DNA of 64,000 nt, taken from Caldisericia bacterium. Its GTDB lineage: Bacteria > Caldisericota > Caldisericia > UBA6126. The notes below the pieces were generated by a model, which worked only from the letters and a program-made list of their open reading frames with translations, was not told the origin of the DNA and did no database searches. Made by a program: the position numbers and the translations under genes. Where the stretch lies: the NCBI GenBank assembly GCA_035363255.1, contig DAOSES010000006.1, positions 25,544 through 89,543 on the forward strand, written 5' to 3'. Shown piece after piece: positions 1-64,000 of this stretch (positions are counted from its first letter, which is position 1; each line of letters starts with the position of its first letter).

Positions 1-2
1 GT

Positions 3-1250
3 GTGAACAATGGAGAAACCTGGTCCAAGATGGGTCCAGGAACAATTGATCAACCTGTGGGAAACATAAACTCTATCGCTATCAATCCGAAAGATCCCTC
101 TCAGATTTTTGTTGCCACCAATGCAAGCGGAATTTATAAGTCAAGCGATGGCTCAGATACCTGGATCAGCTCAAGTCTTGGACTAAGCAATCAACATGTA
201 ACCACTATCTTGTATCATCCCGATAAAAGCAGTACTTTATACGCAAGTACTTTTGGAAGCGGTGTTTTTCGATCCACAGACAGCGGAACATCTTGGCAAG
301 AAATGAACCAAGGCTTAACTAACAAAACTGTCTATTCTATCTTTGTCGAAAACAACCGTCCCGATGTCTTGTATGCCTCAACTGATGCTGGTCTTTTTCG
401 AACATTACCAGGCTCTACTCAATGGGAACTTTTTGGAAATGGATTAGAAGGAGTTCCTGTGCGGGATGTCTTCGTCGATACAAAAAAGAATATTAACGTT
501 GCAGGCTCTTATGGGAATGGATGCTTTCTTTTGCACCAAATGCCCCCACCTCCTCAACTTCTCGAACCAAAAAACAACAGCGAAACAATATCTCTTCGTC
601 CAACCATGATTTGGAAAGAACCTCTTTATTATCTTGAACCTGTTTTTTATACCATCCAAGTGTCTGATAAAGAGAATTTTAGTGAAATTCGCTATGAGCA
701 TAAAGGAATTTCTGGAGACCAGTTTATTATCCCCAGAGACTTACTTCAAAAACATCGAAGCTACTATTGGCGAGTAAGATCCGAAATTGCCTCAGGGGGT
801 GGAAGATGGAGCGAAAAGTTTCAATTGCACCTTGTCACTGTGATAGTTTTGCGCATCAATCAAGCTATGATGAAGGTGGATAATAGCGATAGAGAAGTGG
901 ATCCCGGAAGAGGAACTGCACCCCTCATACGAAACAATAGGACTTTTCTCCCCATACGATCAGTTATAGAAAGTGTTGGAGGTAGCATTGAATGGGAAGA
1001 AAGCACTCGCACCGTTAGCATTAAACTAGCTCAAAATAGCATCGACTTGATCATTGATAGCGCTGAAGCAAAAGTAAATGGCAAAACACAACTTATCGAT
1101 TCTGCCGATCCCAAAGTGAGTCCCTTTATTCAAAATGGTCGCACGATGTTGCCATTACGTTTTGTTGGTGAATCTACCAACATGAGAGTGGAATGGCAAG
1201 CAGAAACACAAACTATCAGTCTTGTTTATCCGAATATTAAGCATGGCTAA
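3..1250 (+). CDS. 5'-truncated secreted cell-surface protein. It has BNR/Asp-box repeats, an FN3-like segment, and C-terminal copper-amine-oxidase-N-terminal-like (Cu_amine_oxidN1) anchoring repeats.
   Basis: ORF runs to the window edge. Repeated SxDxGxTW motifs (SSDGSDTW, STDSGTSW). The C-terminus carries GRTMLPLRFV and NNRTFLPIRSV motifs typical of the Cu amine oxidase N-like stalk domain. Confidence 0.75.
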   Translation: MNNGETWSKMGPGTIDQPVGNINSIAINPKDPSQIFVATNASGIYKSSDGSDTWISSSLGLSNQHVTTILYHPDKSSTLYASTFGSGVFRSTDSGTSWQEMNQGLTNKTVYSIFVENNRPDVLYASTDAGLFRTLPGSTQWELFGNGLEGVPVRDVFVDTKKNINVAGSYGNGCFLLHQMPPPPQLLEPKNNSETISLRPTMIWKEPLYYLEPVFYTIQVSDKENFSEIRYEHKGISGDQFIIPRDLLQKHRSYYWRVRSEIASGGGRWSEKFQLHLVTVIVLRINQAMMKVDNSDREVDPGRGTAPLIRNNRTFLPIRSVIESVGGSIEWEESTRTVSIKLAQNSIDLIIDSAEAKVNGKTQLIDSADPKVSPFIQNGRTMLPLRFVGESTNMRVEWQAETQTISLVYPNIKHG

Positions 1251-1953
1251 ACTACAACTAACTAAAGAAGAAAGAAACAAACTTATTGTAGATCATCTTT
1301 GGATTGTAGATTATTTGGCACATAAATTTTCTGATGGAAAAAATATTGCCTTAGAAGACTTGAGGTCAGTAGGTGGAATAGGTTTAGTTAAAGCAGCAGA
1401 CAATTATGAGGACAACATGGGTACAAGCTTTTCCACCTATGCTACTTTAATTGTGCAAGGGGAAATACGACATTATCTACGAGACAGAGCTGATATATTG
1501 CGTATTCCTCGAAAATATGTTGATAATTATAAAATTATTCAAGAAACAATACAGGAATCACTTAATCAAACCAAACAAGCACCAAGCCTCGAAGAAATCC
1601 ATCTAAAAACAGGACTAGAAAAAAAAGAAATTGTCGAATCTCTTGAAGCTGCTCATGCCAAGTTTCCTTTGTCTTTGGATGAACCTTTAAACCAAGATGG
1701 AGAAAAGCTGAAAGTTTATGATACTGTGCCTACTCAGGGTGATGATCCTGCCACAATGATCCAGCGGATTACCATCAATACAGCCTTGCAAAAACTGGAA
1801 CCCACTGAACGAAAAAGTATAGTACTAAAATATCAGTATGATTTAACTTATGAAGAAATTGCAGAAAAGTTGGGACTAAAAACTGGTAAAGTAGTTAGAT
1901 CGATACAAACTGGACTAAAGAAACTTAAAAAGTATCTCATTGAGGGAGAATAA
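1243..1953 (+). CDS. Sigma-70 family alternative sigma factor, group 3 (FliA/SigF/WhiG-like).
   Basis: Region 2 (TYATLIVQGEIRHYLRD) and region 4 helix-turn-helix motifs of alternative sigma factors. Start is ambiguous: TTG at 1222 or ATG at 1243. Confidence 0.75.
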   Translation: MAKLQLTKEERNKLIVDHLWIVDYLAHKFSDGKNIALEDLRSVGGIGLVKAADNYEDNMGTSFSTYATLIVQGEIRHYLRDRADILRIPRKYVDNYKIIQETIQESLNQTKQAPSLEEIHLKTGLEKKEIVESLEAAHAKFPLSLDEPLNQDGEKLKVYDTVPTQGDDPATMIQRITINTALQKLEPTERKSIVLKYQYDLTYEEIAEKLGLKTGKVVRSIQTGLKKLKKYLIEGE

Positions 1954-1989
1954 GGAGATGTTTCACGTGAAACATCTCCTTATTCTCCC
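1944..1989. terminator. 46-nt perfect palindrome (23+23, centre CACGTG) spanning both stop codons of the convergent sigma-factor and mnmG genes. Putative bidirectional terminator or RNA stem.
   Basis: gggagaataaggagatgtttcac|gtgaaacatctccttattctccc is its own reverse complement. TAA at 1951-1953 and TTA (complement TAA) at 1980-1982 both lie inside it. Confidence 0.7.
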
Positions 1990-3851
1990 TGCTCAGGTTT
2001 CCTGATATACCCTATCAAAGCTAAAATATCTGCGGGAGTTACTCCAGATAATCTTGTGGCTTCTTGTATCGTATCTGGTAGTTCTTCACTAAGAATTTTC
2101 CTTGCTTCTTTTGACAAAAAAACCAATGAATGGTATGGAATACTTTTACTGAGAGTGTAGCTAGCCATACGTTGCATCGTTTTCATTTCATTGTGTTCTC
2201 GCAAAATGTATCCTTCGTATTTTGCTTCAATCTCCAGCTCTTCTTTAACTTCCTCAGATAGCTCAGAAAAAGCTGTCGAAAGCTGTTCAATTTGAGACAA
2301 TGAATAATCAGTACGCTTTAAAAGTTGGAACAAGCTGGTATTTTTGTTAATTTCTGAAAAACCAAGGGTGCACAATAATTCAAGGTTTTCTTTACTTGGG
2401 GACAGAGTACTTTCTTGAAGAATATCTTTTCCCTTTTGTAGTTCGTTCATTTTTTGTGTAAATAGCTCAAAATGTTGATCGGTCACCAAGCCCAACTCTC
2501 TTCCTAAAGGGCTTAGACGCTGATCCGCATTATCTGCTCTGTTGAGCAAACGATACTCTACATGAGCTGGACTTATACGATAGGGCTCATCTAGTCGGCG
2601 ATTAATCATATCATCGATCATTACTCCAATATAGGATTCATATCGATGGAGTATCAATGGTTCCTTTTCTTTTACTTTTAAAACTGCGTTAATTCCAGCA
2701 AGTAGTCCTTGAGCTGCTGCTTCATCGTAGCCCGTGGTACCATTGAGCTGTCCTGCACAAAATAAAGCACTAATCTTTTTTGATTCCAAGTTCAAAGCGA
2801 GTTCTGAGGGATCCACAAAATCATATGCAATTGCATAAGCAGGGCGCATGATCCGAGCATTTTCAAGACCAGGCAAACTATGTAGTATTTCTTCCTGGCA
2901 ATGGGGGTAAACACTCATATTTAAGCCTGCGGCATACAACTCGTTGCTGTGAAAACCTTCCTGTTCGAGAAAAAAATTATGACGCATTCTATCGGGGTAC
3001 CATTTCACTTTTTCTTCGATTGATGGACAAGTACGGGGACCAACTTTAACCATTTGACCAGTGGAAGAAGGTTGATATTGTAGGTGTTTTTTGGTAATTT
3101 CAATCGTTTTTTCGTTGGTCCAGCCTAAATATGCGGGTAGTTGAGGATGATATATCTTGCGAGGAGAACGAAAAGAAAACTGAATCATACCCAAGTATCC
3201 ATCTTGACGATTCAACTGTGAAAAATCAACGCTTCTCTTATCGATTCTGGGAGTCGTACCCGTATTAAATCGTCTTATACTAAGACCTGCTTCAGCCAAG
3301 CTTTCAGATAAGCTTTTTGCTGACAATTCCGTACTGCGTCCCCCGTCATAAGCTGTAAAACCACAATGAATTCGTCCTTTGAGATATGTTCCAGTGGTAA
3401 GAATTACTGCACGAGCATGATATTCTTCGTCAAAAATATCTTTTACTCCGATACAGCGGTGGTTTTCGATGAGGATGGAATTGACCATGGTTTGATGTAA
3501 ATCAAGTAGGCTTTGATTTTCCAAAGTTTCTTTCATAGCTTGACTATACATCCACTTATCACATTGAACTCTTTTGGAACGCAGAGCCAAGCCTTTAGAA
3601 GTGTTTAATATTTGAATTTGAGATAAAGCTTTTTCTGCGTTAACAGCTATTTCTCCTCCTAAAGCATCAACTTCAGCAATAATCTGAGATTTACCTGAAC
3701 CTCCAATTGCTGGATTGCACGGCATCCAAGCAATAGTATCAAGATTTATAGTTAAGAGAAGAGTTTTGCATCCCATACGAGCAGAGGCTAATGCTGCTTC
3801 ACAACCCGCATGCCCAGCTCCAACCACAATGATATCGTATTGCTTAAACAT
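1980..3851 (-). CDS. mnmG: tRNA uridine-5-carboxymethylaminomethyl(34) synthesis enzyme MnmG (GidA).
   Basis: N-terminus MFKQYDIIVVGAGHAGCEAALASARMG (FAD fold) and the family length. Start taken at the internal ATG (3849-3851), not at the ORF-track start 3917. Confidence 0.93.
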   Translation of the reverse strand: MFKQYDIIVVGAGHAGCEAALASARMGCKTLLLTINLDTIAWMPCNPAIGGSGKSQIIAEVDALGGEIAVNAEKALSQIQILNTSKGLALRSKRVQCDKWMYSQAMKETLENQSLLDLHQTMVNSILIENHRCIGVKDIFDEEYHARAVILTTGTYLKGRIHCGFTAYDGGRSTELSAKSLSESLAEAGLSIRRFNTGTTPRIDKRSVDFSQLNRQDGYLGMIQFSFRSPRKIYHPQLPAYLGWTNEKTIEITKKHLQYQPSSTGQMVKVGPRTCPSIEEKVKWYPDRMRHNFFLEQEGFHSNELYAAGLNMSVYPHCQEEILHSLPGLENARIMRPAYAIAYDFVDPSELALNLESKKISALFCAGQLNGTTGYDEAAAQGLLAGINAVLKVKEKEPLILHRYESYIGVMIDDMINRRLDEPYRISPAHVEYRLLNRADNADQRLSPLGRELGLVTDQHFELFTQKMNELQKGKDILQESTLSPSKENLELLCTLGFSEINKNTSLFQLLKRTDYSLSQIEQLSTAFSELSEEVKEELEIEAKYEGYILREHNEMKTMQRMASYTLSKSIPYHSLVFLSKEARKILSEELPDTIQEATRLSGVTPADILALIGYIRKPEQGE

Positions 3852-4761
3852 GTGGAGTTTCCTTGTGGAGATAAACATTTCTGCAGGGGAAGGAGATGTC
3901 AATCTGTTCAAGATCAAATCTTTGCTTTAAAGTTTTTACCAACTCATGGCGAACGGGAAAAGAATCCATATAGTCTGAAAGTTTGATGCCAATGGAAAAT
4001 TCAATGTTTGAATCTCCAAAAGCTTTAAAGCGTACGGAAGGAATATGTTCATTGAAAGGAGATGCTTGCTGTTTTTGAATATTGGTGGCAATTTCTCGGA
4101 TGATGTTTTCAGCATGGTCAAGCTTACTATGATATGAGATTCCGGCTGAAAAAAAATAAATAAAGGCTTTTTCTGGGCGATGGAAATTTGTCACAATACT
4201 TTTCAACACAGTGGTATTCGGTATGAGAACCACGTTGTTGCTAAAGGTTTTGATGTGGGTGCTTCGCCAGGTAATGTCTGTGATGGTCCCCTGTAATTCA
4301 TTGATTTCCACAAAATCCCCCAATTGGATCATGGGATCGCTGATCAGTTGAAGACCAGCAAAAAAATCTGACAAGGATGATTGCATTGCTAACCCGATGG
4401 CTAGACTTGTTACTCCAAACGCTGTCAAAATGGGAGTGATATTCATATCAAGCTGAAGCAGGATCATTTTAATGGCAAGGATGTAGATAAGAATGTCACT
4501 TACTCGAATAAGCATATTGGGAGCTTTAGCAAATTCTTTTTTTATTTTCCATCGCGAATGAATGGAATAGGTAACAAGTTGAGAGCATAAAACTGCAATT
4601 CCAATAATTAAACCAATAACCCAGGTATCATTTACCCACTCCAAGTGGATATCTATCCAGGCAAAGTAATGTGCAACTGGATACAAAACGATCCAAACAA
4701 AAAGGTATATTAGCACCCGTCTGATTTTTTGGAGTATTTTATTTAAGTTGTGAATTTTCAT
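3844..4761 (-). CDS. MscS-family small-conductance mechanosensitive channel.
   Basis: Multiple N-terminal TM helices followed by an MscS beta-domain motif (GTITDITWRSTHIKTFSNNVVLIPN). Confidence 0.8.
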   Translation of the reverse strand: MKIHNLNKILQKIRRVLIYLFVWIVLYPVAHYFAWIDIHLEWVNDTWVIGLIIGIAVLCSQLVTYSIHSRWKIKKEFAKAPNMLIRVSDILIYILAIKMILLQLDMNITPILTAFGVTSLAIGLAMQSSLSDFFAGLQLISDPMIQLGDFVEINELQGTITDITWRSTHIKTFSNNVVLIPNTTVLKSIVTNFHRPEKAFIYFFSAGISYHSKLDHAENIIREIATNIQKQQASPFNEHIPSVRFKAFGDSNIEFSIGIKLSDYMDSFPVRHELVKTLKQRFDLEQIDISFPCRNVYLHKETPHV

Positions 4762-6284
4762 TGAAACGTGTCCTCGCTTTCTGTTGTAAGATGGTTAATA
4801 TCCTTAATCCATTTACCATTAAACATGATTAATTCAGGGACAAGGGCAGGTAAACGGGAGGAAGGAATCGAAAATAAATCTTCTTTCAAAAAGAACATAT
4901 CAGCATAATTTCCAAGCTTTATCGCACCTTGAAACATCTGAGCTGATATACACTCCGCTCCAGCATGAGTATAACAATAAAAGGCCTTTTTTCGACTCAT
5001 AAAAGTTTCAGATGCTTGGATGTTTTTAAATGGATTAATGTCTTCAATTGGCGAATCTGTGGAAAGGGATACTTTAAGATTTTGATCGATCATCGCTTTA
5101 AAGGGATATGCTAATTTGTGAAAGCGTTGCTCAGAAAGACGTTTGATTGCCATTTCTTTGTCAGCATGATAAAAAATGCTTTGAATCGATAAATACAAAG
5201 ACAATTTGTTAATCAGATCAAGCTGTTGGGAGGATGCCATTTGCACATGGATCAAACGATGTTTCAGGTTTAGGTTGTTGATCTTACTGTTTTTAAAACT
5301 TTCAAGATAAACTTCTAATGCCTCATCGCCAATTACATGAAAAGCAGTCGACCATCCGCAGCGCTCTGATCTGTGCAAGATATCTTGTAATTCGTTCGAG
5401 GAATAGTATAAAACTCCTTTAGTCTTGGGTTCATCAGCATAAGGAGAGCTTAGGTAGGCACTTCTCCCCCCCAGAGAGCCATCCAATATGAATTTGAATG
5501 AGGAAAGGGATAGAAAGGGGGTACTTCGATAATAAAATGAGAGAGTATCGGGATTCATAATTTCTTGGTAGGAAAAGGGTGGAGAAAGATTAAGGTGTTC
5601 ATAAATACGCAAATCAGTTTGAGCATCCAAAAGAGATAGTAAGTGCTGTGCGCTTGATGTATTCCAGTCATCGGTATGAACTGATGAGATCCCATAGCTT
5701 TTACAAAGATTTGTAGCTTGCTCCAGACAATCTTGCAAATGCTTTTTGCTATACTTGATACAAGCTCTTGCAAAATCTAAAACTCTTTCTTTGATGACTC
5801 CTTCTTCCAAATTGCTTTCATCTACTTGATGAAACTTTTCCAACTTAAATAGCTCAATGGCTTTGGTATTTACATAGCCAATATGTCCACATTTTCCAAT
5901 CAGTAAAACAGGTCGTTGTGCTTCCAGTTTATCCAAACACAAACGATTCATCGTATATGGTAGCGAGTCAGGGATCCAACCGCGCAAACAAAGCGTTTCT
6001 TCATCAAGTTTTTTGAAGATTTCTTTTAGCTCCTCCATGCTACTCACAAGCTCCAGGGAGGGCTCGATAAGCTTTCTTCCAGTGCCGATCAAATGGCAAT
6101 GCGACTCGATAAAAGATGGATAAGCAAAATAAGCACTAAGGTCGATCCAAGGTTCTGCTTCTTGTTCGTTCAGATGTGAGTCTATTGCCTTGATCATGCT
6201 TTGCTCTATGCGAAGATCACAGCGCTTGAAGCTTTCTTCCAGAGGATCGTATATATTCACTTGTTTTATCAACATATGGCTCAT
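4758..6284 (-). CDS. Amidohydrolase-family metal-dependent hydrolase (TIM-barrel).
   Basis: Metal-ligand motif SHCHL near the N-terminus and HVIGDEA later. Start placed at MSHMLIKQ; the upstream extension of the ORF track lacks an RBS and reads as nonsense. Confidence 0.7.
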   Translation of the reverse strand: MSHMLIKQVNIYDPLEESFKRCDLRIEQSMIKAIDSHLNEQEAEPWIDLSAYFAYPSFIESHCHLIGTGRKLIEPSLELVSSMEELKEIFKKLDEETLCLRGWIPDSLPYTMNRLCLDKLEAQRPVLLIGKCGHIGYVNTKAIELFKLEKFHQVDESNLEEGVIKERVLDFARACIKYSKKHLQDCLEQATNLCKSYGISSVHTDDWNTSSAQHLLSLLDAQTDLRIYEHLNLSPPFSYQEIMNPDTLSFYYRSTPFLSLSSFKFILDGSLGGRSAYLSSPYADEPKTKGVLYYSSNELQDILHRSERCGWSTAFHVIGDEALEVYLESFKNSKINNLNLKHRLIHVQMASSQQLDLINKLSLYLSIQSIFYHADKEMAIKRLSEQRFHKLAYPFKAMIDQNLKVSLSTDSPIEDINPFKNIQASETFMSRKKAFYCYTHAGAECISAQMFQGAIKLGNYADMFFLKEDLFSIPSSRLPALVPELIMFNGKWIKDINHLTTESEDTFQ

Positions 6285-6417
6285 CCTGTATAAAAAATTT
6301 ATCTCATAAGCTATGGCTAATATTTTACAATTATCTGCTAATAAACTAAAATGAATATGCAAATAGGACGCAAAGTGTGAGTTTTTTTTCACAAGAATGC
6401 AGTAAAGCGAGGACACG

Positions 6418-7170
6418 ATGAAAGAATATGCTGAGTTGCTGAAAGAGTTTCTTAGTCTCGATACCGAACCAGTAGGAGTTAAACTTTTCAAAGACCGTAG
6501 CGAATGGAAGGGTTCACTCATCAAAACCAAAACCAATTTATGTCAAATGGTATCGATGAGTCGTTATCAGGGAAGCACTTGTGCACAGGTGGCTGAAGGA
6601 ATGATATGTGTTCTTGGTGCTTGTTGTTTAGGTTTAATCAAAACACCTACTCGATTTATCAATGGAGAAGCAGTGGTAGGAAAATACACTATCGATGCTG
6701 AAGTTGGCAAAAAATTCATCGAAAACACCTATATGCTGGGCAATCAAGGCAAATTGTATGACTTGGTTCTCACCGCTCCCCTAAAAACAATTGATGACCC
6801 TGATATCGTTGTGATATATACCAATCCTGCCCAAATACTTCCATTGGTGCATGCCTACATCTACGACACAGGAAACAAAATCGCTGCAGATACTGTTGCA
6901 GAAGCAGCTCTATGTGCTAGTCTTGCCTTTGCACATGGCGAGGACGCACCCATCATTGGTTTCCCTTGTGCCGGGGATAGACGCTTTGCTGGAACTCAAC
7001 ACCACGAGCTTCTTTTTGCCTTGCCTTCAAAACAGCTACCTCATTTGATCGAAAACCTTAAAATTAAACGTCAAGCCAACCCAAGGCTGTATCCTGTAGC
7101 TCCATCAATGCAATGGGTGCCCATGATGCCCCCAGCTTATACCCTAAGTGACGATGATTTGGTGGATTGA
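6418..7170 (+). CDS. Conserved hypothetical protein, possibly DUF169 family.
   Basis: 250 aa soluble protein. The N-terminus (MKEYAELLKEFLSLDTEPVGVKLF) resembles DUF169 proteins. Assignment is from memory only. Confidence 0.45.
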   Translation: MKEYAELLKEFLSLDTEPVGVKLFKDRSEWKGSLIKTKTNLCQMVSMSRYQGSTCAQVAEGMICVLGACCLGLIKTPTRFINGEAVVGKYTIDAEVGKKFIENTYMLGNQGKLYDLVLTAPLKTIDDPDIVVIYTNPAQILPLVHAYIYDTGNKIAADTVAEAALCASLAFAHGEDAPIIGFPCAGDRRFAGTQHHELLFALPSKQLPHLIENLKIKRQANPRLYPVAPSMQWVPMMPPAYTLSDDDLVD

Positions 7171-7768
7171 TTTTTTTAGTAATTTTCTGCTCTGTTTGTT
7201 TTTTTTGTATTTAATTTTACGCCCCTTGATTTTAAGAAAACCCTTTGTTTTGAGCAGTGCAGTTTACTGCTCTATGATCATGTTGGGTCTCTTGATTTTG
7301 TCGCTAAATGATTACATGGTTTTAAGCTCAGGTTCATGGAATAATGCATTTACTCATTGGAGAGGTTTTTTGTTTGTGCTAGGTTTTCCTTTATACCTAT
7401 TTTTAATACCACGAATCCGAAGAGAATTTTATGTATTCCATGTTTCTGAAAGTGTATTTAGGGAAAAAACTATAGCTTATCTGCGCCAAGCAAAAATACC
7501 ATACACCATCGATCCAGACAAATTAAGCATCAGATCGGAAAGTGACAACACTTTTGTTAGTTTTTATAATCCAACGATGCGATATGCTGTTTGGGTGTTC
7601 AATTCTTGCGATCTTGACCTTGTCAATGCAAGAAAACAACTTAAATATGAGCTATCCAAGGAAAAGCCTTATACTGGTTTTTCATGGCATGTGGTTTCAT
7701 TTTTCCTTATTTTCAGTATTCTACTTTTAAGAATGACGATGATGATTGTTCAGAAGGTAAACAGCTAA
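7148..7768 (+). CDS. Hypothetical integral membrane protein.
   Basis: Several hydrophobic helices. Start overlaps the stop of the upstream gene. Confidence 0.55.
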   Translation: MTMIWWIDFFSNFLLCLFFLYLILRPLILRKPFVLSSAVYCSMIMLGLLILSLNDYMVLSSGSWNNAFTHWRGFLFVLGFPLYLFLIPRIRREFYVFHVSESVFREKTIAYLRQAKIPYTIDPDKLSIRSESDNTFVSFYNPTMRYAVWVFNSCDLDLVNARKQLKYELSKEKPYTGFSWHVVSFFLIFSILLLRMTMMIVQKVNS

Positions 7769-7769
7769 G

Positions 7770-8216
7770 ATGAAAGATATTTTCAGCAATCCATGGCTTC
7801 TTGTGGCTTTGGCAAGTGGAATTATTGCTCAAGGGCTAAAAGTACCTATTCATTATATTCGAAAAAAAGAATGGGATATCAGTCTTTTTTTTAGCAATGG
7901 AGGCTTTCCGAGTTCACACACAGCCACCGTTCTTGCCCTAATTACCCGAGTAGGAAGAGATTTTGGTTTTGGTTCTCCTTTTTTTGCTATTAGTGCTGTT
8001 TTTGGAACTATCGTGATTTTCGATGCTACCGGAGTAAGGCAAGAAGTCGGCAGACATTCGAAAACCCTCAATGATATTCTTGAAATGTTAAAGCTGAGAG
8101 AAACACTCAATTTTGAAATTCTTGAGGAGTTGGTGGGACACACTGTTTTAGAGGTAATTGCGGGATTTTTTCTTGGAATCGGACTGGCTTTTCTTTCCTA
8201 TATGGTGTTTCCATAA
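7770..8216 (+). CDS. Divergent PAP2 / acid-phosphatase-vanadium-haloperoxidase-related membrane protein (DUF212).
   Basis: KVPIHYIRKKEWD...GGFPSSHTATVLAL motif characteristic of the DUF212 family. Confidence 0.75.
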   Translation: MKDIFSNPWLLVALASGIIAQGLKVPIHYIRKKEWDISLFFSNGGFPSSHTATVLALITRVGRDFGFGSPFFAISAVFGTIVIFDATGVRQEVGRHSKTLNDILEMLKLRETLNFEILEELVGHTVLEVIAGFFLGIGLAFLSYMVFP

Positions 8217-8219
8217 GGC

Positions 8220-8660
8220 TTACTGTTCGGGCAAGCCAATAAGGTGTAAAAAACCAAGACTTGCCAAAGTAACGATGATACCTGCAAGACAAACTCCAAG
8301 TAGAATCATGAGCAAGGCTGTGCCTTTGGATAATCTTAAAATCCAAGCTAAAAGCGAACCAGTCCAGGCACCTGTTCCTGGAAGGGGAATGGCTACTAAT
8401 AGAAGCAAACCCATATATCCAAAACGAGATATCCATGAGGCTTTTTGCATGGGCTTAGAGGTAAAGAGCTTCCACTTTCGTAAAAAAGGCAATCGATCAA
8501 ATCCATATAAAATAATTAGGGGTGGTATCATATTCCCCAATAATGATAGTACAAATACGATCAACCAGTGCATACGATGAAGACCTATTCCAAAGGGAAT
8601 AGAAACTCGTAATTCCCCAACAGGTGTCATCGCCAATAAAAAGATCGTTACTGCATCCAT
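8220..8660 (-). CDS. Putative small multidrug export protein family (COG2426) membrane protein.
   Basis: 146 aa, 4 TM helices, PVGELRVSIPFGIG...PLPGTGAWTG motifs. Confidence 0.65.
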   Translation of the reverse strand: MDAVTIFLLAMTPVGELRVSIPFGIGLHRMHWLIVFVLSLLGNMIPPLIILYGFDRLPFLRKWKLFTSKPMQKASWISRFGYMGLLLLVAIPLPGTGAWTGSLLAWILRLSKGTALLMILLGVCLAGIIVTLASLGFLHLIGLPEQ

Positions 8661-8766
8661 AGTTACTCAAGATAATACAAATTTTGCTAAATAATGCAAA
8701 TCAGCAAAGGCTCGTTTCTATGCGGACGTTGTGTTTCAGCTTTTTTTTGTTATAAAACCTAGCAGG

Positions 8767-10380
8767 ATGGAATATTTTATGAATGAGTTTGTACTTTTGT
8801 TTACTATTTTATTTGTTGGATATAGTATTGGAAAGTGGTCTTTTAAGGGTATCTCTCTCGGAAGCACTGCAATATTAATTATCTCCTTATTGTTTGGCTA
8901 TTTTGGCTTTACGCTTTCCCATGAAATCATGGAACTTGGTTTGATTTTGTTTGTCTATTCCGTTGGCATCAGCGTTGGTGCAAGATTTTTCAGATCGTTT
9001 CGCAAAGAAGGATGGAAATACGTATTACTCGGGATTGCAGGTCCAAGTTTTGGCGCCCTGAGCGTATTTCTTCTTGCAGGTTTTTTTCATCTTCCGTTTG
9101 ATCTTGCCACAGGCCTCTATACTGGATCATTAACCAACACCCCTGCCCTTGCAGGTGTTCTTGATACCTTGACTCGAACCTCTCCTGACAAAATGGCAAA
9201 CGTTTCAAGCGCTTATGGAATAGCTTATCCTTTTGCTATGATAAGCCTTGTATTAATGAATCAGGTACTACCTCGCTTCAAAGGAGTTAACCTCAAAAAG
9301 GAAGAAGAAAACTTTAACAAAAGCGAGGAAGCATGGAGTTGTCCCCTAAGCATCCAACAATATAAAATCACCAATCCAGCTTGTTGGGGGAAAAGCATTG
9401 CTGAGATCAATCCCAACAGGATGATTTCAGCCAATTTTTCATGTGTTATCCGAAAAAAAACCATCATTCCCGCTAATTCAAACTTACATCTTGAAGAGGG
9501 CGATATTGCGCGAGTGGTTGGATCAGAAGAAGAGCTTAACAAAATGGGACTTCTTTTAGGGCAACAACACACTATGGAAGAGTTTACGTCCAAAGATTAC
9601 AATTTTATTGATGTTAAGATTCTAAACAAAAAATATACAGGCAAAAAAATTCAGGATATCCCCCTTTGGTCCAAGTATGAAGTTGTAATAACCCGAGTCC
9701 GGAGGAGTGATGTTGAGTGGTCCCCCAAGGGATCTCTTGTGCTGGAATGGGGCGATAGTCTTCGTATAGCCGGTATGGAACAAAACTTAAAACCCCTTGC
9801 CAAGGAAATCCAGGGCGATCTTAAACAATTGGAAGAAACCAACCTTATTCCATATTTTGCAGGATTATTGCTTGGAATTGCATTAGGATCCATTCGAGTC
9901 CCTCTGGGTTCGCAACTTCATTTGAGCCTCGGAAGTGCTGGGGGTGCTTTTTTGGTCAGCTTAATGCTTGGGCATATTGGCAGAATACGGTCCATTCCTT
10001 TCTATGTTCCCCCTGCTGTTAAGCATTTTTCAAGAGAATTCGGACTCTTACTTTTTTTAGCTGGAGCTGGTACCATGGCAGGATCCAGGATCATGCCCAT
10101 ACTGAAAAGTCAAGGTATATCCTTGTTGTTGCTTGGAGCTTTACTGACTATCATGGTAGTCTCAGTCAGTTTTATCCTTGCTCGTAAAGTGTTTAAACTC
10201 AACATATCAGCAACGATGGGTGCACTAAGTGCAATCATGACCAATCCACCTGCTTTGTCTTCTGCTCAAGCAAAAACAGATTCAGTCGAACCTTTACTGA
10301 ACTATGCAAGCATTTACCCCATAGCTTTAATAAGCAAAATTGTCTTAGCTCAAGTGTTGATTTTTTTGTTAGGGAAATAA
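8767..10380 (+). CDS. AAE-family (AspT/YidE/YbjL-type) duplicated transporter with central TrkA-C (RCK_C) domains.
   Basis: Two homologous membrane halves separated by two soluble segments of roughly 80 aa (IARVVGSEEELNKMG; LRIAGMEQNLKPL). Start may be 8731, 8767 or 8779. Confidence 0.75.
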   Translation: MEYFMNEFVLLFTILFVGYSIGKWSFKGISLGSTAILIISLLFGYFGFTLSHEIMELGLILFVYSVGISVGARFFRSFRKEGWKYVLLGIAGPSFGALSVFLLAGFFHLPFDLATGLYTGSLTNTPALAGVLDTLTRTSPDKMANVSSAYGIAYPFAMISLVLMNQVLPRFKGVNLKKEEENFNKSEEAWSCPLSIQQYKITNPACWGKSIAEINPNRMISANFSCVIRKKTIIPANSNLHLEEGDIARVVGSEEELNKMGLLLGQQHTMEEFTSKDYNFIDVKILNKKYTGKKIQDIPLWSKYEVVITRVRRSDVEWSPKGSLVLEWGDSLRIAGMEQNLKPLAKEIQGDLKQLEETNLIPYFAGLLLGIALGSIRVPLGSQLHLSLGSAGGAFLVSLMLGHIGRIRSIPFYVPPAVKHFSREFGLLLFLAGAGTMAGSRIMPILKSQGISLLLLGALLTIMVVSVSFILARKVFKLNISATMGALSAIMTNPPALSSAQAKTDSVEPLLNYASIYPIALISKIVLAQVLIFLLGK

Positions 10381-10382
10381 AA

Positions 10383-10410
10383 AACCCCCTCAGCTTTCAC
10401 TGTGGGGGTT
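10383..10410. terminator. Bidirectional rho-independent terminator between the transporter (+) and the RRM gene (-).
   Basis: aaccccc-tcagctttcactgt-gggggtt: a 7-bp GC-rich stem with an A-run upstream and T-run downstream. Confidence 0.7.
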
Positions 10411-10429
10411 TGAAGTCAAAAAGAAAAAA

Positions 10430-10726
10430 CTACCAGACTTTACGATTGGTGCGTTCGCCGGTGCGTGGACGATTTGCGCCTTCGGTGCGTGGACGGGCAG
10501 CAGCAACGTTAAGATTGCGTCCGCCAAAGTCTTTGCCGTTGGTGGCTTGGATGGCAGCTTCAGCCTGAGCGTTGTCAGGCATTTCAACAAAACCAAAACC
10601 ACGAGAACGATTGGTAAATTTGTCTTTGATGATGTTTAAGGTGGTGATTTCGCCGTACTGACTAAAAAGGTCTCTGAGTTCTTCTTCGGTAGTGTCATAA
10701 GACAGATTGCTTACATAAATATTCAT
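10430..10726 (-). CDS. RRM-type RNA-binding protein (glycine/arginine-rich C-terminal tail).
   Basis: RNP2 (IYVSNL) and RNP1 (RGFGFVEM) motifs. 98 aa. Confidence 0.9.
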   Translation of the reverse strand: MNIYVSNLSYDTTEEELRDLFSQYGEITTLNIIKDKFTNRSRGFGFVEMPDNAQAEAAIQATNGKDFGGRNLNVAAARPRTEGANRPRTGERTNRKVW

Positions 10727-10732
10727 GTTTCC

Positions 10733-10774
10733 TCCAACATGTAATCAAATTATCACTAGGCCGAACATGTTGGA
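10733..10774 (-). promoter_or_regulatory. 10-bp inverted repeat in the 5' leader of the RRM gene that can pair with the Shine-Dalgarno region.
   Basis: tccaacatgt (10733-10742) and acatgttgga (10765-10774) are perfect reverse complements. In the mRNA the 3' arm (GUUGGA) lies within 2 nt of the GGAGG Shine-Dalgarno site. Confidence 0.45.
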
Positions 10775-10928
10775 CACCAAAAAACTCGCACCAACAAGCC
10801 GCACGCTAATAACAATCCATATTATGATGGTTCATACCTAAAATGCAAGACTAAATAATACTTTTTTTCGTTATTTTTTTGAAATGTAAATTTTTCAATT
10901 TAGGTATCTTTTTTTTTCATACTTGGGG

Positions 10929-10934
10929 TATACT
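10929..10934 (+). promoter_or_regulatory. Candidate -10 box (TATACT) for the acidic-protein gene; the -35 is weak.
   Basis: gggGTATACT lies about 37 nt upstream of ATG 10972. RBS AGGAG at 10961-10965. Confidence 0.35.
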
Positions 10935-10971
10935 GATTAAAAGAAAAAACTGACACAAAAAAGGAGACGAT

Positions 10972-11382
10972 ATGAAGCGATTGACGAGTTATGAAGAAAT
11001 CAGAGAAGCTTTAAGCGAAATGGACAAAGAGTCAAGCTCCGACGAAATGGATGCAGTAATGGAAGCTGTGCACGAGCAAATCGAAAATCCTGTAGCGTCC
11101 ACCTTAAAAAATTATATGGATGCTGTGTATGACGTGATCGACGAACAAGCTCCCGATTGGGTGGATTACATCGACTTTGCTCTTTACCTATCCGATATTG
11201 CCAACGAAGAAGAAGACTATTTCCAAGTATATCAAACCGATTCTGGCTATTGTGTAGTTTACGAGGATATGGACGAAGACGAAGAAGATGACGACGACGA
11301 CGAAGAAGAATGGGACGAAGACGAAGAAGACGATGAAGAAGCATGTTGCGATGAATGCAACTGCAATGGAGCTTGCGGATAG
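10972..11382 (+). CDS. Small, extremely acidic protein with a Cys-rich C-terminal tail (ACCDECNCNGACG).
   Basis: Strong RBS (AGGAG, 6 nt spacer). About 40 % D/E in the last 50 residues, then 5 Cys in 12 aa. No recognisable family. Confidence 0.6.
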   Translation: MKRLTSYEEIREALSEMDKESSSDEMDAVMEAVHEQIENPVASTLKNYMDAVYDVIDEQAPDWVDYIDFALYLSDIANEEEDYFQVYQTDSGYCVVYEDMDEDEEDDDDDEEEWDEDEEDDEEACCDECNCNGACG

Positions 11383-11397
11383 TATCATTCTGATCCC

Positions 11398-12591
11398 ATG
11401 AGCAGTGATTCCTTCAATGCCCCGGTAGGGTATATTCAGAGCCTCCGGGGTATTGCTCTTTTATCTGTGCTTGGCATCCATACTCTCAGTTTTTTTTCTG
11501 AAGCCAAACTGAGCTACCCCTTAATCAGAGTCTTAGTGTATCTTTTGCTCGTATTCATTGTTGCAGTTCCACTCTTTGTTTGGATATCAGGATTTGTATT
11601 AGCGTTGCGTTATTTTTCACAGCTGGATGTCAAAGCTTTTTTTCGTCGCAGATTCAGCACTATCATACCTTCCTATTTGATGTTTTCTGTAATTTACACC
11701 GTTTTTTCAGCGTTTGACCCACAGAGTTACACTTGGAGCTTTCCAAATCTTCAAACTTTCCTGGTATTGTTGTTCACTGGTTCATCCTACAGTCATTTGT
11801 GGTTTATTCTTTTGCTTATTCAGTTTTACTTACTTTTTCCCCTCCTATGTAATGCAAAGGTGAAAGCATCGCTTTTGAAGCATAGTATGGCTTGGATTGC
11901 AGGCGCTTTTATCCTACAAACTTTATGGCAGTTGTTTGTTCCAATCTTAGCGTCAAGCCTGTTTTTTGGCAGCACCTATGGCAAGCCAATCATCCTGCTG
12001 ATATCTCGTTCTTTTCCAGCATATTTGGGCTTTTTTATTTGTGGAATGGTGATGGGAGCCAGCTACAAGAAGCAGGATCAGCCAAGAAATTACCCCAAGA
12101 TCATAACATGGCTTCTGGCATTGCTTGTATTCACGGGTTTATTTCTGATATGCATGCAATGGTTACAGGGGATTCACCAGTATGGGTCAATATATGCCAC
12201 TACTGAATCTCACCGATGGATAGAAAAAGTCCTTTTCCCCATAGTATATCTTTCCATGATACTTCTTTGTCTCAGGCTTGCAGTTTCAAATCCAACGAAA
12301 GGAAAACTTAACGCAATACTCCATTTTTTAGGAGATCGCTCCTTTGGGGTTTACCTTCTTCATGCTGGAGTGCTGATATCTTTAGCACATCTTCTGAAAA
12401 TGATGGGAATCACTACCAGGCAAAGCCTGTTCTACGTACTTCTTTTTTCTGGCACCTTGAGTTTCAGCCTTCTACTTGAAGAAGTAATGGCACGGATACC
12501 CTTGCTATCGTGGATGATTGGAAGAAAAGTTAAAAATCCTTCCCCTTTTCCAACTCTTTTTCCCAAATCTGACCCGAAGTCTTGTGAGTGA
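11398..12591 (+). CDS. Acyltransferase-3 family (OatA-like) integral membrane O-acyltransferase.
   Basis: About 10 TM helices and an LRGIALLSVLGIHT motif near the N-terminus. Confidence 0.8.
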   Translation: MSSDSFNAPVGYIQSLRGIALLSVLGIHTLSFFSEAKLSYPLIRVLVYLLLVFIVAVPLFVWISGFVLALRYFSQLDVKAFFRRRFSTIIPSYLMFSVIYTVFSAFDPQSYTWSFPNLQTFLVLLFTGSSYSHLWFILLLIQFYLLFPLLCNAKVKASLLKHSMAWIAGAFILQTLWQLFVPILASSLFFGSTYGKPIILLISRSFPAYLGFFICGMVMGASYKKQDQPRNYPKIITWLLALLVFTGLFLICMQWLQGIHQYGSIYATTESHRWIEKVLFPIVYLSMILLCLRLAVSNPTKGKLNAILHFLGDRSFGVYLLHAGVLISLAHLLKMMGITTRQSLFYVLLFSGTLSFSLLLEEVMARIPLLSWMIGRKVKNPSPFPTLFPKSDPKSCE

Positions 12592-12994
12592 TGCGAAGCA
12601 TTACTTTTTGGTAAGAGTCCAAAACAGGAAATTTTATCAAAAACGCTCTTTGACCGGCACTATCAGAGGTTTCTTCTGTGCTGGGATAAAGGAGGCTTGC
12701 ATTCGATGTTTCATCCAGTGATATCAGTGTAAATGAATAGCTGGATATAAGATCTGCATTCATAGGTCTGATTTTGCATATTGCTTGATCTTTTTCTGTA
12801 GTCAGCTCAAGATACTCAAATTCCAAGGGAGCAAAAGCACCCAAACTGCCACATCCACCCTTACCGCCACCTTCACCGTTACCACCCCCACAAGCTTCAT
12901 CGTTGCAGGCTAAGTTTTGATTTGAGCAGGCAAAATGGAAAGACAGCAAAACGAGCAAAATCATCGAGACATATAGTTTAACAACTTTTTTCAT
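12530..12994 (-). CDS. Hypothetical secreted or lipoprotein with a Gly/Cys-rich N-terminal region.
   Basis: Signal peptide MKKVVKLYVSMILLVLLSFHFAC. ATG overlaps the bioY stop (ATGA). Its 3' end overlaps the acyltransferase 3' end by 62 nt. Confidence 0.55.
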   Translation of the reverse strand: MKKVVKLYVSMILLVLLSFHFACSNQNLACNDEACGGGNGEGGGKGGCGSLGAFAPLEFEYLELTTEKDQAICKIRPMNADLISSYSFTLISLDETSNASLLYPSTEETSDSAGQRAFLIKFPVLDSYQKVMLRITHKTSGQIWEKELEKGKDF

Positions 12995-13593
12995 TCATGA
13001 TCTCCTTCATCGAGGGAACATTCCATCGTTAAGACTTTTTTATACTTTAACAACAACAAACGAACCAATAATATTTTCAATATATCCAAGGGGAGATAGG
13101 GCACAAAGCCAAGCAATAAAGCTTTTGAAAAAGAAATCTGAGTGAGGATGGCTAAATAGGAAACCCCACAAGCGTAAATAATCAACAAACCCATGATAAG
13201 CGAAAACAGCATGTTTCTTTTGCTTAGTGCTCCCATTAGGGGCATGGCTATTAAAAAACCAAAAAGGTAGCCACCGGTGGGTCCAACGAGCATATGCAAG
13301 CCTCCATGCATCCCAGAAAACACAGGCAAGCCTATAGATCCCATCAAAAGATACAAAAGGATAGCGGCAAAAGCTCCAGAACTACCGAGAATAAAGGGGC
13401 AAAGCAAAACAATGAGCAATTGAAAGGTAAGCGGAACAGGGCTAAAAGGCAGAGGGATAGTTATCCACGCCCCAATAATCATTAATGACACTAACAATGA
13501 GATTTGCAGCCAGCGACGAAGAGAAAAAAAACTATAATTGCTGCAGTTTTCAGATCCTGTGTCGGTATCAGGCTGTGAAGGCTGGGATAACAT
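12991..13593 (-). CDS. bioY: BioY biotin transporter, ECF S-component.
   Basis: BioY signature LHMLVGPTGGYLFGF; 5-6 TM helices. Confidence 0.85.
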   Translation of the reverse strand: MLSQPSQPDTDTGSENCSNYSFFSLRRWLQISLLVSLMIIGAWITIPLPFSPVPLTFQLLIVLLCPFILGSSGAFAAILLYLLMGSIGLPVFSGMHGGLHMLVGPTGGYLFGFLIAMPLMGALSKRNMLFSLIMGLLIIYACGVSYLAILTQISFSKALLLGFVPYLPLDILKILLVRLLLLKYKKVLTMECSLDEGDHE

Positions 13594-14767
13594 GAAGTTC
13601 CTCTGTTAATTCATAATGGAGTTGCATAGGGATAAAGCCCTTGCTATGGGCCAAACGTGCCTCATCATCATCTTTAACGCGGCGTATTTTATCTTGCTGA
13701 TCTTTCAAACCTAACTCATCCACAAAAGCATCAATCATGCCAGCAGGGCAGGCATAGACAAAGAGATGACCTTCCACAGTGGCAAAAATGGGATTAAACT
13801 CGATACAGGGAATTCCCAGACGATCTGATATTTTTAACATCCCTGCTTCCCGAAGTTTTTTAACAAAAAGCTGACGTGCAGGCAATGATCTTGAAAGAAC
13901 CTTGCTGATTTCTTCAAACAAAAGCGGAACAGTAGCGGTTTGCAAAGTACGGGTAACATCCAGTCTAAACCACCAGAGATCGTAGCTCAACAAAGCATCG
14001 CGCTTAGCCACCTTGCTCATTTTACCCACATACATGTTGCGAACATATAATTCATTGGGATAATCAAAGATACAAGAAGGCTTGCTCGGGCTGCCTGGTT
14101 GATCTTCATAATGTTCTTCTGCAATGGTGGTACCTTCCAATAGGGGGTTCCAAAAACGTACTAAAGGAAGCAAATCGATTCGATTGAGTGGTGAAGATTT
14201 AATACGAATTTTAGTACCTTCTATGGTGCTGTTGGTTTTTCCTAAAACAACAAAAAAAGTTCCTTGTCGAGTTTCAGGTGATAGCACTATATGGTAGGCA
14301 TCGTTACGAGCAAAAAGTGTTACGGGGATTTGATGAGCTACCAGATGAGTAGCAGCAAGTTTCAATCCTTCACCATAATAGCCACGCATCCAACTTTCTT
14401 TGGTGACGCCACCCATTCGAAAAGCGTCCAGCGTAATCCCTCGACCATTATCTTCAATCCAAAGCGTGTTCCCTTCCTGCCGAGTTTGAGCTGATGGCTT
14501 TCCAGAAACCAGTTCTGTTTCATCCAGAGCATTTTGTATAAACTCTCTCATGGCAATCATGTGAGAAAATTCTCTTCTCAAGACGTACTCAGGGGAAAAA
14601 CCCAGAGGTAATATTCCATGAAAAGTAAGGTCGGGATTGTTTTCACAGAGTCTTTCCCACGAAGAGGCAGAAAAAACTCCTTTCTCAAGGGCTTCTTCTT
14701 TGGTCATCGCCAAAGCAGCTAAAGTTTCAGGGATTTGAAAAGCTTCAACAAATTCTTTTCTGTTCAT
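13568..14767 (-). CDS. Orphan GHKL-superfamily (MutL/MORC-like Bergerat-fold) ATPase, function unknown.
   Basis: Motif I EFIQNALDE, motif II IEDNGRGI and motif III GYYGEGLKLAA, with MutL-like spacing. No histidine-kinase H-box, no TM segment, and the protein is only 399 aa. Confidence 0.6.
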   Translation of the reverse strand: MNRKEFVEAFQIPETLAALAMTKEEALEKGVFSASSWERLCENNPDLTFHGILPLGFSPEYVLRREFSHMIAMREFIQNALDETELVSGKPSAQTRQEGNTLWIEDNGRGITLDAFRMGGVTKESWMRGYYGEGLKLAATHLVAHQIPVTLFARNDAYHIVLSPETRQGTFFVVLGKTNSTIEGTKIRIKSSPLNRIDLLPLVRFWNPLLEGTTIAEEHYEDQPGSPSKPSCIFDYPNELYVRNMYVGKMSKVAKRDALLSYDLWWFRLDVTRTLQTATVPLLFEEISKVLSRSLPARQLFVKKLREAGMLKISDRLGIPCIEFNPIFATVEGHLFVYACPAGMIDAFVDELGLKDQQDKIRRVKDDDEARLAHSKGFIPMQLHYELTEELHVIPAFTA

Positions 14768-14778
14768 TTCCTATCCTT

Positions 14779-15672
14779 TCAAAGCACTATGCTTTTTTTT
14801 ATGTATTGGGCACTCGGACTGACAGCCAAACCGCCCATGGAGGTTTCTTTCAAGGAGCAGGGCATTAAATTGCCAATTTGCGCCATAGCATCAATCACCT
14901 CATCCAGAGGAATCAGGGTGGGGATTCCAGCCAATGCCATTTCAGCACAAGCCAGAGCATTGCTAGCCCCCATCACATTGCGCTTAACGCAGGGTAGCTC
15001 AACTCTTCCAGCTACCGGGTCGCATACCAGGCCCAGGATATTTTTTAACGCAAAAGCTGCAGCACTTTCCACCATGGAAGGTTCGCCTCCCATCAAATAT
15101 ACCAAAGCACCAGCACTCATAGCACTCGCAGAACCAACTTCAGCTTGACATCCATGGGTAGATCCCGATAACGAAGCTCGAAGGGCTATGATTTCTCCAA
15201 TTCCTCCTGCCACAAATAATGATTTTACCAATTCTTCGTCTGTTTTGCCATGGTTTTCTGCAATCGTTATCAAGACCCCAGGCATAACTCCACAAGCGCC
15301 AGCCGTAGGTGCTGCAACGATACGACCCATACATGCGTTTAGCTCCGAAACCGCTAAAACTCGACTTATCATGAGAGAGAAGTTTTTGCTTAGCAATGAA
15401 GCACCTTTTTGAGTAAATTGTTTCATGTGAAACGCTCCACCCTTTATTAATCCGCTTTTTGTCCGATTAGGCTCTTGTAGTCCTCTTTCGATGGATTCTC
15501 TCATAATGGTTAGATGATGATGCATTTTCCCTATCAATTTTGCTTCTGATATTTCAGTATTTTTGGCTTCGTAGCTCAGAAAAAAGTCGTAAAGATCAGG
15601 CAATGCCAAATCTTTCATTTGTTTGATAACATCAGCCCAGGCTTTGATGCGGATGCGTTTTGGTAAAGTCAT
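14779..15672 (-). CDS. sdaAA: L-serine dehydratase (Fe-S dependent), alpha subunit.
   Basis: AAPTAGACGVMPGVL and SLSGSTHGCQAEVGSASAM motifs. ATG overlaps the beta-subunit stop (TAATG). Confidence 0.9.
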   Translation of the reverse strand: MTLPKRIRIKAWADVIKQMKDLALPDLYDFFLSYEAKNTEISEAKLIGKMHHHLTIMRESIERGLQEPNRTKSGLIKGGAFHMKQFTQKGASLLSKNFSLMISRVLAVSELNACMGRIVAAPTAGACGVMPGVLITIAENHGKTDEELVKSLFVAGGIGEIIALRASLSGSTHGCQAEVGSASAMSAGALVYLMGGEPSMVESAAAFALKNILGLVCDPVAGRVELPCVKRNVMGASNALACAEMALAGIPTLIPLDEVIDAMAQIGNLMPCSLKETSMGGLAVSPSAQYIKKSIVL

Positions 15673-16343
15673 TATATGTCTTCTTTCCAACGAGGGACAG
15701 CTACAGCAGTATAAATGCCCTCTTTGTTTTTCAGAATTTCCATAAGGGTTTCAGGAACAGGAGTATCCAGTTTGAGTACTGCCAGAGCTCGTTCTTCAAT
15801 AGCATCTCGCGAAATCTGCATGTAAGCTATATTGATAGTATTTTTAGCCAGCAAATCGCCCACAAAAGCCACCATTCCGCAAGTGTCACGATACTCCAAT
15901 ATCAGAAGGTCGTGCTTACCCGAAAACTCGACCTTGTTATGGTTGATGTCCACAATTTTTGCATGCCCTCCGCCGATGGATATTCCACTGATGGTAAAAG
16001 GGTTTTGCTGATGCTGTTGGATCGTGATGGTGACGTAATTTGGATGTTTTTCAGGATCTTCCAAAAAAGTAAAATTAACTTCTATGCCCTCTTTTTTAGC
16101 TATTTCAAGGGCATTAGGGATGCGTTCGTCATCCATGGAAAAACCAAGCAAACCCCCTACCAAGGCATGCTGAGTGCCATGACCAGGGCCAGTATCTGCA
16201 AACGAATTGTACAGGCATATGCTTACTTTGTTAAATGGCTGGTGATAGACATTTCGAGCCAAAAGACCTATTTTGGCAGCTCCAGCCGTATGCGAGCTCG
16301 AAGGACCAATCATGACCGGGCCAATTACATCAAAAATCGACAT
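15672..16343 (-). CDS. sdaAB: L-serine dehydratase, beta subunit.
   Basis: N-terminus MSIFDVIGPVMIGPSSSHTAGAAKIG. C-terminal ACT-like domain. Confidence 0.9.
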   Translation of the reverse strand: MSIFDVIGPVMIGPSSSHTAGAAKIGLLARNVYHQPFNKVSICLYNSFADTGPGHGTQHALVGGLLGFSMDDERIPNALEIAKKEGIEVNFTFLEDPEKHPNYVTITIQQHQQNPFTISGISIGGGHAKIVDINHNKVEFSGKHDLLILEYRDTCGMVAFVGDLLAKNTINIAYMQISRDAIEERALAVLKLDTPVPETLMEILKNKEGIYTAVAVPRWKEDI

Positions 16344-17222
16344 TTATACTGCCCTTCCTTTTTCAAAGCTATGTTTTTCCAACATATGCCGAATCGCATG
16401 AGCTACGCCCCCCTCATTATTACTCGTACTGATAAAACACGCCAAGGCCTTAACTTGTTCCAGCGCATTGGCAACAGCAACAGGATAGCCTGCAGTCCTC
16501 ATGGCGTCAAGATCGTTGTAGTTGTCGCCAATAAAGAGCACAGACTGAATGGGAATTTCAAGGTAGGTACAAAGGTGGTGAAGCGATTGGCTTTTGGAAA
16601 CCTCAGGACCCATAAGCTCCATAAAAGTCTCTCCCTGCCATTCAAAGCTTTTTATAATACTAAACTCTTTGCCAAAGGCAGTATGGGTTTCAGCGATAAG
16701 CTGATGCATTTTTTCTTCAGAACCCAGAAGAATCAATTCGCTGATTTCTCCCTCCACAAAAACTTCGCTATCACACTGAAGAGAAAAATTGATTCCGTGC
16801 TTTTCCAAGTAGGGAAGATAAATCCCTTGGTAGGGTTTGTTGAGCCAAAGACAAGCATCTTCTAACCACCCCCTGGATATTACACAATGTAGATCGTGTT
16901 CCTCGGCTTTCCTATACACAAAATGGGCTATCTCAACGTTCAAAGCAATGCTTTGGAGGATGGTACGGCTTTTTGGACATAGCATCAAGGCTCCATTTTG
17001 AAGCATCAAGGGGGCATGGCTGTTAAAATGTTCCAGAAAAGGCAAGGCCGACACAAAGGACCTGCCAGTAGAGATGGTATATGGGATATCCTGCTCTTCC
17101 AAGAGCTTTAGAGCCAGGAGGTTTTCCTCGGGGATGCTTTTGTTATCATGCAAAAAGGTGCCATCCAGGTCAATCACGACCAACTTGATGGGATGAGGGC
17201 AACCATTCATGAGCTTAGCCAT
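16344..17222 (-). CDS. Cof-type HAD-IIB family phosphatase/hydrolase.
   Basis: HAD motif I VVIDLDGTFL, plus FIGDNYNDLDAM (motif IV). Confidence 0.8.
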   Translation of the reverse strand: MAKLMNGCPHPIKLVVIDLDGTFLHDNKSIPEENLLALKLLEEQDIPYTISTGRSFVSALPFLEHFNSHAPLMLQNGALMLCPKSRTILQSIALNVEIAHFVYRKAEEHDLHCVISRGWLEDACLWLNKPYQGIYLPYLEKHGINFSLQCDSEVFVEGEISELILLGSEEKMHQLIAETHTAFGKEFSIIKSFEWQGETFMELMGPEVSKSQSLHHLCTYLEIPIQSVLFIGDNYNDLDAMRTAGYPVAVANALEQVKALACFISTSNNEGGVAHAIRHMLEKHSFEKGRAV

Positions 17223-17856
17223 GAGCCACCGCAGTCATATATACCGGAAGTTCAGGAAAAGTTTTGTTGATTGCTTTTTTGCAGGCATGAAGAGTACTGC
17301 CCGATGTAAAGACATCATCGAGCAACAATACCGATGCTGGCTGAAAGGAGGAGAAAAGGGGAGCTTTTGCAGTAAAAGATAAAGAGGGATTTTTCATACG
17401 CTCCTGAGTTCTTAAGCCTTTTTGCTCTCGATCCTGCAGGCTGAAATCCTTATATAGAAGCTTTGAATATAGAGGCAAACCCGAGCAGACATGAAAACTT
17501 TGAGCAAGCAGTTCGACGGGTTGATATTTTCGACGAAACAATCGGTGCACCGAGCTGGGAACAGGCACAATAATGCTTTTCTGCCAGGGGTAATAGGCTT
17601 GAATGGTTTTCCAGAGTTCCTGTGCAAAAAAACGGGAAAGATGAAACGCCTTGCGATATTTGAACTTCAACATCAAATCCCGGGTCAGATCTACATAGTG
17701 AAAAGCAAACATGACCCAATCGCCCATAGGAGTTTGGCGAAGCGGAAGGATACAACGCGCTTTGTCCAGTTGGTCCGAGCAAGTAGGACAAGCTTGATAG
17801 GCTCGAGAGGTTTCGTTGAGGCAAATCGGACAAAGAGGGCTCATTTCAGCGAACAA
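17215..17856 (-). CDS. ComF-family protein: N-terminal double zinc ribbon plus phosphoribosyltransferase domain.
   Basis: CPICLN...CPTC zinc ribbon and PRTase motif LLLDDVFTSGSTL. Confidence 0.8.
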   Translation of the reverse strand: MFAEMSPLCPICLNETSRAYQACPTCSDQLDKARCILPLRQTPMGDWVMFAFHYVDLTRDLMLKFKYRKAFHLSRFFAQELWKTIQAYYPWQKSIIVPVPSSVHRLFRRKYQPVELLAQSFHVCSGLPLYSKLLYKDFSLQDREQKGLRTQERMKNPSLSFTAKAPLFSSFQPASVLLLDDVFTSGSTLHACKKAINKTFPELPVYMTAVAHG

Positions 17857-20768
17857 ACAAAATCCTCCAGGTCCTTTTGATTGAGACTATTTCTTTCTTC
17901 CAGCTCCTTCAATGCACTTTGATACGAAACCGGGCTTTGGGCATAGGTCGAAAAAGCTTGAAGCTGAGTGTTCATTTCATCCTCCGTAGCACCTTTTCGC
18001 CAGGCATGGCTCAAAGATAGTTGCTCGCAGAGGGCAGCCACCTTGGGGTCATAAATAATGGGCAAAATCGGCTTGCTCAGGCGGGAGAGAAAAACCAGAA
18101 AATGCAAACGCATCCCCACGCCAAAGCTGGCTCGAGACAAAAGAGAAAACATCTCTTCTGGCAAAAGGAAGGTATCTACCAGGTAGGCAGGCTGTTTCAT
18201 CAGCTCCATGACCTTGCGGGAAAAACGACTGTCGTAGGTGCCATAAAAGGGCGTAAAAACACAGGGTTTTCCGCTCAGTTGGCTCAATTCGTCCAGACAA
18301 CGTGCAAAAGTTTCTATTTTGCTGGAAGTTTCCCGGCTGGGTCCCAGCGACACGGCAATAAAGTCCTGATAGGCGGGATAGGGATCCTGCACTTTCTGTG
18401 CCTGGTATGAAAAAATAGGATCCACCGTGAGTTGGCTTTTGCGAATTCCCCAGGAATGTAATAGATCTTGAGAATGCTGATCTCGCACGCTGATTTTGCT
18501 GGCTCGTGCCAGGATTAGTTTGGATAAACCACGATTTAAAGGCGAATGCAGGGGGCCAATCCCATTAGCATATACAAAAACACGCTTGCCCATCAGACGG
18601 GATAAAGCGATGATTCCAAGATAATACCAGGGGCTTTTGAGACTCGTCACATCCTGGATCAGACCTCCCCCGCCACTGATAATGCCATCTGCCCGAGAGA
18701 GCTCCTTCCAAAGAGAGCCCAGGGCAAAACGCTGGCTGGAATAGACTTCGGCAAGGGTGGTGGTCATGTGGGGGTTGATCGAAAGCACTGAGATTTGAAA
18801 GGTTTCGGCATGGGACAAGGAGTGCAAGTCTTTGATCAGGGTTTGAAGGATAGTTTCGTCGCCGATGTTTCCATAGCCATAATAGCCCGATATCAAGATC
18901 CTACGAAGGGGTGAACGAAGAGCTTTTTTCATCCTCAGCAAGTCGGGCACTGTTTTCAGAAAACGACGCAAGCGAAGGCGAGGTTGGCTCAGAATGCGGT
19001 AGAGCCATTCGAGGTTGAGCTTCAAAGCCCATCCTGGGGCGCGCTTCATTTGACCCGCCCACAAGTCGAGACTTCCGCCCACTCCCATAGCCACTTTCAC
19101 TTTTAAGCTTTGTTTGTGGCGATGGATCAAGCAATCTTGCTTGCCAGCTCCCATGCCTACCAGAAGGAGGTCGGCTTTGCTGGCGTTGATGCTTTGGATG
19201 ATCCCCGATTCTTCAGCTTCATCAAAGAAACCATGATGCGTTCCGGCAATAAGCAGGCGAGGGAAGCGTTCTAATAGGTTTTTTCTTAGCAAGTCGAGGC
19301 TGGCTTCACTGGTGCCCAGAAAAAAGATCTTCCACTGCTGAATTTCAGCACGCTTTAAAAGCTCTTCTCCCAGCTCTACTCCAGCAACCTTTTCGCTGAT
19401 GTATTCCCCCATCCATCGGGCAAGCTTCAAAATGCTTATTCCATCAGGCACCACCAAGTCAGCTTCCTCGATGCTTTGCCTGAAAGAGGCTTCTTTCTGA
19501 GCACGAGAGATCATCTCCAGATTGATAGTGATGATTTGATGACAGCTTTGACCCTGCATCCATTGGTCAATTCGGGGCAAAAGGTCTTTCATGGAAAGAT
19601 TATCCACTGGAAGACCCTTCATAAATATGCGATCTTTTTTAAGTTTTCGATACAAAAGGGCAGTTTTTTCCACCATGCGATCCTGGGTAAAAAAGCGACG
19701 CACCATTTGCGCTCCATTTTCGGCTAGAGCTTTGCGTTGATCAGGATTTTGGCTCAGAGCTATGATCGCCTTAACCAGCTCCTCCTGTTGGGAAAGAATG
19801 CGTCCGTTGTAGCGGTCCAGCAAGAGCTCCTGGATGCCTCCCACTTTTTTTGAAACCACCACCCGTTTGGCATTCATACATTCGAGCAGAGCTATTCCGA
19901 GAGCCTCCGATTTGGGCGAAAACAGCATCAAGTCGCAGGCAAAGATATAGGGGCGAGGATTTTTTTGAAAACCCACCCAGCGCAGGTGATCGGCTATGCC
20001 AAGGTCTTGAGCAAGCTTTTTCAAACTGGTTTCCTCTTGGCCTCCTCCAATAATCAGCAGGTATAAAGCTTGCTTGGATTGCTTCAAGCAGGCAGAGAAA
20101 ATTCGTAGCATTTCGTCGTAGCCCTTCACCTTGACCAAACGCCCCAAAGAGCCAAGCACAAAGGCATCCTGAGGGAGCTTCCACTCCTTGCGAATCGTTT
20201 CTCGAGAAGCCTTTTCGTAGGCTTCATCCGGGGCAAGAAAGTCCACCCCATTTTTGATGATAGTGATTTTGTCGCGATCAATGCCACGACGTTCCAATTG
20301 GGTGGCTATTTCATACGAAACCGCAATAAAATGATTGCTTCGGTGCAGGCTCAACTGGTCGATCAGGGTAAAGAGGAGCCCCACCAGGATATTTTGATAG
20401 TCATAAAAGGGATGACTATGATAGGTGGTGATCAAAGGCAGAGAGGAACGGTAAAAAGCCAGACGACCATACATATTGGCTTTCAAGCCATGGGTGTGGA
20501 TAATGTCGAGACGATGTTCTCCGGCCCAGGCATGGATGGCCTTGAATATGCGAGGGTCGGCTTTAGACCTCAGAGGATAAGCAGTAAAATGCACCCCTTC
20601 AAGCTTTTCGACCGAGTGGGACAGCGCACCTTCGCCCAAAGAAAAAAAGTAGCAAGCAATGCCTTGATCCGCCAAGCGTGAAAGGAGGGCCAAAATATGC
20701 GTCCGAGCTCCTCCAGCATCGCCACCATCTGCAACAAAGCCAATTCGTCTTACCACTCGTTCATTCAT
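17841..20768 (-). CDS. Tri-domain cell-wall glycan enzyme: GT4 glycosyltransferase, WecB/TagA/CpsF (GT26) glycosyltransferase, and polysaccharide pyruvyl transferase (CsaB-like).
   Basis: An N-terminal segment of about 390 aa with GT-B fold motifs. The middle has VVPDGISILKLARWMG...VGMGAGKQD (WecB/TagA family). The C-terminus has ISGYYGYGNIGDE...MRLHFLVF (PS_pyruv_trans). Start is ATG 20766-20768 (975 aa) or GTG 20786 (981 aa). Confidence 0.75.
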   Translation of the reverse strand: MNERVVRRIGFVADGGDAGGARTHILALLSRLADQGIACYFFSLGEGALSHSVEKLEGVHFTAYPLRSKADPRIFKAIHAWAGEHRLDIIHTHGLKANMYGRLAFYRSSLPLITTYHSHPFYDYQNILVGLLFTLIDQLSLHRSNHFIAVSYEIATQLERRGIDRDKITIIKNGVDFLAPDEAYEKASRETIRKEWKLPQDAFVLGSLGRLVKVKGYDEMLRIFSACLKQSKQALYLLIIGGGQEETSLKKLAQDLGIADHLRWVGFQKNPRPYIFACDLMLFSPKSEALGIALLECMNAKRVVVSKKVGGIQELLLDRYNGRILSQQEELVKAIIALSQNPDQRKALAENGAQMVRRFFTQDRMVEKTALLYRKLKKDRIFMKGLPVDNLSMKDLLPRIDQWMQGQSCHQIITINLEMISRAQKEASFRQSIEEADLVVPDGISILKLARWMGEYISEKVAGVELGEELLKRAEIQQWKIFFLGTSEASLDLLRKNLLERFPRLLIAGTHHGFFDEAEESGIIQSINASKADLLLVGMGAGKQDCLIHRHKQSLKVKVAMGVGGSLDLWAGQMKRAPGWALKLNLEWLYRILSQPRLRLRRFLKTVPDLLRMKKALRSPLRRILISGYYGYGNIGDETILQTLIKDLHSLSHAETFQISVLSINPHMTTTLAEVYSSQRFALGSLWKELSRADGIISGGGGLIQDVTSLKSPWYYLGIIALSRLMGKRVFVYANGIGPLHSPLNRGLSKLILARASKISVRDQHSQDLLHSWGIRKSQLTVDPIFSYQAQKVQDPYPAYQDFIAVSLGPSRETSSKIETFARCLDELSQLSGKPCVFTPFYGTYDSRFSRKVMELMKQPAYLVDTFLLPEEMFSLLSRASFGVGMRLHFLVFLSRLSKPILPIIYDPKVAALCEQLSLSHAWRKGATEDEMNTQLQAFSTYAQSPVSYQSALKELEERNSLNQKDLEDFVCSLK

Positions 20769-20840
20769 ACCCCAAAAGTATAGCACAGCATAGCGTAAAA
20801 AAGCACAAACAAACTATTGTTATAGATACATTGATTCATA

Positions 20841-21206
20841 GGGACGGGGGTGTTGACTCAATGACACCAATGACGTTAAACACTCTTGAATACAGCATAA
20901 AGAACAAAAGCAAAGATACTCGCAAGCACCGAAAATCTATAATTTTACGATAGGTATGTTTTGAAGCAATAGCCAGTAAAGCTTTATGAATAAAGAAATT
21001 ATATGTGATATGACAGTTTTTGAGAAAACTTAAAAAAATAAAAACTTATAAAAAGCACCATAAAGATTGATTAAAAGTGATTCTGTGGTTTACCTACACA
21101 ATTATCCCTGCTTTACTTACTTGGTCCCAGAAAAGATTAAAAACCTTACTATGACTATATTTAAATGAGTGAAAAGTGAGTCAACACCCCCGTCCCTCTG
21201 ACTCAA
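20841..21206. mobile_element. MITE-like non-autonomous element, copy A (about 366 bp). It has perfect 20-bp terminal inverted repeats (GGGACGGGGGTGTTGACTCA), an AT-rich interior and no ORF.
   Basis: Left TIR 20841-20860. Right TIR 21177-21196 is the exact reverse complement, followed by a conserved tctgactcaa that closes a 7-bp hairpin (tgagtca/tgactca). Confidence 0.8.
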
Positions 21207-21250
21207 TTTATAATCAAACAGGCAGAGCTCCTCGCAGATGAGCTGAATGA

Positions 21251-21278
21251 TTGAAGATTACTAAATACGACCTATAAT
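21251..21278 (+). promoter_or_regulatory. Near-consensus sigma-70-type promoter (TTGAAG-16-TATAAT) for the wHTH regulator gene, about 45 nt downstream of MITE copy A.
   Basis: -35 TTGAAG at 21251-21256; -10 TATAAT at 21273-21278. RBS GGAGG at 21300-21304; ATG at 21310. Confidence 0.6.
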
Positions 21279-21309
21279 ATATATCATATGAACTATGATG
21301 GAGGTCAAT

Positions 21310-21636
21310 ATGCTGGCAAAACTCCTTGGAGGGGAAACAGCAGAGAAGGTTTTAATCTACATGACGGTGTATGAAGAAGGATACGCAAGACAAATAAGCC
21401 GTCTTTTTGGTGTTGCCTTCGACCCTGTCAATAAACAGCTGAAAAAGTTGGAAGATGCTGGGATTTTGGTGGGTATAATGAAAGGGCGCACCAAGATGTT
21501 TTCCTGGAATCCACGATATCCCTTTTTAGCGGAGTTGAAGGCTTTATTTAAAAAAGCCTATGAATATCTTCCAGAAGAGGATAAAGAAAAGTATTACCGA
21601 CAAAGGACTCGCCCAAGAAAAAGCGACAAAAGGTAA
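21310..21636 (+). CDS. Small winged-helix (MarR/ArsR/PadR-like) DNA-binding regulator with a basic C-terminal tail.
   Basis: AEKVLIYMTVYEEGYARQISRLFGVAFDPVNKQLKKLEDAGIL is a wHTH pattern. Strong RBS 5 nt upstream of ATG 21310. The ORF-track start at 21295 is less likely. Confidence 0.6.
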   Translation: MLAKLLGGETAEKVLIYMTVYEEGYARQISRLFGVAFDPVNKQLKKLEDAGILVGIMKGRTKMFSWNPRYPFLAELKALFKKAYEYLPEEDKEKYYRQRTRPRKSDKR

Positions 21637-21821
21637 TGTGTCCACAGTCCTTAGAACAGGCTATTTTGGTTAGCCTGAATCATGCCATTTCCTATCAAGT
21701 GGTTCATGAATGGGCTATCGAGGAAAGATCAGAAGACAAGTACGATGAGTATTTAAGACAACTAAAACAAAGAAGGAGAGCTATATGCCAAAAATACTCA
21801 AGTTTCGCCATAAGCTTCTAG
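21636..21821 (+). CDS. 61-aa hypothetical protein translationally coupled to the regulator (TAATG overlap).
   Basis: Its ATG overlaps the regulator's stop. Its 3' end overlaps the start of the next gene. No known family. Confidence 0.35.
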   Translation: MCPQSLEQAILVSLNHAISYQVVHEWAIEERSEDKYDEYLRQLKQRRRAICQKYSSFAISF

Positions 21822-22621
21822 TCCTTGCTTTGACAGGATTAGTTTTTTTGTTGAGCTTCTTTTTTTTCACTCGCTCAAACAATTCTTCTCCAGATGAAAT
21901 CATATTTCCCACAGGGTATATTCGAGCCGAAAACCATGCAGATTATGGATCTTATCTAATGTTTATTGAACACCCCGATTTTAACTATATTGCTGGGCAT
22001 CCAAATCCCATGTTCCCCCAGGAAGTAAACGCTTACCTTGAAAAAATGCATCAACTGATGCCATTGTTTAATCAATACTCGCTTAAAAAACAAGGTAGAG
22101 TATTTCCAGTGGTCTCCGAGGGAAAAGAAATGATCCTTGTGGCGTATTATGAGCCATTTGATGCAAGCTTAACCTTAGTTGATACTTCCCTCAAGGTATT
22201 GGATACCAAGCAAATCTATGAACCCCATTTTCAATACTTTGTTAGTGCAAACTTTCGAGATAGGCTTTGGATTAAAGGTGCTGATGGGGGAAACCAAGCT
22301 TACTTTGAAATGGTTGAGATTAGGATTTTAAACAATAAAATCGTTCCCCGTAAAATCAGTTGGGGGGATCGGTATTTTGAGGATACCTACAAAATCATCC
22401 ATCCTTCTACTAATCCTGAGATGAGGATACACCAAAGAAAAGAAGATTTTGGGTATTATCGTTATTGGTTTTTCATGATAATATTCACTTTCCCAATTTA
22501 TATCATTGCTTTTTTTAATGCATATCGAGTCCTTGTTTTGTCTATTTTGTTAGCTCTGGCTTTGTTTATACTTTGGAAGCTATTTATCAAAGACAGACTC
22601 GGTAAGCGGAAGAAAGAATAA
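21785..22621 (+). CDS. Hypothetical bitopic or polytopic membrane protein: N-terminal TM, extracytoplasmic domain of about 200 aa, two C-terminal TM helices.
   Basis: Hydrophobic LLVLALTGLVFLLSFFFF at the N-terminus and FFMIIFTFPIYIIAFF...LVLSILLALALFILW at the C-terminus. Confidence 0.55.
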   Translation: MPKILKFRHKLLVLALTGLVFLLSFFFFTRSNNSSPDEIIFPTGYIRAENHADYGSYLMFIEHPDFNYIAGHPNPMFPQEVNAYLEKMHQLMPLFNQYSLKKQGRVFPVVSEGKEMILVAYYEPFDASLTLVDTSLKVLDTKQIYEPHFQYFVSANFRDRLWIKGADGGNQAYFEMVEIRILNNKIVPRKISWGDRYFEDTYKIIHPSTNPEMRIHQRKEDFGYYRYWFFMIIFTFPIYIIAFFNAYRVLVLSILLALALFILWKLFIKDRLGKRKKE

Positions 22622-22624
22622 AAA

Positions 22625-22647
22625 AGAGGGAGCCTTTAAGCCCCCTC
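22625..22647 (-). terminator. Rho-independent terminator downstream of the PQQ-propeller gene (minus strand); it is also placed after the plus-strand membrane-protein gene.
   Basis: Minus strand reads gaggg-ggcttaaaggct-ccctc followed by TTTTT. Confidence 0.5.
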
Positions 22648-22675
22648 AGAAGGTGAAACGGTAATTTAAGTTTAC

Positions 22676-23917
22676 TTATTTAAGCAACTTGATTGCATAG
22701 ATCTGATCCTCGGTGCTAAAACAAACCAAGTTTTGATCAACAGCAATTGAAGTAATTTCACCAAGAGCATTATATTTCCATAGTGTTTTTCCAGATTTCG
22801 CCTCAAGACAATAGAGGGAATCTTCAGTGTTGAAAAAAACATGGTCGTTATTAGCGCTGAGATTAAAAATGATCTCATCAAAAGTTTGTTCCCATTGCTT
22901 CTTGCCATTTTGTGGATCCACTGCGAAAAGCTTAGCTTTTATCTCCTTGGTCGAGGAGCTCAATATATCATAAGTGCTTATCAAAACGTGATTGCCAGAT
23001 AATATGGGTCCGTGGTTCGATGTTCCCGTAGCTGTGAATTCCCATAGCTTTTTTTGGTTAGCCAGATTCAAGGCCAGTAAAGTAGTTTCAACTTTTTTTT
23101 CCTCGATAGAGGCATTCTGGGGCGTATTCGGATTAATTGCTCGAGAAAAGGAGTAAAAGGCTGTTTTGTTGTGGATGAGGGGGTGGCTCCAAATGTGTTG
23201 ATCTTCTTGTTCGGAAGGTGTCTCATTATGGAACCTGACTTTCTGACCTGTAGCAGTATCAAGAGCAATAAGCGAATCAAAGCTTTCATTGTTGAGGTAT
23301 AAGTTGCCTTCATCGAAACCTAAGCCATCAATCAAAAAAGGAAAATCCTGGGTATGAATATGATTTTTTAAGTCCAAACTCCATAGTTTTGACCCATTGC
23401 TAATATCAATGGCATGAATAACCCCATTGTCACTGGCATAATAGAGAGTATTCTGATCGATCAGGGGAACGCATGTAAACTTAGATGATGATGCGGCAGG
23501 ATATTTCCATAATAGTTTTCCTGAGGTTGAATCTAAAGCATATAAATAAGCATCACTGCATGCAAAATATACAACTTTGTCCGAAACAGCAGTGCTTGCA
23601 TTTATATAGTCAAACTTACCTGAAAAGCGCATCGCAAAACCCTCGGATTTGTAGTCCCAAAGAAGGCTTCCCTTTGTTTTGTCAATCGCGCTAAAAGTAC
23701 CATCTTGAGTGGACAAAAAGAGATTGTCTTTGCCAAGAACGAGCATGTTGTTGTGTCTTATGGGAAGATCTATCTTCGAAAATACCCACAGAATCGAAGG
23801 TAGATATGGTGTTTTTTCATACATGCTCAAGTTTGGGTCAATTGGTGATTCAATCTTTTTTGCGCATCCAACAGGTATCAGAAGGATTACCAGTAAGGAC
23901 AAAAGAACTGTTTTCAT
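22676..23917 (-). CDS. PQQ-like beta-propeller repeat lipoprotein (BamB-like fold).
   Basis: Signal peptide plus lipobox MKTVLLSLLVILLIPVGC. Repeated PQQ-type motifs (AIDKTKGSLLWDY; YALDSTSGKLLWKY; HAIDISNGSKLWS; ALDTATGQKV). Confidence 0.75.
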   Translation of the reverse strand: MKTVLLSLLVILLIPVGCAKKIESPIDPNLSMYEKTPYLPSILWVFSKIDLPIRHNNMLVLGKDNLFLSTQDGTFSAIDKTKGSLLWDYKSEGFAMRFSGKFDYINASTAVSDKVVYFACSDAYLYALDSTSGKLLWKYPAASSSKFTCVPLIDQNTLYYASDNGVIHAIDISNGSKLWSLDLKNHIHTQDFPFLIDGLGFDEGNLYLNNESFDSLIALDTATGQKVRFHNETPSEQEDQHIWSHPLIHNKTAFYSFSRAINPNTPQNASIEEKKVETTLLALNLANQKKLWEFTATGTSNHGPILSGNHVLISTYDILSSSTKEIKAKLFAVDPQNGKKQWEQTFDEIIFNLSANNDHVFFNTEDSLYCLEAKSGKTLWKYNALGEITSIAVDQNLVCFSTEDQIYAIKLLK

Positions 23918-24072
23918 TTTTTTGTTACCATCTTTAGATAGCTCCAGCATTCCCACACCCCCAACCTTCCTCCTTATTGTTTGCATTTATTTTATTACTT
24001 CTTTTACTTGATACAAGCTTTAGAGTGTACGATAATCCAAGGATGAATGTAAGAAATTTTATCTGATACACA

Positions 24073-24440
24073 GGGACGGGGGTGTTGACTCAATGATACC
24101 AATGGCATTAAACTCTCATGAATACTCCATAAAGAACAAAAGCTAAAATACTCGCAAGCACCGAAAATCTATAATTTTAAGATAGGCATGTTTCGAAGCA
24201 ATAGCTAATAAAGCTCCATGAATAAAGATAATACACGTGATATGACTGTTTTTGAAAAAACATAGAAAAAATAAATAATTATAAAAAAGTACAACAAAAC
24301 CACTTGAGAACTAATTCTGCGGTGCACTGAAATATTTGCCTAGCTTTAAGTTATTAAATCCATGAGAAGATTAAAAGCCTTACTATGACTATATTTGATT
24401 GAGTGAAAAGTGAGTCAACACCCCCGTCCCTCTGACTCAA
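24073..24440. mobile_element. MITE-like element, copy B (about 368 bp). Same orientation and the same perfect 20-bp TIRs as copy A; the interior has diverged.
   Basis: Left TIR 24073-24092; right TIR 24411-24430 plus tctgactcaa. The first 200 bp or so are about 85 % identical to copy A; the centre is divergent. Confidence 0.8.
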
Positions 24441-24463
24441 GGTAAAGTAAGACATTTATTTCC

Positions 24464-24491
24464 TTGATAAGCATGTGATGTAGCATACAAT
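24464..24491 (+). promoter_or_regulatory. Sigma-70-type promoter (TTGATA-16-TACAAT) for the LamG-domain gene, about 25 nt downstream of MITE copy B.
   Basis: -35 at 24464-24469; -10 at 24486-24491; ATG at 24498. Confidence 0.55.
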
Positions 24492-24497
24492 ATAGTC

Positions 24498-27080
24498 ATG
24501 AAGCCCCAAATTAGAAGAACTATTTGGATCATAGGCAGTAGTGTGCTGGTTTTCACATTAATGACTGTTATGTCCTGGTTTTTATTGCCAAAGTCTGTTA
24601 CAGAGCCTCCGAAGGATGTCATCAAGAAGAAGGAACCAGTTTTAGCAGAGCCGAACTTAAAAAACAATACTATTGTCTACTCAGAACACGATCAGCCAAA
24701 GTTAGAGCGAATATTTTCCAACACCAAATTGGTAGCATACGATTTTCCTCAAGCTCCTGCAACGATTCATGCTCCTTCCGATAGGGGTCAAAAATCCGAC
24801 CAACTTATCATCAGCGACCATTTGTATCGCAAAAAAATTGTTTTGAAAACCACAGGAAGCCCTAACCCGATGAAAAATTTCCCGATTTGTATCGACCTGG
24901 ACACCCAGCAATGGATTGAAGAGGCCAAGCTGTCTATGATCAGCGAAAACCTATACTTTACCGACGAAGATGGCATCACCCTGCTTCCCTTTCATATTGC
25001 ACATGGCTATGGAAACGAGGCTACCCGTATATGGCTGATTATTCCTGAGCTTCCAGCATGGACAACGCAAAAGGAAATTTATTGTTACTATAGCAGGTCT
25101 TCGGATTATCCAGGTTTTAAACAAATTCCAGGCTTCCCACTCCAGGAAAGCTATTACGGCTGGTATGTCTTAGACGAGTTAAAAGATAAGCATGTGGTGG
25201 ATTTGTCGGGAAACATGAATCCTGCGGAACTGATTATTTCTTCGTATGAATCGGGCTGGTGGGGGCACAACTTTTCCGAGAATGAATCCTATATCTTTTT
25301 CAATGATTGGCGAAAATGGTATGAGCATGAAAGAAACAAGGGAGTTTATCTTACGTTGCCTGGAAAAAACCTTCAAGCACTATCCCAAAAAGGTGCTGTG
25401 GAATTCTGGTTCAAGCCTTATTATATCACTGAGCCCATCATCCAGCATTTTATGACCGATACAGGTCAGCATATCATGATAGGTATGCTTCCCGATCGAT
25501 CCATCTTTCTCCAGTTGGGATCCCGTCAAAACCGAATCATATGGAATACTTTTATTCACCAGGGCAATTGGTATCATCTCCAGCTCAGTTGGGATTTTGC
25601 AAAAAAGCAGGCAAAGCTTTACCTTTACGGAAAAGAAGTGCCTGTAAGATCTGGGCTTTCTTCTTTTTCCTGGAACCCTCCGACAGTATTAGGAGATCTG
25701 CATTTTGGGGGCTACTATGTAGAAAGTTCAAGTTATGGTTTTTCGGGTTTCATGGAAGGATTTCGTCTCCACAAAGCACCCTTGTCTCCCGAGCAGGCCA
25801 ATCAAAACCACAAATACAACCATTTTCGCTATTATTTTCCTACCCATACCATGGAAAAAGAAGAAATTGCTCAGAGCAACAAAGAAGACCAGCTTTCTCT
25901 CGATTTTACTACGAGCAATACTCTCCCCGTGAATGAAAAGATTTCGATCAATACCATCTATGCCATGCCCATTCATTACAGCGATGCTTGGAGTGGAAAA
26001 GTTTACACTGGCAAAGAGGATTTGGTCAACATTATTCAAAATCCTGACGAATACCAGGAAGTATTTGGTATGAGCTCTCATTTCTATTCCTATGTGGGCA
26101 CGGAGGTCAGCATTCAAGAAAGTTTTCTTTTGGAATACATTGCTTTGAAAATTAATGAGCCCAAGCTTATTGAGGATATCAAGATCAGTTTTTCCTGGCT
26201 GGTGGATTGTAAGCACCCATATTACCCCTACCTTTATAGTTCCTTGTCTTGGACGGATAAAGCTCTTGCCTGGCTTTTCCCTCCTGCAAATGCCTGTGGT
26301 CCTTTTTATTCGTATAAGCTGTTGGGGGAAGCCAAGTTGAAGCTGGTGGGCATTGTGAATGGAGTTTGCTGGTATAAGCCGGAAAAACCTTTATATGTAA
26401 ATCCCCTGGCTACAATTATGCAATTGGAATACTTACCCTCCAAAGAAAAAGGAGAGCTCCATATCAAAATGGAAGACTTAATTTTTCTGGACAGTGCCAA
26501 GCAATTCCATCGATCCAAACTACATCGATCCAAACCTGAGCTTTTGTTTGAATATGAGCGAATTGATGAAGAAATCTATCATCATTTTAATTCTGAGTAT
26601 ATTGCCAAGCAGATGCCTATGGAGAAAGGATCTGTGGAGTTGACCACCAATGAGCAGAATGAACTGGTTTTAATGTTGCGCAATATTGGAACGGATCCAA
26701 TTCAGTTAAACGTGAAAAGTAGATATTATTTTCAAGAAAACCTCTTTACTCACTTGTTGATTTCAACAGAGGATCAGCAAACAATACTCGAAATTAGTTT
26801 GTTAGATTTTTACCAGTATCTGAATGATGCTCCTATCCCTGTGGGACATTACCTCTACATACCCCTTCTCTTTGAAGATGAAAGTAAAAACTATGGCGAC
26901 TTAAAAGTGACGCTTCTGCGAAAAAAAGGTTATCTTGATGATTTTGACCAACAGACAAAAATCATTTCCTGGGCATTAGACAACAAGCCTTTCGAATTTC
27001 GTTCCATCAACGAGGAAGGGATGATTTGGAAGGAAGTCCACAAAGACAGCCAGGGTCGTTTGCGCATAGGAGGAGACTAA
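24498..27080 (+). CDS. Membrane-anchored (signal-anchor) protein with a LamG/concanavalin-A-like jelly-roll domain; 860 aa.
   Basis: N-terminal TM IWIIGSSVLVFTLMTVMSWFLL. The central region (WYHLQLSWD...KLYLYGKEV...GFMEGFRLHKAPLSPEQ) matches the LamG pattern. Stop overlaps the next start (TAATGA). Confidence 0.6.
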   Translation: MKPQIRRTIWIIGSSVLVFTLMTVMSWFLLPKSVTEPPKDVIKKKEPVLAEPNLKNNTIVYSEHDQPKLERIFSNTKLVAYDFPQAPATIHAPSDRGQKSDQLIISDHLYRKKIVLKTTGSPNPMKNFPICIDLDTQQWIEEAKLSMISENLYFTDEDGITLLPFHIAHGYGNEATRIWLIIPELPAWTTQKEIYCYYSRSSDYPGFKQIPGFPLQESYYGWYVLDELKDKHVVDLSGNMNPAELIISSYESGWWGHNFSENESYIFFNDWRKWYEHERNKGVYLTLPGKNLQALSQKGAVEFWFKPYYITEPIIQHFMTDTGQHIMIGMLPDRSIFLQLGSRQNRIIWNTFIHQGNWYHLQLSWDFAKKQAKLYLYGKEVPVRSGLSSFSWNPPTVLGDLHFGGYYVESSSYGFSGFMEGFRLHKAPLSPEQANQNHKYNHFRYYFPTHTMEKEEIAQSNKEDQLSLDFTTSNTLPVNEKISINTIYAMPIHYSDAWSGKVYTGKEDLVNIIQNPDEYQEVFGMSSHFYSYVGTEVSIQESFLLEYIALKINEPKLIEDIKISFSWLVDCKHPYYPYLYSSLSWTDKALAWLFPPANACGPFYSYKLLGEAKLKLVGIVNGVCWYKPEKPLYVNPLATIMQLEYLPSKEKGELHIKMEDLIFLDSAKQFHRSKLHRSKPELLFEYERIDEEIYHHFNSEYIAKQMPMEKGSVELTTNEQNELVLMLRNIGTDPIQLNVKSRYYFQENLFTHLLISTEDQQTILEISLLDFYQYLNDAPIPVGHYLYIPLLFEDESKNYGDLKVTLLRKKGYLDDFDQQTKIISWALDNKPFEFRSINEEGMIWKEVHKDSQGRLRIGGD

Positions 27081-30000
27081 TGAAAAGTTTTGGAAAAGCT
27101 GTTTCCAGACTCTTATCCTGGATTATCGTAGCCTTGCTCTCGTTGGGGCTAGCCCTGCCTTTCGGTCCCAGGCCTGTGAAAGCTCAAAGCAGCACTCTGG
27201 CAGACCTATACCTTGATTTGCCTTTCAACTACCGTATGGAAGCCTTCAAGCCCAAGTTTAACCTTGAAGACTACCAGCTCTTTGAAAAGTTTTTTTTACA
27301 TGCGAGTTTGTTTGAAAACCGATATATTCTCAAACGTTCCTATTTTGCCAATTACAGCAAATCTTTTACCTTGATAGACAAGCGTAGTAATGATTTTTAT
27401 ACCCTCCATCTACAGATTTTAAGCTACCTGGTCTTGGAAGATAAGGATAAGATTGAATCGGGGATTCCTTTTTATTTGTCTTTTATCCAAAACTCCCAAG
27501 GGCAAGCTCTGGCCTTTATCCATCGTTCGGAAATGTATGATTTCCCCTTGTATGGCGTGCTTTGTGAAAGCGATGGAAGTTTGATCAAGGAGTGGGAGCT
27601 GTCAAAAAAACCCAATTTAAGTACGTATTCCTATTTTACTCTCTATCAAGAGCTAGCTTCAGATTTGACAAATTCTGGTATGCAGGCCTTTAACAAACCG
27701 CTCAGTGCTTTGTTTTCTGCTTGGATGTGGGGCACTTATCTGAGTGAGCAGAATATACAGACTTCCAACCCCAATCCCTATACCTGGGACTTGCTCGGAG
27801 TTCCCAAAGAGCGAGATGATTTGATGGCTTATTGCTCCGAACAATATCTCATGGAGGAAACCGTGTATTCCTGGAACGAGGATGATTCTCTGCAAGCACT
27901 ACAATGTATTCAAATCCTTTTTCAGGATAGGCGGGAGCTTAGCCAAACTACTTTCACATTTGATCGATCGTATCTTGTGCATCACCCCAATGAAACTATG
28001 GTTTATCTTCCCCTGCTTCAGGTAGTGACGCGTCAAGGTAAAGGCTCCAGTGGAGCCGCTCTATCTGGACTGAAAGATGCTCAAGGCAGGTGGAATTTTT
28101 GGATTCAAGGTAATTTTTACTTTTCAGATCAGACTTATCTGAGATCCCCATCTCTTTATCATACCTTGTTTTCTGGCTATCCTGCTTCTGATAGTTCTTA
28201 TGTGCATTATCTTACGACTCTTGGACTTGCTCTCTATCAGCAAATAGATTCTTCTTGTCTTCCTATGATAGTTTTGTCCCATGCGATTGCGCTATATGAA
28301 GCCAATACTTATAAGAATACAGCGCATACAGCTGATCTTGCGCTAGAAGAACAAACCATGGCTCCTGTTCCCCGAGGAAAACACGCTCATTTGTATCCTG
28401 ATGCTGAAGTTTTTGCAAAGCAGTTTGCTGAAAATACCGAAGTTCAGTCTGACACTCTGGAATATTCCAAAGAGGACTTGGATCAATTAGTACATTTATT
28501 CTTAAACTCAGTTAACAAGCAAGATAATGAGCTTGCATCCTATGATTTTACTCTTCACAAATCGTTTCGCCTTCTCGACCAGAAAACTAAGCAAAGCTAT
28601 CGCTTTTTGCCCAGTTTTAACCTTACGGTCAAGTTTAAAAACCATTCAAGCTTTCCTTTTTTCTCAAATTCTGCCCTTCAATTGCCCGATAAGACCTGGC
28701 TGATTTACACTGGTTATGGTAGCCTCTGTTTCAAGAGTGGTTTTGTAAGTGATTTAGCTTCATGGCCATCCATGAGTATGTATTTAAGCGAGATATATCT
28801 CTCCTACCTACTTCATTATAGTTACCTGCTTCGAAAGCCAATCACCAACGAAGAGCTGAGAGATTTTACTTTCCTCTTTGGGGCAATGTCATGGAGTAAG
28901 TTTGATCAATTGACGAGAGTCATGCCTTATCCAAGCCTAAAAAAGACAACATTATCTTCCGCCAACATGGTGGTAACTGCCAAACCCCGTAAGGTGCAAA
29001 GAGGTGCGAATTATTATATCGACATGCGACTCACTAAAAACCTGGAAAAGAGTGAATGGATCAAGATAAAGTTTCCCAAAGCTTGCGTTTTCCCCTCTCA
29101 AGAGGGCACCAAACCACCAGGAGACCATCTTCCCGAATACATGGAACTCGACTACGAAAACAACATTATAACACTTACCCTTATGAAAAAACTCTTCATA
29201 AAAGAATATGAGGATGGTTGGATACGTATTACTATTCCTGATGTTTATGGCTTCAAAAATCCTCATTTGAGTGGAGCTTATTATTTTGAGTTTTCTACCT
29301 CTGCTGAGATCGAGTGGCAAAAGTCAGACTCAGTCTTGTTTGTGGAAAGCCGTATAGGAGTGCCTGAAGGTATTCCTGAAGTTAACACTGTTCCAAGTAT
29401 CGCAGGGCAAAATGCAAGCTATACGATAGCCTTTAATGTTGGTGAGGGTGGATGGCTTAAACAAAATGAAGCCCTTATAAGGCTCAGATTTCCCAAAGAT
29501 ACGGCATTTTCCATCAATCAGATCCCTGGCGAAATGATTTTAGTTAATGGAGTCCCTTTATCTGTTCGCCCCTCTCCCAGAGGGCAAAACCTTATTTTCA
29601 ACACTCCCGTGGAAGTCGAAGATTCTGAGAGAGTGGTGATCCAGATTGATGCTAAAGCGGGAATTATCAACCCTGCGCAAGCGGGAGACTATACTATTGA
29701 AGTATCCACCCTGCCTGCAGACCCTGAGTGGGTAGCTTCCAAAGCTTTTACGATTAGTCAATCATTCGCTATGGAAGTCAAACCGAGAAAAATAGGGAGC
29801 TCTGCAAGCTATAATTTCACTTTTGAAATAGAAAAAACTCTGGAAAGCTCGGATTGGATTAAACTTGGCTTCCCTCAAGGTACCATCATTGATCCTCCCA
29901 TCCCCGAGCAAGAGCCCGAAAGGACGCTACGTTTAAAAAGATTCAATGAGATTATTGTTATTGGACTTTCTCCTTGTGGTCCTTGTCCAACTCTTCCCAA

Positions 30001-32158
30001 GATCGAGTATTATCCCGATGGCTCCATGAAAAGCATCCAGGTATATACGCCCATTAAAATAGATCCAAGTCTGCCAGGATACAATATTATAAACATAGTT
30101 TGCCCTGAGGAATGCGGATTTAAAACTCCCGCAAAGGAAGGGTTTTATGAGTATAGGGTTTCCACCCAAAGGGAGACCAAAGAAATCAGCACAAGCTTTG
30201 AAATTGTTCAAAGCCAGATAGGTGTTCCGACAGGGGTGCCTCAGGTGATGGTCGATCCTCCGAGCGTGGATGCTCAAGCAGGATACAAGGTCAATTTTAA
30301 TGTAGGTCGAGGGGGATGGTTAAAGGCTCATCGTGATTTTATCCGTTTACGCTTTCCCAAAGGCACTCTTTGGGCTGTTTCTCCCGACAAATTCAAGCCC
30401 GAGTGGATCAAAATCAACGGCAAACCCTTATCCGCCAAAGCAAATCTGAGCTCTGAAACCCTTAGCCTGTTGGTGCCCATGGATATTGAAGATTCGGAGC
30501 GGGTGTTGGTGGAAATCAGCGAAGCTCTTGGCATAACAAACCCTCCCATAGCCGGGGAATATCAAGTGGAAGTAGCTACCTCAGCAGATGCCTGGGCAAA
30601 GTCTGAAGTCTACACGATTACAGGAGAATTGGAGGAAGACAGAATAAAGATAGTGAGTTTTATGATTGATCCTCACCCTCCCTATGCTCATGTCATTAGT
30701 GACTATCAAATTAGAATTCGTTTCAGCGATACCTTGCCCCCCAAAGAAGGCGATCAAGTTCAAATTGATTTGGGCCATCAGGGTTTATTTCTCACCAAAA
30801 CCATTTCAGATCCAAAAGATATGAAGGGGCTTTCTTTGCTTTTGAGGAAAATTCCAAATCCTGACCCTGGGGAATACACTTTGAAGGTTACCCTTCTGGA
30901 AGAGAGCGCAAGCTATACTTATCGAATATTGCATCCAATTCCTACGAGCCGTATTATTCTCGAAGGAGGGAAAAAAGGTAAGAACAATTGGTGGCTTGAG
31001 CCTCCGAAGATTTCATTCGAAGTATCCGATCCTGAGGCTAAAGTGGTTTTCTGGTGGAACGATGATAAGCCAAAGCCAACCAACGTTTCTTATCAAACGC
31101 AATATCCCTTGCCCCGCGTGTTGGATGGGGGTCAATTCAAAGCCAAGCTATGGTATTATGCTTACACCGAATATGGAGAAGAGGAACCCAAGTTTGAAGA
31201 AATCTGGGTGGATACGGTTTTGCCCGAAATAGTTATCGAACAACCTTCAAGCCAAAACGTACTTACTCGAGAGAAAGAGCTTGAAATCAGTGGGCGTGAC
31301 ACCTTAGTTAAAATCTCAATCTATGGAAAAGAGGTTTTAATATACGACACCCACCTTCTCAAGATTAATGGAGTGCTTGTGGATAGAGACCCAAAAGATG
31401 GGAGCTTCTCGCATCAGCTCCTTCTCGAAGAAGGCGCAAACCTGATCCTCATTGAAGCGGAAGACGAGGCTGGCAATCGATTGACCAGAGAATACAAGGT
31501 AGAGCTGGATACCACTCCTCCTGATATTCAGATAGAGTCTCCAAAAGCTATGCAAACGGTAGTCAACCGTGAAAAGAAAGTGCTCATCAAAGGGCGTTTG
31601 GACGACCCCGGAGCAGAGCTGTTAATTCAGGGAAAGATCGTTGATATAGCCGAGGATGGGCAATTTGAGCATGCTTATATTGTCTCAACAGGGCTCAACA
31701 CAATTTCATTAATGGCAAGCGATAAGGTGGGTAACATTCAGAAAAAAGAGCTTCAATTCTGGTTTGGACATACCATTCTCATGCAAATAGGCAACAAAGA
31801 AGCCAGCAACAACGGAATTAAACAGCAACTCCTACTGGCTCCCTTTATTCAAAATGGACGCACCCTGGTGCCTTTTCGATTTATCGGAGAAGAGCTGGGA
31901 GCTAGAATCGATTTTACGTTCCATCCAACAAGCAGATTGGTTCATACAGTGTCCTACCAACTGGAAGAAGACCTGATTGTACTCACCATCGGAAGCAAGA
32001 CTGCTCAGGTGAATGGAGAAGCTGTTGGTCTGGATGTTGCACCTCAGATTATCCAAGGCACTACCGTGGTGCCCATCCGCTTTATCGCAGAAAACCTGGG
32101 TTGTGAAGTGCTTTGGTCGGTACCCGAGCAAAGGATTAGTATCAGCTATCCTAGATAG
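27079..32158 (+). CDS. Giant secreted surface protein (about 1693 aa). It carries Ig-like repeats, a C-terminal [AED(E/D)AGN...LDTxPP] module, and two Cu-amine-oxidase-N-like anchoring domains.
   Basis: Signal peptide MKSFGKAVSRLLSWIIVALLSLGLALPFGPRPVKAQS. Three diverged repeats of about 120 aa (NFNVG(R/E)GGWLK...RLRFPK). C-terminal GRTLVPFRFI and GTTVVPIRFIAENLG motifs. Confidence 0.75.
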
Positions 32159-32753
32159 ACATCATTGATTCATTTATTATAGGCATAAGGCTATTCCAGG
32201 CGAAAATTATCAGCGCAATCGTAAAAACAATACCTAGCACTTGGAGAATAAAAAAGACCATGCCTACCATGTTCCAGTTTCTTTCTCCCTGTTCGAACGA
32301 CTCATAATCCTTCCATTCGCAACGGTTCCAGGAAAGACGACGACAGTGAAAACATTGGAATAGCTTGACAGCAAAAAAGATTAGCAGTATGACCACTAAA
32401 CCAATCAGGATCATAGGAAAAAAAGAACCAAATAAAGAGCTGAAATCTGGGGTAAAATCCATGGTATCCATGGAGTTCAGACTGCTAAACATTCCAGTAA
32501 ACATGTTGATAAGAAAACCTATATACATGAAGTAAAACACAAAGAGATAAAGATAAGAACTAGCCAGTTCCATCACATAAAAATCCCAGAGATTGTGAAA
32601 AAAGTGATACAGATTGTAGGGGACAAAAGGCCCAAAAGAAAACGAGTTGATAAATTGAAGCTTATCTTCCACCTGATCCAGCTCTTTGATTTCTCTTAAA
32701 GAAAACCATTTAAAGGTAGTGCGTTCCAGATTCTTGAATTTCATTAGATCCAT
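32151..32753 (-). CDS. Hypothetical polytopic membrane protein, last gene of the YtrA-like ABC operon.
   Basis: 200 aa with 5 TM helices; co-directional and tightly spaced with the permease genes. Confidence 0.5.
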   Translation of the reverse strand: MDLMKFKNLERTTFKWFSLREIKELDQVEDKLQFINSFSFGPFVPYNLYHFFHNLWDFYVMELASSYLYLFVFYFMYIGFLINMFTGMFSSLNSMDTMDFTPDFSSLFGSFFPMILIGLVVILLIFFAVKLFQCFHCRRLSWNRCEWKDYESFEQGERNWNMVGMVFFILQVLGIVFTIALIIFAWNSLMPIINESMMSI

Positions 32754-32762
32754 GAGAACCTC

Positions 32763-33551
32763 CTAAGTAAAATCTATTTTGTTATCAATTTGCAGTAACA
32801 TTGGTAGGCATAAGAGAGTTGTCCAACCAATTAACAGAGCCACTGAGTTAAAAAAAATCAAGATATTTGTTTGATCAATAAATGCTTTTTTTATGGTGAA
32901 ATAGGGCATAAACATGATCACATCAATAAAATTGTTGTAGATAAACACAAATACTATTGCCGCAAGGACATAAAAGAGATAGTGCGACAGGAGTTTTTTG
33001 AGTTTGTTTTGTTGACTCAAAGAGATGAAGGTAAAGAAAAAAATGCCCACCGCATTGAGGAAATTTAGGCTGAGTATCATGAGTATGTGAAAATAGAAAG
33101 AAACAGAAACATAGGTCATGATTAAGCTATGAGCTGAAGGGTAGTCTTGACTAACTGGAGAAATATAGATTTTTAACAAAATCAGAGAAACAAGATATTG
33201 AAAAGTGCTATAAAAAAAGAGCTCGAGATTAAAACCAATCAGTTTAACTAATAAAACTTGTTTGCTTCTCACTGGCAAAGGACGGAAAAAAGAAAAATTT
33301 TTCAAACGGTAAATATCGTAGCTGGCAAAAAGAGCTAAAAATGTCAGAGGAAGGATATAAAGTAAACCGATCTTTGTAGTAAGAAAGCTGATATACAATT
33401 CAGTACGAAAGAAAATATCAAAGTGTTTGCAAACGGGAAGGAGGTTGAAGTAAACAAACTGAATGTTGTAAATCATCAAGAAAGGAAAAACTATGACAGA
33501 GCGCCTCAAGCGCAGTTTGAAGTCATGTTTTAGTAGTTTTGATGTGTTCAA
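32763..33551 (-). CDS. ABC-2-type membrane permease (paralogue 2 of a tandem pair).
   Basis: 262 aa with 6 TM helices; about 30 % identical to the adjacent 262-aa gene. Confidence 0.6.
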   Translation of the reverse strand: MNTSKLLKHDFKLRLRRSVIVFPFLMIYNIQFVYFNLLPVCKHFDIFFRTELYISFLTTKIGLLYILPLTFLALFASYDIYRLKNFSFFRPLPVRSKQVLLVKLIGFNLELFFYSTFQYLVSLILLKIYISPVSQDYPSAHSLIMTYVSVSFYFHILMILSLNFLNAVGIFFFTFISLSQQNKLKKLLSHYLFYVLAAIVFVFIYNNFIDVIMFMPYFTIKKAFIDQTNILIFFNSVALLIGWTTLLCLPMLLQIDNKIDFT

Positions 33552-33563
33552 TTTGTGTCCCTA

Positions 33564-34352
33564 TCAGATAAAGTCAAGTCTCTTATCGACCAACACCATG
33601 AACGGAATACTAAAAAACAAAGACCCTCCAATCAAAAATAATGCGATATAAATAGCATTGATGGGGCTTACACTCTCAATGTAGTTTTTGTAAAAAGTAC
33701 TTGAAATGAAGGAAACCATGTTGTTGAAGATATGGTTAAAAAAAAGAAGACACAGAATGGCTATACTCGTGTGAATTAGGTAAAAACCGATTTTTGATGA
33801 AGACTTGATATGATTGTTGAAAGAGAAGTAGGAATAAAAAAACAATACGATGGCATTGATCATGTTGATCGCTAAAAGGGTCAGACAATGAAACAACAAG
33901 GAAGAGGATACAAATGTTTTAAATAGGGCATGACTTTCAGGATAAGATATACTTTGAGGCAGGATGAAAGCATAAAAAAACACTAAACTTATCAGGTATT
34001 GAAGAGTGCCAAAGAAAAAAAACTCCGCATTAGCTCCTATCAGCTTTGCCCAAAGGATTCGAGTACTGGAATGGGGAATTTGTCGAAAAAACGCATAGCT
34101 TGGCAGATGATAAATGTCAACAAAAGCAAAAAAAGCTAAAATTGCTAAAGGAAGAAAGTAAACAAAACTTAGCTCGTTGATTAAGAGAGACACCCCTTCG
34201 TTTCGAGCAAAAGTGCTTGTAAGAAGCTGAGAGGCAGGAATGTAGTGAAAAAGCAATACTAGTAAGTTGTAAACAAGAACACCCGAAAGCCCTATATTTA
34301 ATCTATGAATACGCTTTCTATATTCGTATTTGATCAAGCTTAGAATGAACAT
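33564..34352 (-). CDS. ABC-2-type membrane permease (paralogue 1).
   Basis: 262 aa with 6 TM helices; placed immediately after the ABC ATPase gene. Confidence 0.6.
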   Translation of the reverse strand: MFILSLIKYEYRKRIHRLNIGLSGVLVYNLLVLLFHYIPASQLLTSTFARNEGVSLLINELSFVYFLPLAILAFFAFVDIYHLPSYAFFRQIPHSSTRILWAKLIGANAEFFFFGTLQYLISLVFFYAFILPQSISYPESHALFKTFVSSSLLFHCLTLLAINMINAIVLFFYSYFSFNNHIKSSSKIGFYLIHTSIAILCLLFFNHIFNNMVSFISSTFYKNYIESVSPINAIYIALFLIGGSLFFSIPFMVLVDKRLDFI

Positions 34353-35040
34353 ATTTTTCCCAGTATAGGTTTACAATGGACATATTTCGCTCTATGCGTA
34401 AATCTTCAGCGTTGGCTGTGAGTTCAATATGGCCTTGCCTGATAAAAATCACATCACTTAAAATATGTTCAATTTCCTCGACATGATGTGTTGAAATCAT
34501 CATGGCGCAATTATCGTGAAATGCATTGAGGATCTCAGTTAAAAACATATTGCGTGTGACGATGTCCATAGCTTCCAAGGGCTCATCCAGAAGATATATC
34601 GAAGCTCCTACTCGACATAAAACTAAGATTAGTTTTAATGATGAGATGTTTCCGCTGGAAAGTTTGGAAACCATGATTTTGGGGCTAAGATCAAATTGCC
34701 TTAATAGTTTGTTGCAATAAGCCAAATCAAAATCGGGAAAAAAATCCTTGTAAAAATCTACTGCATCAATCACCCTCATCCAGCGAGGAAAGGGATTCCC
34801 CTGTATGAAGCCAGCTATCTGCTTCATTGAAGAGTGATTTAATGGAGCTCTTTGATACAAAATTTGACCCATGCTGGGCTGTGTGTAACGCAACAGAAGC
34901 TTGAAGAGAGATGTCTTCCCGCTACCGTTGGGCCCCAACAAACCAAGCAAGGACCCTGGAAAAATAGTTAAATTTATATCTGTTAAAGCGTATTGAGTGG
35001 AGTACTTTTTATATACTTTTTTTAGCTCAATCGCGCCCAT
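34318..35040 (-). CDS. ABC transporter ATP-binding protein.
   Basis: Walker A GPNGSGKTS, signature LSSGN, Walker B IYLLDEP, H-loop. Confidence 0.85.
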   Translation of the reverse strand: MGAIELKKVYKKYSTQYALTDINLTIFPGSLLGLLGPNGSGKTSLFKLLLRYTQPSMGQILYQRAPLNHSSMKQIAGFIQGNPFPRWMRVIDAVDFYKDFFPDFDLAYCNKLLRQFDLSPKIMVSKLSSGNISSLKLILVLCRVGASIYLLDEPLEAMDIVTRNMFLTEILNAFHDNCAMMISTHHVEEIEHILSDVIFIRQGHIELTANAEDLRIERNMSIVNLYWEKYVHSKLDQIRI

Positions 35041-35407
35041 GCAGATCATCCCACTGATCTGAATATGGCTTAATAATGGTGATGAGTTCTGATTTTGAAA
35101 TACCAAGGCTTCTGAGTTCCTGGAAAAATTCGCTCAGTTTTTCTTTGTAGGCATCTTCTTTGAGGCGGTTGATAAGGTTTTTGTCGTCAGTAACATAATA
35201 ACCTACTCCACGAGCTGGAATTAAAAGCCTGTCACGTACAAGTTCAAACATAACGCGCTGAATAGTGCTGTTGGTAACGTTGTATTCGGCGGCAAGGGCT
35301 CTTACGGAAGGAGTCATGGATCCTGCTCGGTATTCTTTGCGTAAAATTTTGTACTTAATTTGATCTAAGATCTGCAAATAGATTGGCACCTTTGTGTTAA
35401 AATGCAT
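35027..35407 (-). CDS. GntR-family transcriptional regulator, short YtrA-like subtype.
   Basis: 126 aa. GntR wHTH pattern: PIYLQILDQIKYKILRKEYRAGSMTPSVRALAAEYNVTNSTIQRV. Confidence 0.8.
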   Translation of the reverse strand: MHFNTKVPIYLQILDQIKYKILRKEYRAGSMTPSVRALAAEYNVTNSTIQRVMFELVRDRLLIPARGVGYYVTDDKNLINRLKEDAYKEKLSEFFQELRSLGISKSELITIIKPYSDQWDDLHGRD

Positions 35408-35523
35408 TTTATCACCCTTTTCTTATGTTATCATAATTTTAAACTAATAATATTATAGTTAATTCATTCGTCAATACTTTCTTTAGAGTTTTTCTTAAGA
35501 ATTACCTATTTTAATTTGCCTTG

Positions 35524-35532
35524 TGGTATAAT
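35524..35532 (+). promoter_or_regulatory. Extended -10 promoter element (TGgTATAAT) for the nitronate-monooxygenase-family gene.
   Basis: tggtataat at 35524-35532, about 40 nt upstream of ATG 35573, in the divergent intergenic region shared with the GntR operon. Confidence 0.5.
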
Positions 35533-35572
35533 ACAGAAAAATTGTTTTCTCTTAATTGAGCAAGGATGCATC

Positions 35573-36667
35573 ATGAAGAATCTGAAGTTTCCAGCCCTTA
35601 GAATTGGGGATTTACTGGCATCTCTTCCCATTATACAGGGGGGCATGGGAGTTGGAATATCCTTATCGGGTCTGTCCTCTGCAGTTGCAAACCAAGGAGG
35701 TATTGGTGTTATTGCAGTTGCAGGAATTGGTATGGCTGAACCCGATTTTTTCAAAAACTATATGCAAGCAAATATTAGGGCTTTGCGTGAAGAAATACAA
35801 AAAGCAAGATCCATGACTAAAGGGATTATTGGTGTCAATATCATGGTTGCGCTTTCCAATTTTGGAGATTATGTAGCCACAGCCATACAGGAAGGGGTAG
35901 ATATCATTTTTGCAGGAGCAGGGCTACCTCTCAATCTTCCCTCCTACCTCAGTAACAATGTTAAAACCAAGCTTGTACCCATTATATCAAGCGCAAAAGC
36001 AGCTAACCTTCTCACACGCCGATGGCACGAGAAATACAACTATGTACCTGATGCACTTGTGGTGGAAGGTCCGAAGGCTGGAGGCCACCTTGGTTTTAAA
36101 CCTGAACAGATCACAGACCCTTCCTTCCAACTGGAATGTTTGCTTACTGAAGTGATTAATGAAACTCAACATCTTGAAAAAAAGTATGGCAAAGCTATAC
36201 CCGTTATCGCGGCAGGTGGAGTTTATACAGGAGCAGATATCCGTAAATACCTTGAGCTGGGTGCAGCTGGAGTTCAAATGGCAACGCGCTTTGTAGCTAC
36301 CGATGAATGTGATGCTGATGAGGCTTTCAAACAAACCTATCTAAGCTCTCAGGAAAAAGATATAACAATTATTAAGAGTCCAGTAGGTCTTCCTGGAAGG
36401 GCTATCAAGAACTCATTTTTGTGTGAAGTCGAAGCAGGAGAAAAAAAACCATTTTCTTGCCCATTTCACTGCATTATCACTTGTGATTACAAGAATGCTC
36501 CGTATTGCATAGCCTCTGCGCTCATCCATGCAAAAAAAGGAGATTTTTCTCAAGGCTTTGCTTTTTCTGGTTCCAATGCTTGGAGGTCTAAAAAAATTAT
36601 TCCTGTGAAAGAGCTGATAAAAAATCTTCGTACAGAATACGAGGATAGCGCTAAGGAAACAACATAA
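35573..36667 (+). CDS. Nitronate monooxygenase (2-nitropropane dioxygenase) family FMN oxidoreductase, possibly FabK-like enoyl-ACP reductase II.
   Basis: PIIQGGMGVGIS FMN-binding signature; TIM-barrel length. Start at ATG 35573 (RBS AAGGA). Confidence 0.75.
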   Translation: MKNLKFPALRIGDLLASLPIIQGGMGVGISLSGLSSAVANQGGIGVIAVAGIGMAEPDFFKNYMQANIRALREEIQKARSMTKGIIGVNIMVALSNFGDYVATAIQEGVDIIFAGAGLPLNLPSYLSNNVKTKLVPIISSAKAANLLTRRWHEKYNYVPDALVVEGPKAGGHLGFKPEQITDPSFQLECLLTEVINETQHLEKKYGKAIPVIAAGGVYTGADIRKYLELGAAGVQMATRFVATDECDADEAFKQTYLSSQEKDITIIKSPVGLPGRAIKNSFLCEVEAGEKKPFSCPFHCIITCDYKNAPYCIASALIHAKKGDFSQGFAFSGSNAWRSKKIIPVKELIKNLRTEYEDSAKETT

Positions 36668-36781
36668 AAATAACACTTAAGAGATACCTATCACGTTATA
36701 CCAAATTTATGATATTATATAGAGTAAAAATATGAAAATAAGCATAGTTGAGCTTGATATACAGCTCGGGAGGAAGAGTCA

Positions 36782-37549
36782 TTGAATCCGAAGAATTTAG
36801 TTGAAGCAAAAAAGGTGGTCAAAGGCCTCTTAAAGAACGAGCTTCGAGAAACCCATCTACGTTCAAACAATATCGATACCAATTCAGCAATTTTGCAATC
36901 AGATAAGATTTTTTGTCTGGTTCAATATATGGATAAAATCCATGACGACCTAAATCACATCTTGCCTGAAACAGCTACAAAGATAAATTGGAATAGCTAT
37001 GTACTTCTCGAAAAAACAGTCTTTGAATCCTACGCTGAACAGCTTGAAAATATAAAAAAAGAGCGTCCTGCCAAGGGGACGGTAGTTTTTGTATTACGAT
37101 CTGGCGAAGTCTATATGATTTCTCCCTATGCTCTGATGGATTTTTTAGATGAATACCCTCTATTGGTAAATATTGAAAAAGTGGAATACTTTTCTTTTCC
37201 CACAATTTTCCTCCAGGTGCCTGATGGAGCGCCTCGATCAGAAGAAGAGCTTGAAGCACAGCATCGTATTGCTTTAATCTCTCAAATCAACAGCCTTAAA
37301 CCCGCAGAAGTTGAAGATTACGAATTAGACGACGAAGACCTTGACGAGTATGAAAGAGATTTTTATGCCTCCTTTTTCTCTGATAGGTCCAGAAAAGGCT
37401 TTTCGCCTGATCTTAGATCCAAATATTCTGAGCTTGCTGACGATGATATTCGAAATATTACTATCCATCTCCTCTACGAGATGTCTAAAAATCTTACTGA
37501 GATCCGAAAAGAACTAAAAAGCATAAAAAAAATCATTAACGGTCGATAA
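36782..37549 (+). CDS. Hypothetical protein with an acidic C-terminal region.
   Basis: TTG start with strong RBS GGGAGGAAG. No recognised motifs. Confidence 0.5.
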   Translation: MNPKNLVEAKKVVKGLLKNELRETHLRSNNIDTNSAILQSDKIFCLVQYMDKIHDDLNHILPETATKINWNSYVLLEKTVFESYAEQLENIKKERPAKGTVVFVLRSGEVYMISPYALMDFLDEYPLLVNIEKVEYFSFPTIFLQVPDGAPRSEEELEAQHRIALISQINSLKPAEVEDYELDDEDLDEYERDFYASFFSDRSRKGFSPDLRSKYSELADDDIRNITIHLLYEMSKNLTEIRKELKSIKKIINGR

Positions 37550-37554
37550 GTGCA

Positions 37555-38136
37555 GTGTTCGTAATAGCAGGCTTAGGCAATCCAGGAGCTGAATACGATC
37601 TAACTCGTCACAATGTTGGATACATGGTGCTCGATCGGTTTGCTGCAATCTACAACACCCGAATTCGTACCGTTCAATGCCAGGCACTAACTGCCAATAT
37701 ACAGCCCAAAGAAGGCGAAGCTTTTTTACTTGCCAAACCCTACACCTTTATGAACTTATCTGGCGATTCGATCGCTCCATTGCTAAAAAAACTGCAGATA
37801 CCCTCAGAAAAATTGATAGTCATTCACGATGATTTAGATCTTGATTGTGGAATTGTTAGGATCAAGACGGATGGAAGTACAGCGGGGCACAAGGGTTTAA
37901 AGTCAATCGCTGAGCGACTAGGCACCACGAATTTTATCAGAATTCGAGTAGGAATAAGTCGTCCATATGAAAAAGAAGATGTAGTAGAGTATGTGCTTTC
38001 AAAGTTTCGTTCGGGCGAAAGAGCTTTGCTGGATGAAGCTCTGGACACTGCTTGCAAGATGGTACTGGACTATATGAACAAAGGTTTTGCCTATACAGCT
38101 AATAAATTTCATCGAAAAAACTCCACTGAAGTATGA
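37555..38136 (+). CDS. pth: Peptidyl-tRNA hydrolase.
   Basis: VIAGLGNPGAEYDLTRHNVGYMVLD signature; GTG start. Confidence 0.9.
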   Translation: MFVIAGLGNPGAEYDLTRHNVGYMVLDRFAAIYNTRIRTVQCQALTANIQPKEGEAFLLAKPYTFMNLSGDSIAPLLKKLQIPSEKLIVIHDDLDLDCGIVRIKTDGSTAGHKGLKSIAERLGTTNFIRIRVGISRPYEKEDVVEYVLSKFRSGERALLDEALDTACKMVLDYMNKGFAYTANKFHRKNSTEV

Positions 38137-41100
38137 ACTGGCCTTCATTTACTCGTCTTTTTCAAGCATATCCTCCCTTTTCTCTTGATCCTGCAATATT
38201 TGAAAAGGATCGATATCATTTCTCGATATATAATGCTGTTGGAGCTGCAGCTTCTCTTGCGGTAGCTGAAATTATATACAAAAATCCTGGAAAGCTACTG
38301 ATTACAGCCAAAAGTGAAACCCAGCTTGAGCATATTTTAGAAGACCTATACGCTCTTCTTGAACCCGAACAATCATCCCGTCTGGTGCTATTTCCTGACA
38401 CTGCTGTATTGCCCTACGAAAAAATCTCCCCTTCCATAGAGCAAATTGGGGAACAGATTCAGGTCTTAAACCTTTTACAGGAAGATCATGTTATTGTTCT
38501 TGCTCCTTATTATGCTTTATTCAATCCAGTATTAGACCCCATCGATCTTCAATCTCATGCTATCCACTTGAAGCTTGAACAGACCCTAAGAGTGGAGGAG
38601 CTCCTCACCACCCTCATTCCCTGGGGATATCATCATGAGCTGAGTGTTGAGCGAGTGGGTGATCTGAAAGTCAAAGGTGGGATTGTGGACATCTTTTCTC
38701 CCAGTGCAAAGTATCCGGTTCGAATTGAATGGGTAGGAAAGACAATATCAAGCATGCGCTTCTTTGATCCTATCACTCAGCTCAGTGTAGAAAAGATATC
38801 ACACTACAAGATTCTTCCTGTGACTCATGTGATAGCTAATGAAGAGCAATTTAAAAAAACCGCTCAAGCTATTCGACAATGGATGGGTCAAAAAAGACTC
38901 CCTATATCAGGACCTATTGTGGAAGATCTTGAAAAACTAGAACAGGGCATCTTGTTTTCTGGCATCGAACACTATCTCCCCTTTTTGCGCACAAGAGAGT
39001 GTACGTTGATTGATTATTTTGACGATTCAAGTCCTATTGTTTGGCTTCAAAAGGAAGAATTCTCTCATTCTATGGAGTGTTTAACCCAGGAAATTTCTGA
39101 AATCAGGTCGGTCGAGAAAGAAAAGAAAGAAATCCTACCCTTTCCATTTGAAGCGTTTATTGAAGAGAACAAACAAAAGTTGATACTAAAACCTCGCCAA
39201 TGGGAGCTTGAAGCTCTACCTTTAGCTGTTTCTACTTCAAGTCATTATGCCTTACCTGTCAGATATATGGACACCATCGTTCAGAAAGATTTAAAAACAA
39301 CTGTCGATCAGCATCTATCTCGTCAAGGTCACCTTATGATAGCCAGCAAGCAAAAGAAGCGAGTCTTGGAGATCTTGTCCAGCCTTGGAGTTGACTTGCT
39401 TAATCCTGATCTAATTATCCATGATGCCCACTTATCTAGAGGCTTTTCAGCTCCCGAGTTGAAAACAGCTCTCCTGACCGACCTGGAACTTTTTGGCTGG
39501 AAACGACCCCATAAAACACATAAACGTTTTAAGGAAGGTATCCCGATTAAGTCGGTGGACGACTTAAAACTTGGAGATATTTTGTCCCACTATTCCTATG
39601 GTATCGGTATTTATCGTGGCCTAACTGTAGTCAAAGACGCTGAAGGCAAGCAAAAAGAGTTTTTATTGATGGAATATGCCAAGGGTGATAAGCTATATAT
39701 CCCACCCGAGCGTATTCATATGGTGAACAAATATATTGGAGATCCCGAAAATACCCCCCTCAATTCGCTTGGGAGTGCCGATTGGGAAAGAGCAAGAAGC
39801 AAGGCAAAAAAAGGAGCAGAAGAGCTTGCGCAGGAGTTGTTAGAGCTTTATGCAAAAAGAGAAGTATCCAAGGGAATCCGGTTTGCAAGCGATACTCCAT
39901 GGCAAGAAGAAATGGAAGCACTTTTCCCCTACGAAGAAACCATTGATCAAATGCAGGCAATACATGATGTTAAACAGGATATGGAAGCTCCGCAGATCAT
40001 GGACAGGATAGTCACAGGTGATGTAGGATATGGCAAGACAGAAGTAGCTATTAGAGCGGCTTTCAAAGCTATCATGGATGGCTTCCAGGTGGCTATGGTA
40101 GTGCCAACCACCATTTTAGCCAATCAGCATTACGAGAATTTTAAAGAACGATATGCTCCTTATCCTATTAAAGTGGCTTGTCTGTCTCGACTAGTTTCGT
40201 CAAAAAAACAAAAAGAAATCCTGGCAGGGCTCGAAAAAGCTTCGGTAGAAATGGTGATTGGAACACATCGCATGTTTTCCAAGGATATAGCTTTCAAAAA
40301 TCTTGGTCTTCTTATCATCGATGAAGAGCACAAGTTTGGAGTTAAGCACAAAGAGCAAATCCGGAAAATCAAAGAAAATGTGGATGTTTTAACTTTATCG
40401 GCCACTCCCATTCCCCGCACTTTATCAATGAGTATGAGTGGGATCAAAGAGATATCACGTATTGATACTCCTCCCGAAGGACGTAAACCAGTAAAAACTT
40501 ATGTTATGCCATATGACGAAGAATTGCTACAACAAGCCATTCGCTTTGAGTTGGCAAGAAATGGTCAAGTATATTATGTTCACAACCGAATACAGGATAT
40601 TCTCAGAATACGAGATAATCTTTTAAAGATTCTCCCCGAAATCAAAATCGGTGTAGCCCATGGTCAAATGAAAGGGGACACTATTGATGGGGTGATTACT
40701 GATTTTTTAACAGGCAAGCTCAATGTATTGCTTTGCACCACCATCATCGAATCAGGCATCGATATAGCTACGGTTAATACTTTAATCGTAGATGACTCCG
40801 AGTTTCTTGGACTTGCCCAAATGTACCAACTCAGAGGAAGAGTGGGTAGATCTCATCGAAGAGCGTATGCTTATTTCTTTTATGACCCCAAACGAGCAAC
40901 CCAGTTTAAAGCGGAAGCCCGGCTTGATGCTATCCGAGAATATGTAGAATTAGGATCTGGACTCAAAATCGCCTTCAGAGATATGGAAATTCGAGGAGCA
41001 GGAAATTTTCTTGGACCTGAACAGCATGGTCACATTCGCTCAGTGGGATATCATATGTATATCCAGCTTTTAAAAGAAGCCATCGAGGATCTTCGCTTTA

Positions 41101-41549
41101 AGAAAGGCATTGGCCCCGAACCAATTGATCTGCCTGAGTTTCCTCTATCAGGGTATATCCCTGACTCCTTTATGAAGGATGAAGGAGAACGACTCGCAAT
41201 TTATCAAGAGTTGGTTACCATAAAAAAACGAGATCAACTTAACCGCTTAGTAAAAGATCTTCAAGATCAATATGGGGTTTTTCCCAGCGAAATGGAAGAG
41301 TTTGTTCATAATCTTGATTTAAGAATTCAAGCATACGAAAAAGGGCTGAGTTCAGTACAAATTGAAGACATCTTCATTCATTTCAACTTTGATTATCAGC
41401 ACCATCGTTTTAAAATGGAAGCAAAAAGTCTTTCGCAACTGGTTGCACAATTTGGTAACCATATCCGATTCAAACCAGAAGCAATCATGATCCGAAAAAG
41501 TAAAACCGATTTGATGCAAGTGATTGAGGGGGTTCTGAAATGTCTTTAA
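38133..41549 (+). CDS. mfd: Transcription-repair coupling factor Mfd.
   Basis: 1138 aa. Superfamily-2 helicase motifs (GDVGYGKTEVA, IIDEEHKFGV), TRCF/CarD-like domain. ATG overlaps the pth stop. Confidence 0.92.
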   Translation: MNWPSFTRLFQAYPPFSLDPAIFEKDRYHFSIYNAVGAAASLAVAEIIYKNPGKLLITAKSETQLEHILEDLYALLEPEQSSRLVLFPDTAVLPYEKISPSIEQIGEQIQVLNLLQEDHVIVLAPYYALFNPVLDPIDLQSHAIHLKLEQTLRVEELLTTLIPWGYHHELSVERVGDLKVKGGIVDIFSPSAKYPVRIEWVGKTISSMRFFDPITQLSVEKISHYKILPVTHVIANEEQFKKTAQAIRQWMGQKRLPISGPIVEDLEKLEQGILFSGIEHYLPFLRTRECTLIDYFDDSSPIVWLQKEEFSHSMECLTQEISEIRSVEKEKKEILPFPFEAFIEENKQKLILKPRQWELEALPLAVSTSSHYALPVRYMDTIVQKDLKTTVDQHLSRQGHLMIASKQKKRVLEILSSLGVDLLNPDLIIHDAHLSRGFSAPELKTALLTDLELFGWKRPHKTHKRFKEGIPIKSVDDLKLGDILSHYSYGIGIYRGLTVVKDAEGKQKEFLLMEYAKGDKLYIPPERIHMVNKYIGDPENTPLNSLGSADWERARSKAKKGAEELAQELLELYAKREVSKGIRFASDTPWQEEMEALFPYEETIDQMQAIHDVKQDMEAPQIMDRIVTGDVGYGKTEVAIRAAFKAIMDGFQVAMVVPTTILANQHYENFKERYAPYPIKVACLSRLVSSKKQKEILAGLEKASVEMVIGTHRMFSKDIAFKNLGLLIIDEEHKFGVKHKEQIRKIKENVDVLTLSATPIPRTLSMSMSGIKEISRIDTPPEGRKPVKTYVMPYDEELLQQAIRFELARNGQVYYVHNRIQDILRIRDNLLKILPEIKIGVAHGQMKGDTIDGVITDFLTGKLNVLLCTTIIESGIDIATVNTLIVDDSEFLGLAQMYQLRGRVGRSHRRAYAYFFYDPKRATQFKAEARLDAIREYVELGSGLKIAFRDMEIRGAGNFLGPEQHGHIRSVGYHMYIQLLKEAIEDLRFKKGIGPEPIDLPEFPLSGYIPDSFMKDEGERLAIYQELVTIKKRDQLNRLVKDLQDQYGVFPSEMEEFVHNLDLRIQAYEKGLSSVQIEDIFIHFNFDYQHHRFKMEAKSLSQLVAQFGNHIRFKPEAIMIRKSKTDLMQVIEGVLKCL

Positions 41550-42745
41550 CCATGAACTGGATCATGGATGAGGTCCTGGCAATTGGTCCTTATCCTACGC
41601 AGAGTGATATTGAGTATCTCCATCAGCAGGGATTTAGAATGCTTATACGTTTTACAGAAGAAACGAAAAGTACCTATCATCTTCCTGAAGAATGGTTTAA
41701 AGGATTGCATTTGCCAATAGCGGATTATGGCTTGCCAACAGTTGAGCAGGTGTCTCAGCTTGTAAGACATGTCCACTTTTATCAGCAACAGGGTGTAAAA
41801 GTCTATATGCATTGTAGAGCTGGTTATGGGAGGGCAGGCACTACAGCCGCTCTTGTTTTGGTTTCTTACGGGGAAGCTCCACAGCGTGCAATCCGGATAG
41901 TTAGATCAAGACGGCCAGGTACCATCGAAACCGAGGCGCAACAGGCCATGATTCTTAGTTCGGATGAATGGATGAAAGCTATTATGAATGCTGATGACTT
42001 GCAATGGTTCAAGTCATGCAAAATGATTGAAGTTTTGCGAGAAAAATGTCCCTGGGACCAGGAGCAAACCCATGAAACACTGGTGGAGTCCTTAATGGAT
42101 GAGGCTTATGAAGTAGTGGAAGCAATTAGAAGCAAAGATATGCAACAACTCAAAGAGGAGTTGGGGGATTTGATGATACAGCCCTTGATACAAGCCCAGA
42201 TTGCAAAAGAAGAGGGTAATTTTACCATCAACGATGCGATGGATGTGATGTTAGAGAAGCTTAAACGAAGACATCCACATGTCTTTGGATCCATTGTTCA
42301 GCAAACTCCCAAGGGAGTGGTGCATCAGTGGTCAGACATCAAAAAAACGGAAAATGGAGAAAAAAAGACCTATCCCTCGCCTTTAAAAGAGATCATGGAT
42401 ATATCGTTGGAAGCGTCTGCTGATGGATTTGAATGGGAAAAAGCAGAAGAGGTATTAGACAAAATTGGTGAAGAATTGGACGAAACAAGACATGCCTTAA
42501 GCGACGGTGATCAACGATCAGTAGAAAATGAGCTGGGAGACTTGCTTTTTGCAGTTTTTAATGCCATCCGTTACTTAAAAATCGATCCCATCAAAGTCAT
42601 GGAAAGAGGGAGAAGGAAGTTTGAGATTCGTTATCGTACTGCTCAAAAAATGATGCAGGAAGATGGCTTAGACTCGCGTAAACTTTCCTCCCTTGAGCTT
42701 AATAATTATTGGGAAAAAGCTAAAAAGTTTAATTCTCCTGTTTAA
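41540..42745 (+). CDS. Fusion protein: N-terminal dual-specificity/Tyr protein phosphatase domain plus C-terminal MazG nucleoside triphosphate pyrophosphohydrolase.
   Basis: CX5R P-loop VYMHCRAGYGRAGT in the first 150 aa or so. Two MazG EExx(E/D) helices (EELGDLMIQ; ELGDLLFAV) in the C-terminal 250 aa. Confidence 0.75.
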   Translation: MSLTMNWIMDEVLAIGPYPTQSDIEYLHQQGFRMLIRFTEETKSTYHLPEEWFKGLHLPIADYGLPTVEQVSQLVRHVHFYQQQGVKVYMHCRAGYGRAGTTAALVLVSYGEAPQRAIRIVRSRRPGTIETEAQQAMILSSDEWMKAIMNADDLQWFKSCKMIEVLREKCPWDQEQTHETLVESLMDEAYEVVEAIRSKDMQQLKEELGDLMIQPLIQAQIAKEEGNFTINDAMDVMLEKLKRRHPHVFGSIVQQTPKGVVHQWSDIKKTENGEKKTYPSPLKEIMDISLEASADGFEWEKAEEVLDKIGEELDETRHALSDGDQRSVENELGDLLFAVFNAIRYLKIDPIKVMERGRRKFEIRYRTAQKMMQEDGLDSRKLSSLELNNYWEKAKKFNSPV

Positions 42746-43343
42746 ATTGCATACGAAAGACATAGACATGTTGGTTTTTCATCAGTTTGTTCCAGGCGAT
42801 GGGATCTTGCAGAAAGACAGCTTCCTCAATTGCTTCCGGGGAGGATGGGTTGCGAGTTAACACAAAGAGCATCATGGCCTGATTTAATACTACTGCTTGC
42901 TCGGGACTGCTTTTCCATCCGGTAGCTCCACTGGGATCTGCGAGGTTGATGTTGCGAGTCATGCGATGTTTGCCAGTGATAGAGACAGTCCAAAGCTCAT
43001 CAGTTGAGCCAGGGATGGAAGCAATTTGAGTTAAAAGGAGTTTTGTGCTGCGTTTTCGGTCTTTCATGCTGAAACCGCTATTAAACTGTTTTTCAATAAA
43101 TTTGCCGTTGTAGTAATAATCCACCCAAAATTCAGCCCATTGAATATCTTTGGATAAATCCATTCGAAAAGCAGCCTGTCTGCTAACACCTATGTCAAGC
43201 AAAAGGGAAGCTTCGTTGGCATTAAGCTGAATGGGTACAAGTTTGTTGGTGTCTGCTTTGGAAGCACAGTGTAGATTGTTCAAGGCAAAGAAAGCAATAA
43301 AAAGTAAGGATAGGGAAAGTTGTACTAATTTAGTTCGTTTCAT
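42729..43343 (-). CDS. Hypothetical lipoprotein.
   Basis: Signal peptide plus lipobox LLFIAFFALNNLHC. 3' end overlaps the mazG fusion by 17 nt. Confidence 0.5.
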   Translation of the reverse strand: MKRTKLVQLSLSLLFIAFFALNNLHCASKADTNKLVPIQLNANEASLLLDIGVSRQAAFRMDLSKDIQWAEFWVDYYYNGKFIEKQFNSGFSMKDRKRSTKLLLTQIASIPGSTDELWTVSITGKHRMTRNINLADPSGATGWKSSPEQAVVLNQAMMLFVLTRNPSSPEAIEEAVFLQDPIAWNKLMKNQHVYVFRMQFKQEN

Positions 43344-43492
43344 TCAAATATACCTCTCCTATGCTTCGTATTTTAAAAGGTATTATACCTTAGCCGAAAA
43401 AAAAGCATAGCTTATTCAGCTCAACAAACTTTTTCAAGAGCAAGTTTCCTGTTATAATTAACGTTTAGCTTGAATAGCAGAAGGAGCATTCA

Positions 43493-45106
43493 ATGAAAAA
43501 ATGGGTGATATATCTGTTACCGTTGCTTTTAGTGATCTGTTCAATAGGCGCGCTGTTTTTTACAAAACACCGGATTGAGCAATTTGTGGCAATGTCGCGA
43601 CAGATGCCAATACCTATGGATGTAGAGGATTTGGTTAAAGAGGAATCATTTAATCGGCCCTTACCTATCGATCCAATATACCCAAAAGTAGCTCTCTTGC
43701 TATTGAATGGGATGCCAGAAGAAGTATATGAACTAGTCAAACAAGCCCAAGCAGAGCAAAATGATACTCAGATGAAGTTTTCAAGCACCTTTCTTGCCTG
43801 GGAAACTATGCATGATCTTGACTTTAACTATCAAACCCTTCAAGCTGGGTTAAATCCTCTCCGTGCAGATGCTTTTTTGAAAATTGCATCCAGAGAGTCA
43901 GACGCTTTGCTCAAGATAGTTCAGGATTATGGATTCAAAGCCTACACTACCGACGTTCTTCAAGAGCTATCCTATCCTGAAAAGGATTGGAACGATGCTT
44001 CTTTGATTGTATTAAATGCCAGCAACGACTCCTGGTCTTCAGCTTCTTTTAATGCTCAAGAGATGGCCGACCAAATCGTCGAATTGATCCAGAAAACCGA
44101 TCCAGGAACCTTGTTAGTTATAAGCTCTCTGATTCCAAACCCTCGATTACCTATCTCTTTTAAGCCTCGATATCATTACACAGTTCCCCTAGCCTTTATT
44201 GGCTCCAAAGTTGATCCATCCATTGAACTTCCACTGATGAATGTTCAAGAACTTACTGCCACTATATCCTATGCCCTTGGTTTGCCCTCACCTACTGGTT
44301 GTATGGCAGTGCCATGCTTTACCCTTTTTCCTCAAGAGGATAAGGAGCTATTAAATCGTATGCTTTTCTCAGGACACAACTATCTTAGCAATGCCTTATA
44401 TGGTCTGAGCGACTTTGGTCTCGATGAAGCCATTTCAACCGGTTACTTTTTTCAATATTCTGACAAATTGGAATATGCCAAAAGCACTGACTACAAGCAA
44501 ATGTTGTCTGCAATCCAGCAAATGGATCAAGATTACCGTGAGTTTCTTGACAACGAAAACCAAAAAGCCAATATGATTCCAACGATTGTATCAGTTATTT
44601 TGTTGGCACTGCTCTTGATTGCCTGGTTGTTACTATTGCCCTATTTTTATCGCGGGATCTTGTTTGGTTTGCTTTGGATTGCCTTATGGCTTGTATTTTT
44701 CCATGGAGTATTTCGTTTGCCTATTCAATTGCCCTCCTTACACCAATTTTCCTGGGTTTGGATCCTTTCAGCTCATCTTTGGCCTTTGATTTTATCCACT
44801 CTGGTGCTGGGAACGGGCATGACGCTTATTGCTGGTTTTTGGCTCGACTTACAGCTCAAGGATCTTTTTGTAGATTTTCAGTCTGCGGCTGGTACTTTCC
44901 TTGTTTTTCTCCTTGCGCAGGGTGCCTTTTTTTCAATTCGTGATGGTTTTGTAATTGGCCGAATCATTCCAGCTTTTTTTACTCAAGCCTTAATGTTTCG
45001 AAATCTTGCTCATATCATCTTGCTTCCCTTATTCTTTGGTTTAATGCTTTTATTAGCATCCTCCATCTATGGGATATCTTTAAAAATAGCCCAAAAAAGA
45101 GGGTGA
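43493..45106 (+). CDS. Hypothetical membrane protein: N-terminal TM, extracytoplasmic domain of about 330 aa, C-terminal bundle of about 6 TM helices.
   Basis: Strong RBS AAGGAG. Hydrophobicity pattern; no known catalytic motif recognised. Confidence 0.55.
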   Translation: MKKWVIYLLPLLLVICSIGALFFTKHRIEQFVAMSRQMPIPMDVEDLVKEESFNRPLPIDPIYPKVALLLLNGMPEEVYELVKQAQAEQNDTQMKFSSTFLAWETMHDLDFNYQTLQAGLNPLRADAFLKIASRESDALLKIVQDYGFKAYTTDVLQELSYPEKDWNDASLIVLNASNDSWSSASFNAQEMADQIVELIQKTDPGTLLVISSLIPNPRLPISFKPRYHYTVPLAFIGSKVDPSIELPLMNVQELTATISYALGLPSPTGCMAVPCFTLFPQEDKELLNRMLFSGHNYLSNALYGLSDFGLDEAISTGYFFQYSDKLEYAKSTDYKQMLSAIQQMDQDYREFLDNENQKANMIPTIVSVILLALLLIAWLLLLPYFYRGILFGLLWIALWLVFFHGVFRLPIQLPSLHQFSWVWILSAHLWPLILSTLVLGTGMTLIAGFWLDLQLKDLFVDFQSAAGTFLVFLLAQGAFFSIRDGFVIGRIIPAFFTQALMFRNLAHIILLPLFFGLMLLLASSIYGISLKIAQKRG

Positions 45107-45119
45107 ATCGGAGGTCAAA

Positions 45120-48100
45120 ATGCTTAAACGCCTTATCATTGCTGTTCTGATCAGTCTGATGATGATGGCATGGGCTTTTCCCTTTGAGATCCATACTAGC
45201 AATGCTCGAGATTTGCGAATGGACTTCAGGACTGATCCTGAACGTTTTGTGCTTGAAGATTCTTATCTTCATCTTTATGTTACCTGCAACGATGCATCCT
45301 GGCTCACCATCGAACTACTCATGGGTCAACAAACGATATTATGGCAAGAGCATATCGAAGTATCAGCTCAAGTGGAAAAATACCTTCAAATTCCAGTAGT
45401 TTATCCTTTGCTTGAAGATTTTGAAGTTCGTATCCTTGCACAAGCTCAAAACAGCACTTCCAAAGCTCAAAATCAGCGAAAATTTGTTATTCAAAGAAAA
45501 CAGCAAGGTTCTTTAAGCCTCCAGGGAAGAATCACACAGTGTTCTCCATTTCAACCTTTGGGTTTGGAAGGTGCATTGATTGAAATTATCAGTGGCCCGT
45601 CTGCTGGAAAAGAACTGACTGAAGATGAGGGCTATTTTGTTTTTAAACAGCTTCCTCCTGGTACCTACAAGGTGCGAGTAAGTCATCCCTGCTCATCTGA
45701 TGCTCTCGAAAAGATAATATTTCTTGATGAAAAAACTTCTTTCCAGGAATGGTGCCTTCAAACCTACCGGATACCCGACATGGATTTATGGCTCAACAAG
45801 CCTTCAGGGAGTGTTTTTGAAGTGGGCGAAACCATGACGGTTTTTTTACGTTCCTCTGTTTCAATGAAAGCTGATGTAATGATTACAGATTCTCGTGAGA
45901 CCAAACCACTATTTCGGGGCTTACACCTTCAACAAGACCAGATACAACGGTTTTTTTGGCGACCTACACCAGCACAACGCTTGGGCAAGGTCGAGTTGGC
46001 CTTGGTTCCTGCTGAAGAACAGCTCTGCGGTGAGGCTCGTTACCAATTTCAACTCATATCCAACATGCAAACTGGAGTCATCGGAGGTAGAGTACGATTG
46101 GGTGGCAAGGCGATGCAAGGAGTTAAAGTATATTTACCCTTGCAATCTACAGCCCCAGCTTTTACTGACGAACGAGGCTTTTTTGAAATACCCGATGTTC
46201 CTGCTGGAATCCACGTTGTTCGTGTAATGACCAGCGAAGACATGTATGCAGACAAGCATGGGGTTGAAGTTAGCAAAGGCAAAATCACTGAAGGAGTGGA
46301 AATTGATCTTCCTAATGAAAACATTAATTTTGTATTGGATCCACCTCAAATCTTTGCCACCACCCATGAACGCAGGGAAAAACAAGTCCCATTATTAATA
46401 TCACTCGACGAAGGAAGCATTAACAATCTTCAAGTTAAAATAGTGGAAGGACCCTCTGAGTTATCTGTTTTCCCCTCTTCTCTGCCTTCCTTATTGCGCG
46501 AGAAACGACGTGTTTGGCTCGTAATACCTGAAAACTGCCCTGTAGGAGATCATTCTGTCACAGTGCGTATTGGCAACAACCTTCACTCGGTTGAATGGAA
46601 GGGACTTATCCAGGTCACTGGTCTGTCTCGAGGCACTTTTGATGCTTCGATTGCACCACTCAAGAAGACAGTCATACAGGGTGAAGAAGCTATTTTTGAG
46701 GTGAAAGTTGAGAAATTCACCAATTTTAATGCCAAAGTATCAATCAAAGCTGAAACGCTTCCTCCTTATTCCGAATTTCAAGCAGAGGAAGCCAAAACAG
46801 CCCCCGCAAGTATTCAGTTTAAAGTACGAACCAGTTTAAACACTCCCCCAGCACAATATAGTGTATGGATCAAAGCTGAAGGAGATCAGCTCAGTTCCTG
46901 GTATTCCTGCCAACTTGAAGTGTTAAAAACTGGAGGCACTCTTGCAAGTGTACCTGATAGCACCTGGAATCCCATCGTTTCCGCAGGGCAACACGTGCAA
47001 TCCACTATCTCCTTATGGAGCCCCAAAGGAGAAACACGCCAGGTTCGCATCCAATTGGCATATGGACCCACCTGGCTCAGATTTGAAAATCGCAACATAG
47101 GAACTGTGGGTGAGAGTCCTATCGAGGTTCCGTTGATAGTTCAACCCGATAATCAAGTGGTTTCTGGAGCATATAACTATTCAATAAATCTGATCTATGG
47201 AGAGCGAAGTGAGGGTTTCTTCAAACTGGAAGGTCAGATCTATGTCCAACAAAATGAACTCGATACCCCCACCAACCTAAGAGCAAGATATATCAGAGAA
47301 AAAGGTAGCATTACTCTTACCTGGGGTCCCCCTGCAGAAGCGGCAGATCAGGTCGTAGGATACAACTTGTATCGATCATTACGATATCCCACCCTTGAGC
47401 ATGCTGTGCCTCTCAACTACAGCTTGATCACAGATCGTACCTACGTAGATGATGACTTTTTAGTAGGAAAATCTTACTGGTATGTAGTTCGAGCAGTAAG
47501 AAGCGATGGTAGTTTGAGTCCTCGATCCAACACAGCCGAAATTCGGATCAATCCTTCTTTTGTTTTTTCAATGAAATCTTCTTTCAGCAAAGGGGAAAAA
47601 GCTGTCTGTTTTGTGGGCGAACAAATAGGACTCACCTTAAAACCTTCTCATTCAGCTTCAGTGGAAGTTTGGATCAAGCAGAATGAAAGTTCCGTTTTAG
47701 TGTTGAGCCAGTCCTTAATTGGCAAAGCTCTGCAAGATTTATACTTTATTACTCCAGACCTGGAGGGAGAAGCGCTCATAGAAGTGAAAGCAGTAAAAGA
47801 GGATGGACAGCAGTCAATTTCCCAGCATTCCATTAACATCAAAAAAAATAGGAAGGGAAACATACAAGTCAAAGGAAAGCTCTTTAATTCCCTCTATCAA
47901 AGACCCATATCTCATGCGCGTATTTGGGTGTGGGATGGATTTAGCAGAGCTGAAAGTTACACGGATGCAGAGGGTCATTTTGTCTTAAAGGATCTGGAAG
48001 AAGGAATGTATCGATGGATGGTGGAGTATGCAGGCACCAAAGCTCTCACTGAAGCTCGATATGTCAGCGCAAATCAAAATGAACCATTGGAACTTGATCT

Positions 48101-50669
48101 TCCCTTATCATGGACTCCCCCCTTTTATGCCTGGCAGAAACCTGGCACTGAAAAGGATTCTTACCATCCAGGAGCTTCAATAGAGCTTGCAGTTTTTCCT
48201 TCGATGGATACTCAGCTTAGCATTTCAATTGAAACACAGGGTAAAGCGCGAAGATTGCTGATCGACAAAAATTTCACTGCATCAGTGATGCAAGCAGAAA
48301 CAATCCTCATCCCAGAAGATCTCCCCCCTGGAACTGCCTATTGCTTGATTGAATCAAGCCAACCTCAGGGTTTGGTAAGGATCCCTTTGCTCGTTCAAGA
48401 ACAAAGACATGAATGGCAGGGACAAGTGGTGGATCCTTTTGGAAATTTGCTGATGGGGGTTGACATTAAAGATGGGGAAGGAAAAGAGAGCATAGCAAAA
48501 ACCAATGAATGGGGTTATTTTGCTTTAGACCAAGCAGATTCAGCAATCAGCTTTCATCAACAAGCCTATGCTCCAGTATTTCTAAAAAAATCAGAAAATA
48601 CCTCTATGCAAGTGGTCCAATTAAGTTATGAGCTGGAGGATTCGGATATTACAATGCAAGATATTACCGTCTCAGATGATTTTACAGAGTTTGAATGGAT
48701 GATTCCATTGCGATCGGGATGGATTCCAGCAGTGGAGTTTTCCATATATTCAGGCATCAAAGAAGAAGTTGGGGAGGGTGAGGAAGCTCCAGAAGAAAAG
48801 CCATGGAAAAGCTGGCCAAAAAGAGACTTGTTTCCTGGCCATTGTTATCGTTTGCATATTGATGGAGTCCCTCTATCTTCAGACACGCGCCTGGAATGGA
48901 AACACTCTGATCAACGACATTCGGTTCCGATTGTTAAAGGCTTGCCCTATCGATGGCATGTAGAAAGTTTACCGCCTATACCCATAGTGGATGCTGGCAA
49001 AGAGCTTGTGCTTGAGTTGGACTTATATACTCATGGATATTACAAGAAGATTGTATATCTTGAAGTGGCAAGTGAAAATCCTGAAATCAAGGCTTGGCTG
49101 CTTCCTGAGCGTTTTGTATCAGGACAATTGCTAAGACTTATGCTTGACATACCTAGCCATGTTCCTGAAGGTACTTATCTGTTTTACCTCAGCATGAAAC
49201 TTGACGATCACAAAGATATCCGACCCTTACGAGTATCGATTCGTCAACCGCGAGCAGTTGAAACCAAGAACTTGAGCTGGCAGCCCACCTTATATGAAAA
49301 TCAAGCTATTGAGCAAAGGTTTTTCTTTAAAGATGGAATAGAAGAGCCTCAAAAATTCCCTGCACTTCCTGATGGAGTCAAGGTTCAATATTTGCCCTCT
49401 GAGCTACTTGTTCAGCTACAAAGCCCGAAACCTATTCCTAGCTTTTCATTGCCAGTGCACCATGCTGGAAATAAGCTTGCAGAAATTCAAGTTAATCCGC
49501 TGGTGCTTCCAAAAAAACAAATCACTGTGCCTGAGCTAACCTCCACTAGCGAAAGAGAAGGCGTGATGCTTCATTTGAATCCGCTTAGTGCAGGAACTTA
49601 TTATCAAATCTTTCGATCTCAAGCCCAAGAGAGCAAGATACCTCAACATTTTGATTGGCGCAGCACAGCAAATTATCTTGATACGAGTGTCAAAGAGCGA
49701 GAAACTTATCATTATCGTGCTTTAGTCACCGACGGACAACTTGAAGCGGTTTGGACTGAAACAACCACTCTCATTTACCGGCAGTTGTTTATTGTCATCC
49801 ATATTAATGATGGGCTTATCAGCAATCGAAAACAAATTGACTTGAAGGGGTCTGTGTCCATTGGTGCACGTTTATTCATCAACGACGAGTCCATCACCCT
49901 CGGTAGAAATGGAGTATTTGAAAAAACTTATTCCCTCAAGGAAGGACCCAATCGCTTTATTTTCAGAGCTGAGGATGATGCTGGGAATGTACTTGAAGAG
50001 CATCGTACGATATATCTTGATACTGAGCCTCCTCAGATTGAGTTGATTTCTCCCGATCAAAACATTACCCACACCCTTCAAAACAACCTGCAAATGAAAG
50101 TAAGATGTGAAGCAAAGGCTTATTTGGCTGTTAACGGAAACAAGCTTGATCTTGATGAGTCAGGGGTAGCCACATTTTCAACAAGCTTAGCTTTTGGTAG
50201 AAATGATTTTCAGTGGTTTGCTACCGACAGGGCGGGAAACCAAACCAAGCTAAACACCTGGGTATATAGATATAAGGCACAAACCCTGCTCAAGCTTCAA
50301 ATTGCCAATCGAACAGCATATATTGGCGAAAAAGCTATAATTCTTGATGCTCCTCCCCAGATTGTGAGTGGTAGAACCCTGGTTCCTTTAAGATTTATAG
50401 CTGAAGCTATGGGGAGCAAAGTGGAGTGGATTGCTTCGAGCAAGGAGATAATTCTTCGTTTGGGCGATAAAACCATCAAACTTCAAGTCGGGCTGAAAGA
50501 AGCCTTGATAAATAATCAAGATAAAGTTATCCTTGATGTTCCTCCAATGATAATGGAAGGACGAACTATGGTTCCCTTGCGTTTTGTTGCGGAGGTCTTG
50601 AATAGTAAGGTTGACTGGTTGCCTCAAACCAAAGAAATACATGTATTGGTGTGGGTTTGGGAAGCATAA
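45120..50669 (+). CDS. Giant secreted surface protein (1849 aa). It has carboxypeptidase-regulatory-like/Cna-B-like beta-sandwich domains, FN3, a C-terminal [AEDDAGN...LDTEPP] module, and two Cu-amine-oxidase-N-like anchoring domains.
   Basis: Signal peptide LIIAVLISLMMMAWA. Motifs GYFVFKQLPPGTYKVRV and GFFEIPDVPAGIHVVRV. C-terminal GRTLVPLRFIAEAMG and GRTMVPLRFVAEVLN. Confidence 0.75.
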   Translation: MLKRLIIAVLISLMMMAWAFPFEIHTSNARDLRMDFRTDPERFVLEDSYLHLYVTCNDASWLTIELLMGQQTILWQEHIEVSAQVEKYLQIPVVYPLLEDFEVRILAQAQNSTSKAQNQRKFVIQRKQQGSLSLQGRITQCSPFQPLGLEGALIEIISGPSAGKELTEDEGYFVFKQLPPGTYKVRVSHPCSSDALEKIIFLDEKTSFQEWCLQTYRIPDMDLWLNKPSGSVFEVGETMTVFLRSSVSMKADVMITDSRETKPLFRGLHLQQDQIQRFFWRPTPAQRLGKVELALVPAEEQLCGEARYQFQLISNMQTGVIGGRVRLGGKAMQGVKVYLPLQSTAPAFTDERGFFEIPDVPAGIHVVRVMTSEDMYADKHGVEVSKGKITEGVEIDLPNENINFVLDPPQIFATTHERREKQVPLLISLDEGSINNLQVKIVEGPSELSVFPSSLPSLLREKRRVWLVIPENCPVGDHSVTVRIGNNLHSVEWKGLIQVTGLSRGTFDASIAPLKKTVIQGEEAIFEVKVEKFTNFNAKVSIKAETLPPYSEFQAEEAKTAPASIQFKVRTSLNTPPAQYSVWIKAEGDQLSSWYSCQLEVLKTGGTLASVPDSTWNPIVSAGQHVQSTISLWSPKGETRQVRIQLAYGPTWLRFENRNIGTVGESPIEVPLIVQPDNQVVSGAYNYSINLIYGERSEGFFKLEGQIYVQQNELDTPTNLRARYIREKGSITLTWGPPAEAADQVVGYNLYRSLRYPTLEHAVPLNYSLITDRTYVDDDFLVGKSYWYVVRAVRSDGSLSPRSNTAEIRINPSFVFSMKSSFSKGEKAVCFVGEQIGLTLKPSHSASVEVWIKQNESSVLVLSQSLIGKALQDLYFITPDLEGEALIEVKAVKEDGQQSISQHSINIKKNRKGNIQVKGKLFNSLYQRPISHARIWVWDGFSRAESYTDAEGHFVLKDLEEGMYRWMVEYAGTKALTEARYVSANQNEPLELDLPLSWTPPFYAWQKPGTEKDSYHPGASIELAVFPSMDTQLSISIETQGKARRLLIDKNFTASVMQAETILIPEDLPPGTAYCLIESSQPQGLVRIPLLVQEQRHEWQGQVVDPFGNLLMGVDIKDGEGKESIAKTNEWGYFALDQADSAISFHQQAYAPVFLKKSENTSMQVVQLSYELEDSDITMQDITVSDDFTEFEWMIPLRSGWIPAVEFSIYSGIKEEVGEGEEAPEEKPWKSWPKRDLFPGHCYRLHIDGVPLSSDTRLEWKHSDQRHSVPIVKGLPYRWHVESLPPIPIVDAGKELVLELDLYTHGYYKKIVYLEVASENPEIKAWLLPERFVSGQLLRLMLDIPSHVPEGTYLFYLSMKLDDHKDIRPLRVSIRQPRAVETKNLSWQPTLYENQAIEQRFFFKDGIEEPQKFPALPDGVKVQYLPSELLVQLQSPKPIPSFSLPVHHAGNKLAEIQVNPLVLPKKQITVPELTSTSEREGVMLHLNPLSAGTYYQIFRSQAQESKIPQHFDWRSTANYLDTSVKERETYHYRALVTDGQLEAVWTETTTLIYRQLFIVIHINDGLISNRKQIDLKGSVSIGARLFINDESITLGRNGVFEKTYSLKEGPNRFIFRAEDDAGNVLEEHRTIYLDTEPPQIELISPDQNITHTLQNNLQMKVRCEAKAYLAVNGNKLDLDESGVATFSTSLAFGRNDFQWFATDRAGNQTKLNTWVYRYKAQTLLKLQIANRTAYIGEKAIILDAPPQIVSGRTLVPLRFIAEAMGSKVEWIASSKEIILRLGDKTIKLQVGLKEALINNQDKVILDVPPMIMEGRTMVPLRFVAEVLNSKVDWLPQTKEIHVLVWVWEA

Positions 50670-50694
50670 GTAAGGACACAAATTGGAGGATGCG

Positions 50695-51126
50695 ATGAAA
50701 GCTAAAAAAATTAATCCTGACCGTTGGGTAATTCGACTTGAAAAAGGCGAAGAAATCGTGCAGACCTTGAAGGCTTTTTGTCAGAAGAATCACTTGACCG
50801 GAGGATCAATATCGGGTATTGGAGCTAGCAATTCAATTACTATCGGACTATTTGAATGTGAAAATAAACAATATCAATCCCTCGAATTGGTAGGCGATTT
50901 TGAAATAACAAGTCTTTTAGGAAATCTATCCACCTTCAAAGGAGAGGTTTATCTTCACCTACATGCCACGATTGCAGACAAAAATCAAAGGGTCTTTGGA
51001 GGCCATTTAAACCAAGCCATCATCAGCGCTACAGCAGAAATTGTTCTGCAAGAAATGCCAGGGTTTGGAGATCGCTATTTTGACGATGAAATAGGTTTAA
51101 ACCTGTTAGATTTACCTGATGCATAA
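50695..51126 (+). CDS. PPC/DUF296-domain protein.
   Basis: GGSISGIGASNSITIG...LHLHATIAD pattern of the PPC domain. ATG 50695 with RBS GGAGG; the ORF-track start 50683 is a TTG codon. Confidence 0.55.
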   Translation: MKAKKINPDRWVIRLEKGEEIVQTLKAFCQKNHLTGGSISGIGASNSITIGLFECENKQYQSLELVGDFEITSLLGNLSTFKGEVYLHLHATIADKNQRVFGGHLNQAIISATAEIVLQEMPGFGDRYFDDEIGLNLLDLPDA

Positions 51127-51207
51127 ATCTCAATAATTTTGAACGTTTCCTTGACAGCTAAAGTATGTTTAAAGCATAAAATGAATTTGGATGGAGGTTG
51201 CAACTAA

Positions 51208-52356
51208 ATGGCACAAGAAGTTAATCGGAGATATTTCACGTCTGAATCTGTCACAGAAGGACACCCAGACAAAGTGTGTGACCAAATCTCAGATGCTATA
51301 CTGGATGAAATTCTTGCCAATGATCCCCAGGGAAGAGTGGCTTGCGAAGTGGTTGTCACAACGGGACTCGTGATGGTGATGGGTGAAATCACCACTTCAT
51401 GCTATGTCGATATTCCCAAAATCACCCGTCAAACCATCTCAGAAATCGGATATCACAATCAAAATTGTGGTTTTGATTCTGAAACCTGTGGGGTAATCAA
51501 TACGGTAAAAGAACAATCTCCCGACATATCCTGTGGAGTGGATACTGGTGGAGCAGGAGACCAGGGCATGATGTTTGGATATGCTTGCAATGAAACTCCT
51601 GAGTTTATGCCTCTGCCTATTTCTTTGGCTCATCAACTGGCCCATCGGCTGGCAGAAGTTCGTAAATCAGGATTGTTGCCTTATCTTCGACCCGATGGGA
51701 AAACCCAGGTAACGGTGGAATATGATGAGAATCAGCAAGCGCTTCGAGTGGATACCGTTTTGATTTCCACCCAGCATACTCCCAATGTTTCCCAAGCTAC
51801 TATCGCCAGAGACTTAAAAGAACACGTTATACTGCCTGTGATTCCTGCCTCCCTTCTGGATGAAAATACCCGCTATCTCACCAATCCTACTGGAATATTT
51901 TGTATTGGGGGCCCCGAAGCTGACTCAGGTTTAACTGGTCGTAAGATAATTGTAGACACCTATGGAGGCTATTCCCGTCATGGTGGGGGGTCCTTTTCCG
52001 GCAAAGATCCCACCAAGGTGGATCGTTCTGCGGCATATGCCACCCGTCATGCAGCTAAAAATATTGTAGCTGCTGGTCTTGCTGATCGTTGTGAATTGCA
52101 ATTGGCTTATGCCATAGGGGTAGCCGAACCTATTTCAGTCTATATTGATACTTTCGGAACTCATAAAATTCCAATGGAAGAGCTCTACCGCAAAGTACTC
52201 AAAACCTTCAACTTTCAACCCAGGTCCATTATTGAGTATTTTGGACTGCGTAGACCGATCTACCGAAAAATAGCAGCCTATGGGCATTTTGGTCGCACAG
52301 ACCTGGATCTCCCCTGGGAAAAACTCGATAAAGTGGAGGCATTAAAAAATGCTTGA
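51208..52356 (+). CDS. metK: S-adenosylmethionine synthetase.
   Basis: [24 protein letters not shown] and [19 protein letters not shown] motifs; RBS GGAGG. Confidence 0.95.
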
Positions 52357-52897
52357 ACGCCAAGAAGCACTGACTTTTCTTCGTCAGCATATTCACAAGG
52401 AAAACCTGGTCAAACATATGCTGGCCACTGAAGTTTGCATGCGCAAATTGGCTGAAACTCGCAAGGAAGACCAGGAATCCTGGGCTTTGGCAGGGCTTTT
52501 ACACGATATAGACTACGAATTGACTGCAGAAAACCCTCAGAAACACGGAATCATATCGATGGACATGCTTGCTGGCTCCGACCTTAGCCCCGAGATCCTT
52601 GATGCCATCAAATCACATTCAGGGCATTGCGAACGAAGCACTCCCATGGCTAAGGCTCTTTATGCCATCGATCCTTTGACAGGTTTGATTGTAGCCTCTG
52701 CCTTGATGACACCCATGCGTAAGCTTTCTGCCTTAAATACTGAAACTGTTATGAAGCGCTACAAAGAAAAACGCTTCGCTGCTGGAGCTTGCAGAGATCA
52801 GATAGCATCATGTACTGAGTTGGGTTTAACTTTGGATGTGTTTGTAGGATTATGCGTTGAGGCGATGCAGAATGCTTCCGATGAATTGGGGCTCTGA
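52349..52897 (+). CDS. HD-domain phosphohydrolase.
   Basis: H...HD motif (HMLATEV...AGLLHDID). Start overlaps the metK stop. Confidence 0.7.
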
Positions 52898-53502
52898 TGA
52901 GACCTGATTTCATTATGTCTCTGCTTATAAATATTCCTGCTGTTTTGGTTGCCATCACCGTCCATGAGTTTTCTCATGCGCTGGCGGCTTATAAAATGGG
53001 GGATACCACTGCCGCCGACCAAGGGCGCTTGAGCCTAAATCCATTGGATCACTTGGATCCTATCGGCACCCTAATGCTTGTAATATTTCGATTTGGTTGG
53101 GCTAAGCCTGTGCCTATCAACCCTTATCGGTTCAAGAACTATAAAAAGGGAGTGATTATCGTTTCCCTTGCGGGGCCTGCTTCCAATTTAATTATGGCTA
53201 TGGCAGGTGCTATTCTGGCTCGTTTCATTATTCCTATGGGTATCTATGTTTTGAGCCAGTTTATCTACACTTTTATTTTTATCAACATCGTATTGGCTAT
53301 ATTTAATCTCTTACCTATTCCTCCCCTCGATGGATCCAGGCTGATTACCGTTATGATTCCCCCCAAATACAATCATATTGCTATCTTTCTGGAACGGTAC
53401 GGATTTCTTATTCTTGTGGTCATTTTATTTGGATTCCCAGGGATATTCAGTGCAGTGGTTCAGCCTATTGCGAACTATCTTTTGAACCTTTTTCTTTTCT
53501 AA
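52897..53502 (+). CDS. Site-2-protease-family (M50) zinc metalloprotease, small membrane-embedded form.
   Basis: HEFSHA (HExxH) within TM1; LDGS-type motif in a later TM helix. Confidence 0.7.
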   Translation: MRPDFIMSLLINIPAVLVAITVHEFSHALAAYKMGDTTAADQGRLSLNPLDHLDPIGTLMLVIFRFGWAKPVPINPYRFKNYKKGVIIVSLAGPASNLIMAMAGAILARFIIPMGIYVLSQFIYTFIFINIVLAIFNLLPIPPLDGSRLITVMIPPKYNHIAIFLERYGFLILVVILFGFPGIFSAVVQPIANYLLNLFLF

Positions 53503-53505
53503 GCT

Positions 53506-54105
53506 ATGTTTTATTACTTTGCTTTGTATGTGGTTCGAGCCCTCTTATGGCTCCGATGCAGTATCAAAGTAGAGGGACTGGAAAACTTACCTCTGCAGGG
53601 AGGAGGCTTTCTCCTTGCTAATCATGCCACAGTGCTTGATCCAGTGATCATTGGTTCTGTAATCACCAAACGTAAAATTCGATTTATGGCAAAAAAAGAA
53701 CTATTCAATTCCTGGGGTATGAGAACCCTGATATCTCATCTTGGAGCTTTCCCAGTAGATCGAGCATCCACCGATCGTGCTTTTATCCACCAGGTGACCC
53801 AATATCTGAGTCAAAATCAGGAATTGATTTTGATTTTCGGTGAAGGCACTCGAAACCGTACCCAAGAGCTTGCTTTGCTTCCTCTCAAATCAGGTTTCGC
53901 TTTTTTAGCCAAACGATCCTCAGTTCCAGTGATACCTCTTTATGTGAGTGGAGTTCGATCGCTTTTCAAACCAATCTTTCGACCCAGAGTGCAGGTATCA
54001 TTTGGTGAAGCCATGTATATCAATGAAATTCGAAGTGCGGTTCAAATCATGCAAGAAACCATGGAAAGCCTGGCATGGAAGCACAAGCAGGAACAAGCAC
54101 AGTAA
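53506..54105 (+). CDS. plsC: 1-acyl-sn-glycerol-3-phosphate acyltransferase (PlsC family).
   Basis: NHATVLD (HX4D) and FGEGTR motifs. Confidence 0.8.
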   Translation: MFYYFALYVVRALLWLRCSIKVEGLENLPLQGGGFLLANHATVLDPVIIGSVITKRKIRFMAKKELFNSWGMRTLISHLGAFPVDRASTDRAFIHQVTQYLSQNQELILIFGEGTRNRTQELALLPLKSGFAFLAKRSSVPVIPLYVSGVRSLFKPIFRPRVQVSFGEAMYINEIRSAVQIMQETMESLAWKHKQEQAQ

Positions 54106-54162
54106 ACGAGAGCTGAAGGTGATTTTGTGGTAAGCTTTAAAAAAGGGTATAATTAAACTGAT

Positions 54163-55773
54163 ATGGATAGGATTTCGGATATTTTTGCAGAAGATATAGC
54201 ACTTTTCCTGCAAGTATTTCCCTTGGAGCTCAGAAAGAGTATTCAAGAAGCAGGAGATTTGAACGACCTTATTGAAGTGATTCTGGACGTTGGAAGACTT
54301 CCAGAAGCACGGTTTTATCATGCTGTAAAAGCCTTATCCAGCAAAAAACTTGAAAAAGCAGATCTAAACCTCATCTTGGAGCAATTTGATCATTTTGACC
54401 ATGACAATCGTGCGGGAATTGATCGCACCCTTCATCGTATATCAGCCATACGTAACCGGCATGAAGAAATTGTGGGTCTCACCTGTCGAGTTGGCAGGGC
54501 TATTTTTGGTACAGTTGACATTGTCAAGGATATGGTAGAATCTGGTAAAAACATTCTACTCCTTGGCAAACCTGGGATAGGCAAAACCACACTATTGCGC
54601 GAAAGTGCTCGAGTATTAAGCAAAGAATTATCCAAGCGAGTGGTTATTGTTGATACCTCCAATGAAATTGCAGGGGATGGCGATACTCCTCATCCCGCTG
54701 TGGGACTTTCCCGTAGAATGCAGGTTCCTCCTCGCCGCGAGCAATATCAAGTCATGATCGAAGCCGTAGAAAATCACACTCCCGAAGTCATTATCATCGA
54801 CGAAATCAGCACTTCCGAAGAAACTTCCGCTTGCCGTACTATCGCTGAGCGTGGAGTCCAACTTATCGCTACTGCCCATGGCAACACACTCGAGAATGTT
54901 CTTTTCAATCCCACCATTAGTGATTTAGTGGGAGGGATCACCAGTGTGATTTTAAGTGATGAAGAAGCTGCAAGACGTGGAACCCAAAAAACAGTACTTG
55001 AGCGAACTTCCCAGCCCACTTTCAATGTGTTGATCGAAATTCATGGACGCGAAGAGTTTGCAATATATAAAGATGTACAGAGCACGGTGGATCGCTACTT
55101 AAGAGGTTTTCCAGTTGCTCCTGAAGTAAGAAAACGCAGTAATGACGGAGCAAGCTATGTGGTCGATAATCCAAGCACTGAACGCATTGATCTACAACAA
55201 GAAAACTCCCTGTCTGACCAACACTTTCTCCAACGAAAAGGATCCAAAATATCCGAAGATCCCTTACTCAGCATTTCCCAACGAAAGCAGGTTCGAATTT
55301 TCCCTTTTGGGATTAGTGCCCACTATTTAAATCGAGCCCTAAAAGGGGCTCGTTTTGATGGAGTAATGGTAAAGCGCTTGCAAGATGCCAGTTTGATTTT
55401 AACAACCGAAACCTTTCGAAAAAAGAATTCAGATGCTTTGCGCATGGGCGAAAACATGAACATCCCCATCTATTCTATCTATTCCAATACCCTCAGCGAA
55501 GTGAAAAAATTTGTTTCGCAATACCGGAGCCATGAAAAGCAAGCAGTATTCAGCCTGGAACGTATTGAAAAACTCATTGAGCAAGTATTCATTACCGAAA
55601 CCCCAGTTAGTTTGCCTGCAGCAGACTCCAAAATTCGAAAGCTTGAACATCAACTAGCAGCCCGATTTGGCTTGAATTCAGAAAGTTATGGAGAGGAGCC
55701 TTCACGTTTTGTGGTGGTGTATCCTCCTGGTAAAGATGAAAAGGAGTGGTCAAATGAAGACGAAATTAATTAA
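54163..55773 (+). CDS. SpoIIIAA-like / Ycf45-like AAA+ ATPase with a long C-terminal extension.
   Basis: N-terminal EVILDVGRLPEARF, Walker A GKPGIGKTT, Walker B VIIIDEIS, then a C-terminal region of about 250 aa. Confidence 0.65.
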   Translation: MDRISDIFAEDIALFLQVFPLELRKSIQEAGDLNDLIEVILDVGRLPEARFYHAVKALSSKKLEKADLNLILEQFDHFDHDNRAGIDRTLHRISAIRNRHEEIVGLTCRVGRAIFGTVDIVKDMVESGKNILLLGKPGIGKTTLLRESARVLSKELSKRVVIVDTSNEIAGDGDTPHPAVGLSRRMQVPPRREQYQVMIEAVENHTPEVIIIDEISTSEETSACRTIAERGVQLIATAHGNTLENVLFNPTISDLVGGITSVILSDEEAARRGTQKTVLERTSQPTFNVLIEIHGREEFAIYKDVQSTVDRYLRGFPVAPEVRKRSNDGASYVVDNPSTERIDLQQENSLSDQHFLQRKGSKISEDPLLSISQRKQVRIFPFGISAHYLNRALKGARFDGVMVKRLQDASLILTTETFRKKNSDALRMGENMNIPIYSIYSNTLSEVKKFVSQYRSHEKQAVFSLERIEKLIEQVFITETPVSLPAADSKIRKLEHQLAARFGLNSESYGEEPSRFVVVYPPGKDEKEWSNEDEIN

Positions 55774-56992
55774 GTGGACTCATTGGCTCGTGGTCATGTT
55801 CATGGTATTATCACTTATTAGCGTCAATCAAGGATGTCGACGAGGCATCAAAGATTCAGAAACAGCTCTAATTGGAGTGATTACCGATGTTCAAAACCAG
55901 GTGCCAGTTGGAAAAGTACAGATTGAAATACGCAATACAAGCAATGGAAAAACCTTTAAAGGCACAAGTGATCAACAGGGAAGATTCAAAATCTTTTCCG
56001 AAGCTGGCTATTACGAGCTTAAAGCAGAACATCCCAAGTTTCATGCTTATCAACGCAGTATTGTCCTTGGAAAAGGCACTAATCAAGAAGATTTCTATAT
56101 GTCACCCATGCTCGAAAAACCAGGCAGCTTCGAAGGTGAGATTATAGCTGAAGATACCAAAAAACCTCTTGAAAACGTTACCGTTCAGATTGGCACAAAC
56201 CTTGCCAAGACCGATGCCAAGGGTCGTTTTAAATTTGATTCCCTACCTTTGGGGTCTTATCCAGTGTGGGCAACTATTCCAGGATATCAGGCTGTAAATG
56301 AAACTGTCACTATCGTCCGTGGTGTCAATAAAGTCAAATACACCTTAAAGCGTTTAAACTTGTCAGACGTTACCAAACCCGCTGAGCCTTTACCCCGCAA
56401 TCCTGTCTATGTGATCGATCCCACGTTCTTGGGTGATTTCCGAGCTCATTCTGTCAGGATTATCAAACCATTGAATGAACGACATGAGTACAAGCTAATC
56501 TCTGAAAGCAGACATCGTAGATACTTAAATTATGATGAACAAGTAGATAAGGGAGAAGTGCTTTATGTGGATGATGCCATCTATGTGAAATTTTTAGACA
56601 AATGGCAAGAACCAAAACAAATCAATACTTCCAGTAGGCCTGATGCTTTTATTGCCGACGATATCCTCATGGTATCCCACTACTTCAACTTTACCGACAA
56701 GGATTTCGATATAAAAGAGCTTGGATCAGAAAAAATGAATGGCTACAACACCAAAAAGTATCAGTTATCTTCAAAAGCTACTGCTACCCCAGAAAAACAT
56801 ATCAATGTTCAACTTTGGATGATATTTGACGAATCCAACCCAAGAATACATCGAATGATTACTCGCATCAAAGGGCGAGTACCCGAACTGCTCAATATGG
56901 ACACTTGGGCAGAGATTGATACCAATATCACCCATATCAATCAAAGCAACAAAATTGAGATTCCAGCCATCCATAAAGCAGCCAGCTCATAA
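55754..56992 (+). CDS. Secreted protein or lipoprotein with two carboxypeptidase-regulatory-like (CarbopepD_reg) domains.
   Basis: Signal peptide [28 protein letters not shown]. Two GxVxD...P..A.V......TD..GRF motifs. Start at ATG 55754 with RBS AAGGAG. Confidence 0.65.
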
Positions 56993-57009
56993 AATTTTTA
57001 CGGAGGTGT

Positions 57010-57723
57010 ATGATGGATTTGACCACTTTATTCAAGCTGAGTTATGGATTATATATCGTAAACTCAGCGTATGAGCAAAAACGTAGTGGACAGGTAGTCA
57101 ACGTGGTTTTCCAGATTTCAGCCGAACCACCCACCATTGCCACCAGTATCAATCGCAACAATTTTACCCACGAATTGATTAGCCAAAGCAAACGATTCAC
57201 TGTCATGATACTTGAAAAAGATACTCCCCTTTCCCATATTGGCAGGTTTGGTTTCAAATCGGGCAGAGAATTGGATAAGTTCGACGGATTGGAACTGATG
57301 ACCGATAAGCTCAATGTTCCTATCATCAAAGATTATTGCGTGGGATATCTCGAAGTTGAGGTAGAAAAATCCATTGAAGTAGAAACCCACACCATTTTTA
57401 TCGGCAAATTGATCAGCGCAGAGCAGTTAAACAAAAAAGAACCCATGACTTATGCCTATTACCATGAAGTCAAACGAGGCACCACTCCTCCAACTGCCGC
57501 AACCTATCAAAAATCAGGCGAGGATAAAGCTTCATCAATACCACCCAAGGAGGGTAAAAACATGTCTAAGTATCGATGTGTGATTTGTAATTATGAGTAT
57601 GATCCTGAGGTTGGCGATCCCGATTCCGGCATTGCTCCTGGCACCCCTTTTGAGGAAATCCCAGAAGATTGGGTTTGTCCCATCTGCGGAGCTGGCAAGG
57701 ATCAATTCGAAAAGATTGCTTAA
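57010..57723 (+). CDS. High-molecular-weight rubredoxin (flavin-reductase-like domain fused to rubredoxin), Hrb-type NADH:FprA oxidoreductase partner.
   Basis: N-terminal flavin-reductase-like fold. C-terminal rubredoxin CVICNY...CPICG. Confidence 0.8.
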
Positions 57724-57795
57724 TTTCTATTGCTAAGGTCGGAAGCAAGCTCTTCCAGCCTTGTTTTGTCTAATCGTATCTGAGGAGGTAATATA

Positions 57796-58968
57796 ATGGC
57801 ATGCTTACGTCCAGTAGCGCATGATGTTTATTTTGTTGGAGCCATGGATTGGAACCGTCGTCTGTTTGATTCTTTGATTCCCCTGCCGGATGGTACTTCC
57901 TACAATGCTTACCTCGTCAAAGCTAGTGAAAAAACAGCCTTGATTGATACCGTCGATCCTGTGATGTGGGACTTGCTCGATACCTTGCTGGATAAAAGCT
58001 GTGCAGGATCCCTTGACTATATCATCATCCAACATTCCGAGCAGGACCATGCAGGCTCTTTGCCAAAGGTGCTTCAAAAGTTCCCCATGGCAAAAGTAGT
58101 ATGCAACAAAACCTGCAAAGACCTACTTATAACACACCTACACATTGCTGAAGACAAGTTTATGGTCATCGAAGATGGGCAAACCCTCTCCTTGGGCAAT
58201 CGTACCCTGCAATTCAAAAACACACCCTGGGTGCATTGGCCTGAGACCATGGTCAGCTTCCTTCAAGAAGACCGTATCCTCTTTTCCTGCGATTTCTTTG
58301 GATCCCATATGGCCTCGAGTGAGTTGTTTTACGAAACTGGGGATAGTAGTTTTTATGAACCTTGCAAACGCTACTTTGCAGAAATCATGCTTCCATTTCG
58401 TCGGATTATAGCCAAAAACATGGATATTGTCTCTCAGCTTGATCCGCTCATGATCGCTCCTTCCCATGGACCTATTTTCAAGGATCCGAGCATGGTGATG
58501 AAGGCTTATGCCAGATGGATCAACGATGAAACTGCCGATGAAGTGATCATAGCCTATGTTTCTATGCATGACAGCACCCGTTTAATGGCTGAAGCCCTGA
58601 CACAGCTCCTTTTAGATCGCCGGGTGAAAGTAAAAGTCTTTGATTTGGTGCATGCGGATCTTGGAAAAGTTGCCGAAGCCCTGGTGGATGCAAGAGTCTT
58701 GTTGCTTGGTTCTCCTACCGTGCTTGCTGGGGCTCATCCTGTAGCAGCCAATGCCGCCTTTTTAGTCAACGCTCTTCGTCCCAAAATACGCTACGCTGGC
58801 GTTTTTGGCTCTTACGGCTGGGGTGGAAAGATGGTAGAGCAGATCGCAGGAATGCTTTCAGGGCTCAAACTGGAACTACTCCCCACCGTATTAATCAAAG
58901 GCATGCCCCGAAAAGAAGACTACCAACAACTCCAAGTCCTTGCTGACCACATCGCCTCCCTCCCCTAA
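57796..58968 (+). CDS. Flavodiiron protein (FprA / rubredoxin:oxygen oxidoreductase-type NO/O2 reductase).
   Basis: Metallo-beta-lactamase-like di-iron motif HSEQDH; C-terminal flavodoxin-like domain. Strong RBS GAGGAGG. Confidence 0.85.
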   Translation: MACLRPVAHDVYFVGAMDWNRRLFDSLIPLPDGTSYNAYLVKASEKTALIDTVDPVMWDLLDTLLDKSCAGSLDYIIIQHSEQDHAGSLPKVLQKFPMAKVVCNKTCKDLLITHLHIAEDKFMVIEDGQTLSLGNRTLQFKNTPWVHWPETMVSFLQEDRILFSCDFFGSHMASSELFYETGDSSFYEPCKRYFAEIMLPFRRIIAKNMDIVSQLDPLMIAPSHGPIFKDPSMVMKAYARWINDETADEVIIAYVSMHDSTRLMAEALTQLLLDRRVKVKVFDLVHADLGKVAEALVDARVLLLGSPTVLAGAHPVAANAAFLVNALRPKIRYAGVFGSYGWGGKMVEQIAGMLSGLKLELLPTVLIKGMPRKEDYQQLQVLADHIASLP

Positions 58969-58992
58969 CAATTGGGGACGGTTCTTTTTTGT
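58969..58992. repeat. GGGACGGTTCT-box intergenic repeat, copy 1 (caattggggacggttcttttttgt), immediately after the fprA stop.
   Basis: 23 of 24 nt identical to the reverse complement of 63949-63975; the 11-mer core also occurs at 60040-60050. Confidence 0.6.
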
Positions 58993-59161
58993 CAATCGAA
59001 AACTAAAACGGCAAAGTTTTAAAGGCTAGTCTAAGCTCCATGAGCACTGATATATATAGTTATGCATGAAAATGTATAACTCTACTATATGTAAAATAGG
59101 AATTCCTTATTTGCTAAAATTATATGCAATAGTTTGATATTTCATATACGGAGGAAACCTC

Positions 59162-60040
59162 ATGAATAGAAACGAAATTCAAAATATCTCTTCAAGTCAA
59201 ACTCACTATATTATACGTCCAGTCGAGGAAAATGATTACTCCGATGTTGTAAAGATATCTAAGGATATCTGGGATGGCAATGACTACGTGCCAAAGATTT
59301 TTCATACTTGGCTGAATCAGGCAGGTCTTTTCATTGGCGCAGAAGATTTTTCAAGCAAAGAGCTTGTTGCAGTAAGTCATGTGGCACTATTACATGATGG
59401 TTCAGCTTGGTTGGGTGGTCTTCGTGTACGACCTGACCATCAAGGAAAAGGGATAAGCCACCTGATGATTAAGGCTCAACTTGAGTATGCCCTGGAAAGG
59501 CTTCACCAAGGATTAGTAAAGCGCATTGCTTGTGCCATCTTTACTAAAAATGAAGCTAGCAAACATTTATGCTTATCTTACGGTATGCAAATTAAACAAA
59601 GCTATCTGATTCTCAGTTGGAATGAGGATTGCAAGCCTCGACCTCTTCAAGTGGAACCCTGGGAGCCAAGCTGGGAAGAAATCGAAGCTTTGCCCTATTT
59701 TAGGGATAGCGAGGGACTTATTATTCAATACTTCAAAATGCAGAAAATCAGTCAAGCTTGGTGGGAGCAAGCGAAAAAGGATTTTCAGCTATTTAAGATC
59801 AATGGCACTCGGGGTTGGATTGAACAGAGCCAAGAACCTCACTGTATTGTGCTGGAACCCTCCGTTTCCTCTATTCACGACTGGTTGCAATTTGCCAGCG
59901 AACGTTTTGGAGAAGATGCAAATACGGTAATATTTCCTAAGCCCAGTCTGGTCGAGGAGTTAAAACAAAGCTCTATAGAAGCATGGTCAGAATGGGAGTC
60001 CGATTGCCTTTACTTTGTTTATGAACCTAAGAACAAGTAG
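59162..60040 (+). CDS. GNAT-family N-acetyltransferase-like protein.
   Basis: VRPDHQGKGISHLM matches GNAT motif A (Q/R-x-x-G-x-G/A). 292 aa, so probably two GNAT-like lobes. Confidence 0.55.
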   Translation: MNRNEIQNISSSQTHYIIRPVEENDYSDVVKISKDIWDGNDYVPKIFHTWLNQAGLFIGAEDFSSKELVAVSHVALLHDGSAWLGGLRVRPDHQGKGISHLMIKAQLEYALERLHQGLVKRIACAIFTKNEASKHLCLSYGMQIKQSYLILSWNEDCKPRPLQVEPWEPSWEEIEALPYFRDSEGLIIQYFKMQKISQAWWEQAKKDFQLFKINGTRGWIEQSQEPHCIVLEPSVSSIHDWLQFASERFGEDANTVIFPKPSLVEELKQSSIEAWSEWESDCLYFVYEPKNK

Positions 60041-60056
60041 GGACGGTTCTCATTTG
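60040..60056. repeat. GGGACGGTTCT-box, copy 2.
   Basis: gggacggttctcatttgt directly after the TAG stop of the GNAT gene. Confidence 0.5.
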
Positions 60057-60092
60057 TTGTTGAGTACCACAAACCTCGAATCGATGGGGCAT

Positions 60093-60119
60093 GTGCCAAA
60101 GGGATGGGGGTGTTGGCAC
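60093..60119. repeat. Hairpin with loop AGGGATGGGGGTG and a 7-bp stem (gtgccaa/ttggcac). It is related to the MITE terminal hairpin by loop identity and compensatory stem changes.
   Basis: The reverse complement of the MITE right-end hairpin is tgagtca-GAGGGACGGGGGTGt-tgactca; here it is gtgccaa-AGGGATGGGGGTG-ttggcac. Confidence 0.55.
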
Positions 60120-60120
60120 G

Positions 60121-60156
60121 TTAAAATGTCGCAAGTGCTGGATCCCCGTGTGACAT
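60121..60156 (-). terminator. Rho-independent terminator (repeat module copy 1) for the 722-aa beta-propeller gene.
   Basis: Minus strand reads atgtcaca-cggggatccagcact-tgcgacat + TTTT, abutting the stop codon. About 36 nt shared with 62355-62389. Confidence 0.65.
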
Positions 60157-62324
60157 TATTTTGCCTTTTTCCTTTTGGCAAATAGTATCCCCCAAATTCC
60201 CGCGAGGATCAATGCTGGAACAAGGAAAAACGGGATAGCCCAGGGGGAAGATGCACTTTGAATGGGGCTTGAAGCCTTACTCTCTGGTCGGGATATCTCT
60301 TCATTTATCTCACTTTCCAGCAATTGCACTTCCGTTTCGATTTCCTCCACTTGATTTTTTGCATCTGCATAAAACAAAGAAATCTGCCCTTCTGAGGATA
60401 TTTGGAATATCCCTCGGACACCTTGCTCAGTTAACGAAGAGAATAAGTAGGCTTGATCCTCGTGAGTGTAGATATCTTCGGTATACAAGGAGGTAACTTT
60501 GCTTTTATTGGTGCCATCCTTCCGGATTCTATAAACCTCTGTAGGCAAGCGATCAGGGATATAGTAGATCCAATTTTCACTCAGATTGTAAGTCCTTACA
60601 GGCTCTTCGATTAGGGATACTTCATGGGTGCGCTGGTAATCCATACGATACAGATGTTTTTCTTCATTTAAAAAGTAGAGGTGGACAGCATCAATGATCA
60701 AATCGCTTGCTTTACCCTCTCGCAAAACCTTGTAATCGCTTCCATCGATTCCTACTCGGATAACATTCCCATCCTCTGCTCGTGCATATATTAGATACTT
60801 TCCCTTTAAATTCAGACAATAACTATGATCTTTACTGATACCAAAACGCTCCCCAGTAACAAGATGTTGCTTGAAAAGCTGATAACCCTGAGCTTTAGTT
60901 GAAAAGTAAATCCAAGGATCCTGCACCAAATAAGAAGCAGGGAAATCCAGGATTTGCCTGGGCTTCGCGCTTTTCCATGGATCCAAAAAGAGGGTTCCAG
61001 AGTAGATGGAATCTCGATTGACATAATCCTGCCTATACAACAAACCTTGCGAAGTGTAGCGGATATCATACCAAAGAGCATCATCTTTGATAAGCTCTTC
61101 TTCATCAGTAATTAGGGACTTGTGGATGATCTTGCCACTGAATACTCCATCAGAATACAAAAAATACACCTGATTCTCATGGAAACTCATGTGCCCCCTT
61201 GAATTTCGGTAAGGGATGAGTGCTTGATTGTTTTCATCCAGTTCTTGGGTTTGCGTCTCTTGCGTTATAGGCTTGCTTTCGATTAAGGCATCAAAATTAC
61301 GATGACTTTTATCCATTGGATTAAAAATCTTCCAATTCCAGTTTTGTATATAGAAAACATGATTTTGAGCTATATGAATAGTTCCATCAGTATTGGAAGC
61401 CAAAAGCTCAAGATGCTTTCCATTTGAGTGTATCCGATACAATGTGAATGAATCTGTTGGGTAAGTATATTCAGGAAGATTTTGACCAGGAGTCTCTGTG
61501 ACTGAAAAATAAACCCAGGGATCAAGCACATTGATGGATTTGATGCCTTTGAGCTGACTTAGTCGGCTTTTCTTGCTTCCATCTTTTTTCATGCGATAGA
61601 GAGTGTTGTTTTCTTTTGAATGCAGATAATAGATCCAATCCCCTTCCACCAGAAGGAAGCTGGCAGGGTCAGGCCCAATCTGCTTTGCTTCTGTTCCGTC
61701 TCGCTTACAAAACATGATAAAAGCCTCATCGTCCTTGGCTTGGGTGAAGTAAAAGCCTTCCGGGGCAAGATTTAGCTGATGAAGCAATGAGGTATAGCTT
61801 TCAGTGGAGGGCTGGTTTGAGGAAGGGTAAACAGAATACACCGTTTTTTTCTCTGCAATGTTGCTTAAAGACCTTTTGATGATGCTAGTTGTGGATAGGG
61901 AATATATCCATTCACCGTCCCAATGGTAATCAAAGCTGGAGTAAATGGATAAATCATGTCCTTGATCCAGGTTGTTTAGATTTAAGTACTGAATACCGAC
62001 TTGCTCTCTAAACAGCAATTCATCGCCAATGATGTTAATATTATCAACTGTTCGACTTGATGACAAAGGGGTGTACTCCGATCCATCCAATTTTGATCGA
62101 AACAAGCTACAACCACGGGTGCAATTGGAAAAGTAGATGTATTCTCCTTGCGAAGCGAGAGAACCCCAGTTGTGTAGGTTGCCATTGGTGTTGCCAGTAA
62201 TAAAAGTGTTAGTAGCTTGGATTTGATGAATTCGAACTGGAATAACGTTTAAAATGAGAAATAAGGCAAACAAAAGTATTAAGCAAAACTGCTTATAAGG
62301 GTTTTTTTTTACTTTCATTGACAA
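60156..62324 (-). CDS. Large exported beta-propeller-like repeat protein with a C-terminal TM anchor (DUF5050-like 'x-Y-R-x-x-x-DGS' repeats).
   Basis: N-terminal signal/TM. Repeats LYRMKKDGSKK, LYRIHSNGKHL, VYRIRKDGTNK. C-terminal FFLVPALILAGIWGILFAKRKKAK. Confidence 0.6.
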   Translation of the reverse strand: MSMKVKKNPYKQFCLILLFALFLILNVIPVRIHQIQATNTFITGNTNGNLHNWGSLASQGEYIYFSNCTRGCSLFRSKLDGSEYTPLSSSRTVDNINIIGDELLFREQVGIQYLNLNNLDQGHDLSIYSSFDYHWDGEWIYSLSTTSIIKRSLSNIAEKKTVYSVYPSSNQPSTESYTSLLHQLNLAPEGFYFTQAKDDEAFIMFCKRDGTEAKQIGPDPASFLLVEGDWIYYLHSKENNTLYRMKKDGSKKSRLSQLKGIKSINVLDPWVYFSVTETPGQNLPEYTYPTDSFTLYRIHSNGKHLELLASNTDGTIHIAQNHVFYIQNWNWKIFNPMDKSHRNFDALIESKPITQETQTQELDENNQALIPYRNSRGHMSFHENQVYFLYSDGVFSGKIIHKSLITDEEELIKDDALWYDIRYTSQGLLYRQDYVNRDSIYSGTLFLDPWKSAKPRQILDFPASYLVQDPWIYFSTKAQGYQLFKQHLVTGERFGISKDHSYCLNLKGKYLIYARAEDGNVIRVGIDGSDYKVLREGKASDLIIDAVHLYFLNEEKHLYRMDYQRTHEVSLIEEPVRTYNLSENWIYYIPDRLPTEVYRIRKDGTNKSKVTSLYTEDIYTHEDQAYLFSSLTEQGVRGIFQISSEGQISLFYADAKNQVEEIETEVQLLESEINEEISRPESKASSPIQSASSPWAIPFFLVPALILAGIWGILFAKRKKAK

Positions 62325-62354
62325 CCTACCTCCTTATTATATGCTACCTGATTC

Positions 62355-62389
62355 CAAAATGTCGCAAGTGCTACGTCCCCGTGCGACAT
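62355..62389 (-). terminator. Rho-independent terminator (repeat module copy 2) for the 511-aa lipoprotein gene.
   Basis: Minus strand reads atgtcgca-cggggacgtagcact-tgcgacat + TTTT, 7 nt after the stop. Confidence 0.65.
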
Positions 62390-62396
62390 TAGTCCT

Positions 62397-63932
62397 TTAT
62401 GGTTCATATTGAAAGACTTCTCCTCTGTTGCTGAGGACAAGATGAGTGTGGTCCTTTCTGGGGATAACAAACAGATCGTATGGAGGGACAAAAAAACCAG
62501 GCTCATTGGATTCCATCTTTTCGAGAAGTTCGGGCTTATCTTCAAAGGAGGCGATAGGGATGAGTTTGCCAGTTTTGCTTATAGTTCGTAGTAAAATTTG
62601 CTGATGATTGGGCTGACGATAGCTTAGAAGAAAGACAAAAGAATCAAGGAGACGAACTTTCGTGTGCCAATCTTTTTCATGCTTCCAATGGTATTGCCAC
62701 TGGATTTTTTGATCTGCTTTGTTAACGGATGCAAGCCCCTGGTCAAAACTGATCAGAAAACGATCTTCAAGCATTTGCCACTCTTCTACCGTTTTCTCCT
62801 CATTTAAGCACAATTCACTTTTCAGCTTGCCTGATGTTTTATCAATCCCAAGCAAATAGGATCGCATAAAAGTCTTATCGGAAACCAAGGAAGAAGTTTG
62901 TTGCAGGATTAACCAGCAATGGAGTGAATCTGAAAACAGCTTGGGATGGAAAAAAGACCTTTCCTTGGTTTGATCCACCCATAAGTCTTGGGGCAATTCA
63001 AAACTCCACAACTTATCCAAAGTCCCCTTACCATCCCAGTGATAGCGATCAAGCACTAGCTTTCCCTGGTAGTGGCGATAGAAAAACAAGGCATCCCCCT
63101 CTTGGTGGAATAAATCATCAGCTTTCCAGAGAAGAGCTTCATAGTTTTCTGCTACATGGGCAGTGTTTGACAAGAAATCTGCATTGATCAGTTTGCCATC
63201 CAATCGGTTGAACACCCAATAAAACAAGGTGCTATGTTCTGTGACAAGGTTTTTTGCAGATGAAAGGTCCGAGGGAGCAATTACTTCAGCATCATAAGAA
63301 AACAAAAGAATTTGATCGTTGTTTTCGTAAATAAGTGGTAGAAACTCTGTATTAATAGCAAGTTTAGCTTTGGATTGTTCTACCAATGATATGGTCCAAC
63401 TTGTTTTATCAGTTAATGAAAAAAAAGACATTGTTTCGATGCTCTGTGTTCCGTTCAGAGTGATGTAGTAATCCTCAGCAATGCTTAAGCTATTCACACC
63501 AGAAGTTCCGAGGGTGCTTTCCGCAAGATTAGATTTGGAAAACAAGAGTAAAGTGGTTGTTTTTGAGGCAGAATAAAACCAATAATGTCTGTTCTCTCCT
63601 TCATAGCCTCCAAAATTATAGATTTTTTCACTTTTATCCACGATCTTGCCCGTTGAAGGATCAAAGCGGAAAATGAAGCTATTTCTTTCTACATCCTCAT
63701 TGCTTTTAATTAGCAAACCGCCATCCTTGCTATAGTGCAAATCACTCAGGATCGTGTCATTCAGGTCTGTTTTGAGCAAAGGATAAGGGTTTCTTTTTGC
63801 CTGTCTTGGAGGGATTTTCTGAGTTATTAAACGGGAAAAATCAGTGTAATAAGTGTTCGAGCTTTGGCAGGACAGCAAAGATAGGTTAAAAAGAGCTAAT
63901 AACGCAAGCAAAATCGCCTTTGAACCGATCAT
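62397..63932 (-). CDS. Hypothetical lipoprotein.
   Basis: Signal peptide plus lipobox MIGSKAILLALLALFNLSLLSC. No recognised motifs. Confidence 0.55.
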   Translation of the reverse strand: MIGSKAILLALLALFNLSLLSCQSSNTYYTDFSRLITQKIPPRQAKRNPYPLLKTDLNDTILSDLHYSKDGGLLIKSNEDVERNSFIFRFDPSTGKIVDKSEKIYNFGGYEGENRHYWFYSASKTTTLLLFSKSNLAESTLGTSGVNSLSIAEDYYITLNGTQSIETMSFFSLTDKTSWTISLVEQSKAKLAINTEFLPLIYENNDQILLFSYDAEVIAPSDLSSAKNLVTEHSTLFYWVFNRLDGKLINADFLSNTAHVAENYEALLWKADDLFHQEGDALFFYRHYQGKLVLDRYHWDGKGTLDKLWSFELPQDLWVDQTKERSFFHPKLFSDSLHCWLILQQTSSLVSDKTFMRSYLLGIDKTSGKLKSELCLNEEKTVEEWQMLEDRFLISFDQGLASVNKADQKIQWQYHWKHEKDWHTKVRLLDSFVFLLSYRQPNHQQILLRTISKTGKLIPIASFEDKPELLEKMESNEPGFFVPPYDLFVIPRKDHTHLVLSNRGEVFQYEP

Positions 63933-63948
63933 TTTCAGTCCTTCCCTA

Positions 63949-63975
63949 ACAAAAAAGAACCGTCCCCGATTGTTG
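63949..63975. repeat. GGGACGGTTCT-box, copy 3 (reverse orientation), in the 5' leader of the lipoprotein gene.
   Basis: Reverse complement reads aacaatcggggacggttcttttttgtt, followed by the RBS and ATG of 62397..63932. Confidence 0.55.
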
Positions 63976-64000
63976 GGGTTTTACCAGGTGATTTCAGGTA

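Follow-up and report, generated by a model that had tools for sequence, protein, structure and literature searches.

A probable parS-type centromere palindrome extended into the ends of convergent sigma-factor and mnmG genes in Caldisericia

In the 64,000-nucleotide stretch of Caldisericia DNA analysed here (the window), a sigma-factor gene and mnmG converge on a gap of 26 nt, and the locus raises the question of what kind of element could bring the ends of two genes into one and the same perfect palindrome. The preliminary description of this DNA had reported a perfect, loopless inverted repeat of 46 nt (23+23) between the two genes, and had considered it solely as an element acting at the RNA level. 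Upon measurement the repeat proved to be as perfect and as loopless as described, and its size was corrected to 48 nt, with AGGGAGAATAAGGAGATGTTTCAC being followed at zero spacer by GTGAAACATCTCCTTATTCTCCCT and the two arms being 100% complementary (Table 1). The sigma gene ends in GGA GAA TAA at 1945-1953, giving the protein tail ...YLIEGE-stop, and mnmG, whose stop codon lies at 1980-1982, ends in the same nine bases on the other strand, giving ...KPEQGE-stop. The left arm takes in the last three sigma codons (E-G-E, the first one partly) and the TAA that follows them, and the right arm takes in the last mnmG codons (Q-G-E, again the first one partly) together with their TAA. The two stop codons are thus located in opposite arms and the same G-E-stop is encoded on opposite strands, both as originally noticed.

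Table 1. Positions, within the 64-kb window, of the palindrome, its core, the two genes that it joins and an ordinary terminator of the same genome
Feature	Position	Strand	Basis or description
Sigma-70 family sigma factor, group-3-type, 236 aa	1243-1953	+	Pfam Sigma70_r2/r3/r4
Extended perfect palindrome	1943-1990	none	24+24 nt, inverted-repeat measurement
Invariant 18-bp block ATGTTTCACGTGAAACAT	1958-1975	none	Identical in 12 lineages
parS core TGTTTCACGTGAAACA	1959-1974	none	16/16 match to the consensus ParB/Spo0J site
mnmG/gidA, 623 aa	1980-3851	-	Pfam GIDA and its C-terminal domains
Canonical intrinsic terminator, GAGGGGGCTTAAAGGCTCCCTC then T6	22626-22647	-	9-bp GC-rich stem

The palindrome was found to be single-copy within the 64 kb, even with 3 mismatches allowed (shuffled sequences gave no match), and no other close inverted repeat of at least 14 nt in the 64 kb exceeded 86% complementarity. 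With one copy in 64 kb, a dispersed palindromic repeat (REP/MITE-like) or a mobile element was ruled out. Covariance models of Rfam 15 gave no match at gathering score anywhere in the window, which ruled out a known RNA family. The predicted RNA fold of either strand was a 22-bp stem closed by a 4-nt loop, at about -44 kcal/mol and with a z of about -8, so that the stem proposed earlier for both convergent transcripts is indeed predicted on both strands, at 22 bp with a loop and not at the 23 bp claimed.

parS is the centromere-like DNA site of the ParB/Spo0J dimer and serves chromosome segregation; once bound, ParB loads there in the form of a sliding clamp that depends on CTP, and from it the partition complex is nucleated; ParABS systems are widespread in bacteria. 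The centre of the palindrome agrees with the 16-bp parS consensus at every position, a match for which the chance expectation is about 1e-5 in 64 kb, and reading the palindrome as an RNA element only had therefore missed its identity. Chromosomal parS has been reviewed as being "mainly TGTTNCACGTGAAACA" (PMC7022226), and 5'-TGTTTCACGTGAAACA has been reported as the optimal parS sequence of B. subtilis (PMC4333373). The 18-bp core was identical in 12 Caldisericia lineages, among which sigma identity ranges from 55 to 92% and the surrounding columns have a mean identity of 67%. Such invariance of sequence, at such depth, points to a sequence-specific DNA-binding protein and not to RNA pairing alone. 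In a scan with one genome per species, the 18-mer was found, among the matches listed, in nearly all bacterial phyla, and as a positive control an ORF with a ParB box was found in the same 8-kb piece at 45 of the 120 18-mer loci listed. Judged by its sequence and its conservation, the element is a member of the chromosomal parS family, and we infer that ParB would bind at 1959-1974 and load there as a clamp.

The position of the site among the relatives is informative as well. In the 12 Caldisericia lineages, parS always lies just past the mnmG stop codon, and it tracks the 3' end of mnmG and not the sigma gene: where ferritin and desulfoferrodoxin genes are inserted after sigma (L028/L154), parS is still found directly past the mnmG stop; in another lineage (L155) it adjoins mnmG at a distance of 464 nt from sigma; and in two loci where mnmG is not adjacent to sigma (L152 and L153), parS is absent. 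mnmG, also named gidA, is a classical origin-region gene. ParA, ParB and DnaA were sought in the 64-kb window (Pfam searches on about 43 ORFs, and motif regexes), in a further 10 kb past its right-hand edge, and, in the 92% relative, over 10 kb to each side of the site, and none of the three was found; neither an oriC nor a GC-skew switch was seen within the window. We assume a cognate ParB, as well as proximity of the site to the origin, given the prevalence of ParABS and the standing of mnmG/gidA as an origin-region gene. Searches of the literature for ParB in Caldisericum or Caldisericota yielded nothing usable.

A second parS-like site, TGTTTCATGTGAAACG, carrying 2 mismatches, was observed at 15419-15434, within a serine dehydratase alpha-chain gene (14779-15690, minus strand). 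Sites with 2 mismatches are expected by chance about 0.02 times per 64 kb, and this one may be a weaker parS.

The comparison between lineages relied on orthologues of the sigma gene, which were 92, 90, 89, 73, 70 and about 55-58% identical to it and were located on long contigs with the same neighbourhood, in the conserved order of a BNR/Cu_amine_oxidN1 surface protein, sigma and then convergent mnmG. A metagenome scan with the sigma alignment returned mostly sigma factors of gut Firmicutes, at ~35% identity, and only about 10 true orthologues. Several other features of these neighbourhoods were observed in passing. Very large proteins of a secreted or surface type (up to 1849 aa) that end in Cu_amine_oxidN1 are encoded in the window at 3-1250, 27026-32158 and 45120-50669, and in a further locus (L230) at 2194-3873; the coding sequence of the one that precedes sigma overlaps the start codon of the latter, and the Cu_amine_oxidN1 ending may be a lineage-specific module for anchoring at the cell surface. 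More distant relatives carry a small ORF of 129-148 aa between the BNR protein and sigma, overlapping the sigma start (L024 2562-3008, L026 2619-3008, L028 2619-3014); it has no Pfam match, is absent from the window lineage, and could be an anti-sigma or partner-switching component that has since been lost. Finally, three tandem ORFs of exactly 262 aa each occupy 32763-35106 on the minus strand of the window, one with a Pfam ABC_tran match and the other two with no Pfam match.

Having identified the core, we turn to the arms that surround it. Counted from the centre, arm lengths in the 12 lineages were 24, 24, 24, 24, 22, 21, 17, 16, 16, 14, 11 and 10 nt, and in 12 of 12 the arms were perfectly Watson-Crick symmetric, with pairing falling abruptly to background beyond them. 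The outer arms of the window (1943-1957 and 1976-1990) correspond to sequence that varies between lineages and yet is symmetric in each: outside the core, the arms read, for example, ...GAATAAGGAG, ...GAATAAAGAG, ...GAATAAGGGA, ...GAATAATAATG and ...GAATAAGGTT, and further examples are TGATTGT, TATGCGGT, AAGATTG and GGAAC. Pairs were counted on junctions anchored at the centre and left ungapped; a MAFFT alignment had put in a gap that broke the mirror register. Counted in this manner, each of the positions 10-14 from the centre was paired in 10 to 12 of the 12 lineages, by 3-4 different Watson-Crick pair types, and over positions 10-24 as many as 72% of the cells were paired in the true register, compared to 29-40% when the partner was slid by 1-3 nt. 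The four closest lineages vary at five arm positions, each change being mirrored. The protein tails change in step with the arms, IEGE-stop of sigma and QGE-stop of mnmG being replaced by IEEE-stop and QEE-stop, respectively, in L018. The expectation that compensatory changes would be found in relatives was thereby borne out for the outer arms, over 12 lineages.

One pair of close relatives is informative here. L156 and L026 share about 95% identity in their flanking coding DNA and differ by a block swap beside parS, in which 5 nt to its left and 10 nt to its right are replaced and the arm passes from 11 nt to 16 nt. Of the arm versions of the orthologous site that are independent, about 7 in number, at least 5 are extended (at least 14 nt).

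Extension of this kind is seen around parS in bacteria at large. We sampled about 155-157 untruncated parS sites from 120 listed loci (L030-L149), several related Streptomyces included. Among these listed matches, perfect arms of at least 13 nt (13-23) were present at 29 of about 157 sites, where about 1 would be expected; the share of extended sites is thus about 18-19%, as against under 1% expected, and at the listed sites the probability of one more pair at each step was 0.6-0.9, as against about 0.25-0.3 by chance. Extended sites came from many phyla, and the GC content of the extensions (0.51) was that of their loci (0.52) to within a hundredth. A T- or A-run marked the end of an arm in only 6 of the 29 extended sites, and both ends in only 2. 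Tandem parS arrays were also found in which each copy carries its own unrelated extension: at L052 (4159, 4287 and 4492, with arms of 17, 16 and 14), at L128 (3580 and 3673, with arms of 17 and 17), at L054 (6004 and 6059) and at L099 (1125 and 1167). The scarcity of T-runs, the lack of GC enrichment and the tandem arrays together indicate that most extended parS sites are not terminators. Conclusions on gene context in this survey were drawn from the low-GC subset only, because calls of ORF context are unreliable in the high-GC survey genomes. Extended parS sites with a terminator-like appearance were observed in other phyla at L043 5337 (a Treponemataceae MAG), L078 2006 and L134 2969, an example with the look of a textbook bidirectional terminator being AAAAAGAGCGGCCG-parS-CGGCCGCTCTTTTT; as read from such sites, some lineages do have their parS within a terminator.

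How, then, would an ordinary parS come to reach into two genes? We consider it probable that the palindrome has grown from the parS core into both gene ends via template switching, and that a role for the RNA hairpin is possible and secondary. In the mechanism that we propose, the 16-bp parS, itself palindromic, would nucleate a hairpin during replication, upon which the polymerase would copy one flank from the other by intramolecular template switching. Copying of this kind would both homogenise and lengthen the arms, and could have pushed the symmetry out to 24 nt per arm, leaving both genes to end in the mirrored GGAGAATAA; extension would halt at the point beyond which changes in the protein tails are not tolerated. 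As a secondary role, the 22-bp RNA hairpin that results may help to end or stabilise both convergent transcripts.

Several of the observations above speak for template switching. Its capacity to generate perfect inverted repeats, as well as to repair and enlarge them, has been documented (PMC8794818, PMC7202029, PMC13100816), and it yields double changes in one step (PMC8794818). Because it makes paired changes in a single step, the mirrored substitutions found in the relatives are not proof of selection at the RNA level. Arms that are perfect, end abruptly and are unrelated between lineages suggest a process acting on DNA, as does the general excess of extended parS sites across bacteria, and the clustered block change between L156 and L026, by which one flank became the reverse complement of the other, bears the signature of a template switch. 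Template switching is therefore, to judge from these sequences, what most likely gave rise directly to the extension and to arms that are perfect in every lineage. Extension in at least 5 of about 7 versions in Caldisericia, set against about 19% across bacteria, hints at locus-specific selection beyond neutral mutation, for example for a hairpin between the convergent genes.

For such a hairpin, the evidence on termination is divided. In the window, no T-run follows either arm and the terminator scan made no call, and a canonical terminator at this palindrome was ruled out, as the U-tract is absent. In two relatives (L024 and L158), a T-run does follow the parS hairpin and the terminator scan was passed, on the sigma strand only. 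The earlier proposal of a bidirectional terminator is thus supported in part, by these two lineages and not by the window copy. The canonical terminator listed in Table 1 sits between the convergent genes 21785-22621 (plus strand) and 22676-23986 (minus strand), an indication that ordinary terminators, short and GC-rich in contrast to the parS hairpin, are in use in this genome. Terminator-like matches across the window were only slightly above the expectation from shuffled sequence.

The strongest competitor to our reading is built on this hairpin. It holds that selection maintains the arms because the RNA hairpin terminates or stabilises the 3' ends of both mRNAs, parS being put to dual use and template switching supplying no more than the variation. 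The stable stem predicted in both transcripts is what it would call for, as are the location of the site exactly between convergent genes, the T-runs and terminator calls on the sigma strand of L024 and L158, the maintenance of structure through a turnover of arm sequence that has given at least 5 independent versions, and the extension of the Caldisericia site far more often than of parS in general. These points have to be held against the window lineage itself, which has no U-tract on either strand and no terminator call, and against a stem that is AU-rich and much longer than the 9-bp GC-rich stem with T6 at 22626-22647; moreover, L026 and L155 manage with arms of 10-11 nt, and most extended parS sites across bacteria have neither T-runs nor GC enrichment and in some cases stand in tandem arrays. 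We consider this explanation unlikely on balance, though one to be taken seriously, and regard a terminator or stabiliser role of the modelled hairpin as plausible in a secondary capacity and not as the primary identity of the element. The other RNA-level proposals, namely processing by RNase III at this site or enforced antisense pairing of the mRNA 3' ends, appear very unlikely. A perfect 22-bp double-stranded RNA stem is in principle sufficient as an RNase III substrate, and a stem of that length is predicted here; yet nothing specific was found in support of either proposal, a role in pairing only would leave the sequence-invariant 18-bp core unexplained, and arm length ranges from 10 to 24 nt among the relatives.

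Two further explanations concern the core and the palindrome as such. That the core might be the operator of some other dimeric DNA-binding protein, with its likeness to parS a coincidence, could draw on the finding that no ParB gene was seen in about 95 kb of linked sequence; it has to contend with the match at 16 of 16 consensus positions where about 1e-5 are expected in 64 kb, with the presence of the same 18-mer across phyla and of a ParB-box ORF within 8 kb at 45 of the 120 listed loci, and with the location beside mnmG/gidA, a gene of the origin region, and we deem it highly improbable. Lastly, the palindrome could be a fold-back chimera produced during assembly, or else one member of a family of dispersed palindromic repeats of the REP or MITE kind. 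Fold-backs at palindromes can arise in de Bruijn assemblers, and one is visible at a contig end in L106; nonetheless, two independent assemblies made with longer k (ENA ERZ1756056 NODE_136 and JGI 3300009707 Ga0116195_1000082) cross the palindrome into unique flanks. Ten Logan contigs (k=31; L003, L006-L013 and L017), from different runs and reaching the palindrome from either side, all break off once they have entered it by exactly 30 nt (k-1), the behaviour of a de Bruijn graph at a real palindrome that exceeds k. These ends therefore imply the palindrome just as the longer-k read-through does, and on both grounds an assembly artefact was rejected. The same sigma and mnmG proteins are moreover encoded on contigs from many samples, the palindrome is conserved with variation in relatives from many samples, and it occurs only once in the window, all of which leaves an artefact or a dispersed repeat with a vanishingly small probability. 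It was also observed that de Bruijn assemblies are systematically broken at the sigma/mnmG locus by parS-centred palindromes whose length exceeds k, and that in L106, an Acidobacteriota MAG, a parS-centred palindrome of at least 64 nt runs from 6767 to the contig end; there the parS palindrome most likely seeded a fold-back artefact during assembly.

To summarize, the data favour an ordinary parS whose palindrome probably grew outward by template switching. By its sequence, the site places a putative centromere-like parS in Caldisericota, a phylum that has received little study and is represented mainly by MAGs, and it could serve there as an anchor for locating the origin region. The class of element is a known one; what appears unusual, as far as the sequences tell, is that the palindrome of a centromere has come to include the stop codons and the C-terminal codons of two genes, with which it co-evolves. 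As such it would constitute a clear case, found in nature, of symmetry in DNA that spreads outward from a palindrome bound by a protein and enters two coding sequences, with both proteins gaining the same C-terminal residues and changing them in step. It also cautions against taking "compensatory" changes in a stem, where they stand alone, as evidence of a functional RNA structure.

The wider survey may reach further. About 18% of the perfect parS sites, among the matches listed, stand in extended palindromes, for which we found no description in the searchable literature; nor did we find there an account of parS in terminators, hairpins or cruciforms, or of template switching around parS or altering the C-terminal codons of two genes together. 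The "dual-function element" of a 2026 preprint is a 5' mRNA structure in parB and not parS. Of all the findings, the surplus of extended parS palindromes in bacteria most deserves a systematic count. It is conceivable, and in our estimate rather improbable, that palindrome growth around parS is a general and functional feature of the centromere and not a neutral side effect, which would make the extended site a dual DNA/RNA element. This reading draws on the roughly one in five perfect parS sites that have a lineage-specific extension of their own, and on the repeated renewal of the extension at the Caldisericia site. Were this so, a loading site for ParB might be shielded from convergent transcription by doubling as a transcript-ending hairpin or, alternatively, extrusion of a hairpin or cruciform might gate ParB loading, since the hairpin would display only half a parS.

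Compared with known systems, the locus resembles chromosomal parS most closely. Its 16 bp are the same as the optimal or consensus parS, TGTTTCACGTGAAACA (known sites include the eight of B. subtilis and those of Caulobacter and Hyphomonas), and it is conserved, over a phylum-level clade, and adjoins a gene of the origin-region type, mnmG/gidA. It differs from the textbook parS, a 16-bp site that often lies within genes, in that it fills the whole gap between two convergent genes and stands, in the window copy, within a perfect palindrome of 48 bp to which both stop codons belong; it differs also in that a cognate ParB was not located in the sequence covered (the window and the linked 10-kb pieces). 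The Noc-binding sites (NBS) and other sites of the ParB family are likewise palindromes of 14-16 bp for dimers of the ParB fold. The NBS sequence is ATTTCCCGGGAAAT, and the window core matches parS and not NBS.

Bidirectional intrinsic (Rho-independent) terminators likewise consist of one symmetric hairpin common to two convergent transcripts, and the T-run after the stem in L024 and L158 adds to the likeness. The window copy, in contrast, has neither a U- nor an A-tract, its stem is of 22 bp and AU-rich where those of intrinsic terminators are of 5-12 bp and GC-rich, and its centre is conserved in sequence, which is not required of terminators. REP/MITE-like repeats come in several copies per genome, unlike the one copy found in 64 kb. 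The likeness to quasi-palindromes that are hotspots of template switching, known from E. coli reporters (PMC7202029) and from evolutionary cases (PMC8794818, PMC13100816), extends to the perfect arms with abrupt ends, to the multi-nucleotide blocks that make one flank the reverse complement of the other, and to pairs of which both members change together, with intermediates not seen. Those studies dealt with reporters, RNA genes or yeast promoters, whereas here the palindrome at the centre is a parS between two genes.

Follow-up and report, generated by a model that had tools for sequence, protein, structure and literature searches.

A predicted GHKL ATPase of an unnamed family, encoded between L-serine dehydratase and bioY genes in a Caldisericia bacterium

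We have analysed a protein of 399 residues encoded between the L-serine dehydratase genes and bioY in a stretch of 64,000 nucleotides from a Caldisericia bacterium (the window). The gene is genuine, and its product is an ATPase of the gyrase/Hsp90/MutL kind. We are confident that the protein is an active GHKL ATPase of a new family, functionally unrelated to sda or bioY. The fuller reading is of a soluble, catalytically competent GHL-type ATPase of an unnamed family that operates as an ATP-gated clamp or switch, with no functional meaning in its position beside sda and bioY; we judge this to have a somewhat better than even chance of being correct.

GHKL ATPases drive changes in DNA topology, mismatch repair, protein folding, chromatin silencing and signalling, and their classes are defined by what is joined to the ATPase domain.

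Results

The gene and its junctions

The gene lies on the minus strand of the window, in the following setting.

14779..15690, minus strand: sdaAA, L-serine dehydratase alpha subunit, the upstream neighbour (Pfam SDH_alpha, 4.8e-78; TIGR00718, 4.7e-86)
14774..14778, minus strand: Shine-Dalgarno-like AAGGA, read from the sequence within the 11-nt gap that follows the sdaAA stop codon (14779-14781)
13568..14767, minus strand: the GHKL ATPase reading frame from the ORF list, complete, 399 amino acids plus stop, with an ATG start and at least 213 full-length homologs
12991..13593, minus strand: bioY, the downstream neighbour (Pfam BioY, 5.6e-38), with a 26-nt overlap between its start and the GHKL stop

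The gene for the beta subunit of the dehydratase, sdaAB, is also upstream (TIGR00719, 6.2e-62). These Pfam and TIGR matches bear out an earlier sequence-only reading of the region, which had placed L-serine dehydratase subunits on one side of the gene and bioY on the other. The tight packing with overlapping stops and starts that it described is found at the junction with bioY, but not at the upstream junction, where a gap separates the gene from sdaAA. The protein is acidic, with a pI of 5.9. It was said to be small and to lack a transmembrane segment, and indeed none of its 399 residues falls in a hydrophobic stretch of membrane-spanning length, the peak 19-residue Kyte-Doolittle score being 1.34. 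Promoter and terminator scans of the sda-GHKL-bioY gene run gave nothing above shuffled expectation, and Rfam and tRNA scans of the window were empty.

Conserved motifs along the protein

The protein is a member of the GHKL superfamily, carrying motifs I-IV (ExxxN, DxGxG, GxxGxG and GT) on an alpha/beta sandwich. An alignment of 37 family sequences from across phyla has a mean column identity of 66%, and is conserved over its whole length. The parts of the protein are as follows.

14594..14767, minus strand: N-terminal region, residues 1-58, short helices and one strand; AF2 pLDDT 89-95 over residues 1-60, moderate family conservation
14183..14593, minus strand: Bergerat-fold (GHKL) ATP-binding domain, residues ~59-195
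14522..14545, minus strand: motif I, E75-F-I-Q-N79-A-L-D82; E75, Q78, N79, A80 and D82 invariant in the 37 sequences, the motif being kept in 90 long relatives
14435..14452, minus strand: motif II, D106-N-G-R-G-I; D106, G108 and G110 invariant, aligning with MutL DNGCGI and GyrB DDGRGIP
14360..14383, minus strand: motif III and end of the ATP lid, G129-Y-Y-G-E-G-L-K136, with invariant columns; 'K..w.RG.fGEGlK' clade-wide
14213..14218, minus strand: motif IV, G184-T185, invariant; 'GT.v.i' kept in long relatives
13931..14182, minus strand: middle region, residues 196-279 (VRFWN ... LYVRNMYVG ... SYDLWWFRLDVTR), the most conserved block of the family
13949..13987, minus strand: signature S261-Y-D-L-W-W-F-R-L-D-V-T-R273; S261-W266, D270 and R273 invariant, 'fsYNLw.v.L...R' in 90 long relatives
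13571..13930, minus strand: C-terminal alpha/beta domain, residues 280-399, matching no known fold
13754..13774, minus strand: C-terminal domain motif E332-G-H-L-F-V-Y338, with invariant columns

The three Bergerat motifs picked out by the sequence-only reading hold in this alignment, and the fourth, G184-T185, is invariant as well. Within motif III the invariant positions are G129, G132, G134 and K136, and just ahead of it K123, W126 and R128 are invariant also. The motifs have the GHL-type form (MutL/GyrB/Hsp90/MORC-like) that had been proposed, but not the MutL-like spacing: between motifs II and III the window protein has a shorter lid than MutL or HtpG, both of which carry insertions there relative to it in hhalign alignments. 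With the motifs for ATP binding and hydrolysis intact, the protein is predicted to be an active ATPase, with E75 as the candidate catalytic glutamate and N79 as the candidate Mg-binding asparagine. The N-terminal 58 residues are a candidate dimerisation strap; the same region is found in some long relatives (see below), where the match begins at profile position 4-6.

Conservation is strongest not in the ATPase domain but beyond it, at residues ~230-277 (PSxIFDxPxxLYxRNMYxGxMSxVxKRxxLLSYDLWWxRxDxSR). The middle region is common to the long relatives and to ORF34 of phage Ab18, where the counterpart of the SYDLWW signature is SFDLAW. It was poorly modelled in two independent runs, with pLDDT values of 45-65. 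Low-confidence modelling of the most conserved block would be in keeping with, without being evidence for, a segment whose ordering requires dimer formation, nucleotide or a partner. The C-terminal domain (residues 280-399) gave no structural match and no significant Pfam hit; within it, downstream of the ATPase domain, lies H334, the sole invariant histidine of the family.

Distribution of the family and selection on the gene

A search of 5.8 billion proteins returned at least 213 matches at E <= 0.001 among 8,000 candidates. The 120 matches listed are ~340-440 aa in length (most 397-416), with 85-100% query cover and 42-93% identity; none of these 120 has a precomputed Pfam domain, and those that are named are called 'hypothetical protein' or 'ATP-binding protein'. 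Scanning one genome per species in 185,579 species gave 37 loci, a lower bound because the scan relied on two peptide patterns. The bacterial loci are in Caldisericota, Thermodesulfobacteriota, Nitrospirota/Thermodesulfovibrionales and Desulfofundulus, and the archaeal ones in Thermoproteota/Bathyarchaeia, Methanobacteriota and a Korarchaeote. Members from Caldisericota are 75-79% identical to the window protein, with remoter ones at 41-51%.

A neighbour-joining tree largely tracks taxonomy: Archaea form one group and Thermodesulfobacteriota one clade, while Nitrospirota fall into two paralog clades and Caldisericota into three lineages. One Thermodesulfovibrionales MAG, Yes46-09, carries two paralogs (L020 and L029) in different clades of the tree; one groups with Thermodesulfobacteriota and the other falls nearer Archaea. 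In a Thermoproteota MAG, PSS.bin.16, the ortholog is broken into ORFs of 229 and 154 aa (L033, ~8001-9053), by a frameshift, by decay to a pseudogene or by an assembly error. An unannotated 416-aa ORF near the family member at L058 was considered as a paralog and rejected (probability 0.38%).

The core family has no relative in IMG/VR and no tblastn match in GenBank phages, and plasmids gave short motif-level matches only; on these searches a viral location was rejected for it. Compared with its ortholog in L005 (93% amino-acid identity), the GHKL gene has a dN/dS of 0.034, the values for the adjacent genes being 0.056 for sdaAB, 0.085 for sdaAA and 0.163 for bioY. The gene is functional, cellular and strongly constrained, more so than the metabolic genes beside it.

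Longer relatives and phage proteins

When 1.84 billion cluster representatives were searched exhaustively with the family profile, 726 proteins matched at E <= 0.001. The best matches outside the core family are proteins of 600-900 aa that have profile positions ~36-300 in common with it (E 1e-56 to 1e-30), followed by proteins of ~450-530 aa and by others of ~1,100 aa with three GHKL repeats; several of these wider relatives exceed the HATPase_c_3 threshold. Ninety longer relatives conserve the four Bergerat motifs, the pre-motif Y...R.W and the lid K..W.RG.FGEGLK, with an invariant-like lysine, as well as LYVRD.YV and FSYNLW.V.L...R. Because the GHKL domain and the ~100 residues that follow it are conserved together across the ninety, they constitute one inherited module. 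In the ~1,100-aa proteins (P0165, P0172, P0192, P0196 and similar) the three GHKL domains are in tandem, an arrangement reminiscent of sacsin, and P0165 matches phrog_6077 at 1e-104 and HATPase_c_3 at 2e-24. P0186 (451 aa) has the module fused with C-terminal Kelch repeats.

A single copy of an HExxH motif is present in 66 of 80 relatives of 600-900 aa, mostly ~180-250 residues past the shared module and within a FIHELxHA...DLTENF..ALA.VG segment. The peptidase region of these proteins gives weak SprT-like, DUF6782 and PHROG 'peptidase' matches, which speak for a zincin-type peptidase although none is significant alone, and has no PDB relative; the term zincin is therefore based on the motif. 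These unnamed proteins (e.g., P0126, P0132, and from Methanodesulfokora washburnensis P0152) have the module in common with the window protein, from which they differ in possessing an extra region of ~250-300 aa with the zincin-like motif. HExxH is absent from the window protein, which is not a GHKL-zincin fusion, having no such motif downstream of the shared module. Since some long forms (P0130, P0132, P0151 and P0208) also match its C-terminal domain, the ~400-aa family resembles the long form minus the peptidase. The two long-form contexts that we inspected are contigs crowded with small same-strand ORFs that lack Pfam matches, and these contigs look like virus or plasmid. A distant relative of 459 aa in Desulfofundulus sp. 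(L045, 3790-5169) lies among Imm70, HTH, Fic/DOC, DUF6927 and ArdC-N genes, surroundings that look like a conjugative element or conflict island.

In PHROGs the window protein matches phrog_6077 (E 2.7e-13, residues 54-252), with otherwise a weak topoisomerase II match. Nine of its relatives also match phrog_6077, and the relative P0183 retrieves 73 phage records, nearly all 'hypothetical protein'. Foldseek against BFVD gave full-length matches, at E ~1e-10, to uncharacterised phage proteins of 307-437 aa. Two phrog_6077 proteins, ORF34 of Pseudomonas phage vB_PaeS_PAO1_Ab18 (363 aa) and NVP1122A_56 of Vibrio phage 1.122.A (389 aa), are similar in size to the window protein and have in common with it the pre-motif Y..R.W, motif I, the lid K...G.FGEG.KLA, the LYV block and S-[FY]-D-L-[AW]-W. 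Unlike it they are phage-encoded, among early and DNA-metabolism genes, and the identity is only ~22%. The Ab18 gene is flanked by a DNA ligase gene on one side and by hydrolase and exonuclease genes on the other, and that of phage 1.122.A is near methylase and holin genes. Aligned by hhalign, the family profile matches Ab18 ORF34 at 96.8% probability over residues 57-283, SFDLAW included; motif II of ORF34 is degenerate, unlike that of the window protein, and the alignment leaves out the C-terminal domain. Judged by its profile match, which reaches past the Bergerat fold to the S-Y-x-L-W signature, the window protein belongs to the phrog_6077 clade. On this sequence evidence the family is a cellular branch of a GHKL clade of phages and mobile elements.

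The gene might have been domesticated from a virus or mobile element and still take part in virus-host conflict, for example as a host decoy or regulator of the GHKL-zincin proteins of viruses and elements or as a remnant of counter-defence. The nearest relatives beyond the family are borne by phages or mobile elements, the family is patchy across Bacteria and Archaea at 40-50% identity, its two Nitrospirota paralog clades lie one with Archaea and one with Thermodesulfobacteriota, and some members are near IS elements. Nevertheless we consider this reading unlikely: IMG/VR and GenBank phages yielded no member of the core family, chromosomal positions are stable inside lineages, PADLOC finds no defence-island signature, and purifying selection on the gene exceeds that on the adjacent metabolic genes.

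Comparison with known GHKL systems

The orphan status given to the protein by the sequence-only reading stands, with no profile library placing it in a characterised family. Pfam gave no hit at the gathering score, NCBIfam and PADLOC gave none at all, and PDB sequences gave no relative by single sequence or by profile; the match to Pfam HATPase_c_3 is below its cutoff, and no S5/transducer or middle domain was recognised. The literature that we searched contains no description of the ~400-aa GHKL family. The family is unnamed and outside the characterised families, a variant within the known GHKL superfamily.

In MutL the GHKL domain is directly followed by an S5-fold transducer, with homology over all of the N-terminal ~330 aa, and a C-terminal domain serves dimerisation and as endonuclease. 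Homology of the window protein to MutL ends past motif III; it has the shorter lid, no recognised transducer and no endonuclease domain, and is not a MutL. Hsp90/HtpG has middle and C-terminal dimerisation domains beyond its N-domain. Against HtpG residues 1-460, hhalign aligned 77 columns at 45.3% probability, and the C-terminal half of the window protein is without fold match, which places it outside that family. GyrB, ParE and Topo VI-B have a transducer with a QTK-type loop, together with Toprim or a partner A subunit. The corresponding alignment with the N-terminal 400 residues of GyrB covers 56 columns at 66.3% probability; there is no transducer match and no Toprim, and no topoisomerase A gene is among the recurring neighbours in 46 clustered loci. 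The protein is not of this class either.

MORCs are defined by a GHKL and an S5 domain that form one ATPase module (PMC2292703). Compared with MORC and paraMORC proteins, the window protein has no detectable S5 domain and a HATPase_c_3 score below cutoff, and linkage to R-M or defence genes is not the rule in its family, PADLOC being empty. In line with the sequence-only reading, no transducer was recognised and an endonuclease domain is missing, the chain stopping at residue 399. As a family label 'MutL/MORC-like' is unsupported: homology to MutL, HtpG and GyrB ends past motifs I-III, no S5/transducer domain is detectable and the HATPase_c_3 match is below cutoff. The role in defence to which the sequence-only reading alluded is likewise unsupported for this family: PADLOC is empty, IMG/VR has no member, the tree is mostly taxonomic and the dN/dS value is very low. 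A type I R-M system is nearby in only one of the contexts inspected, the others having housekeeping genes. That the protein is an ATPase which clamps DNA in the manner of MORC or MutL, with a part in defence or gene regulation, is distinctly improbable.

Phage T4 rIIA has an N-terminal GHKL domain and a variable C-terminal region (PMC7824862). Proteins of rIIA type appear as BFVD structural matches at E 1e-5 to 1e-3, and like the relatives of the window protein they form a phage-associated GHKL group that is poorly understood. With their ~700-aa architecture the rIIA proteins measure 640-900 aa, against the 399 aa of the window protein, whose family is cellular. Membership of the rIIA group was ruled out, neither the window protein nor nine relatives matching a rIIA PHROG.

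We also considered that the protein might be a protein kinase (of the histidine-kinase, PDK/BCK or anti-sigma type) with an unlinked substrate, and think this very unlikely. The H-box of histidine kinases is missing, as had been claimed. A sensor histidine kinase would have a DHp with a phospho-accepting histidine; the window protein has none, its N-terminal 58 residues being short helices and a strand, and its only invariant histidine is H334, past the ATPase domain. A motif I of ExxxNAxD and a motif III of GxxGxGxK are GHL-type forms and not kinase N and G2 boxes, and it is the GHL-type forms that the window protein has. Alignments with histidine kinases span only ~100 residues, compared with 175-200 for Hsp90, MORC and topoisomerase, and no gene for a response regulator, sigma factor or anti-anti-sigma factor recurs nearby.

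Gene neighbourhood

The order sdaAB-sdaAA-GHKL-bioY is found in the window and in relatives of 75-93% identity, in which synteny extends over more than 15 kb to either side; the 11-nt gap and the 26-nt overlap are kept in the window, L005 and L007-L009. In the next-closest clade, of ~50% identity, the GHKL gene lies instead between a divergent enoyl-CoA hydratase gene and rplS-lepB-rnhB-NERD-yraN on the same strand. At L055-L057 it occupies 6001-7215, 65-82 nt upstream of the latter genes, and AbiEii or HEPN/nucleotidyltransferase toxin-antitoxin-like genes occur a few kb downstream. Deltaproteobacterial members are near HU, IS elements, a Mu-like transposase or a type I R-M system, and one is among unannotated genes. 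By inspection, a hisC-like aminotransferase and a small protein recur alongside one Nitrospirota paralog clade, and MoeA-like and helicase-like genes alongside Thermoproteota members. Such recurring lineage-specific neighbours were judged to be ordinary housekeeping genes by sequence reading, without Pfam. All-against-all clustering of ORFs from 46 loci found no shared neighbour beyond close relatives, and the 37 loci of the species scan have no neighbour in common.

The sequence-only reading had asked whether the sda-GHKL-bioY neighbourhood is conserved. Among the relatives examined it is kept only within the syntenic block, and beyond this the neighbours are unrelated. Because the arrangement persists only where the whole region is syntenic, it carries no functional signal; and the gene run is not a pathway operon, because the other genes in it are functionally mixed (a glycosyltransferase fusion, a ComF-like protein and a HAD hydrolase, in addition to sda and bioY). 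The adjacency to sda and bioY appears to be a local, lineage-specific accident. One further hint was a very weak match of the C-terminal domain to Pfam SDH_beta (E 0.27); kinship with the serine dehydratase beta chain was rejected, hhalign with the SdaAB of the window itself giving a probability of 0.12%. That the protein works with its operon neighbours, for example in the control or maturation of the Fe-S L-serine dehydratase or of the BioY transporter, is thus barely credible in spite of the conserved junctions and the SDH_beta match, since the adjacency is seen only under whole-region synteny, other Caldisericota and all other phyla have unrelated neighbours, the hint failed on alignment and the gene run is mixed.

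Three other genes of the window may be recorded here. The glycosyltransferase fusion (17841-20786, minus strand) has 981 aa, and an ortholog with GT4 glycosyltransferase, WecG/TagA and polysaccharide pyruvyl-transferase domains; local GC is 0.49, compared with ~0.41 for the window. A 154-aa ORF at 12530-12994 (minus strand) overlaps the bioY stop by 4 nt, has a hydrophobic signal-like N-terminus and a Gly-rich stretch (GGGNGEGGGKGGCG), and is present in L005 and absent from L007. A very acidic ORF of 136 aa at 10972-11382 (plus strand) has a D/E-rich tandem repeat (11272-11341) and a Cys-rich C-terminus (CCDECNCNGACG); it adjoins an acyltransferase gene, and does so in Caldisericota relatives too.

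Discussion

The analysis favours a soluble GHL-type ATPase, for which we offer a tentative mechanism that we hold to be possible but short of an even chance. By analogy with GyrB, MutL, Hsp90 and MORC, ATP would be bound beneath the short lid, and closure of the lid would lead to dimerisation through the N-terminal 58 residues. The conserved middle block may act in the manner of the transducer loops of those proteins, with R273, conserved clade-wide, as a candidate sensor of the gamma-phosphate. Through this block the nucleotide state would be conveyed to the C-terminal domain, and a client would be retained or let go by that domain. The protein would then be an ATP-gated clamp or switch acting on a conserved protein or nucleic acid. 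In the long relatives the same ATPase module may gate a zincin protease, and the short family would keep the ATP-gated binding alone.

A more speculative extension, which we put forward as doubtful, is that the ~400-aa family is a domesticated, peptidase-less offshoot of the GHKL-zincin clade of viruses and mobile elements, which has turned into a strongly constrained cellular factor of a few lineages of anaerobic Bacteria and Archaea. Its role might then be that of an ATP-dependent chaperone or clamp acting on a conserved client, or that of a host decoy for viral GHKL-proteases. If this were true, it would constitute a new functional class of GHKL machine with a nucleotide-sensing block of its own, S-Y-D-L-W-W...R, and a C-terminal domain that matches no known fold.

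For the window itself, the practical consequence is that the sda/bioY context provides no basis for inferring the function of the GHKL protein. More widely, an ATPase domain, a strongly conserved block and a C-terminal domain that matches nothing known occur together across Bacteria and Archaea, and among the relatives are many undescribed phage proteins as well as what appear to be GHKL-zincin fusions. The client of any one member, once found, would annotate hundreds of hypothetical proteins, and might bring to light a GHKL-coupled protease system.

Follow-up and report, generated by a model that had tools for sequence, protein, structure and literature searches.

A GT4-TagA-CsaB fusion protein of an uncultured Caldisericia bacterium with a predicted role in making secondary cell-wall polymer

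The window, i.e. the whole stretch of 64,000 nucleotides of Caldisericia DNA analysed here, carries on its minus strand one long open reading frame in which a GT4 glycosyltransferase, a TagA/GT26 module and a CsaB-type pyruvyltransferase follow each other from N- to C-terminus without linkers (Table 1). The ATG at 20768 is the probable start: it agrees with the N-termini of the closest homologs in the alignment, and the length of 975 aa is that of a 100%-identical protein retrieved by homolog search (P0001). The window's own fusion protein is already in the databases as HOI24478.1, under the name "CsaB" only. Homology to GT4 extends to about aa 382, that to TagA runs from about 385 with its tail ending near 627, and that to CsaB begins near 628. 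No internal stop or frameshift was found in 17841..20786, and the AF2 model of the full-length protein has a pLDDT of 85.5 and a pTM of 0.81. An earlier note on this DNA had described three modules in one polypeptide of 975-981 aa. The length it gave is exact and its domain composition and order are correct; the Pfam and NCBIfam domain matches lie in a single frame. All four Pfam matches far exceed their gathering scores, so that Glycos_transf_1, WecG/TagA and PS_pyruv_trans, the domains proposed for checking the borders, are all detected above thresholds.

Table 1. Fusion gene, neighbouring genes and surface-protein genes in the window
Feature	Position	Strand	Basis and remarks
GT4-TagA-CsaB fusion, ORF	17841..20786	minus	981 aa from GTG 20786; ORF list
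Fusion, probable CDS	17841-20768	minus	975 aa from ATG 20768 ("MNERVV..."); start region read directly
Fusion stop codon TGA	17841-17843	minus	
GT4 module, retaining GT-B glycosyltransferase	19638..20768	minus	aa ~7-383; Pfam PF13439 and PF00534, Foldseek
TagA/GT26 module	18906..19637	minus	aa 384-627, C-terminal tail complete; PF03808, phmmer, Foldseek
CsaB-type ketal-pyruvyltransferase module	17844..18905	minus	aa 628-981, directly after TagA tail; TIGR03609, PF04230
Promoter-like site TTCTCA-17-TATAAT	20998..21026	minus	10/12 matches, ~210 nt upstream of start; consensus match only
ComF-family gene (PRTase-like, N-terminal zinc-ribbon)	17215..17856	minus	overlaps fusion stop codon; TIGR00201
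Cof-type HAD-IIB phosphatase gene	16344..17222	minus	TIGR00099, 145.3 bits vs cutoff 137; PF08282
L-serine dehydratase beta subunit gene	15672-16343	minus	adjoins HAD gene; ORF list
L-serine dehydratase alpha subunit gene	14779-15690	minus	ORF list
873-aa BNR/Sortilin-propeller protein, C-terminal part	3..1250	plus	ends in Cu_amine_oxidN1
860-aa surface protein (third large one)	24498-27080		Laminin_G_3 and weak DUF2341 matches only
1710-aa surface protein	27026..32158	plus	ends in Glucodextran_B and tandem Cu_amine_oxidN1 (Pfam)
1849-aa surface protein	45120..50669	plus	CarboxypepD_reg repeats, Glucodextran_B, tandem C-terminal Cu_amine_oxidN1 (Pfam)

The fusion gene lies in a conserved operon. 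The ComF-like gene is its conserved downstream partner, with synteny kept in relatives at 83%, 66% and 48% identity; it starts at a TTG (17856) with GGAGGA 6 nt upstream, or alternatively at an ATG (17844) within an ATGA overlap, and its match to the comF model TIGR00201 (1.1e-24) is under the cutoff. The HAD-IIB gene, which shares 8 nt with the ComF-like gene (ATGGCTAA), belongs to the same operon. The syntenic genes in the relatives' loci L007, L008 and L010 bear SDH_beta and SDH_alpha labels, and we take the L-serine dehydratase genes as conserved operon context, claiming no functional tie to the fusion. Promoter-like sites number 17 in the region against 11.2 ± 3.3 in shuffles, which makes for weak evidence in the case of the site at 20998..21026. 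No gene for TagO/WecA, MnaA, a flippase, an LCP ligase or an SLH protein was seen in the ~84 kb around the fusion gene (the window with ~10 kb on each side), so that it is homology alone that gives the fusion its pathway context.

The GT4 module is intact. It matches Glyco_transf_4 (PF13439) at aa 25-182 (2.3e-26, 93.3 bits) and Glycos_transf_1 (PF00534) at aa 195-360 (8.5e-33, 113.7 bits), and the two glutamates of its EX7E motif (E294 and E302), as well as R216 and K221, are invariant in the fusion-family alignment. Foldseek places it close to HepE, MshA and BshA (target TM 0.77-0.85), while no NCBIfam equivalog model was passed (stp2 104 vs 409, BshA 102.6 vs a cutoff of 273.7). The central module can be assigned to family GT26, without certification as a TarA equivalog, on the strength of Pfam (PF03808 at aa 442-608: 4.5e-57, 193 bits vs a threshold of 27.4) and of the WecG/TagA/CpsF superfamily model TIGR00696 (144.5 bits vs a cutoff of 69); the TarA equivalog NF041710 was not passed (165.7 bits vs a cutoff of 350). 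It matches the TagA structure 7mpk with a phmmer E-value of 3e-45, and its model shares the GT-E fold of 7mpk, 5wb4 and 5wfg (target TM 0.91-0.93, rmsd 1.8-2.0; for 7mpk, 0.93 and 1.9). The roles of TagA residues have been described, with D65 as base, R214, R221 and R224 in the tail, and N39, Q167 and Y137 contacting UDP-ManNAc (PMC8784642). T37, N39, D65, Q167, E210, R214, R221 and R224 correspond to T420, N422, D448, Q550, E593, R597, R605 and R608, and all eight are invariant among the 17 aligned fusions. At the position of Y137 the window protein has F520, whereas most homologs have Tyr.

The CsaB module exceeds the cutoff of the equivalog TIGR03609 (aa 629-926: 260.2 vs 213.1 bits) and matches PS_pyruv_trans (aa 640-913: 1.4e-34, 120.8 vs 25.3 bits). 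Its model (pLDDT 91, pTM 0.89) has a two-Rossmann, GT-B-like fold; the best solved matches in the structure search are GT-B proteins and 2-epimerases (TM 0.5-0.63), and no solved relative was detectable by sequence or profile search. Mutagenesis and docking defined R148, R306, H308 and K328 as the PEP site of Paenibacillus alvei CsaB (PMC10435577). The corresponding R768, R893, H895 and K915 have identical spacing and are invariant both in the fusion family and in the alignment with outside CsaB modules. In the acceptor site, Y14 corresponds to Y636, invariant in the family, and the equivalent of F16 (position 638) is Tyr or Phe. The loop-1 arginine, R207 in P. alvei, is an invariant glycine (G815) in all 17 aligned fusions and is kept in 7/7 CsaB modules outside the family; the spacing of 59 between R148 and R207 was verified in one Paenibacillaceae sequence. 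R207 is essential to the P. alvei enzyme, whose R207D variant has no activity, and it lies 3.7 Å from the acceptor in a docked model, not a crystal structure (PMC10435577). Because this arginine is a glycine in the fusions, acceptor handling or even CsaB activity may differ.

A survey for the same fusion, as the earlier note had proposed, recovered the co-linear GT4-TagA-CsaB order in 21 independent clusters at 90% identity, with members 45-100% identical. All those with a taxon name are Caldisericia MAGs: this order is one narrow family restricted to one phylum. Conservation is similar in GT4, TagA and CsaB, with mean pairwise identities of 57%, 46% and 53%, and none of the modules is decaying. 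Other combinations also occur. The reverse order, CsaB-TagA, gives at least 44 clusters when sequences are grouped at 50% identity; cultured Caldicellulosiruptor have it in their RefSeq genomes, as do many Bacillota. We further counted 54 GT4-CsaB, 6-8 GT4-TagA and one GT4-CsaB-TagA fusions. Such independent joining of these modules in different arrangements argues that all three serve one pathway.

The surface proteins of the window raise the question of what binds the product. The earlier note had stated that the three large ones lack SLH domains and use Cu_amine_oxidN1-like domains instead. The first part holds for all three, the second for the 1710-aa and 1849-aa proteins but not for the 860-aa protein, in which neither domain was detected. 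Altogether, four surface proteins with Cu_amine_oxidN1 and no SLH protein are encoded in the ~84 kb, about 5% of a genome assumed to measure 1.5-2 Mb. The 1849-aa protein is conserved in the clade, with seven full-length homologs (34-100% identity) that all have PF07833 and of which none has SLH; two of them, P0259 and P0261, lie on contigs of 92,842 and 186,484 bp that also carry fusions (P0004 and P0008). The gene of the 1710-aa protein is part of a ~14.7-kb segment missing beside the fusion gene in the 66% relative (L010). Asking what binds the polymer if not SLH domains, as the earlier note did, is legitimate. In our genome survey, Caldisericum exile and Caldiserica UBA4770 each scored 5-7 SLH proteins (seven in C. 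exile) and one CsaB; the other three of the five Caldiserica genomes were not scored with both.

We predict, with a probability of about 0.65, that the fusion is a peripheral membrane protein of the cytoplasm that combines three activities needed to make secondary cell-wall polymer (SCWP) in this uncultured bacterium; its substrates, the sequence in which it acts, what becomes of the product and the product's part as a ligand are all inferred. A TagO/WecA-type enzyme encoded elsewhere would make GlcNAc-PP-undecaprenol. The central TagA module, an inverting GT26, would then move ManNAc from UDP-ManNAc to O4 of the lipid-linked GlcNAc, with D448 as the base and R597, R605 and R608 of the tail holding the diphosphates. 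On the still lipid-linked ManNAc, CsaB would place a PEP-derived 4,6-ketal pyruvate by means of R768, R893, H895 and K915. At a point in the order that is not fixed, the retaining N-terminal GT4 would add a further, alpha-linked sugar to the lipid-linked unit; the trisaccharide product foreseen by the earlier note is plausible. The product would be exported and then attached to peptidoglycan, where pyruvyl-ManNAc would form an anionic epitope, most likely the ligand of SLH proteins encoded elsewhere in the genome; two Caldiserica genomes that encode SLH proteins alongside CsaB speak for this reading. The proposed succession of ManNAc transfer and ketal-pyruvylation at the lipid-linked stage fits in vitro work (PMC6030368), and the residues it needs are conserved. 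Against this reading stand the glycine in loop 1 of CsaB, the TarA equivalog score below its cutoff together with F520, the GT4 module that no equivalog model identifies, and the failure to see genes of the pathway or for SLH proteins in the ~84 kb.

Could the single frame result from a sequencing or assembly error joining three separate genes? The chances are negligible: the identical uninterrupted architecture recurs in the 21 clusters, whose members stem from many assemblies and sources independent of each other, the alignment shows conservation across the junctions, and nothing was found in favour of an error. We therefore reject it, and the locus holds one gene. A rather unlikely alternative keeps the same chemistry and changes its purpose: the lineage would have lost its SLH proteins, and the polymer would either serve the wall in general as an anionic component or be bound by an anchor of another type. 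The four secreted proteins with C-terminal Cu_amine_oxidN1, the retention of this domain in homologs of the 1849-aa protein, whose contigs are shared with fusion genes in three lineages, and the three genomes not scored with both SLH and CsaB are in line with it, as is the suggestion that the pyruvylated SCWP of P. alvei is essential as its sole anionic wall polymer (PMC6801904). Yet, if the genome had ~7 SLH genes, as that of C. exile does, a stretch of 84 kb, so small a share of the assumed genome, would contain only ~0.3 of them on average. Moreover, the co-occurrence of CsaB and SLH is very general, Desulfotomaculum reducens has PF07833 and SLH proteins side by side, and PF07833 has no defined ligand.

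Two further alternatives concern the chemistry itself. The glycine at position 815 might mean that the specificity of the CsaB module has shifted, either because a different sugar is pyruvylated, e.g. the one added by GT4, or because residues of the fused TagA tail are needed for acceptor binding. The proximity of R207 to the acceptor and the start of the module directly after the arginine-rich TagA tail speak for such a shift. We hold it to be unlikely, since the acceptor tyrosine and all PEP-site residues are kept, the equivalog cutoff is exceeded, the P. alvei variant was a charge reversal and not a glycine substitution, and the P. alvei active site is itself a docking model. Finally, the fusion might be a self-contained polymerase. 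GT4 would extend the pyruvylated ManNAc at O3 with GlcNAc or a different sugar, TagA would add the next ManNAc, and CsaB would modify every repeat, so that cytoplasmic synthesis on the lipid carrier would yield the whole pyruvylated polymer, beyond a single unit. Two transferases of differing stereochemistry and a modifying enzyme in one chain are reminiscent of bifunctional polymerases. Other lineages repeatedly have GT4 joined to CsaB or to TagA, no flippase or polymerase gene lies close to the fusion, and the polymerisation of pyruvylated SCWP repeats is stated to be unknown (PMC6030368). But R597 is invariant, and the assignment of its equivalent R214 to the lipid diphosphate of the acceptor suits an acceptor close to the primer better than the far end of a chain. 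Moreover, a retaining GT4 implies an alpha linkage whereas the P. alvei backbone is all-beta, and genes missing from ~84 kb are weak evidence. We hold a polymerase to be unlikely.

[quoted passage not shown] The two consecutive reactions are predicted to be identical (PMC6030368, PMC10435577), and the fusion retains the TagA base and tail arginines together with the equivalents of CsaB R148, R306, H308, K328 and Y14. Hence, reading the fusion as support for TagA-CsaB coupling, as the earlier note did, is a valid inference about a coupling already reconstituted. Yet, P. alvei uses two separate proteins where the window encodes a single chain that also contains GT4, the P. alvei locus includes tagO and SLH-protein genes whereas the fusion sits in a housekeeping operon without SCWP or SLH neighbours, and loop 1 has R207 in one and glycine in the other. 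TagA of Thermoanaerobacter italicus (5WB4, 5WFG, 7MPK, 7N41) shares the GT-E fold (TM 0.93) at 36-38% identity, and its catalytic residues are all present in the fusion; of the donor contacts, N39 and Q167 are kept and Y137 is replaced in the window protein, as described above. It is a stand-alone, peripheral membrane protein of 244 aa whose C-terminal tail attaches to the membrane and shuts the catalytic pocket, whereas in the fusion the whole tail is present and runs directly into CsaB.

TagA and CsaB are also naturally joined in Caldicellulosiruptor bescii (ACM61139.1, 612 aa) and in many proteins of Bacillota MAGs (~580-730 aa), whose modules share 35-40% identity with their counterparts in the window protein, and the same Rosetta-stone argument applies to them. 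Their order is reversed, with CsaB N-terminal and TagA C-terminal with a free tail, they lack GT4, they keep the loop-1 arginine, and their hosts are Bacillota, not Caldisericota. The same module types are repeatedly linked in GT4-CsaB (~735-750 aa), CsaB-GT4, GT4-TagA (~630 aa) and GT4-CsaB-TagA (P0024, 987 aa) proteins, which differ in composition or order and are only 26-36% identical overall to the window protein; among the classes compared, none is clearly nearest to any of its modules. TagA-CsaB coupling is thus not new and two-enzyme fusions are common, the exact triple order being a variant confined to Caldisericia. What stands out in this family is a deviation that was not visible to the earlier note, the invariant glycine in place of the loop-1 arginine of CsaB.

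The fusion is a single gene. ORF analysis of the window gives one reading frame of 981 codons when counted from a GTG; an ATG at 20768, six codons further on, gives a product of 975 aa, whose N-terminus, read directly from the sequence, is MNERVV. An identical database protein (P0001, 100%) is 975 aa long, and the four closest homologs start at the same residue as the product of this ATG. The earlier note had described GT4, TagA/WecB and CsaB-like parts in one polypeptide of 975-981 aa, and ORF analysis, Pfam and NCBIfam agree with this in every particular: the domain-model search that it had set as a check found both the WecG/TagA and the PS_pyruv_trans domains. Among the NCBIfam models, the protein passes the CsaB equivalog TIGR03609 (260.2 bits for a cutoff of 213.1) and the WecG/TagA/CpsF superfamily model; it does not reach the TarA equivalog NF041710 (165.7 vs 350). 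The modules are joined without linkers. GT4 homology stops at about aa 382 and TagA homology begins at 385, the C-terminal tail of TagA finishes at about aa 627 and the CsaB motif ILISGYYGYGNIGDE begins at 630. AlphaFold2 run on an alignment of 17 Caldisericia triple fusions (A1) modeled the full chain with a pLDDT of 85.5 and a pTM of 0.81, and this high pTM suggests that the modules have a defined arrangement relative to each other. We considered and rejected an origin of the fusion in an artefact or a frameshift, since the same architecture occurs in 21 clusters whose members align end to end and conserve the junctions.

These 21 clusters (90% identity) were found in a search of 5.8 billion proteins. 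Their members are 45-100% identical, mostly 972-983 aa long, and in A1 they align over their entire length without domain breaks. Pairwise, the GT4 modules are on average 57% identical, the TagA modules 46% and the CsaB modules 53%, with 102, 40 and 97 invariant columns, respectively. The three modules are thus conserved to a like degree, and none seems to be degenerating. All cluster members named by taxon are Caldisericia MAGs, one further named record being labelled just 'bacterium'. HOI24478.1, which bears the annotation 'polysaccharide pyruvyl transferase CsaB', belongs to the cluster of the window protein. A genome scan with A1, which may have missed Caldisericum exile, gave at least four full-length loci, and among the matches listed the full-length relatives were only Caldisericota MAGs and one record with a Calditrichota title. 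The latter (L004, DAIMET010000004.1) is titled 'Calditrichota bacterium', yet its fusion protein HPJ12069.1 is named 'Caldisericia bacterium' by NCBI; this is probably a taxonomic mislabel of one deposit. The 103-kb contig bearing the window sequence recurs in several metagenomes. There also appear to be two paralogous triple fusions on one Caldisericota MAG contig: P0012 (1099 aa, 52% identity to the window protein, with an insertion that splits the CsaB domain) and P0002 (83% identity). The loci concerned are 2274-5549 of record L003 and 1306-4227 of record L007. Both records are 37,512 bp long, and as the loci have no sequence in common, they probably sit at the two ends of that contig, deposited in opposite orientations. 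The GC content of the fusion gene is 0.488 vs 0.414 for the window, uniformly over the modules (0.49 each, GC3 0.52-0.53). The 83% relative has a similar excess (0.463 vs 0.415), and more distant relatives lack it.

How particular is this architecture? When 1.84 billion representatives (50% identity) were searched exhaustively with HMMER, only one co-linear full-length representative came up, P0018, also from Caldisericia. We classed the top 150 matches with module HMMs derived from A1 (with a Pfam check on 9 of them). Since a ranking on full-length score puts multi-module proteins at an advantage, the resulting counts prove that other fusions exist and not how frequent they are relative to stand-alone enzymes: 54 GT4-CsaB, 44 CsaB-TagA, 6-8 GT4-TagA, 3 CsaB-GT4, 2 GT4-CsaB-GT4 and one permuted triple, GT4-CsaB-TagA (P0024). 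The CsaB-TagA class includes the 612-aa proteins of the cultured Caldicellulosiruptor bescii, C. acetigenus and C. kronotskyensis (e.g. ACM61139.1) and is found in many Bacillota MAGs. The Rosetta-stone link between TagA and CsaB is widespread and already present in RefSeq, under one enzyme name or the other; our literature search found no publication that discusses any of these TagA/CsaB/GT4 fusions. The nearest relatives outside Caldisericia are 33-44% identical, no module of the window protein stands clearly nearer to one fusion class than to another, and module-level scores favour no architecture class as a source for the triple fusion. These sequence comparisons argue that the Caldisericia family is an old, separate fusion lineage.

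The TagA module aligns without gaps to the core of Thermoanaerobacter italicus TagA, whose residue roles have been described (PMC8784642), and it superposes on 7mpk with a TM of 0.93. The catalytic base D65 corresponds to D448, the tail residues E210, R214, R221 and R224 to E593, R597, R605 and R608, and the UDP-ManNAc contacts T37, N39 and Q167 to T420, N422 and Q550, all of them invariant in A1. Y137 is F520 in the window protein and Tyr in most homologs. In the GT4 module, the EX7E glutamates E294 and E302 are invariant in A1, as are R216 and K221. Its fold resembles HepE, MshA and BshA (TM about 0.8), and for this module all NCBIfam equivalog models fall far short of their cutoffs and so assign neither donor nor acceptor.

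In Paenibacillus alvei, TagA moves ManNAc onto GlcNAc-PP-lipid, CsaB pyruvylates ManNAc solely while it is lipid-linked, and the two steps run in one pot (PMC6030368; PMC6801904). Since the window protein has both catalytic sets, in reaction order, the best-supported reading by analogy is that it would carry out the same two steps, i.e. ManNAc transfer by TagA followed by pyruvylation of the lipid-linked ManNAc by CsaB. The GT4 module would contribute a third, alpha-linked sugar. Alternatively, GT4 and TagA might take turns, and the protein would then be a complete polymerase. We rate this lower, because R597, the residue assigned to the diphosphate of the acceptor, is conserved. For the same reason we infer that the primer is most likely the direct substrate of TagA and that GT4 follows. 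The operon of the fusion gene encodes a serine dehydratase, a producer of pyruvate, and we set it aside as a supplier of CsaB: the latter uses PEP and nothing else supports the connection.

The CsaB module has no solved relative in the PDB by sequence or profile search, which gave chance hits only. Modeled in isolation, it adopts a GT-B-like fold with two Rossmann domains (pLDDT 91, pTM 0.89). The functional residues of P. alvei CsaB were defined by mutagenesis (PMC10435577), and we mapped them by the spacing of motifs in a wider alignment that includes outside CsaB modules (A2). Y14, F16, T94, R148, R306, H308 and K328 correspond to Y636, Y638, T714, R768, R893, H895 and K915, and the T94-R148 (54 residues) and R306-H308-K328 spacings are equal in the two proteins. 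The loop-1 variant R207D of P. alvei is inactive (PMC10435577). At the equivalent position, 59 residues past R148, Arg is found in all seven non-Caldisericia CsaB modules of A2, and Gly (G815) in the six Caldisericia sequences of A2 and throughout A1 (17/17). Because conservation is otherwise strict, we think that CsaB activity is retained, possibly with another residue touching the acceptor.

The fusion gene opens a tightly packed operon that is conserved across the clade (see the table). Its TGA overlaps the start of the ComF-family gene, be it TTG 17856 (with GGAGGA 6 nt upstream) or ATG 17844 (ATGA overlap), and the ComF-family gene overlaps the Cof-type HAD phosphatase gene by 8 nt. This order is kept in relatives with fusion proteins 83%, 66% and 48% identical. 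The upstream side is not conserved, and neighbours differ in records L007 and L008; L008 has a 429-aa gene across the start of the fusion, but it bears no relation to the upstream propeller gene of the window and was rejected as a partner. In the 66% relative (L010), the fusion gene lies about 170 bp from an NMO-Pth-Mfd block, vs about 14.7 kb in the window. The intervening segment seems to be an insertion specific to this lineage, at a variable site, and the surface-protein genes beside the fusion would thus belong to the insertion and not be conserved partners. No TagO/WecA, MnaA, flippase or LCP genes were found in the window and 10 kb on each side. Within the segment, two ORFs overlap by 55 nt in different frames; the true start of the second gene lies further downstream, unless the two derive from one gene. 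Two further multi-domain proteins of the window are listed in the table, of which the one combining a PTP-like phosphatase with tandem MazG is unusual.

Features of the window, its fusion protein (residues in the 981-aa frame) and flanking record L011
Feature	Position	Strand	Remarks
Glyco_transf_4	aa 25-182		Pfam, far above gathering threshold
Glycos_transf_1	aa 195-360		Pfam, far above gathering threshold
Glyco_tran_WecG	aa 442-608		Pfam 4.5e-57, far above gathering threshold
PS_pyruv_trans	aa 640-913		Pfam 1.4e-34, far above gathering threshold
Fusion gene	17841-20786	-	GT4-TagA-CsaB
Operon	12530-20786	-	fusion, ComF-family PRTase-like, Cof-type HAD phosphatase, serine dehydratase beta, alpha, 399-aa protein without family match, BioY, 154-aa protein
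Segment between fusion and NMO-Pth-Mfd-MazG block	20787-35515		small possible wHTH gene, 278-aa membrane protein, PQQ-like beta-propeller, 860-aa LamG protein, 1710-aa Cu_amine_oxidN1 protein, ABC-type cluster
LamG/DUF2341 protein	24498-27080		860 aa; overlaps next ORF
Cu_amine_oxidN1 protein	27026-32158		1710-aa surface protein
Cu_amine_oxidN1 protein	3-1250		
Cu_amine_oxidN1 protein	45120-50669		
Cu_amine_oxidN1 protein	L011 2194-3873		
Three consecutive ORFs	32763-35106	-	262 aa each; last is an ABC ATPase, other two without Pfam match; followed by a 200-aa ORF without match
Phosphatase-MazG protein	41540-42745		401 aa; N-terminal dual-specificity/PTP-like phosphatase, tandem MazG nucleotide pyrophosphohydrolase; conserved in L010
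SpoIIIAA-like protein	54163-55773		536 aa; SpoIIIAA-like AAA ATPase, phosphotyrosine-phosphatase-like, R3H; conserved on 103-kb contigs

The earlier note had remarked that none of the three large surface proteins of the window has an SLH domain. Across about 84 kb (the window and 10 kb on each side) we found no SLH protein, and four secreted proteins (873, 1710, 1849 and 559 aa) with a C-terminal Cu_amine_oxidN1 domain (PF07833). Their passengers are a BNR/Sortilin propeller, Glucodextran_B, CarboxypepD_reg repeats and fn3, and Cu_amine_oxidN1 seems to serve this organism as its general module for surface display. The domain is present in each of the seven full-length homologs of the 1849-aa protein, two of which share long contigs with fusion genes; none of the homologs carries SLH, but they are confined to a close clade and are uninformative on anchor swapping. 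One might speculate that in this Caldisericia lineage the pyruvylated polymer is the wall ligand of tandem C-terminal Cu_amine_oxidN1 domains, and that PF07833 has replaced SLH as the general anchor. The change of the CsaB acceptor loop from R207 to Gly would fit this idea. In the literature found, PF07833 is a predicted wall-binding module only, often on wall hydrolases, with no ligand defined. Yet little should be read into the absence of SLH, because, for a genome assumed to be 1.5-2 Mb, the 84 kb cover about 5% of it, and the survey of Witwinowski et al. gives seven SLH proteins and one CsaB for C. exile, and five and one for Caldiserica UBA4770. The same survey lists no OmpM, OmpA, Pal or Lpp for these two genomes, and three further Caldiserica genomes in its table are not scored with both SLH and CsaB. 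We consider it unlikely that the polymer is the ligand of the Cu_amine_oxidN1 anchors. If this were true, a widespread orphan wall-binding domain would gain its first ligand. For the biology of Caldisericota, the Cu_amine_oxidN1 anchors on the four surface proteins seen flag a lineage that bears on the question of the pyruvyl-polymer receptor.

The earlier note had also taken the fusion as support for a direct coupling of TagA and CsaB. This is right in outline and overstated in significance: biochemical work had already demonstrated the coupling, and natural fusions of these modules occur commonly elsewhere, so what the fusion adds is corroboration. The family of the window protein is set apart by a three-in-one architecture that follows the order of the reactions and is confined to Caldisericia; in addition, its TagA tail runs into CsaB with no linker, and the loop-1 arginine has been lost throughout the family. 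If the function proposed here is true, the protein would be a compact single chain, expressible in soluble form, that makes a pyruvylated, lipid-linked unit of wall glycan. It might then be a convenient reagent to study the synthesis of SLH ligands and ketal-pyruvyl transfer, an activity without a close crystal structure. The junction and the lost arginine make it a testable case of substrate hand-over or of a composite active site between consecutive enzymes. Relative to P. alvei CsaB, which has R207 in loop 1, the Caldisericia fusions with their G815 represent a family-specific departure.

Follow-up and report, generated by a model that had tools for sequence, protein, structure and literature searches.

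REPIN and REP–RAYT systems have a literature of their own (Nunvar 2010; Bertels & Rainey 2011, PMC3116915, PMC3337134), which includes the structure of TnpA-REP (4ER8; PMC3479197), and RAYTs are described as domesticated, single-copy genes (PMC5581495). In the consulted parts of two further papers, TIRYTs, or TIRtrons (Di Nocera et al. 2013, PMC3733652), are equated with TnpA-Y1 subclass 2.1 (Quentin et al. 2018, PMC6006769). TIRYTs are presented there as longer, RAYT-like Y1 proteins with a C-terminal HTH, encoded by genes that are flanked by long G-rich inverted repeats, and the repeats as moderately abundant families found as singles, dimers and clusters (PMC3733652). These same parts report no REP-like structures around subclass 2.1 genes (PMC6006769) and describe no dimers of ~350 bp with a conserved interior for TIRYT/subclass 2.1 (PMC3733652, PMC6006769).

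The 64-kb stretch of DNA analysed here (the window) contains two elements, A and B, that resemble and depart from these systems in specific ways. Our reading, to which we assign a probability of about 0.8, is that a RAYT/TIRYT transposase has A and B as non-autonomous partners of the REPIN/TIR type, with a spacer that is unusually long and non-palindromic.

Anatomy of elements A and B

Element A (20831..21206, + strand, 376 bp) and element B (24064..24440, + strand, 377 bp) are ORF-less, non-autonomous members of one family, F1. They lie 3.2 kb apart in direct orientation and align end to end, homology ceasing at the outer feet of the terminal hairpins. A perfect 20-mer, GGGACGGGGGTGTTGACTCA, bounds both ends of each; it occurs four times in the window (20841+, 21177-, 24073+, 24411-) against an expected count of 0 from 100 shuffles, in agreement with the perfect 20-bp terminal inverted repeats on two direct copies reported in a preliminary description of this DNA. 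The real inverted repeat is ~29 nt rather than 20, and the limits given above were set because a degenerate version of the arm is present at the left ends (TGATTCA in A, TGATACA in B). The repeats of the preliminary description therefore stand, but its size of ~367 bp becomes 376/377 bp. At the right ends, the extension TCTGACTCAA is kept in both copies and completes a 7-bp stem, TGAGTCA...TGACTCA, just as had been proposed. The AT-rich, ORF-less centres, diverged between identical ends, were likewise correctly described: the interiors (316 nt, 33% G+C) are ~80% identical when the termini are excluded, and a search across the element family found no positionally or frame-conserved ORF. The interiors of A and B fold no better than chance (z between -0.5 and +0.6).

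The 20-mer is the core, and the invariant portion, of a 29-nt REP-like unit composed of a 7-nt arm, 2 nt, the G-rich loop GGGACGGGGGTGT (with CGTC on the opposite strand) and the arm TGACTCA. As a hairpin, this unit pairs over 7 bp around a 15-nt loop and has a DNA folding energy near -5 kcal/mol. The left terminal unit of A (20832..20860, +) consists of the degenerate arm, TA, the loop and TGACTCA, and includes the -35-box-like TTGACT; its predicted DNA hairpin reaches only -1.3 kcal/mol because the arm is degenerate. The right terminal unit of A (21177..21205, -) is an intact REP-like hairpin, reading TGAGTCA-ACACCCCCGTCCCTC-TGACTCA on the + strand, with 7-8 bp in its stem and a folding energy, as DNA, of roughly -4.6 to -5.4 kcal/mol. 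In B, the left unit (24064..24092, +) carries its own degenerate arm and the right unit (24411..24439, -) is an intact hairpin. One related contig (L049) starts within a B-type right terminal unit, an assembly break at the repeat.

Among 51 distinct units, the arms are perfectly complementary in 12 and complementary at 6 of 7 positions in another 11 (at least 6 of 7 in 23), and three arm variants are compensatory (TGAGACA/TGTCTCA, GTTGTCA/TGACAAC and CGTGCCA/TGGCACG). In many units, the left ends of A and B included, the arms are not complementary, so the hairpin is not strictly required.

The TTGACT within the left terminal unit of A is followed, after 17-18 nt, by a TTAAAC/TAAACA box (20853..20881, +), together a weak promoter-like or recognition motif with an equivalent in B (24085-24114, +). 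This motif is kept at one end of nearly all family members and, judged from its sequence, may have a promoter or regulatory role.

A dispersed family built on the 29-nt unit

A and B have 23 distinct non-coding relatives, 317-403 bp long (all but one 317-358 bp), at many unrelated loci. The old, dispersed, ORF-less family that the preliminary description preferred over a segmental duplication is thus upheld. Across element families the interiors are only 30-60% identical and their length is nonetheless constant; the transposition model alone gives no account of this constant length or of the conserved islands within the interiors.

The unit also occurs in related contigs as solo copies and as short doublets of 46-47 bp (L012 1655-1701, L024 791-836). 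Six units lie in 20 kb of L062 and five in the 64-kb window, and the fragmented MAG PXBT01 has three exact matches. A third REP-type site in the window (60092..60160, +) occupies a convergent intergenic gap; it comprises a variant unit with covarying arms, TGTGCCA-AA-GGGATGGGGGTGT-TGGCACG, and then a second hairpin, AATGTCGCA...TGTGACATT. Doublets of this type recur in L003, L010 and L018. The 29-nt unit is, in addition, the insertion target of an IS110-family element.

We sought target-site duplications around the 23 elements and found none, with a single exception, the L021/L036 copy, where a 33-nt duplicated terminator lies around the element. The contigs of relatives yielded no empty site or excision product of the long elements, whose mobility we infer solely from their presence at unrelated loci.

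A Y1 transposase gene between inverted copies of the unit

The preliminary description had suggested looking for a transposase between matching terminal repeats, and related contigs contain one: a 253-aa HUH/Y1 transposase gene, bracketed by the inverted 29-nt unit in every copy found. These genes lie on L002, L021, L034, L041, L042 (two), L043, L059, L062, L063 and L064, with the unit 20-85 nt from the ORF; four distinct variants on more than 10 contigs are all bracketed in this way. Between the inverted repeats, the Y1 units measure 878-880 bp, except in L002, which has a variant unit on the downstream flank.

The protein matches Pfam Y1_Tnp (3e-16). Among NCBIfam models it fits NF047646 (REP-associated tyrosine transposase) best, with a score of 73-76 bits just under the equivalog cut-off of 80 bits, and its top PDB match is 4ER8, TnpA-REP. 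It has HVH and YIHQNP motifs, and its database homologues, from Bacillota, bear the names RayT or REP-associated tyrosine transposase. The Y1 domain spans residues 13-123 and is followed by ~110 further residues, with a weak HTH_23 match in the tail (residues 229-252, E=0.008).

In L062, L041, L021, L042, L059, L063 and L064, the gene occupies one syntenic site after the dap operon, with 79-96% nucleotide identity; L042 also carries another, different paralogue, which has an arm variant to itself. The gene thus appears to be single-copy, vertically inherited and at a fixed site, in the manner of a domesticated RAYT, as judged from contigs rather than complete genomes. Every RAYT gene is preceded by TTGACT, 17 nt and TA[GA]AAT. 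On L062, L041 and L021, about 10 kb separates family F1 elements from the Y1 gene, and the interiors of the elements have no similarity to the Y1 unit. Within the window itself, tblastn with RAYT, IS110 and IS21 transposases gave no match, which for these three types agrees with the earlier statement that no transposase is present. The Y1 gene lies elsewhere in the genomes of related Bacillota-like bacteria, bracketed by inverted units as A and B are; its nearest link to the window is L062, from a metagenome shared with L057, which is itself a 93-94% relative of the locus.

Gene content around A and B

A promoter-like site of the wHTH operon (TTGAAG-16-TATAAT; 21251..21278, +), a conserved promoter module that recurs in relatives, lies 45 nt past A. 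Four genes separate A from B: a putative winged-helix protein of 113 aa (21295..21636, +); a 61-aa ORF coupled to this regulator (21636..21821, +), with no Pfam family and 46-53 aa long in relatives; mem278, a 278-aa membrane protein (21785..22621, +), also with no Pfam family; and a PQQ-like beta-propeller lipoprotein of 436 aa (22676..23986, -; Pfam PQQ_2, 7e-30). The preliminary description was right about these ORFs and about the PQQ propeller, but its winged-helix assignment comes from sub-threshold matches only (HTH_24/DUF2250). A promoter-like site of the LamG gene (TTGATA-16-TACAAT; 24464..24491, +) lies 24 nt past B, and homology with relatives restarts at 24435-24464.

A has an orthologous copy at the matching site in L045 (7503-7860), and B has orthologues in L045 (8856-9213), L057 (7997-8353), L058 and L050. 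In L045, which is ~90% identical, the two elements enclose mem278 alone; the regulator, the 61-aa ORF and the PQQ gene are missing, as is the downstream LamG gene. In L051/L052, the regulator-ORF-mem module has another upstream neighbour and lacks A, and the B-type element is just 73% identical. The winged-helix gene is patchy, being absent from L045 and present as three module copies or fragments in L057, and the PQQ gene is a variable insert between mem278 and B, seen only in the window and L058; mem278 is the sole gene between A and B that all relatives retain. On the other side of B, L057 and L051 have unrelated genes, and in both the gene opposite the corresponding element end is convergent, with its 3' end towards the element. 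Gene content adjoining B is hypervariable among relatives, which makes the synteny break noted earlier at the cassette a fair observation. Both elements have long occupied their two intergenic sites and do not form the arms of a composite transposon.

Comparison with described systems

Several features are those of REPIN/REP-RAYT systems: a short unit containing a palindrome is scattered through intergenic DNA, singly or as inverted doublets, the inverted unit flanks an HUH/Y1 gene that is itself single-copy and syntenic, non-autonomous doublets are presumably moved in trans, and IS110-family elements target the unit. There are also clear differences. The 29-nt unit has no GT[AG]G tetranucleotide at its 5' foot, and its conserved portion is the G-rich loop and one arm rather than the stem. 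REPINs have a hairpin-forming spacer of 34-110 nt, whereas the interior of A and B is 316 nt, AT-rich, non-palindromic and partly conserved. The Y1 enzyme, at 253 aa with a C-terminal tail that may be HTH-like, is longer than a RAYT (about 165 aa), and the host is a Bacillota-like anaerobe, unlike the proteobacterial hosts of REP-RAYT systems. As in TIRYT systems, so far as the consulted part of their description goes, the Y1 gene lies between long terminal inverted repeats that are also dispersed as singles and dimers. Measured against that same part, the consensus GGGGWSAS (PMC3733652) has no exact match here, the closest strings being GGGGACGG and GGGGGTGT, and each inverted repeat differs in being itself a hairpin with covarying arms.

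With IS200/IS605 elements and PATEs, which derive from them, the locus has in common HUH/Y1 chemistry, end hairpins, the lack of target-site duplications and short ORF-less derivatives. The ends of IS200/IS605 elements are not inverted repeats, both hairpins being read on one strand, and these elements move as whole units and occur in multiple copies; here, in contrast, the ends are 29-nt inverted repeats, and the Y1 gene, in single copy, keeps a fixed position. Bacterial MITEs such as Correia, ERIC, RUP and Nezha are similar in their terminal inverted repeats, non-coding nature and multiple copies. MITEs of DDE elements make target-site duplications and are derived from IS through internal deletion, whereas A and B lack such duplications and have interiors dissimilar to the Y1 unit. 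The earlier label 'MITE' is only loosely apt, and REPIN/TIRYT is the better frame because the partner enzyme is an HUH/Y1 REP-type transposase. As in composite transposons, two copies may bracket genes, but the flanked genes here do not travel with the repeats.

Alternative explanations and a proposed mechanism

The composite-transposon geometry of the preliminary description would make A and B the arms that mobilise the 2.9-kb regulator/membrane/PQQ cassette as one unit. Two direct-orientation copies do bracket four genes, and the gene content of the locus varies among relatives; yet L045 keeps both copies at matching sites around one gene, L051/L052 have the wHTH-ORF-mem module but no A, the PQQ gene is a separate insert, and variable genes lie outside B too. 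The arms are only ~80% identical, and no target-site duplication brackets the whole A-cassette-B unit, nor does the cassette deviate in G+C (0.37-0.415, within ~1.5 SD of the window mean of 0.414 +/- 0.030). REPtron/RAYT systems, moreover, are not known to mobilise flanked DNA as a unit in the consulted part of PMC6006769. With A and/or B kept around differing contents in L045, L051/L052 and L057, and the unit never seen in any other context among relatives, this explanation is largely refuted and we consider it very unlikely. A regulatory or segmental duplication confined to this locus is compatible with two direct copies 3.2 kb apart and is refuted by element relatives at many unrelated loci in many samples, far from 'only these two loci'; its probability is close to nil. 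Classical MITEs of a DDE transposon, with a coincidental Y1 association, would explain the long perfect inverted repeats and the AT-rich ORF-less interior. Against this, target-site duplications are missing, and the ends were not seen to enclose a DDE gene: IS110 copies (DEDD), which have inserted into the unit, and an IS21 copy unrelated to it account for all DDE-type genes in the vicinity. The unit brackets each of the four distinct Y1 gene variants. We judge this explanation highly improbable.

It is also conceivable, if on balance unlikely, that these are exapted modules whose interior encodes a small ncRNA, or a promoter/insulator from TTGACT, and which persist by regulating adjacent operons (wHTH, LamG). 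Consistent with this are the length of 317-358 bp (all but one) despite 30-60% interior identity across families, and a TAAAC/TAAAT box 16-18 nt past TTGACT in nearly all families, which matches the TTGACT-17-TA[GA]AAT before the Y1 gene. Some compensatory changes are seen in four small helices (8 pairs vs 5.7 in shuffles), and 0 of 500 shuffles reached the covariation score, although essentially all of the covariation is contributed by two subfamilies, and it was scored on the alignment from which the structure had been drawn. Both window copies end 24-45 nt ahead of the promoter-like site of a + strand operon, but in L051 and L057 the element end faces a convergent gene's 3' end. As a -10 element the box is poor (3-4 of 6, the final T often missing), the interior lacks thermodynamic structure on both strands (z -1.6 to +1.2), and an Rfam search gave no match even at E=10.

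For A and B as partners of a RAYT/TIRYT transposase, we propose that the Y1 enzyme would recognise the hairpin-forming units on single-stranded DNA and cut at their feet, and that the DNA between two inverted units would be moved or copied without target-site duplication; both the catalysis by this enzyme and the single-stranded intermediate are inferred. The enzyme would act in trans on singlets, short doublets and long doublets. Movement is probably rare in this lineage; A and B already occupied their two divergent intergenic regions when the relatives split. Their termini stay perfect as the interiors drift, and neighbouring copies may occasionally be homogenised by gene conversion. The genes around them would turn over via ordinary insertion, deletion and recombination; with two independent residents and turnover around them, the 2.9-kb 'cassette' is merely what now separates A from B.

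Implications

The kind of system to which A and B are assigned, REPIN/RAYT-TIRYT, is known; what is unusual here is the long, non-palindromic spacer between the units. A more speculative and rather doubtful possibility is that the ~320-360-bp elements are an undescribed class of RAYT/TIRYT-dependent modules, made of two inverted REP-like hairpins, a constant-length cargo, a promoter embedded in the terminal repeat and possibly a small RNA. Such modules might place promoters or insulators between divergent genes and mark gene-exchange hot spots in uncultivated anaerobic Bacillota. If so, subclass-2.1 Y1 enzymes, previously without known REP-like substrates, would gain a defined substrate family.

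Anatomy of the elements and of their terminal repeat

The window belongs to a JGI metagenome contig of 103.6 kb, Ga0116195_1000082. It has four occurrences of the 20-nt sequence GGGACGGGGGTGTTGACTCA (20841+, 21177−, 24073+ and 24411−), against an expectation of 0 in shuffled sequence. These four sites bound two elements in direct orientation, as the preliminary description had said, which we call A and B; they align with each other end to end and their homology ceases at the element ends. Comparison of the flanks across all family members places the true extent of the inverted repeat at ~29 nt. Specifically, this unit opens with a 7-nt arm and two nucleotides, which are followed by the loop GGGACGGGGGTGT and a closing arm, TGACTCA, and unit boundaries at both ends define A as 20831-21206 and B as 24064-24440. 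At the right ends of both elements the arms pair (TGAGTCA...TGACTCA), which bears out the 7-bp hairpin reported there, and on the left each element has a degenerate outer arm, TGATTCA in A and TGATACA in B. Among 51 distinct 29-nt units, 23 have arms complementary at 6 or more of the 7 positions and the remainder are degenerate; three of the arm variants are compensatory. The hairpin therefore matters, yet the invariant portion of the unit is the loop and the inner arm.

The interiors of A and B have a G+C content of 33% and are ~80% identical to each other. We compared them with their counterparts in two relatives of the locus, L045 (A′ and B′) and L057 (B″), the DNA flanking the elements being ~90% identical between the window and L045. 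Interior identity is 80% between A and B, 79% between A and A′, 83% between B and B′, and 91% between B and B″. These values indicate neutral drift of the interiors beneath conserved termini. In L045, A′ (7503-7860) and B′ (8856-9213), which lie 1 kb apart, are 91% identical; because this exceeds the 79% and 83% of the orthologous pairs, it indicates probable gene conversion between these neighbouring copies in the L045 lineage.

A dispersed family of non-coding elements

An exact scan for the 20-mer in one genome per species found it on five contigs from three metagenome-assembled genomes (MAGs): L001 (2310-2365), L003 (2880-2920), L002, L004 and L005. A scan of metagenome contigs gave 38 loci, and none was found among the viral contigs scanned. 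The three MAGs are labelled Syntrophomonas, Cloacimonadota and Caldiserica, whereas the named homologues of the associated transposase described below are solely Bacillota; this suggests either that the 20-mer has spread horizontally or that MAG contigs were binned or labelled wrongly. A literature search with the motif string returned chance matches only, and one on RAYTs in Firmicutes gave noise.

The unit occurs in four arrangements: as inverted pairs around ORF-less elements (23 distinct ones, 317-403 bp in length and, with a single exception, 317-358 bp), as head-to-head doublets of 46-47 bp (L012 and L024), as solo units on either side of a gene (for example a Fic gene in L016), and around a Y1 transposase gene. 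The family to which A and B belong, F1, also has members in L045, L057, L021/L036, L041, L051 and L054, with interiors 69-91% identical; on L062, L041 and L021, F1 elements lie ~10 kb from a Y1 gene. A second family (L009, L017, L026, L030 and L033) is ~60% identical to F1, and three more show 30-45% identity, near the level of unrelated AT-rich sequence.

No target-site duplication is visible at the flanks of the 23 distinct elements, L021/L036 excepted, a pattern compatible with HUH/Y1 but not with DDE chemistry. At the exception (L021 11700-12280; L036 7920-8500), one F1 element lies between 33-nt direct repeats, AATAAAAA...GAGGGAGCCGGGAAGGCTCCCTC, each copy a terminator-like hairpin. L041 and L062, which share the right flank, have the right 33-nt copy only, and the flanking repeat is absent at every other element copy. 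It could be an unusually long insertion duplication or a recombination product.

The window holds a third REP-type site (60092-60160), where a doublet of a second type lies between convergent genes. The arms of its unit covary (TGTGCCA-AA-GGGATGGGGGTGT-TGGCACG), and after the unit comes a second hairpin, AATGTCGCA...TGTGACATT, whose loop is C-rich; L003, L010 and L018 have doublets of this type as well. This suggests that the host has at least two unit variants and perhaps at least two Y1 genes.

A Y1 transposase gene bracketed by the unit

The preliminary description had proposed a search for a transposase between the same inverted repeats, and such a form exists. In L002 a 253-aa ORF begins 40 nt downstream of the motif and matches Pfam Y1_Tnp (3e-16). 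A tblastn search with this protein found homologues in L021, L034, L041, L042 (two) and L043, and database look-ups added Y1 genes in L059 and L062-L064. Every Y1 gene found has inverted units on both sides, 20-85 nt from the ORF, so that the association is invariable; the bracketed segment measures 878-880 bp except in L002, where a variant unit lies in the downstream flank. The window itself contains no Y1 gene by tblastn.

The sequence of the Y1 protein shows an HUH motif (HVH) and the tyrosine motif YIHQNP. Its top NCBIfam match is NF047646, 'REP-associated tyrosine transposase' (73-76 bits, just below the cut-off of 80), and its sole PDB sequence match is 4ER8, the E. coli TnpA-REP. More than 5000 database proteins match it at E<=1e-20; the named ones all come from Bacillota (Syntrophomonas, Syntrophothermus, Clostridia, Formimonas and others) and are called RayT, REP-associated tyrosine transposase or plain transposase.

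Across contigs 79-96% identical, the Y1 gene keeps a single chromosomal position, behind the M20 peptidase gene of the dap (lysine biosynthesis) operon (L062 10001-10762; L059 6001-6762; L041 10239-11000; L021 1453-2205). RAYTs have been described as single-copy and vertically inherited (PMC5581495, PMC3337134), and the fixed position is, judged from these contigs, RAYT-like behaviour of that kind. L042 has two distinct Y1 paralogues ~3 kb apart with their own arm variants, GTGCCA and GAGACA. In addition, the protein has an extra C-terminal tail with a weak HTH_23 match. This tail and the long G-rich inverted repeats would fit the 'TIRYT/TIRtron' description of Di Nocera et al. (PMC3733652), a group that Quentin et al. 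equate with TnpA-Y1 subclass 2.1 (PMC6006769).

The element interior

No ORF is conserved by frame or position across the family, which agrees with the earlier reading of the interiors as ORF-less and disposes of a conserved small ORF. A decayed Y1 gene was likewise rejected, since blastn with lax scoring and tblastx gave noise only. Against mononucleotide shuffles the interior gave fold z-scores of −1.6 to +1.2 on either strand, and a stable RNA or single-stranded DNA fold was rejected; the z-scores of −5 to −7 for whole elements are due to the terminal repeats alone. Rfam has no match in the whole window at gathering thresholds and none in element A at E<=10. RNAalifold draws four small helices with some compensatory changes (8 compensatory pairs versus 5.7 in shuffles, with slid controls collapsing), a covariation that comes essentially from two subfamilies and a structure derived from the same alignment. 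Readings as an integron-like attC, a CRISPR or a group II intron were dropped, since an integrase, regular spacing and a matching RNA family are all absent.

At one end of the elements in almost every family, TAAAC, TAAAT or TAAGC lies 16-18 nt after the TTGACT of the terminal unit. All four Y1 gene variants are preceded by TTGACT, exactly 17 nt and TA[GA]AAT. We infer that the latter is the promoter of the Y1 gene, partly kept by the non-coding elements.

The locus in relatives

The two copies flank a cassette of a putative winged-helix regulator, a 61-aa ORF, a 278-aa membrane protein (mem278) and a PQQ-propeller lipoprotein, and copies and cassette together had been read as resembling a composite transposon. 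A LamG gene lies beyond B. None of the loci fetched by the motif is syntenic with the cassette; relatives were reached through protein homologues of mem278 and LamG. L058 (97% nucleotide identity) has the gene order of the window. In L045 (~90%) A′ and B′ occupy the window's two sites and enclose mem278 alone; the LamG gene is missing, as are the regulator, the PQQ gene and the 61-aa ORF. L057 (93-94%) has a mem278 counterpart (mem281), B″, three unrelated minus-strand genes and LamG, with the regulator module in three copies or fragments. In L051-L053 (~88%) Schlafen-like/UvrD genes lie upstream and there is no A; the counterpart mem280 is followed by an F1 element 73% like B, an unrelated 495-aa gene and LamG. 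L054-L056 (81%) have an RHS locus, a unit interrupted by an IS110 element, and LamG.

The composite reading does not survive this comparison: A, cassette and B are never seen elsewhere as a unit, and relatives keep A and/or B with other contents. The cassette is also not deviant in G+C (0.37-0.415, within ~1.5 SD of the window mean of 0.414 ± 0.030). Given the differing arrangements, A and B are long-standing residents of two intergenic sites whose adjacent genes come and go. The relatives include no clean empty site for A or B, and no circle was found; L051/L052 are without A, but the upstream gene differs.

A repeated promoter module, TCAAACAGGCAGAGCTCC...GATGAGCTGAATGATTGA, which in relatives lies ahead of both the regulator and mem278, explains the loss of the regulator pair. 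In the window a promoter module, TCAAACAGGCAGAGCTCCTGGCAGATGAGCTGAATGATTGA(A/C), lies before the small winged-helix gene (21214-21294). L057 has it three times (1514, 5499 and 6856), in an apparent defence/toxin island (HigB, HTH_3/M78 peptidase, DUF3800, Macro, methyltransferase), and in L045 (7880-8000) and L057 it stands immediately before mem278. Recombination between modules would account for the regulator pair being there in some relatives and missing in others.

The first 37 nt of mem278 (21785-21821) lie within the putative 61-aa ORF, which has no family and whose counterparts in relatives are 46-53 aa long. In L058, a 97% identical NCBI MAG contig, a stretch of Ns and ~120 nt of unrelated sequence break up B (2600-2735), most likely a scaffolding artefact at the repeat. 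Contigs L049 and L050 begin inside or at B.

Insertions into the unit

An IS110-family element encoding a 323-aa protein (DEDD_Tnp_IS110 and Transposase_20), 100% identical in seven loci, has its insertion point within the unit, where the loop ...CCCGTCCCTC meets the 3′ arm TGWCTCA (L034 1878-3200; L042 1470-2880; L054 8528-9850). Since the homologous sites L062 14027-14055 and L059 7366-7394 are intact and their counterpart in L042 is occupied, insertion within the unit is shown directly. REP-targeting behaviour is known for IS621 and ISPpu9, and this element behaves likewise. Separately, a 1.57-kb insert with three unannotated minus-strand genes (L057 8355-9945) lies exactly at the right arm of a B-type element, with ACTCA at both junctions (TGACTCA|...|ACTCAA); this single example may be an insertion into the arm.

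Discussion

We consider it probable, at about 0.8, that a trans-encoded Y1 transposase of the RAYT/TIRYT type has A and B as non-autonomous partners. The putative enzyme would be encoded elsewhere in the genome and would mobilise A and B rarely, acting in trans on their hairpin-bearing ends. The analysis establishes how the elements are built, that their family is dispersed, that the unit invariably accompanies the Y1 gene, that target-site duplications are absent and that A and B hold their positions. We infer that the Y1 enzyme is the catalyst, that the intermediate is single-stranded, and any regulatory role of the elements.

The system here would work like REP/REPIN-RAYT, and TIRYT/TIRtrons are the closest known system, but it differs from both. 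Two REPIN features are missing, a short spacer that forms a hairpin and the GTAG tag, and the unit does not match the GGGGWSAS motif published for TIRYT/TIRtrons. Where Quentin et al. (PMC6006769) report no REP-like structures near subclass 2.1 genes, the inverted repeat here forms a hairpin of its own with covarying arms. The portions of the literature covered do not describe long dimers whose interior is conserved and non-palindromic.

For annotation, the elements explain why contigs break and intergenic sequence recurs in digester MAGs, and they caution that two flanking copies need not mean a composite transposon. The association would link a very large Bacillota Y1 group (>5000 homologues at E<=1e-20, named RayT or transposase) to a concrete DNA substrate, the candidate being the 29-nt hairpin unit with its invariant G-rich loop. 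Such a system would maintain long, non-palindromic, non-coding elements of ~350 bp besides short doublets, and would widen the REPIN/TIRYT picture beyond Proteobacteria with substrates testable by biochemistry.
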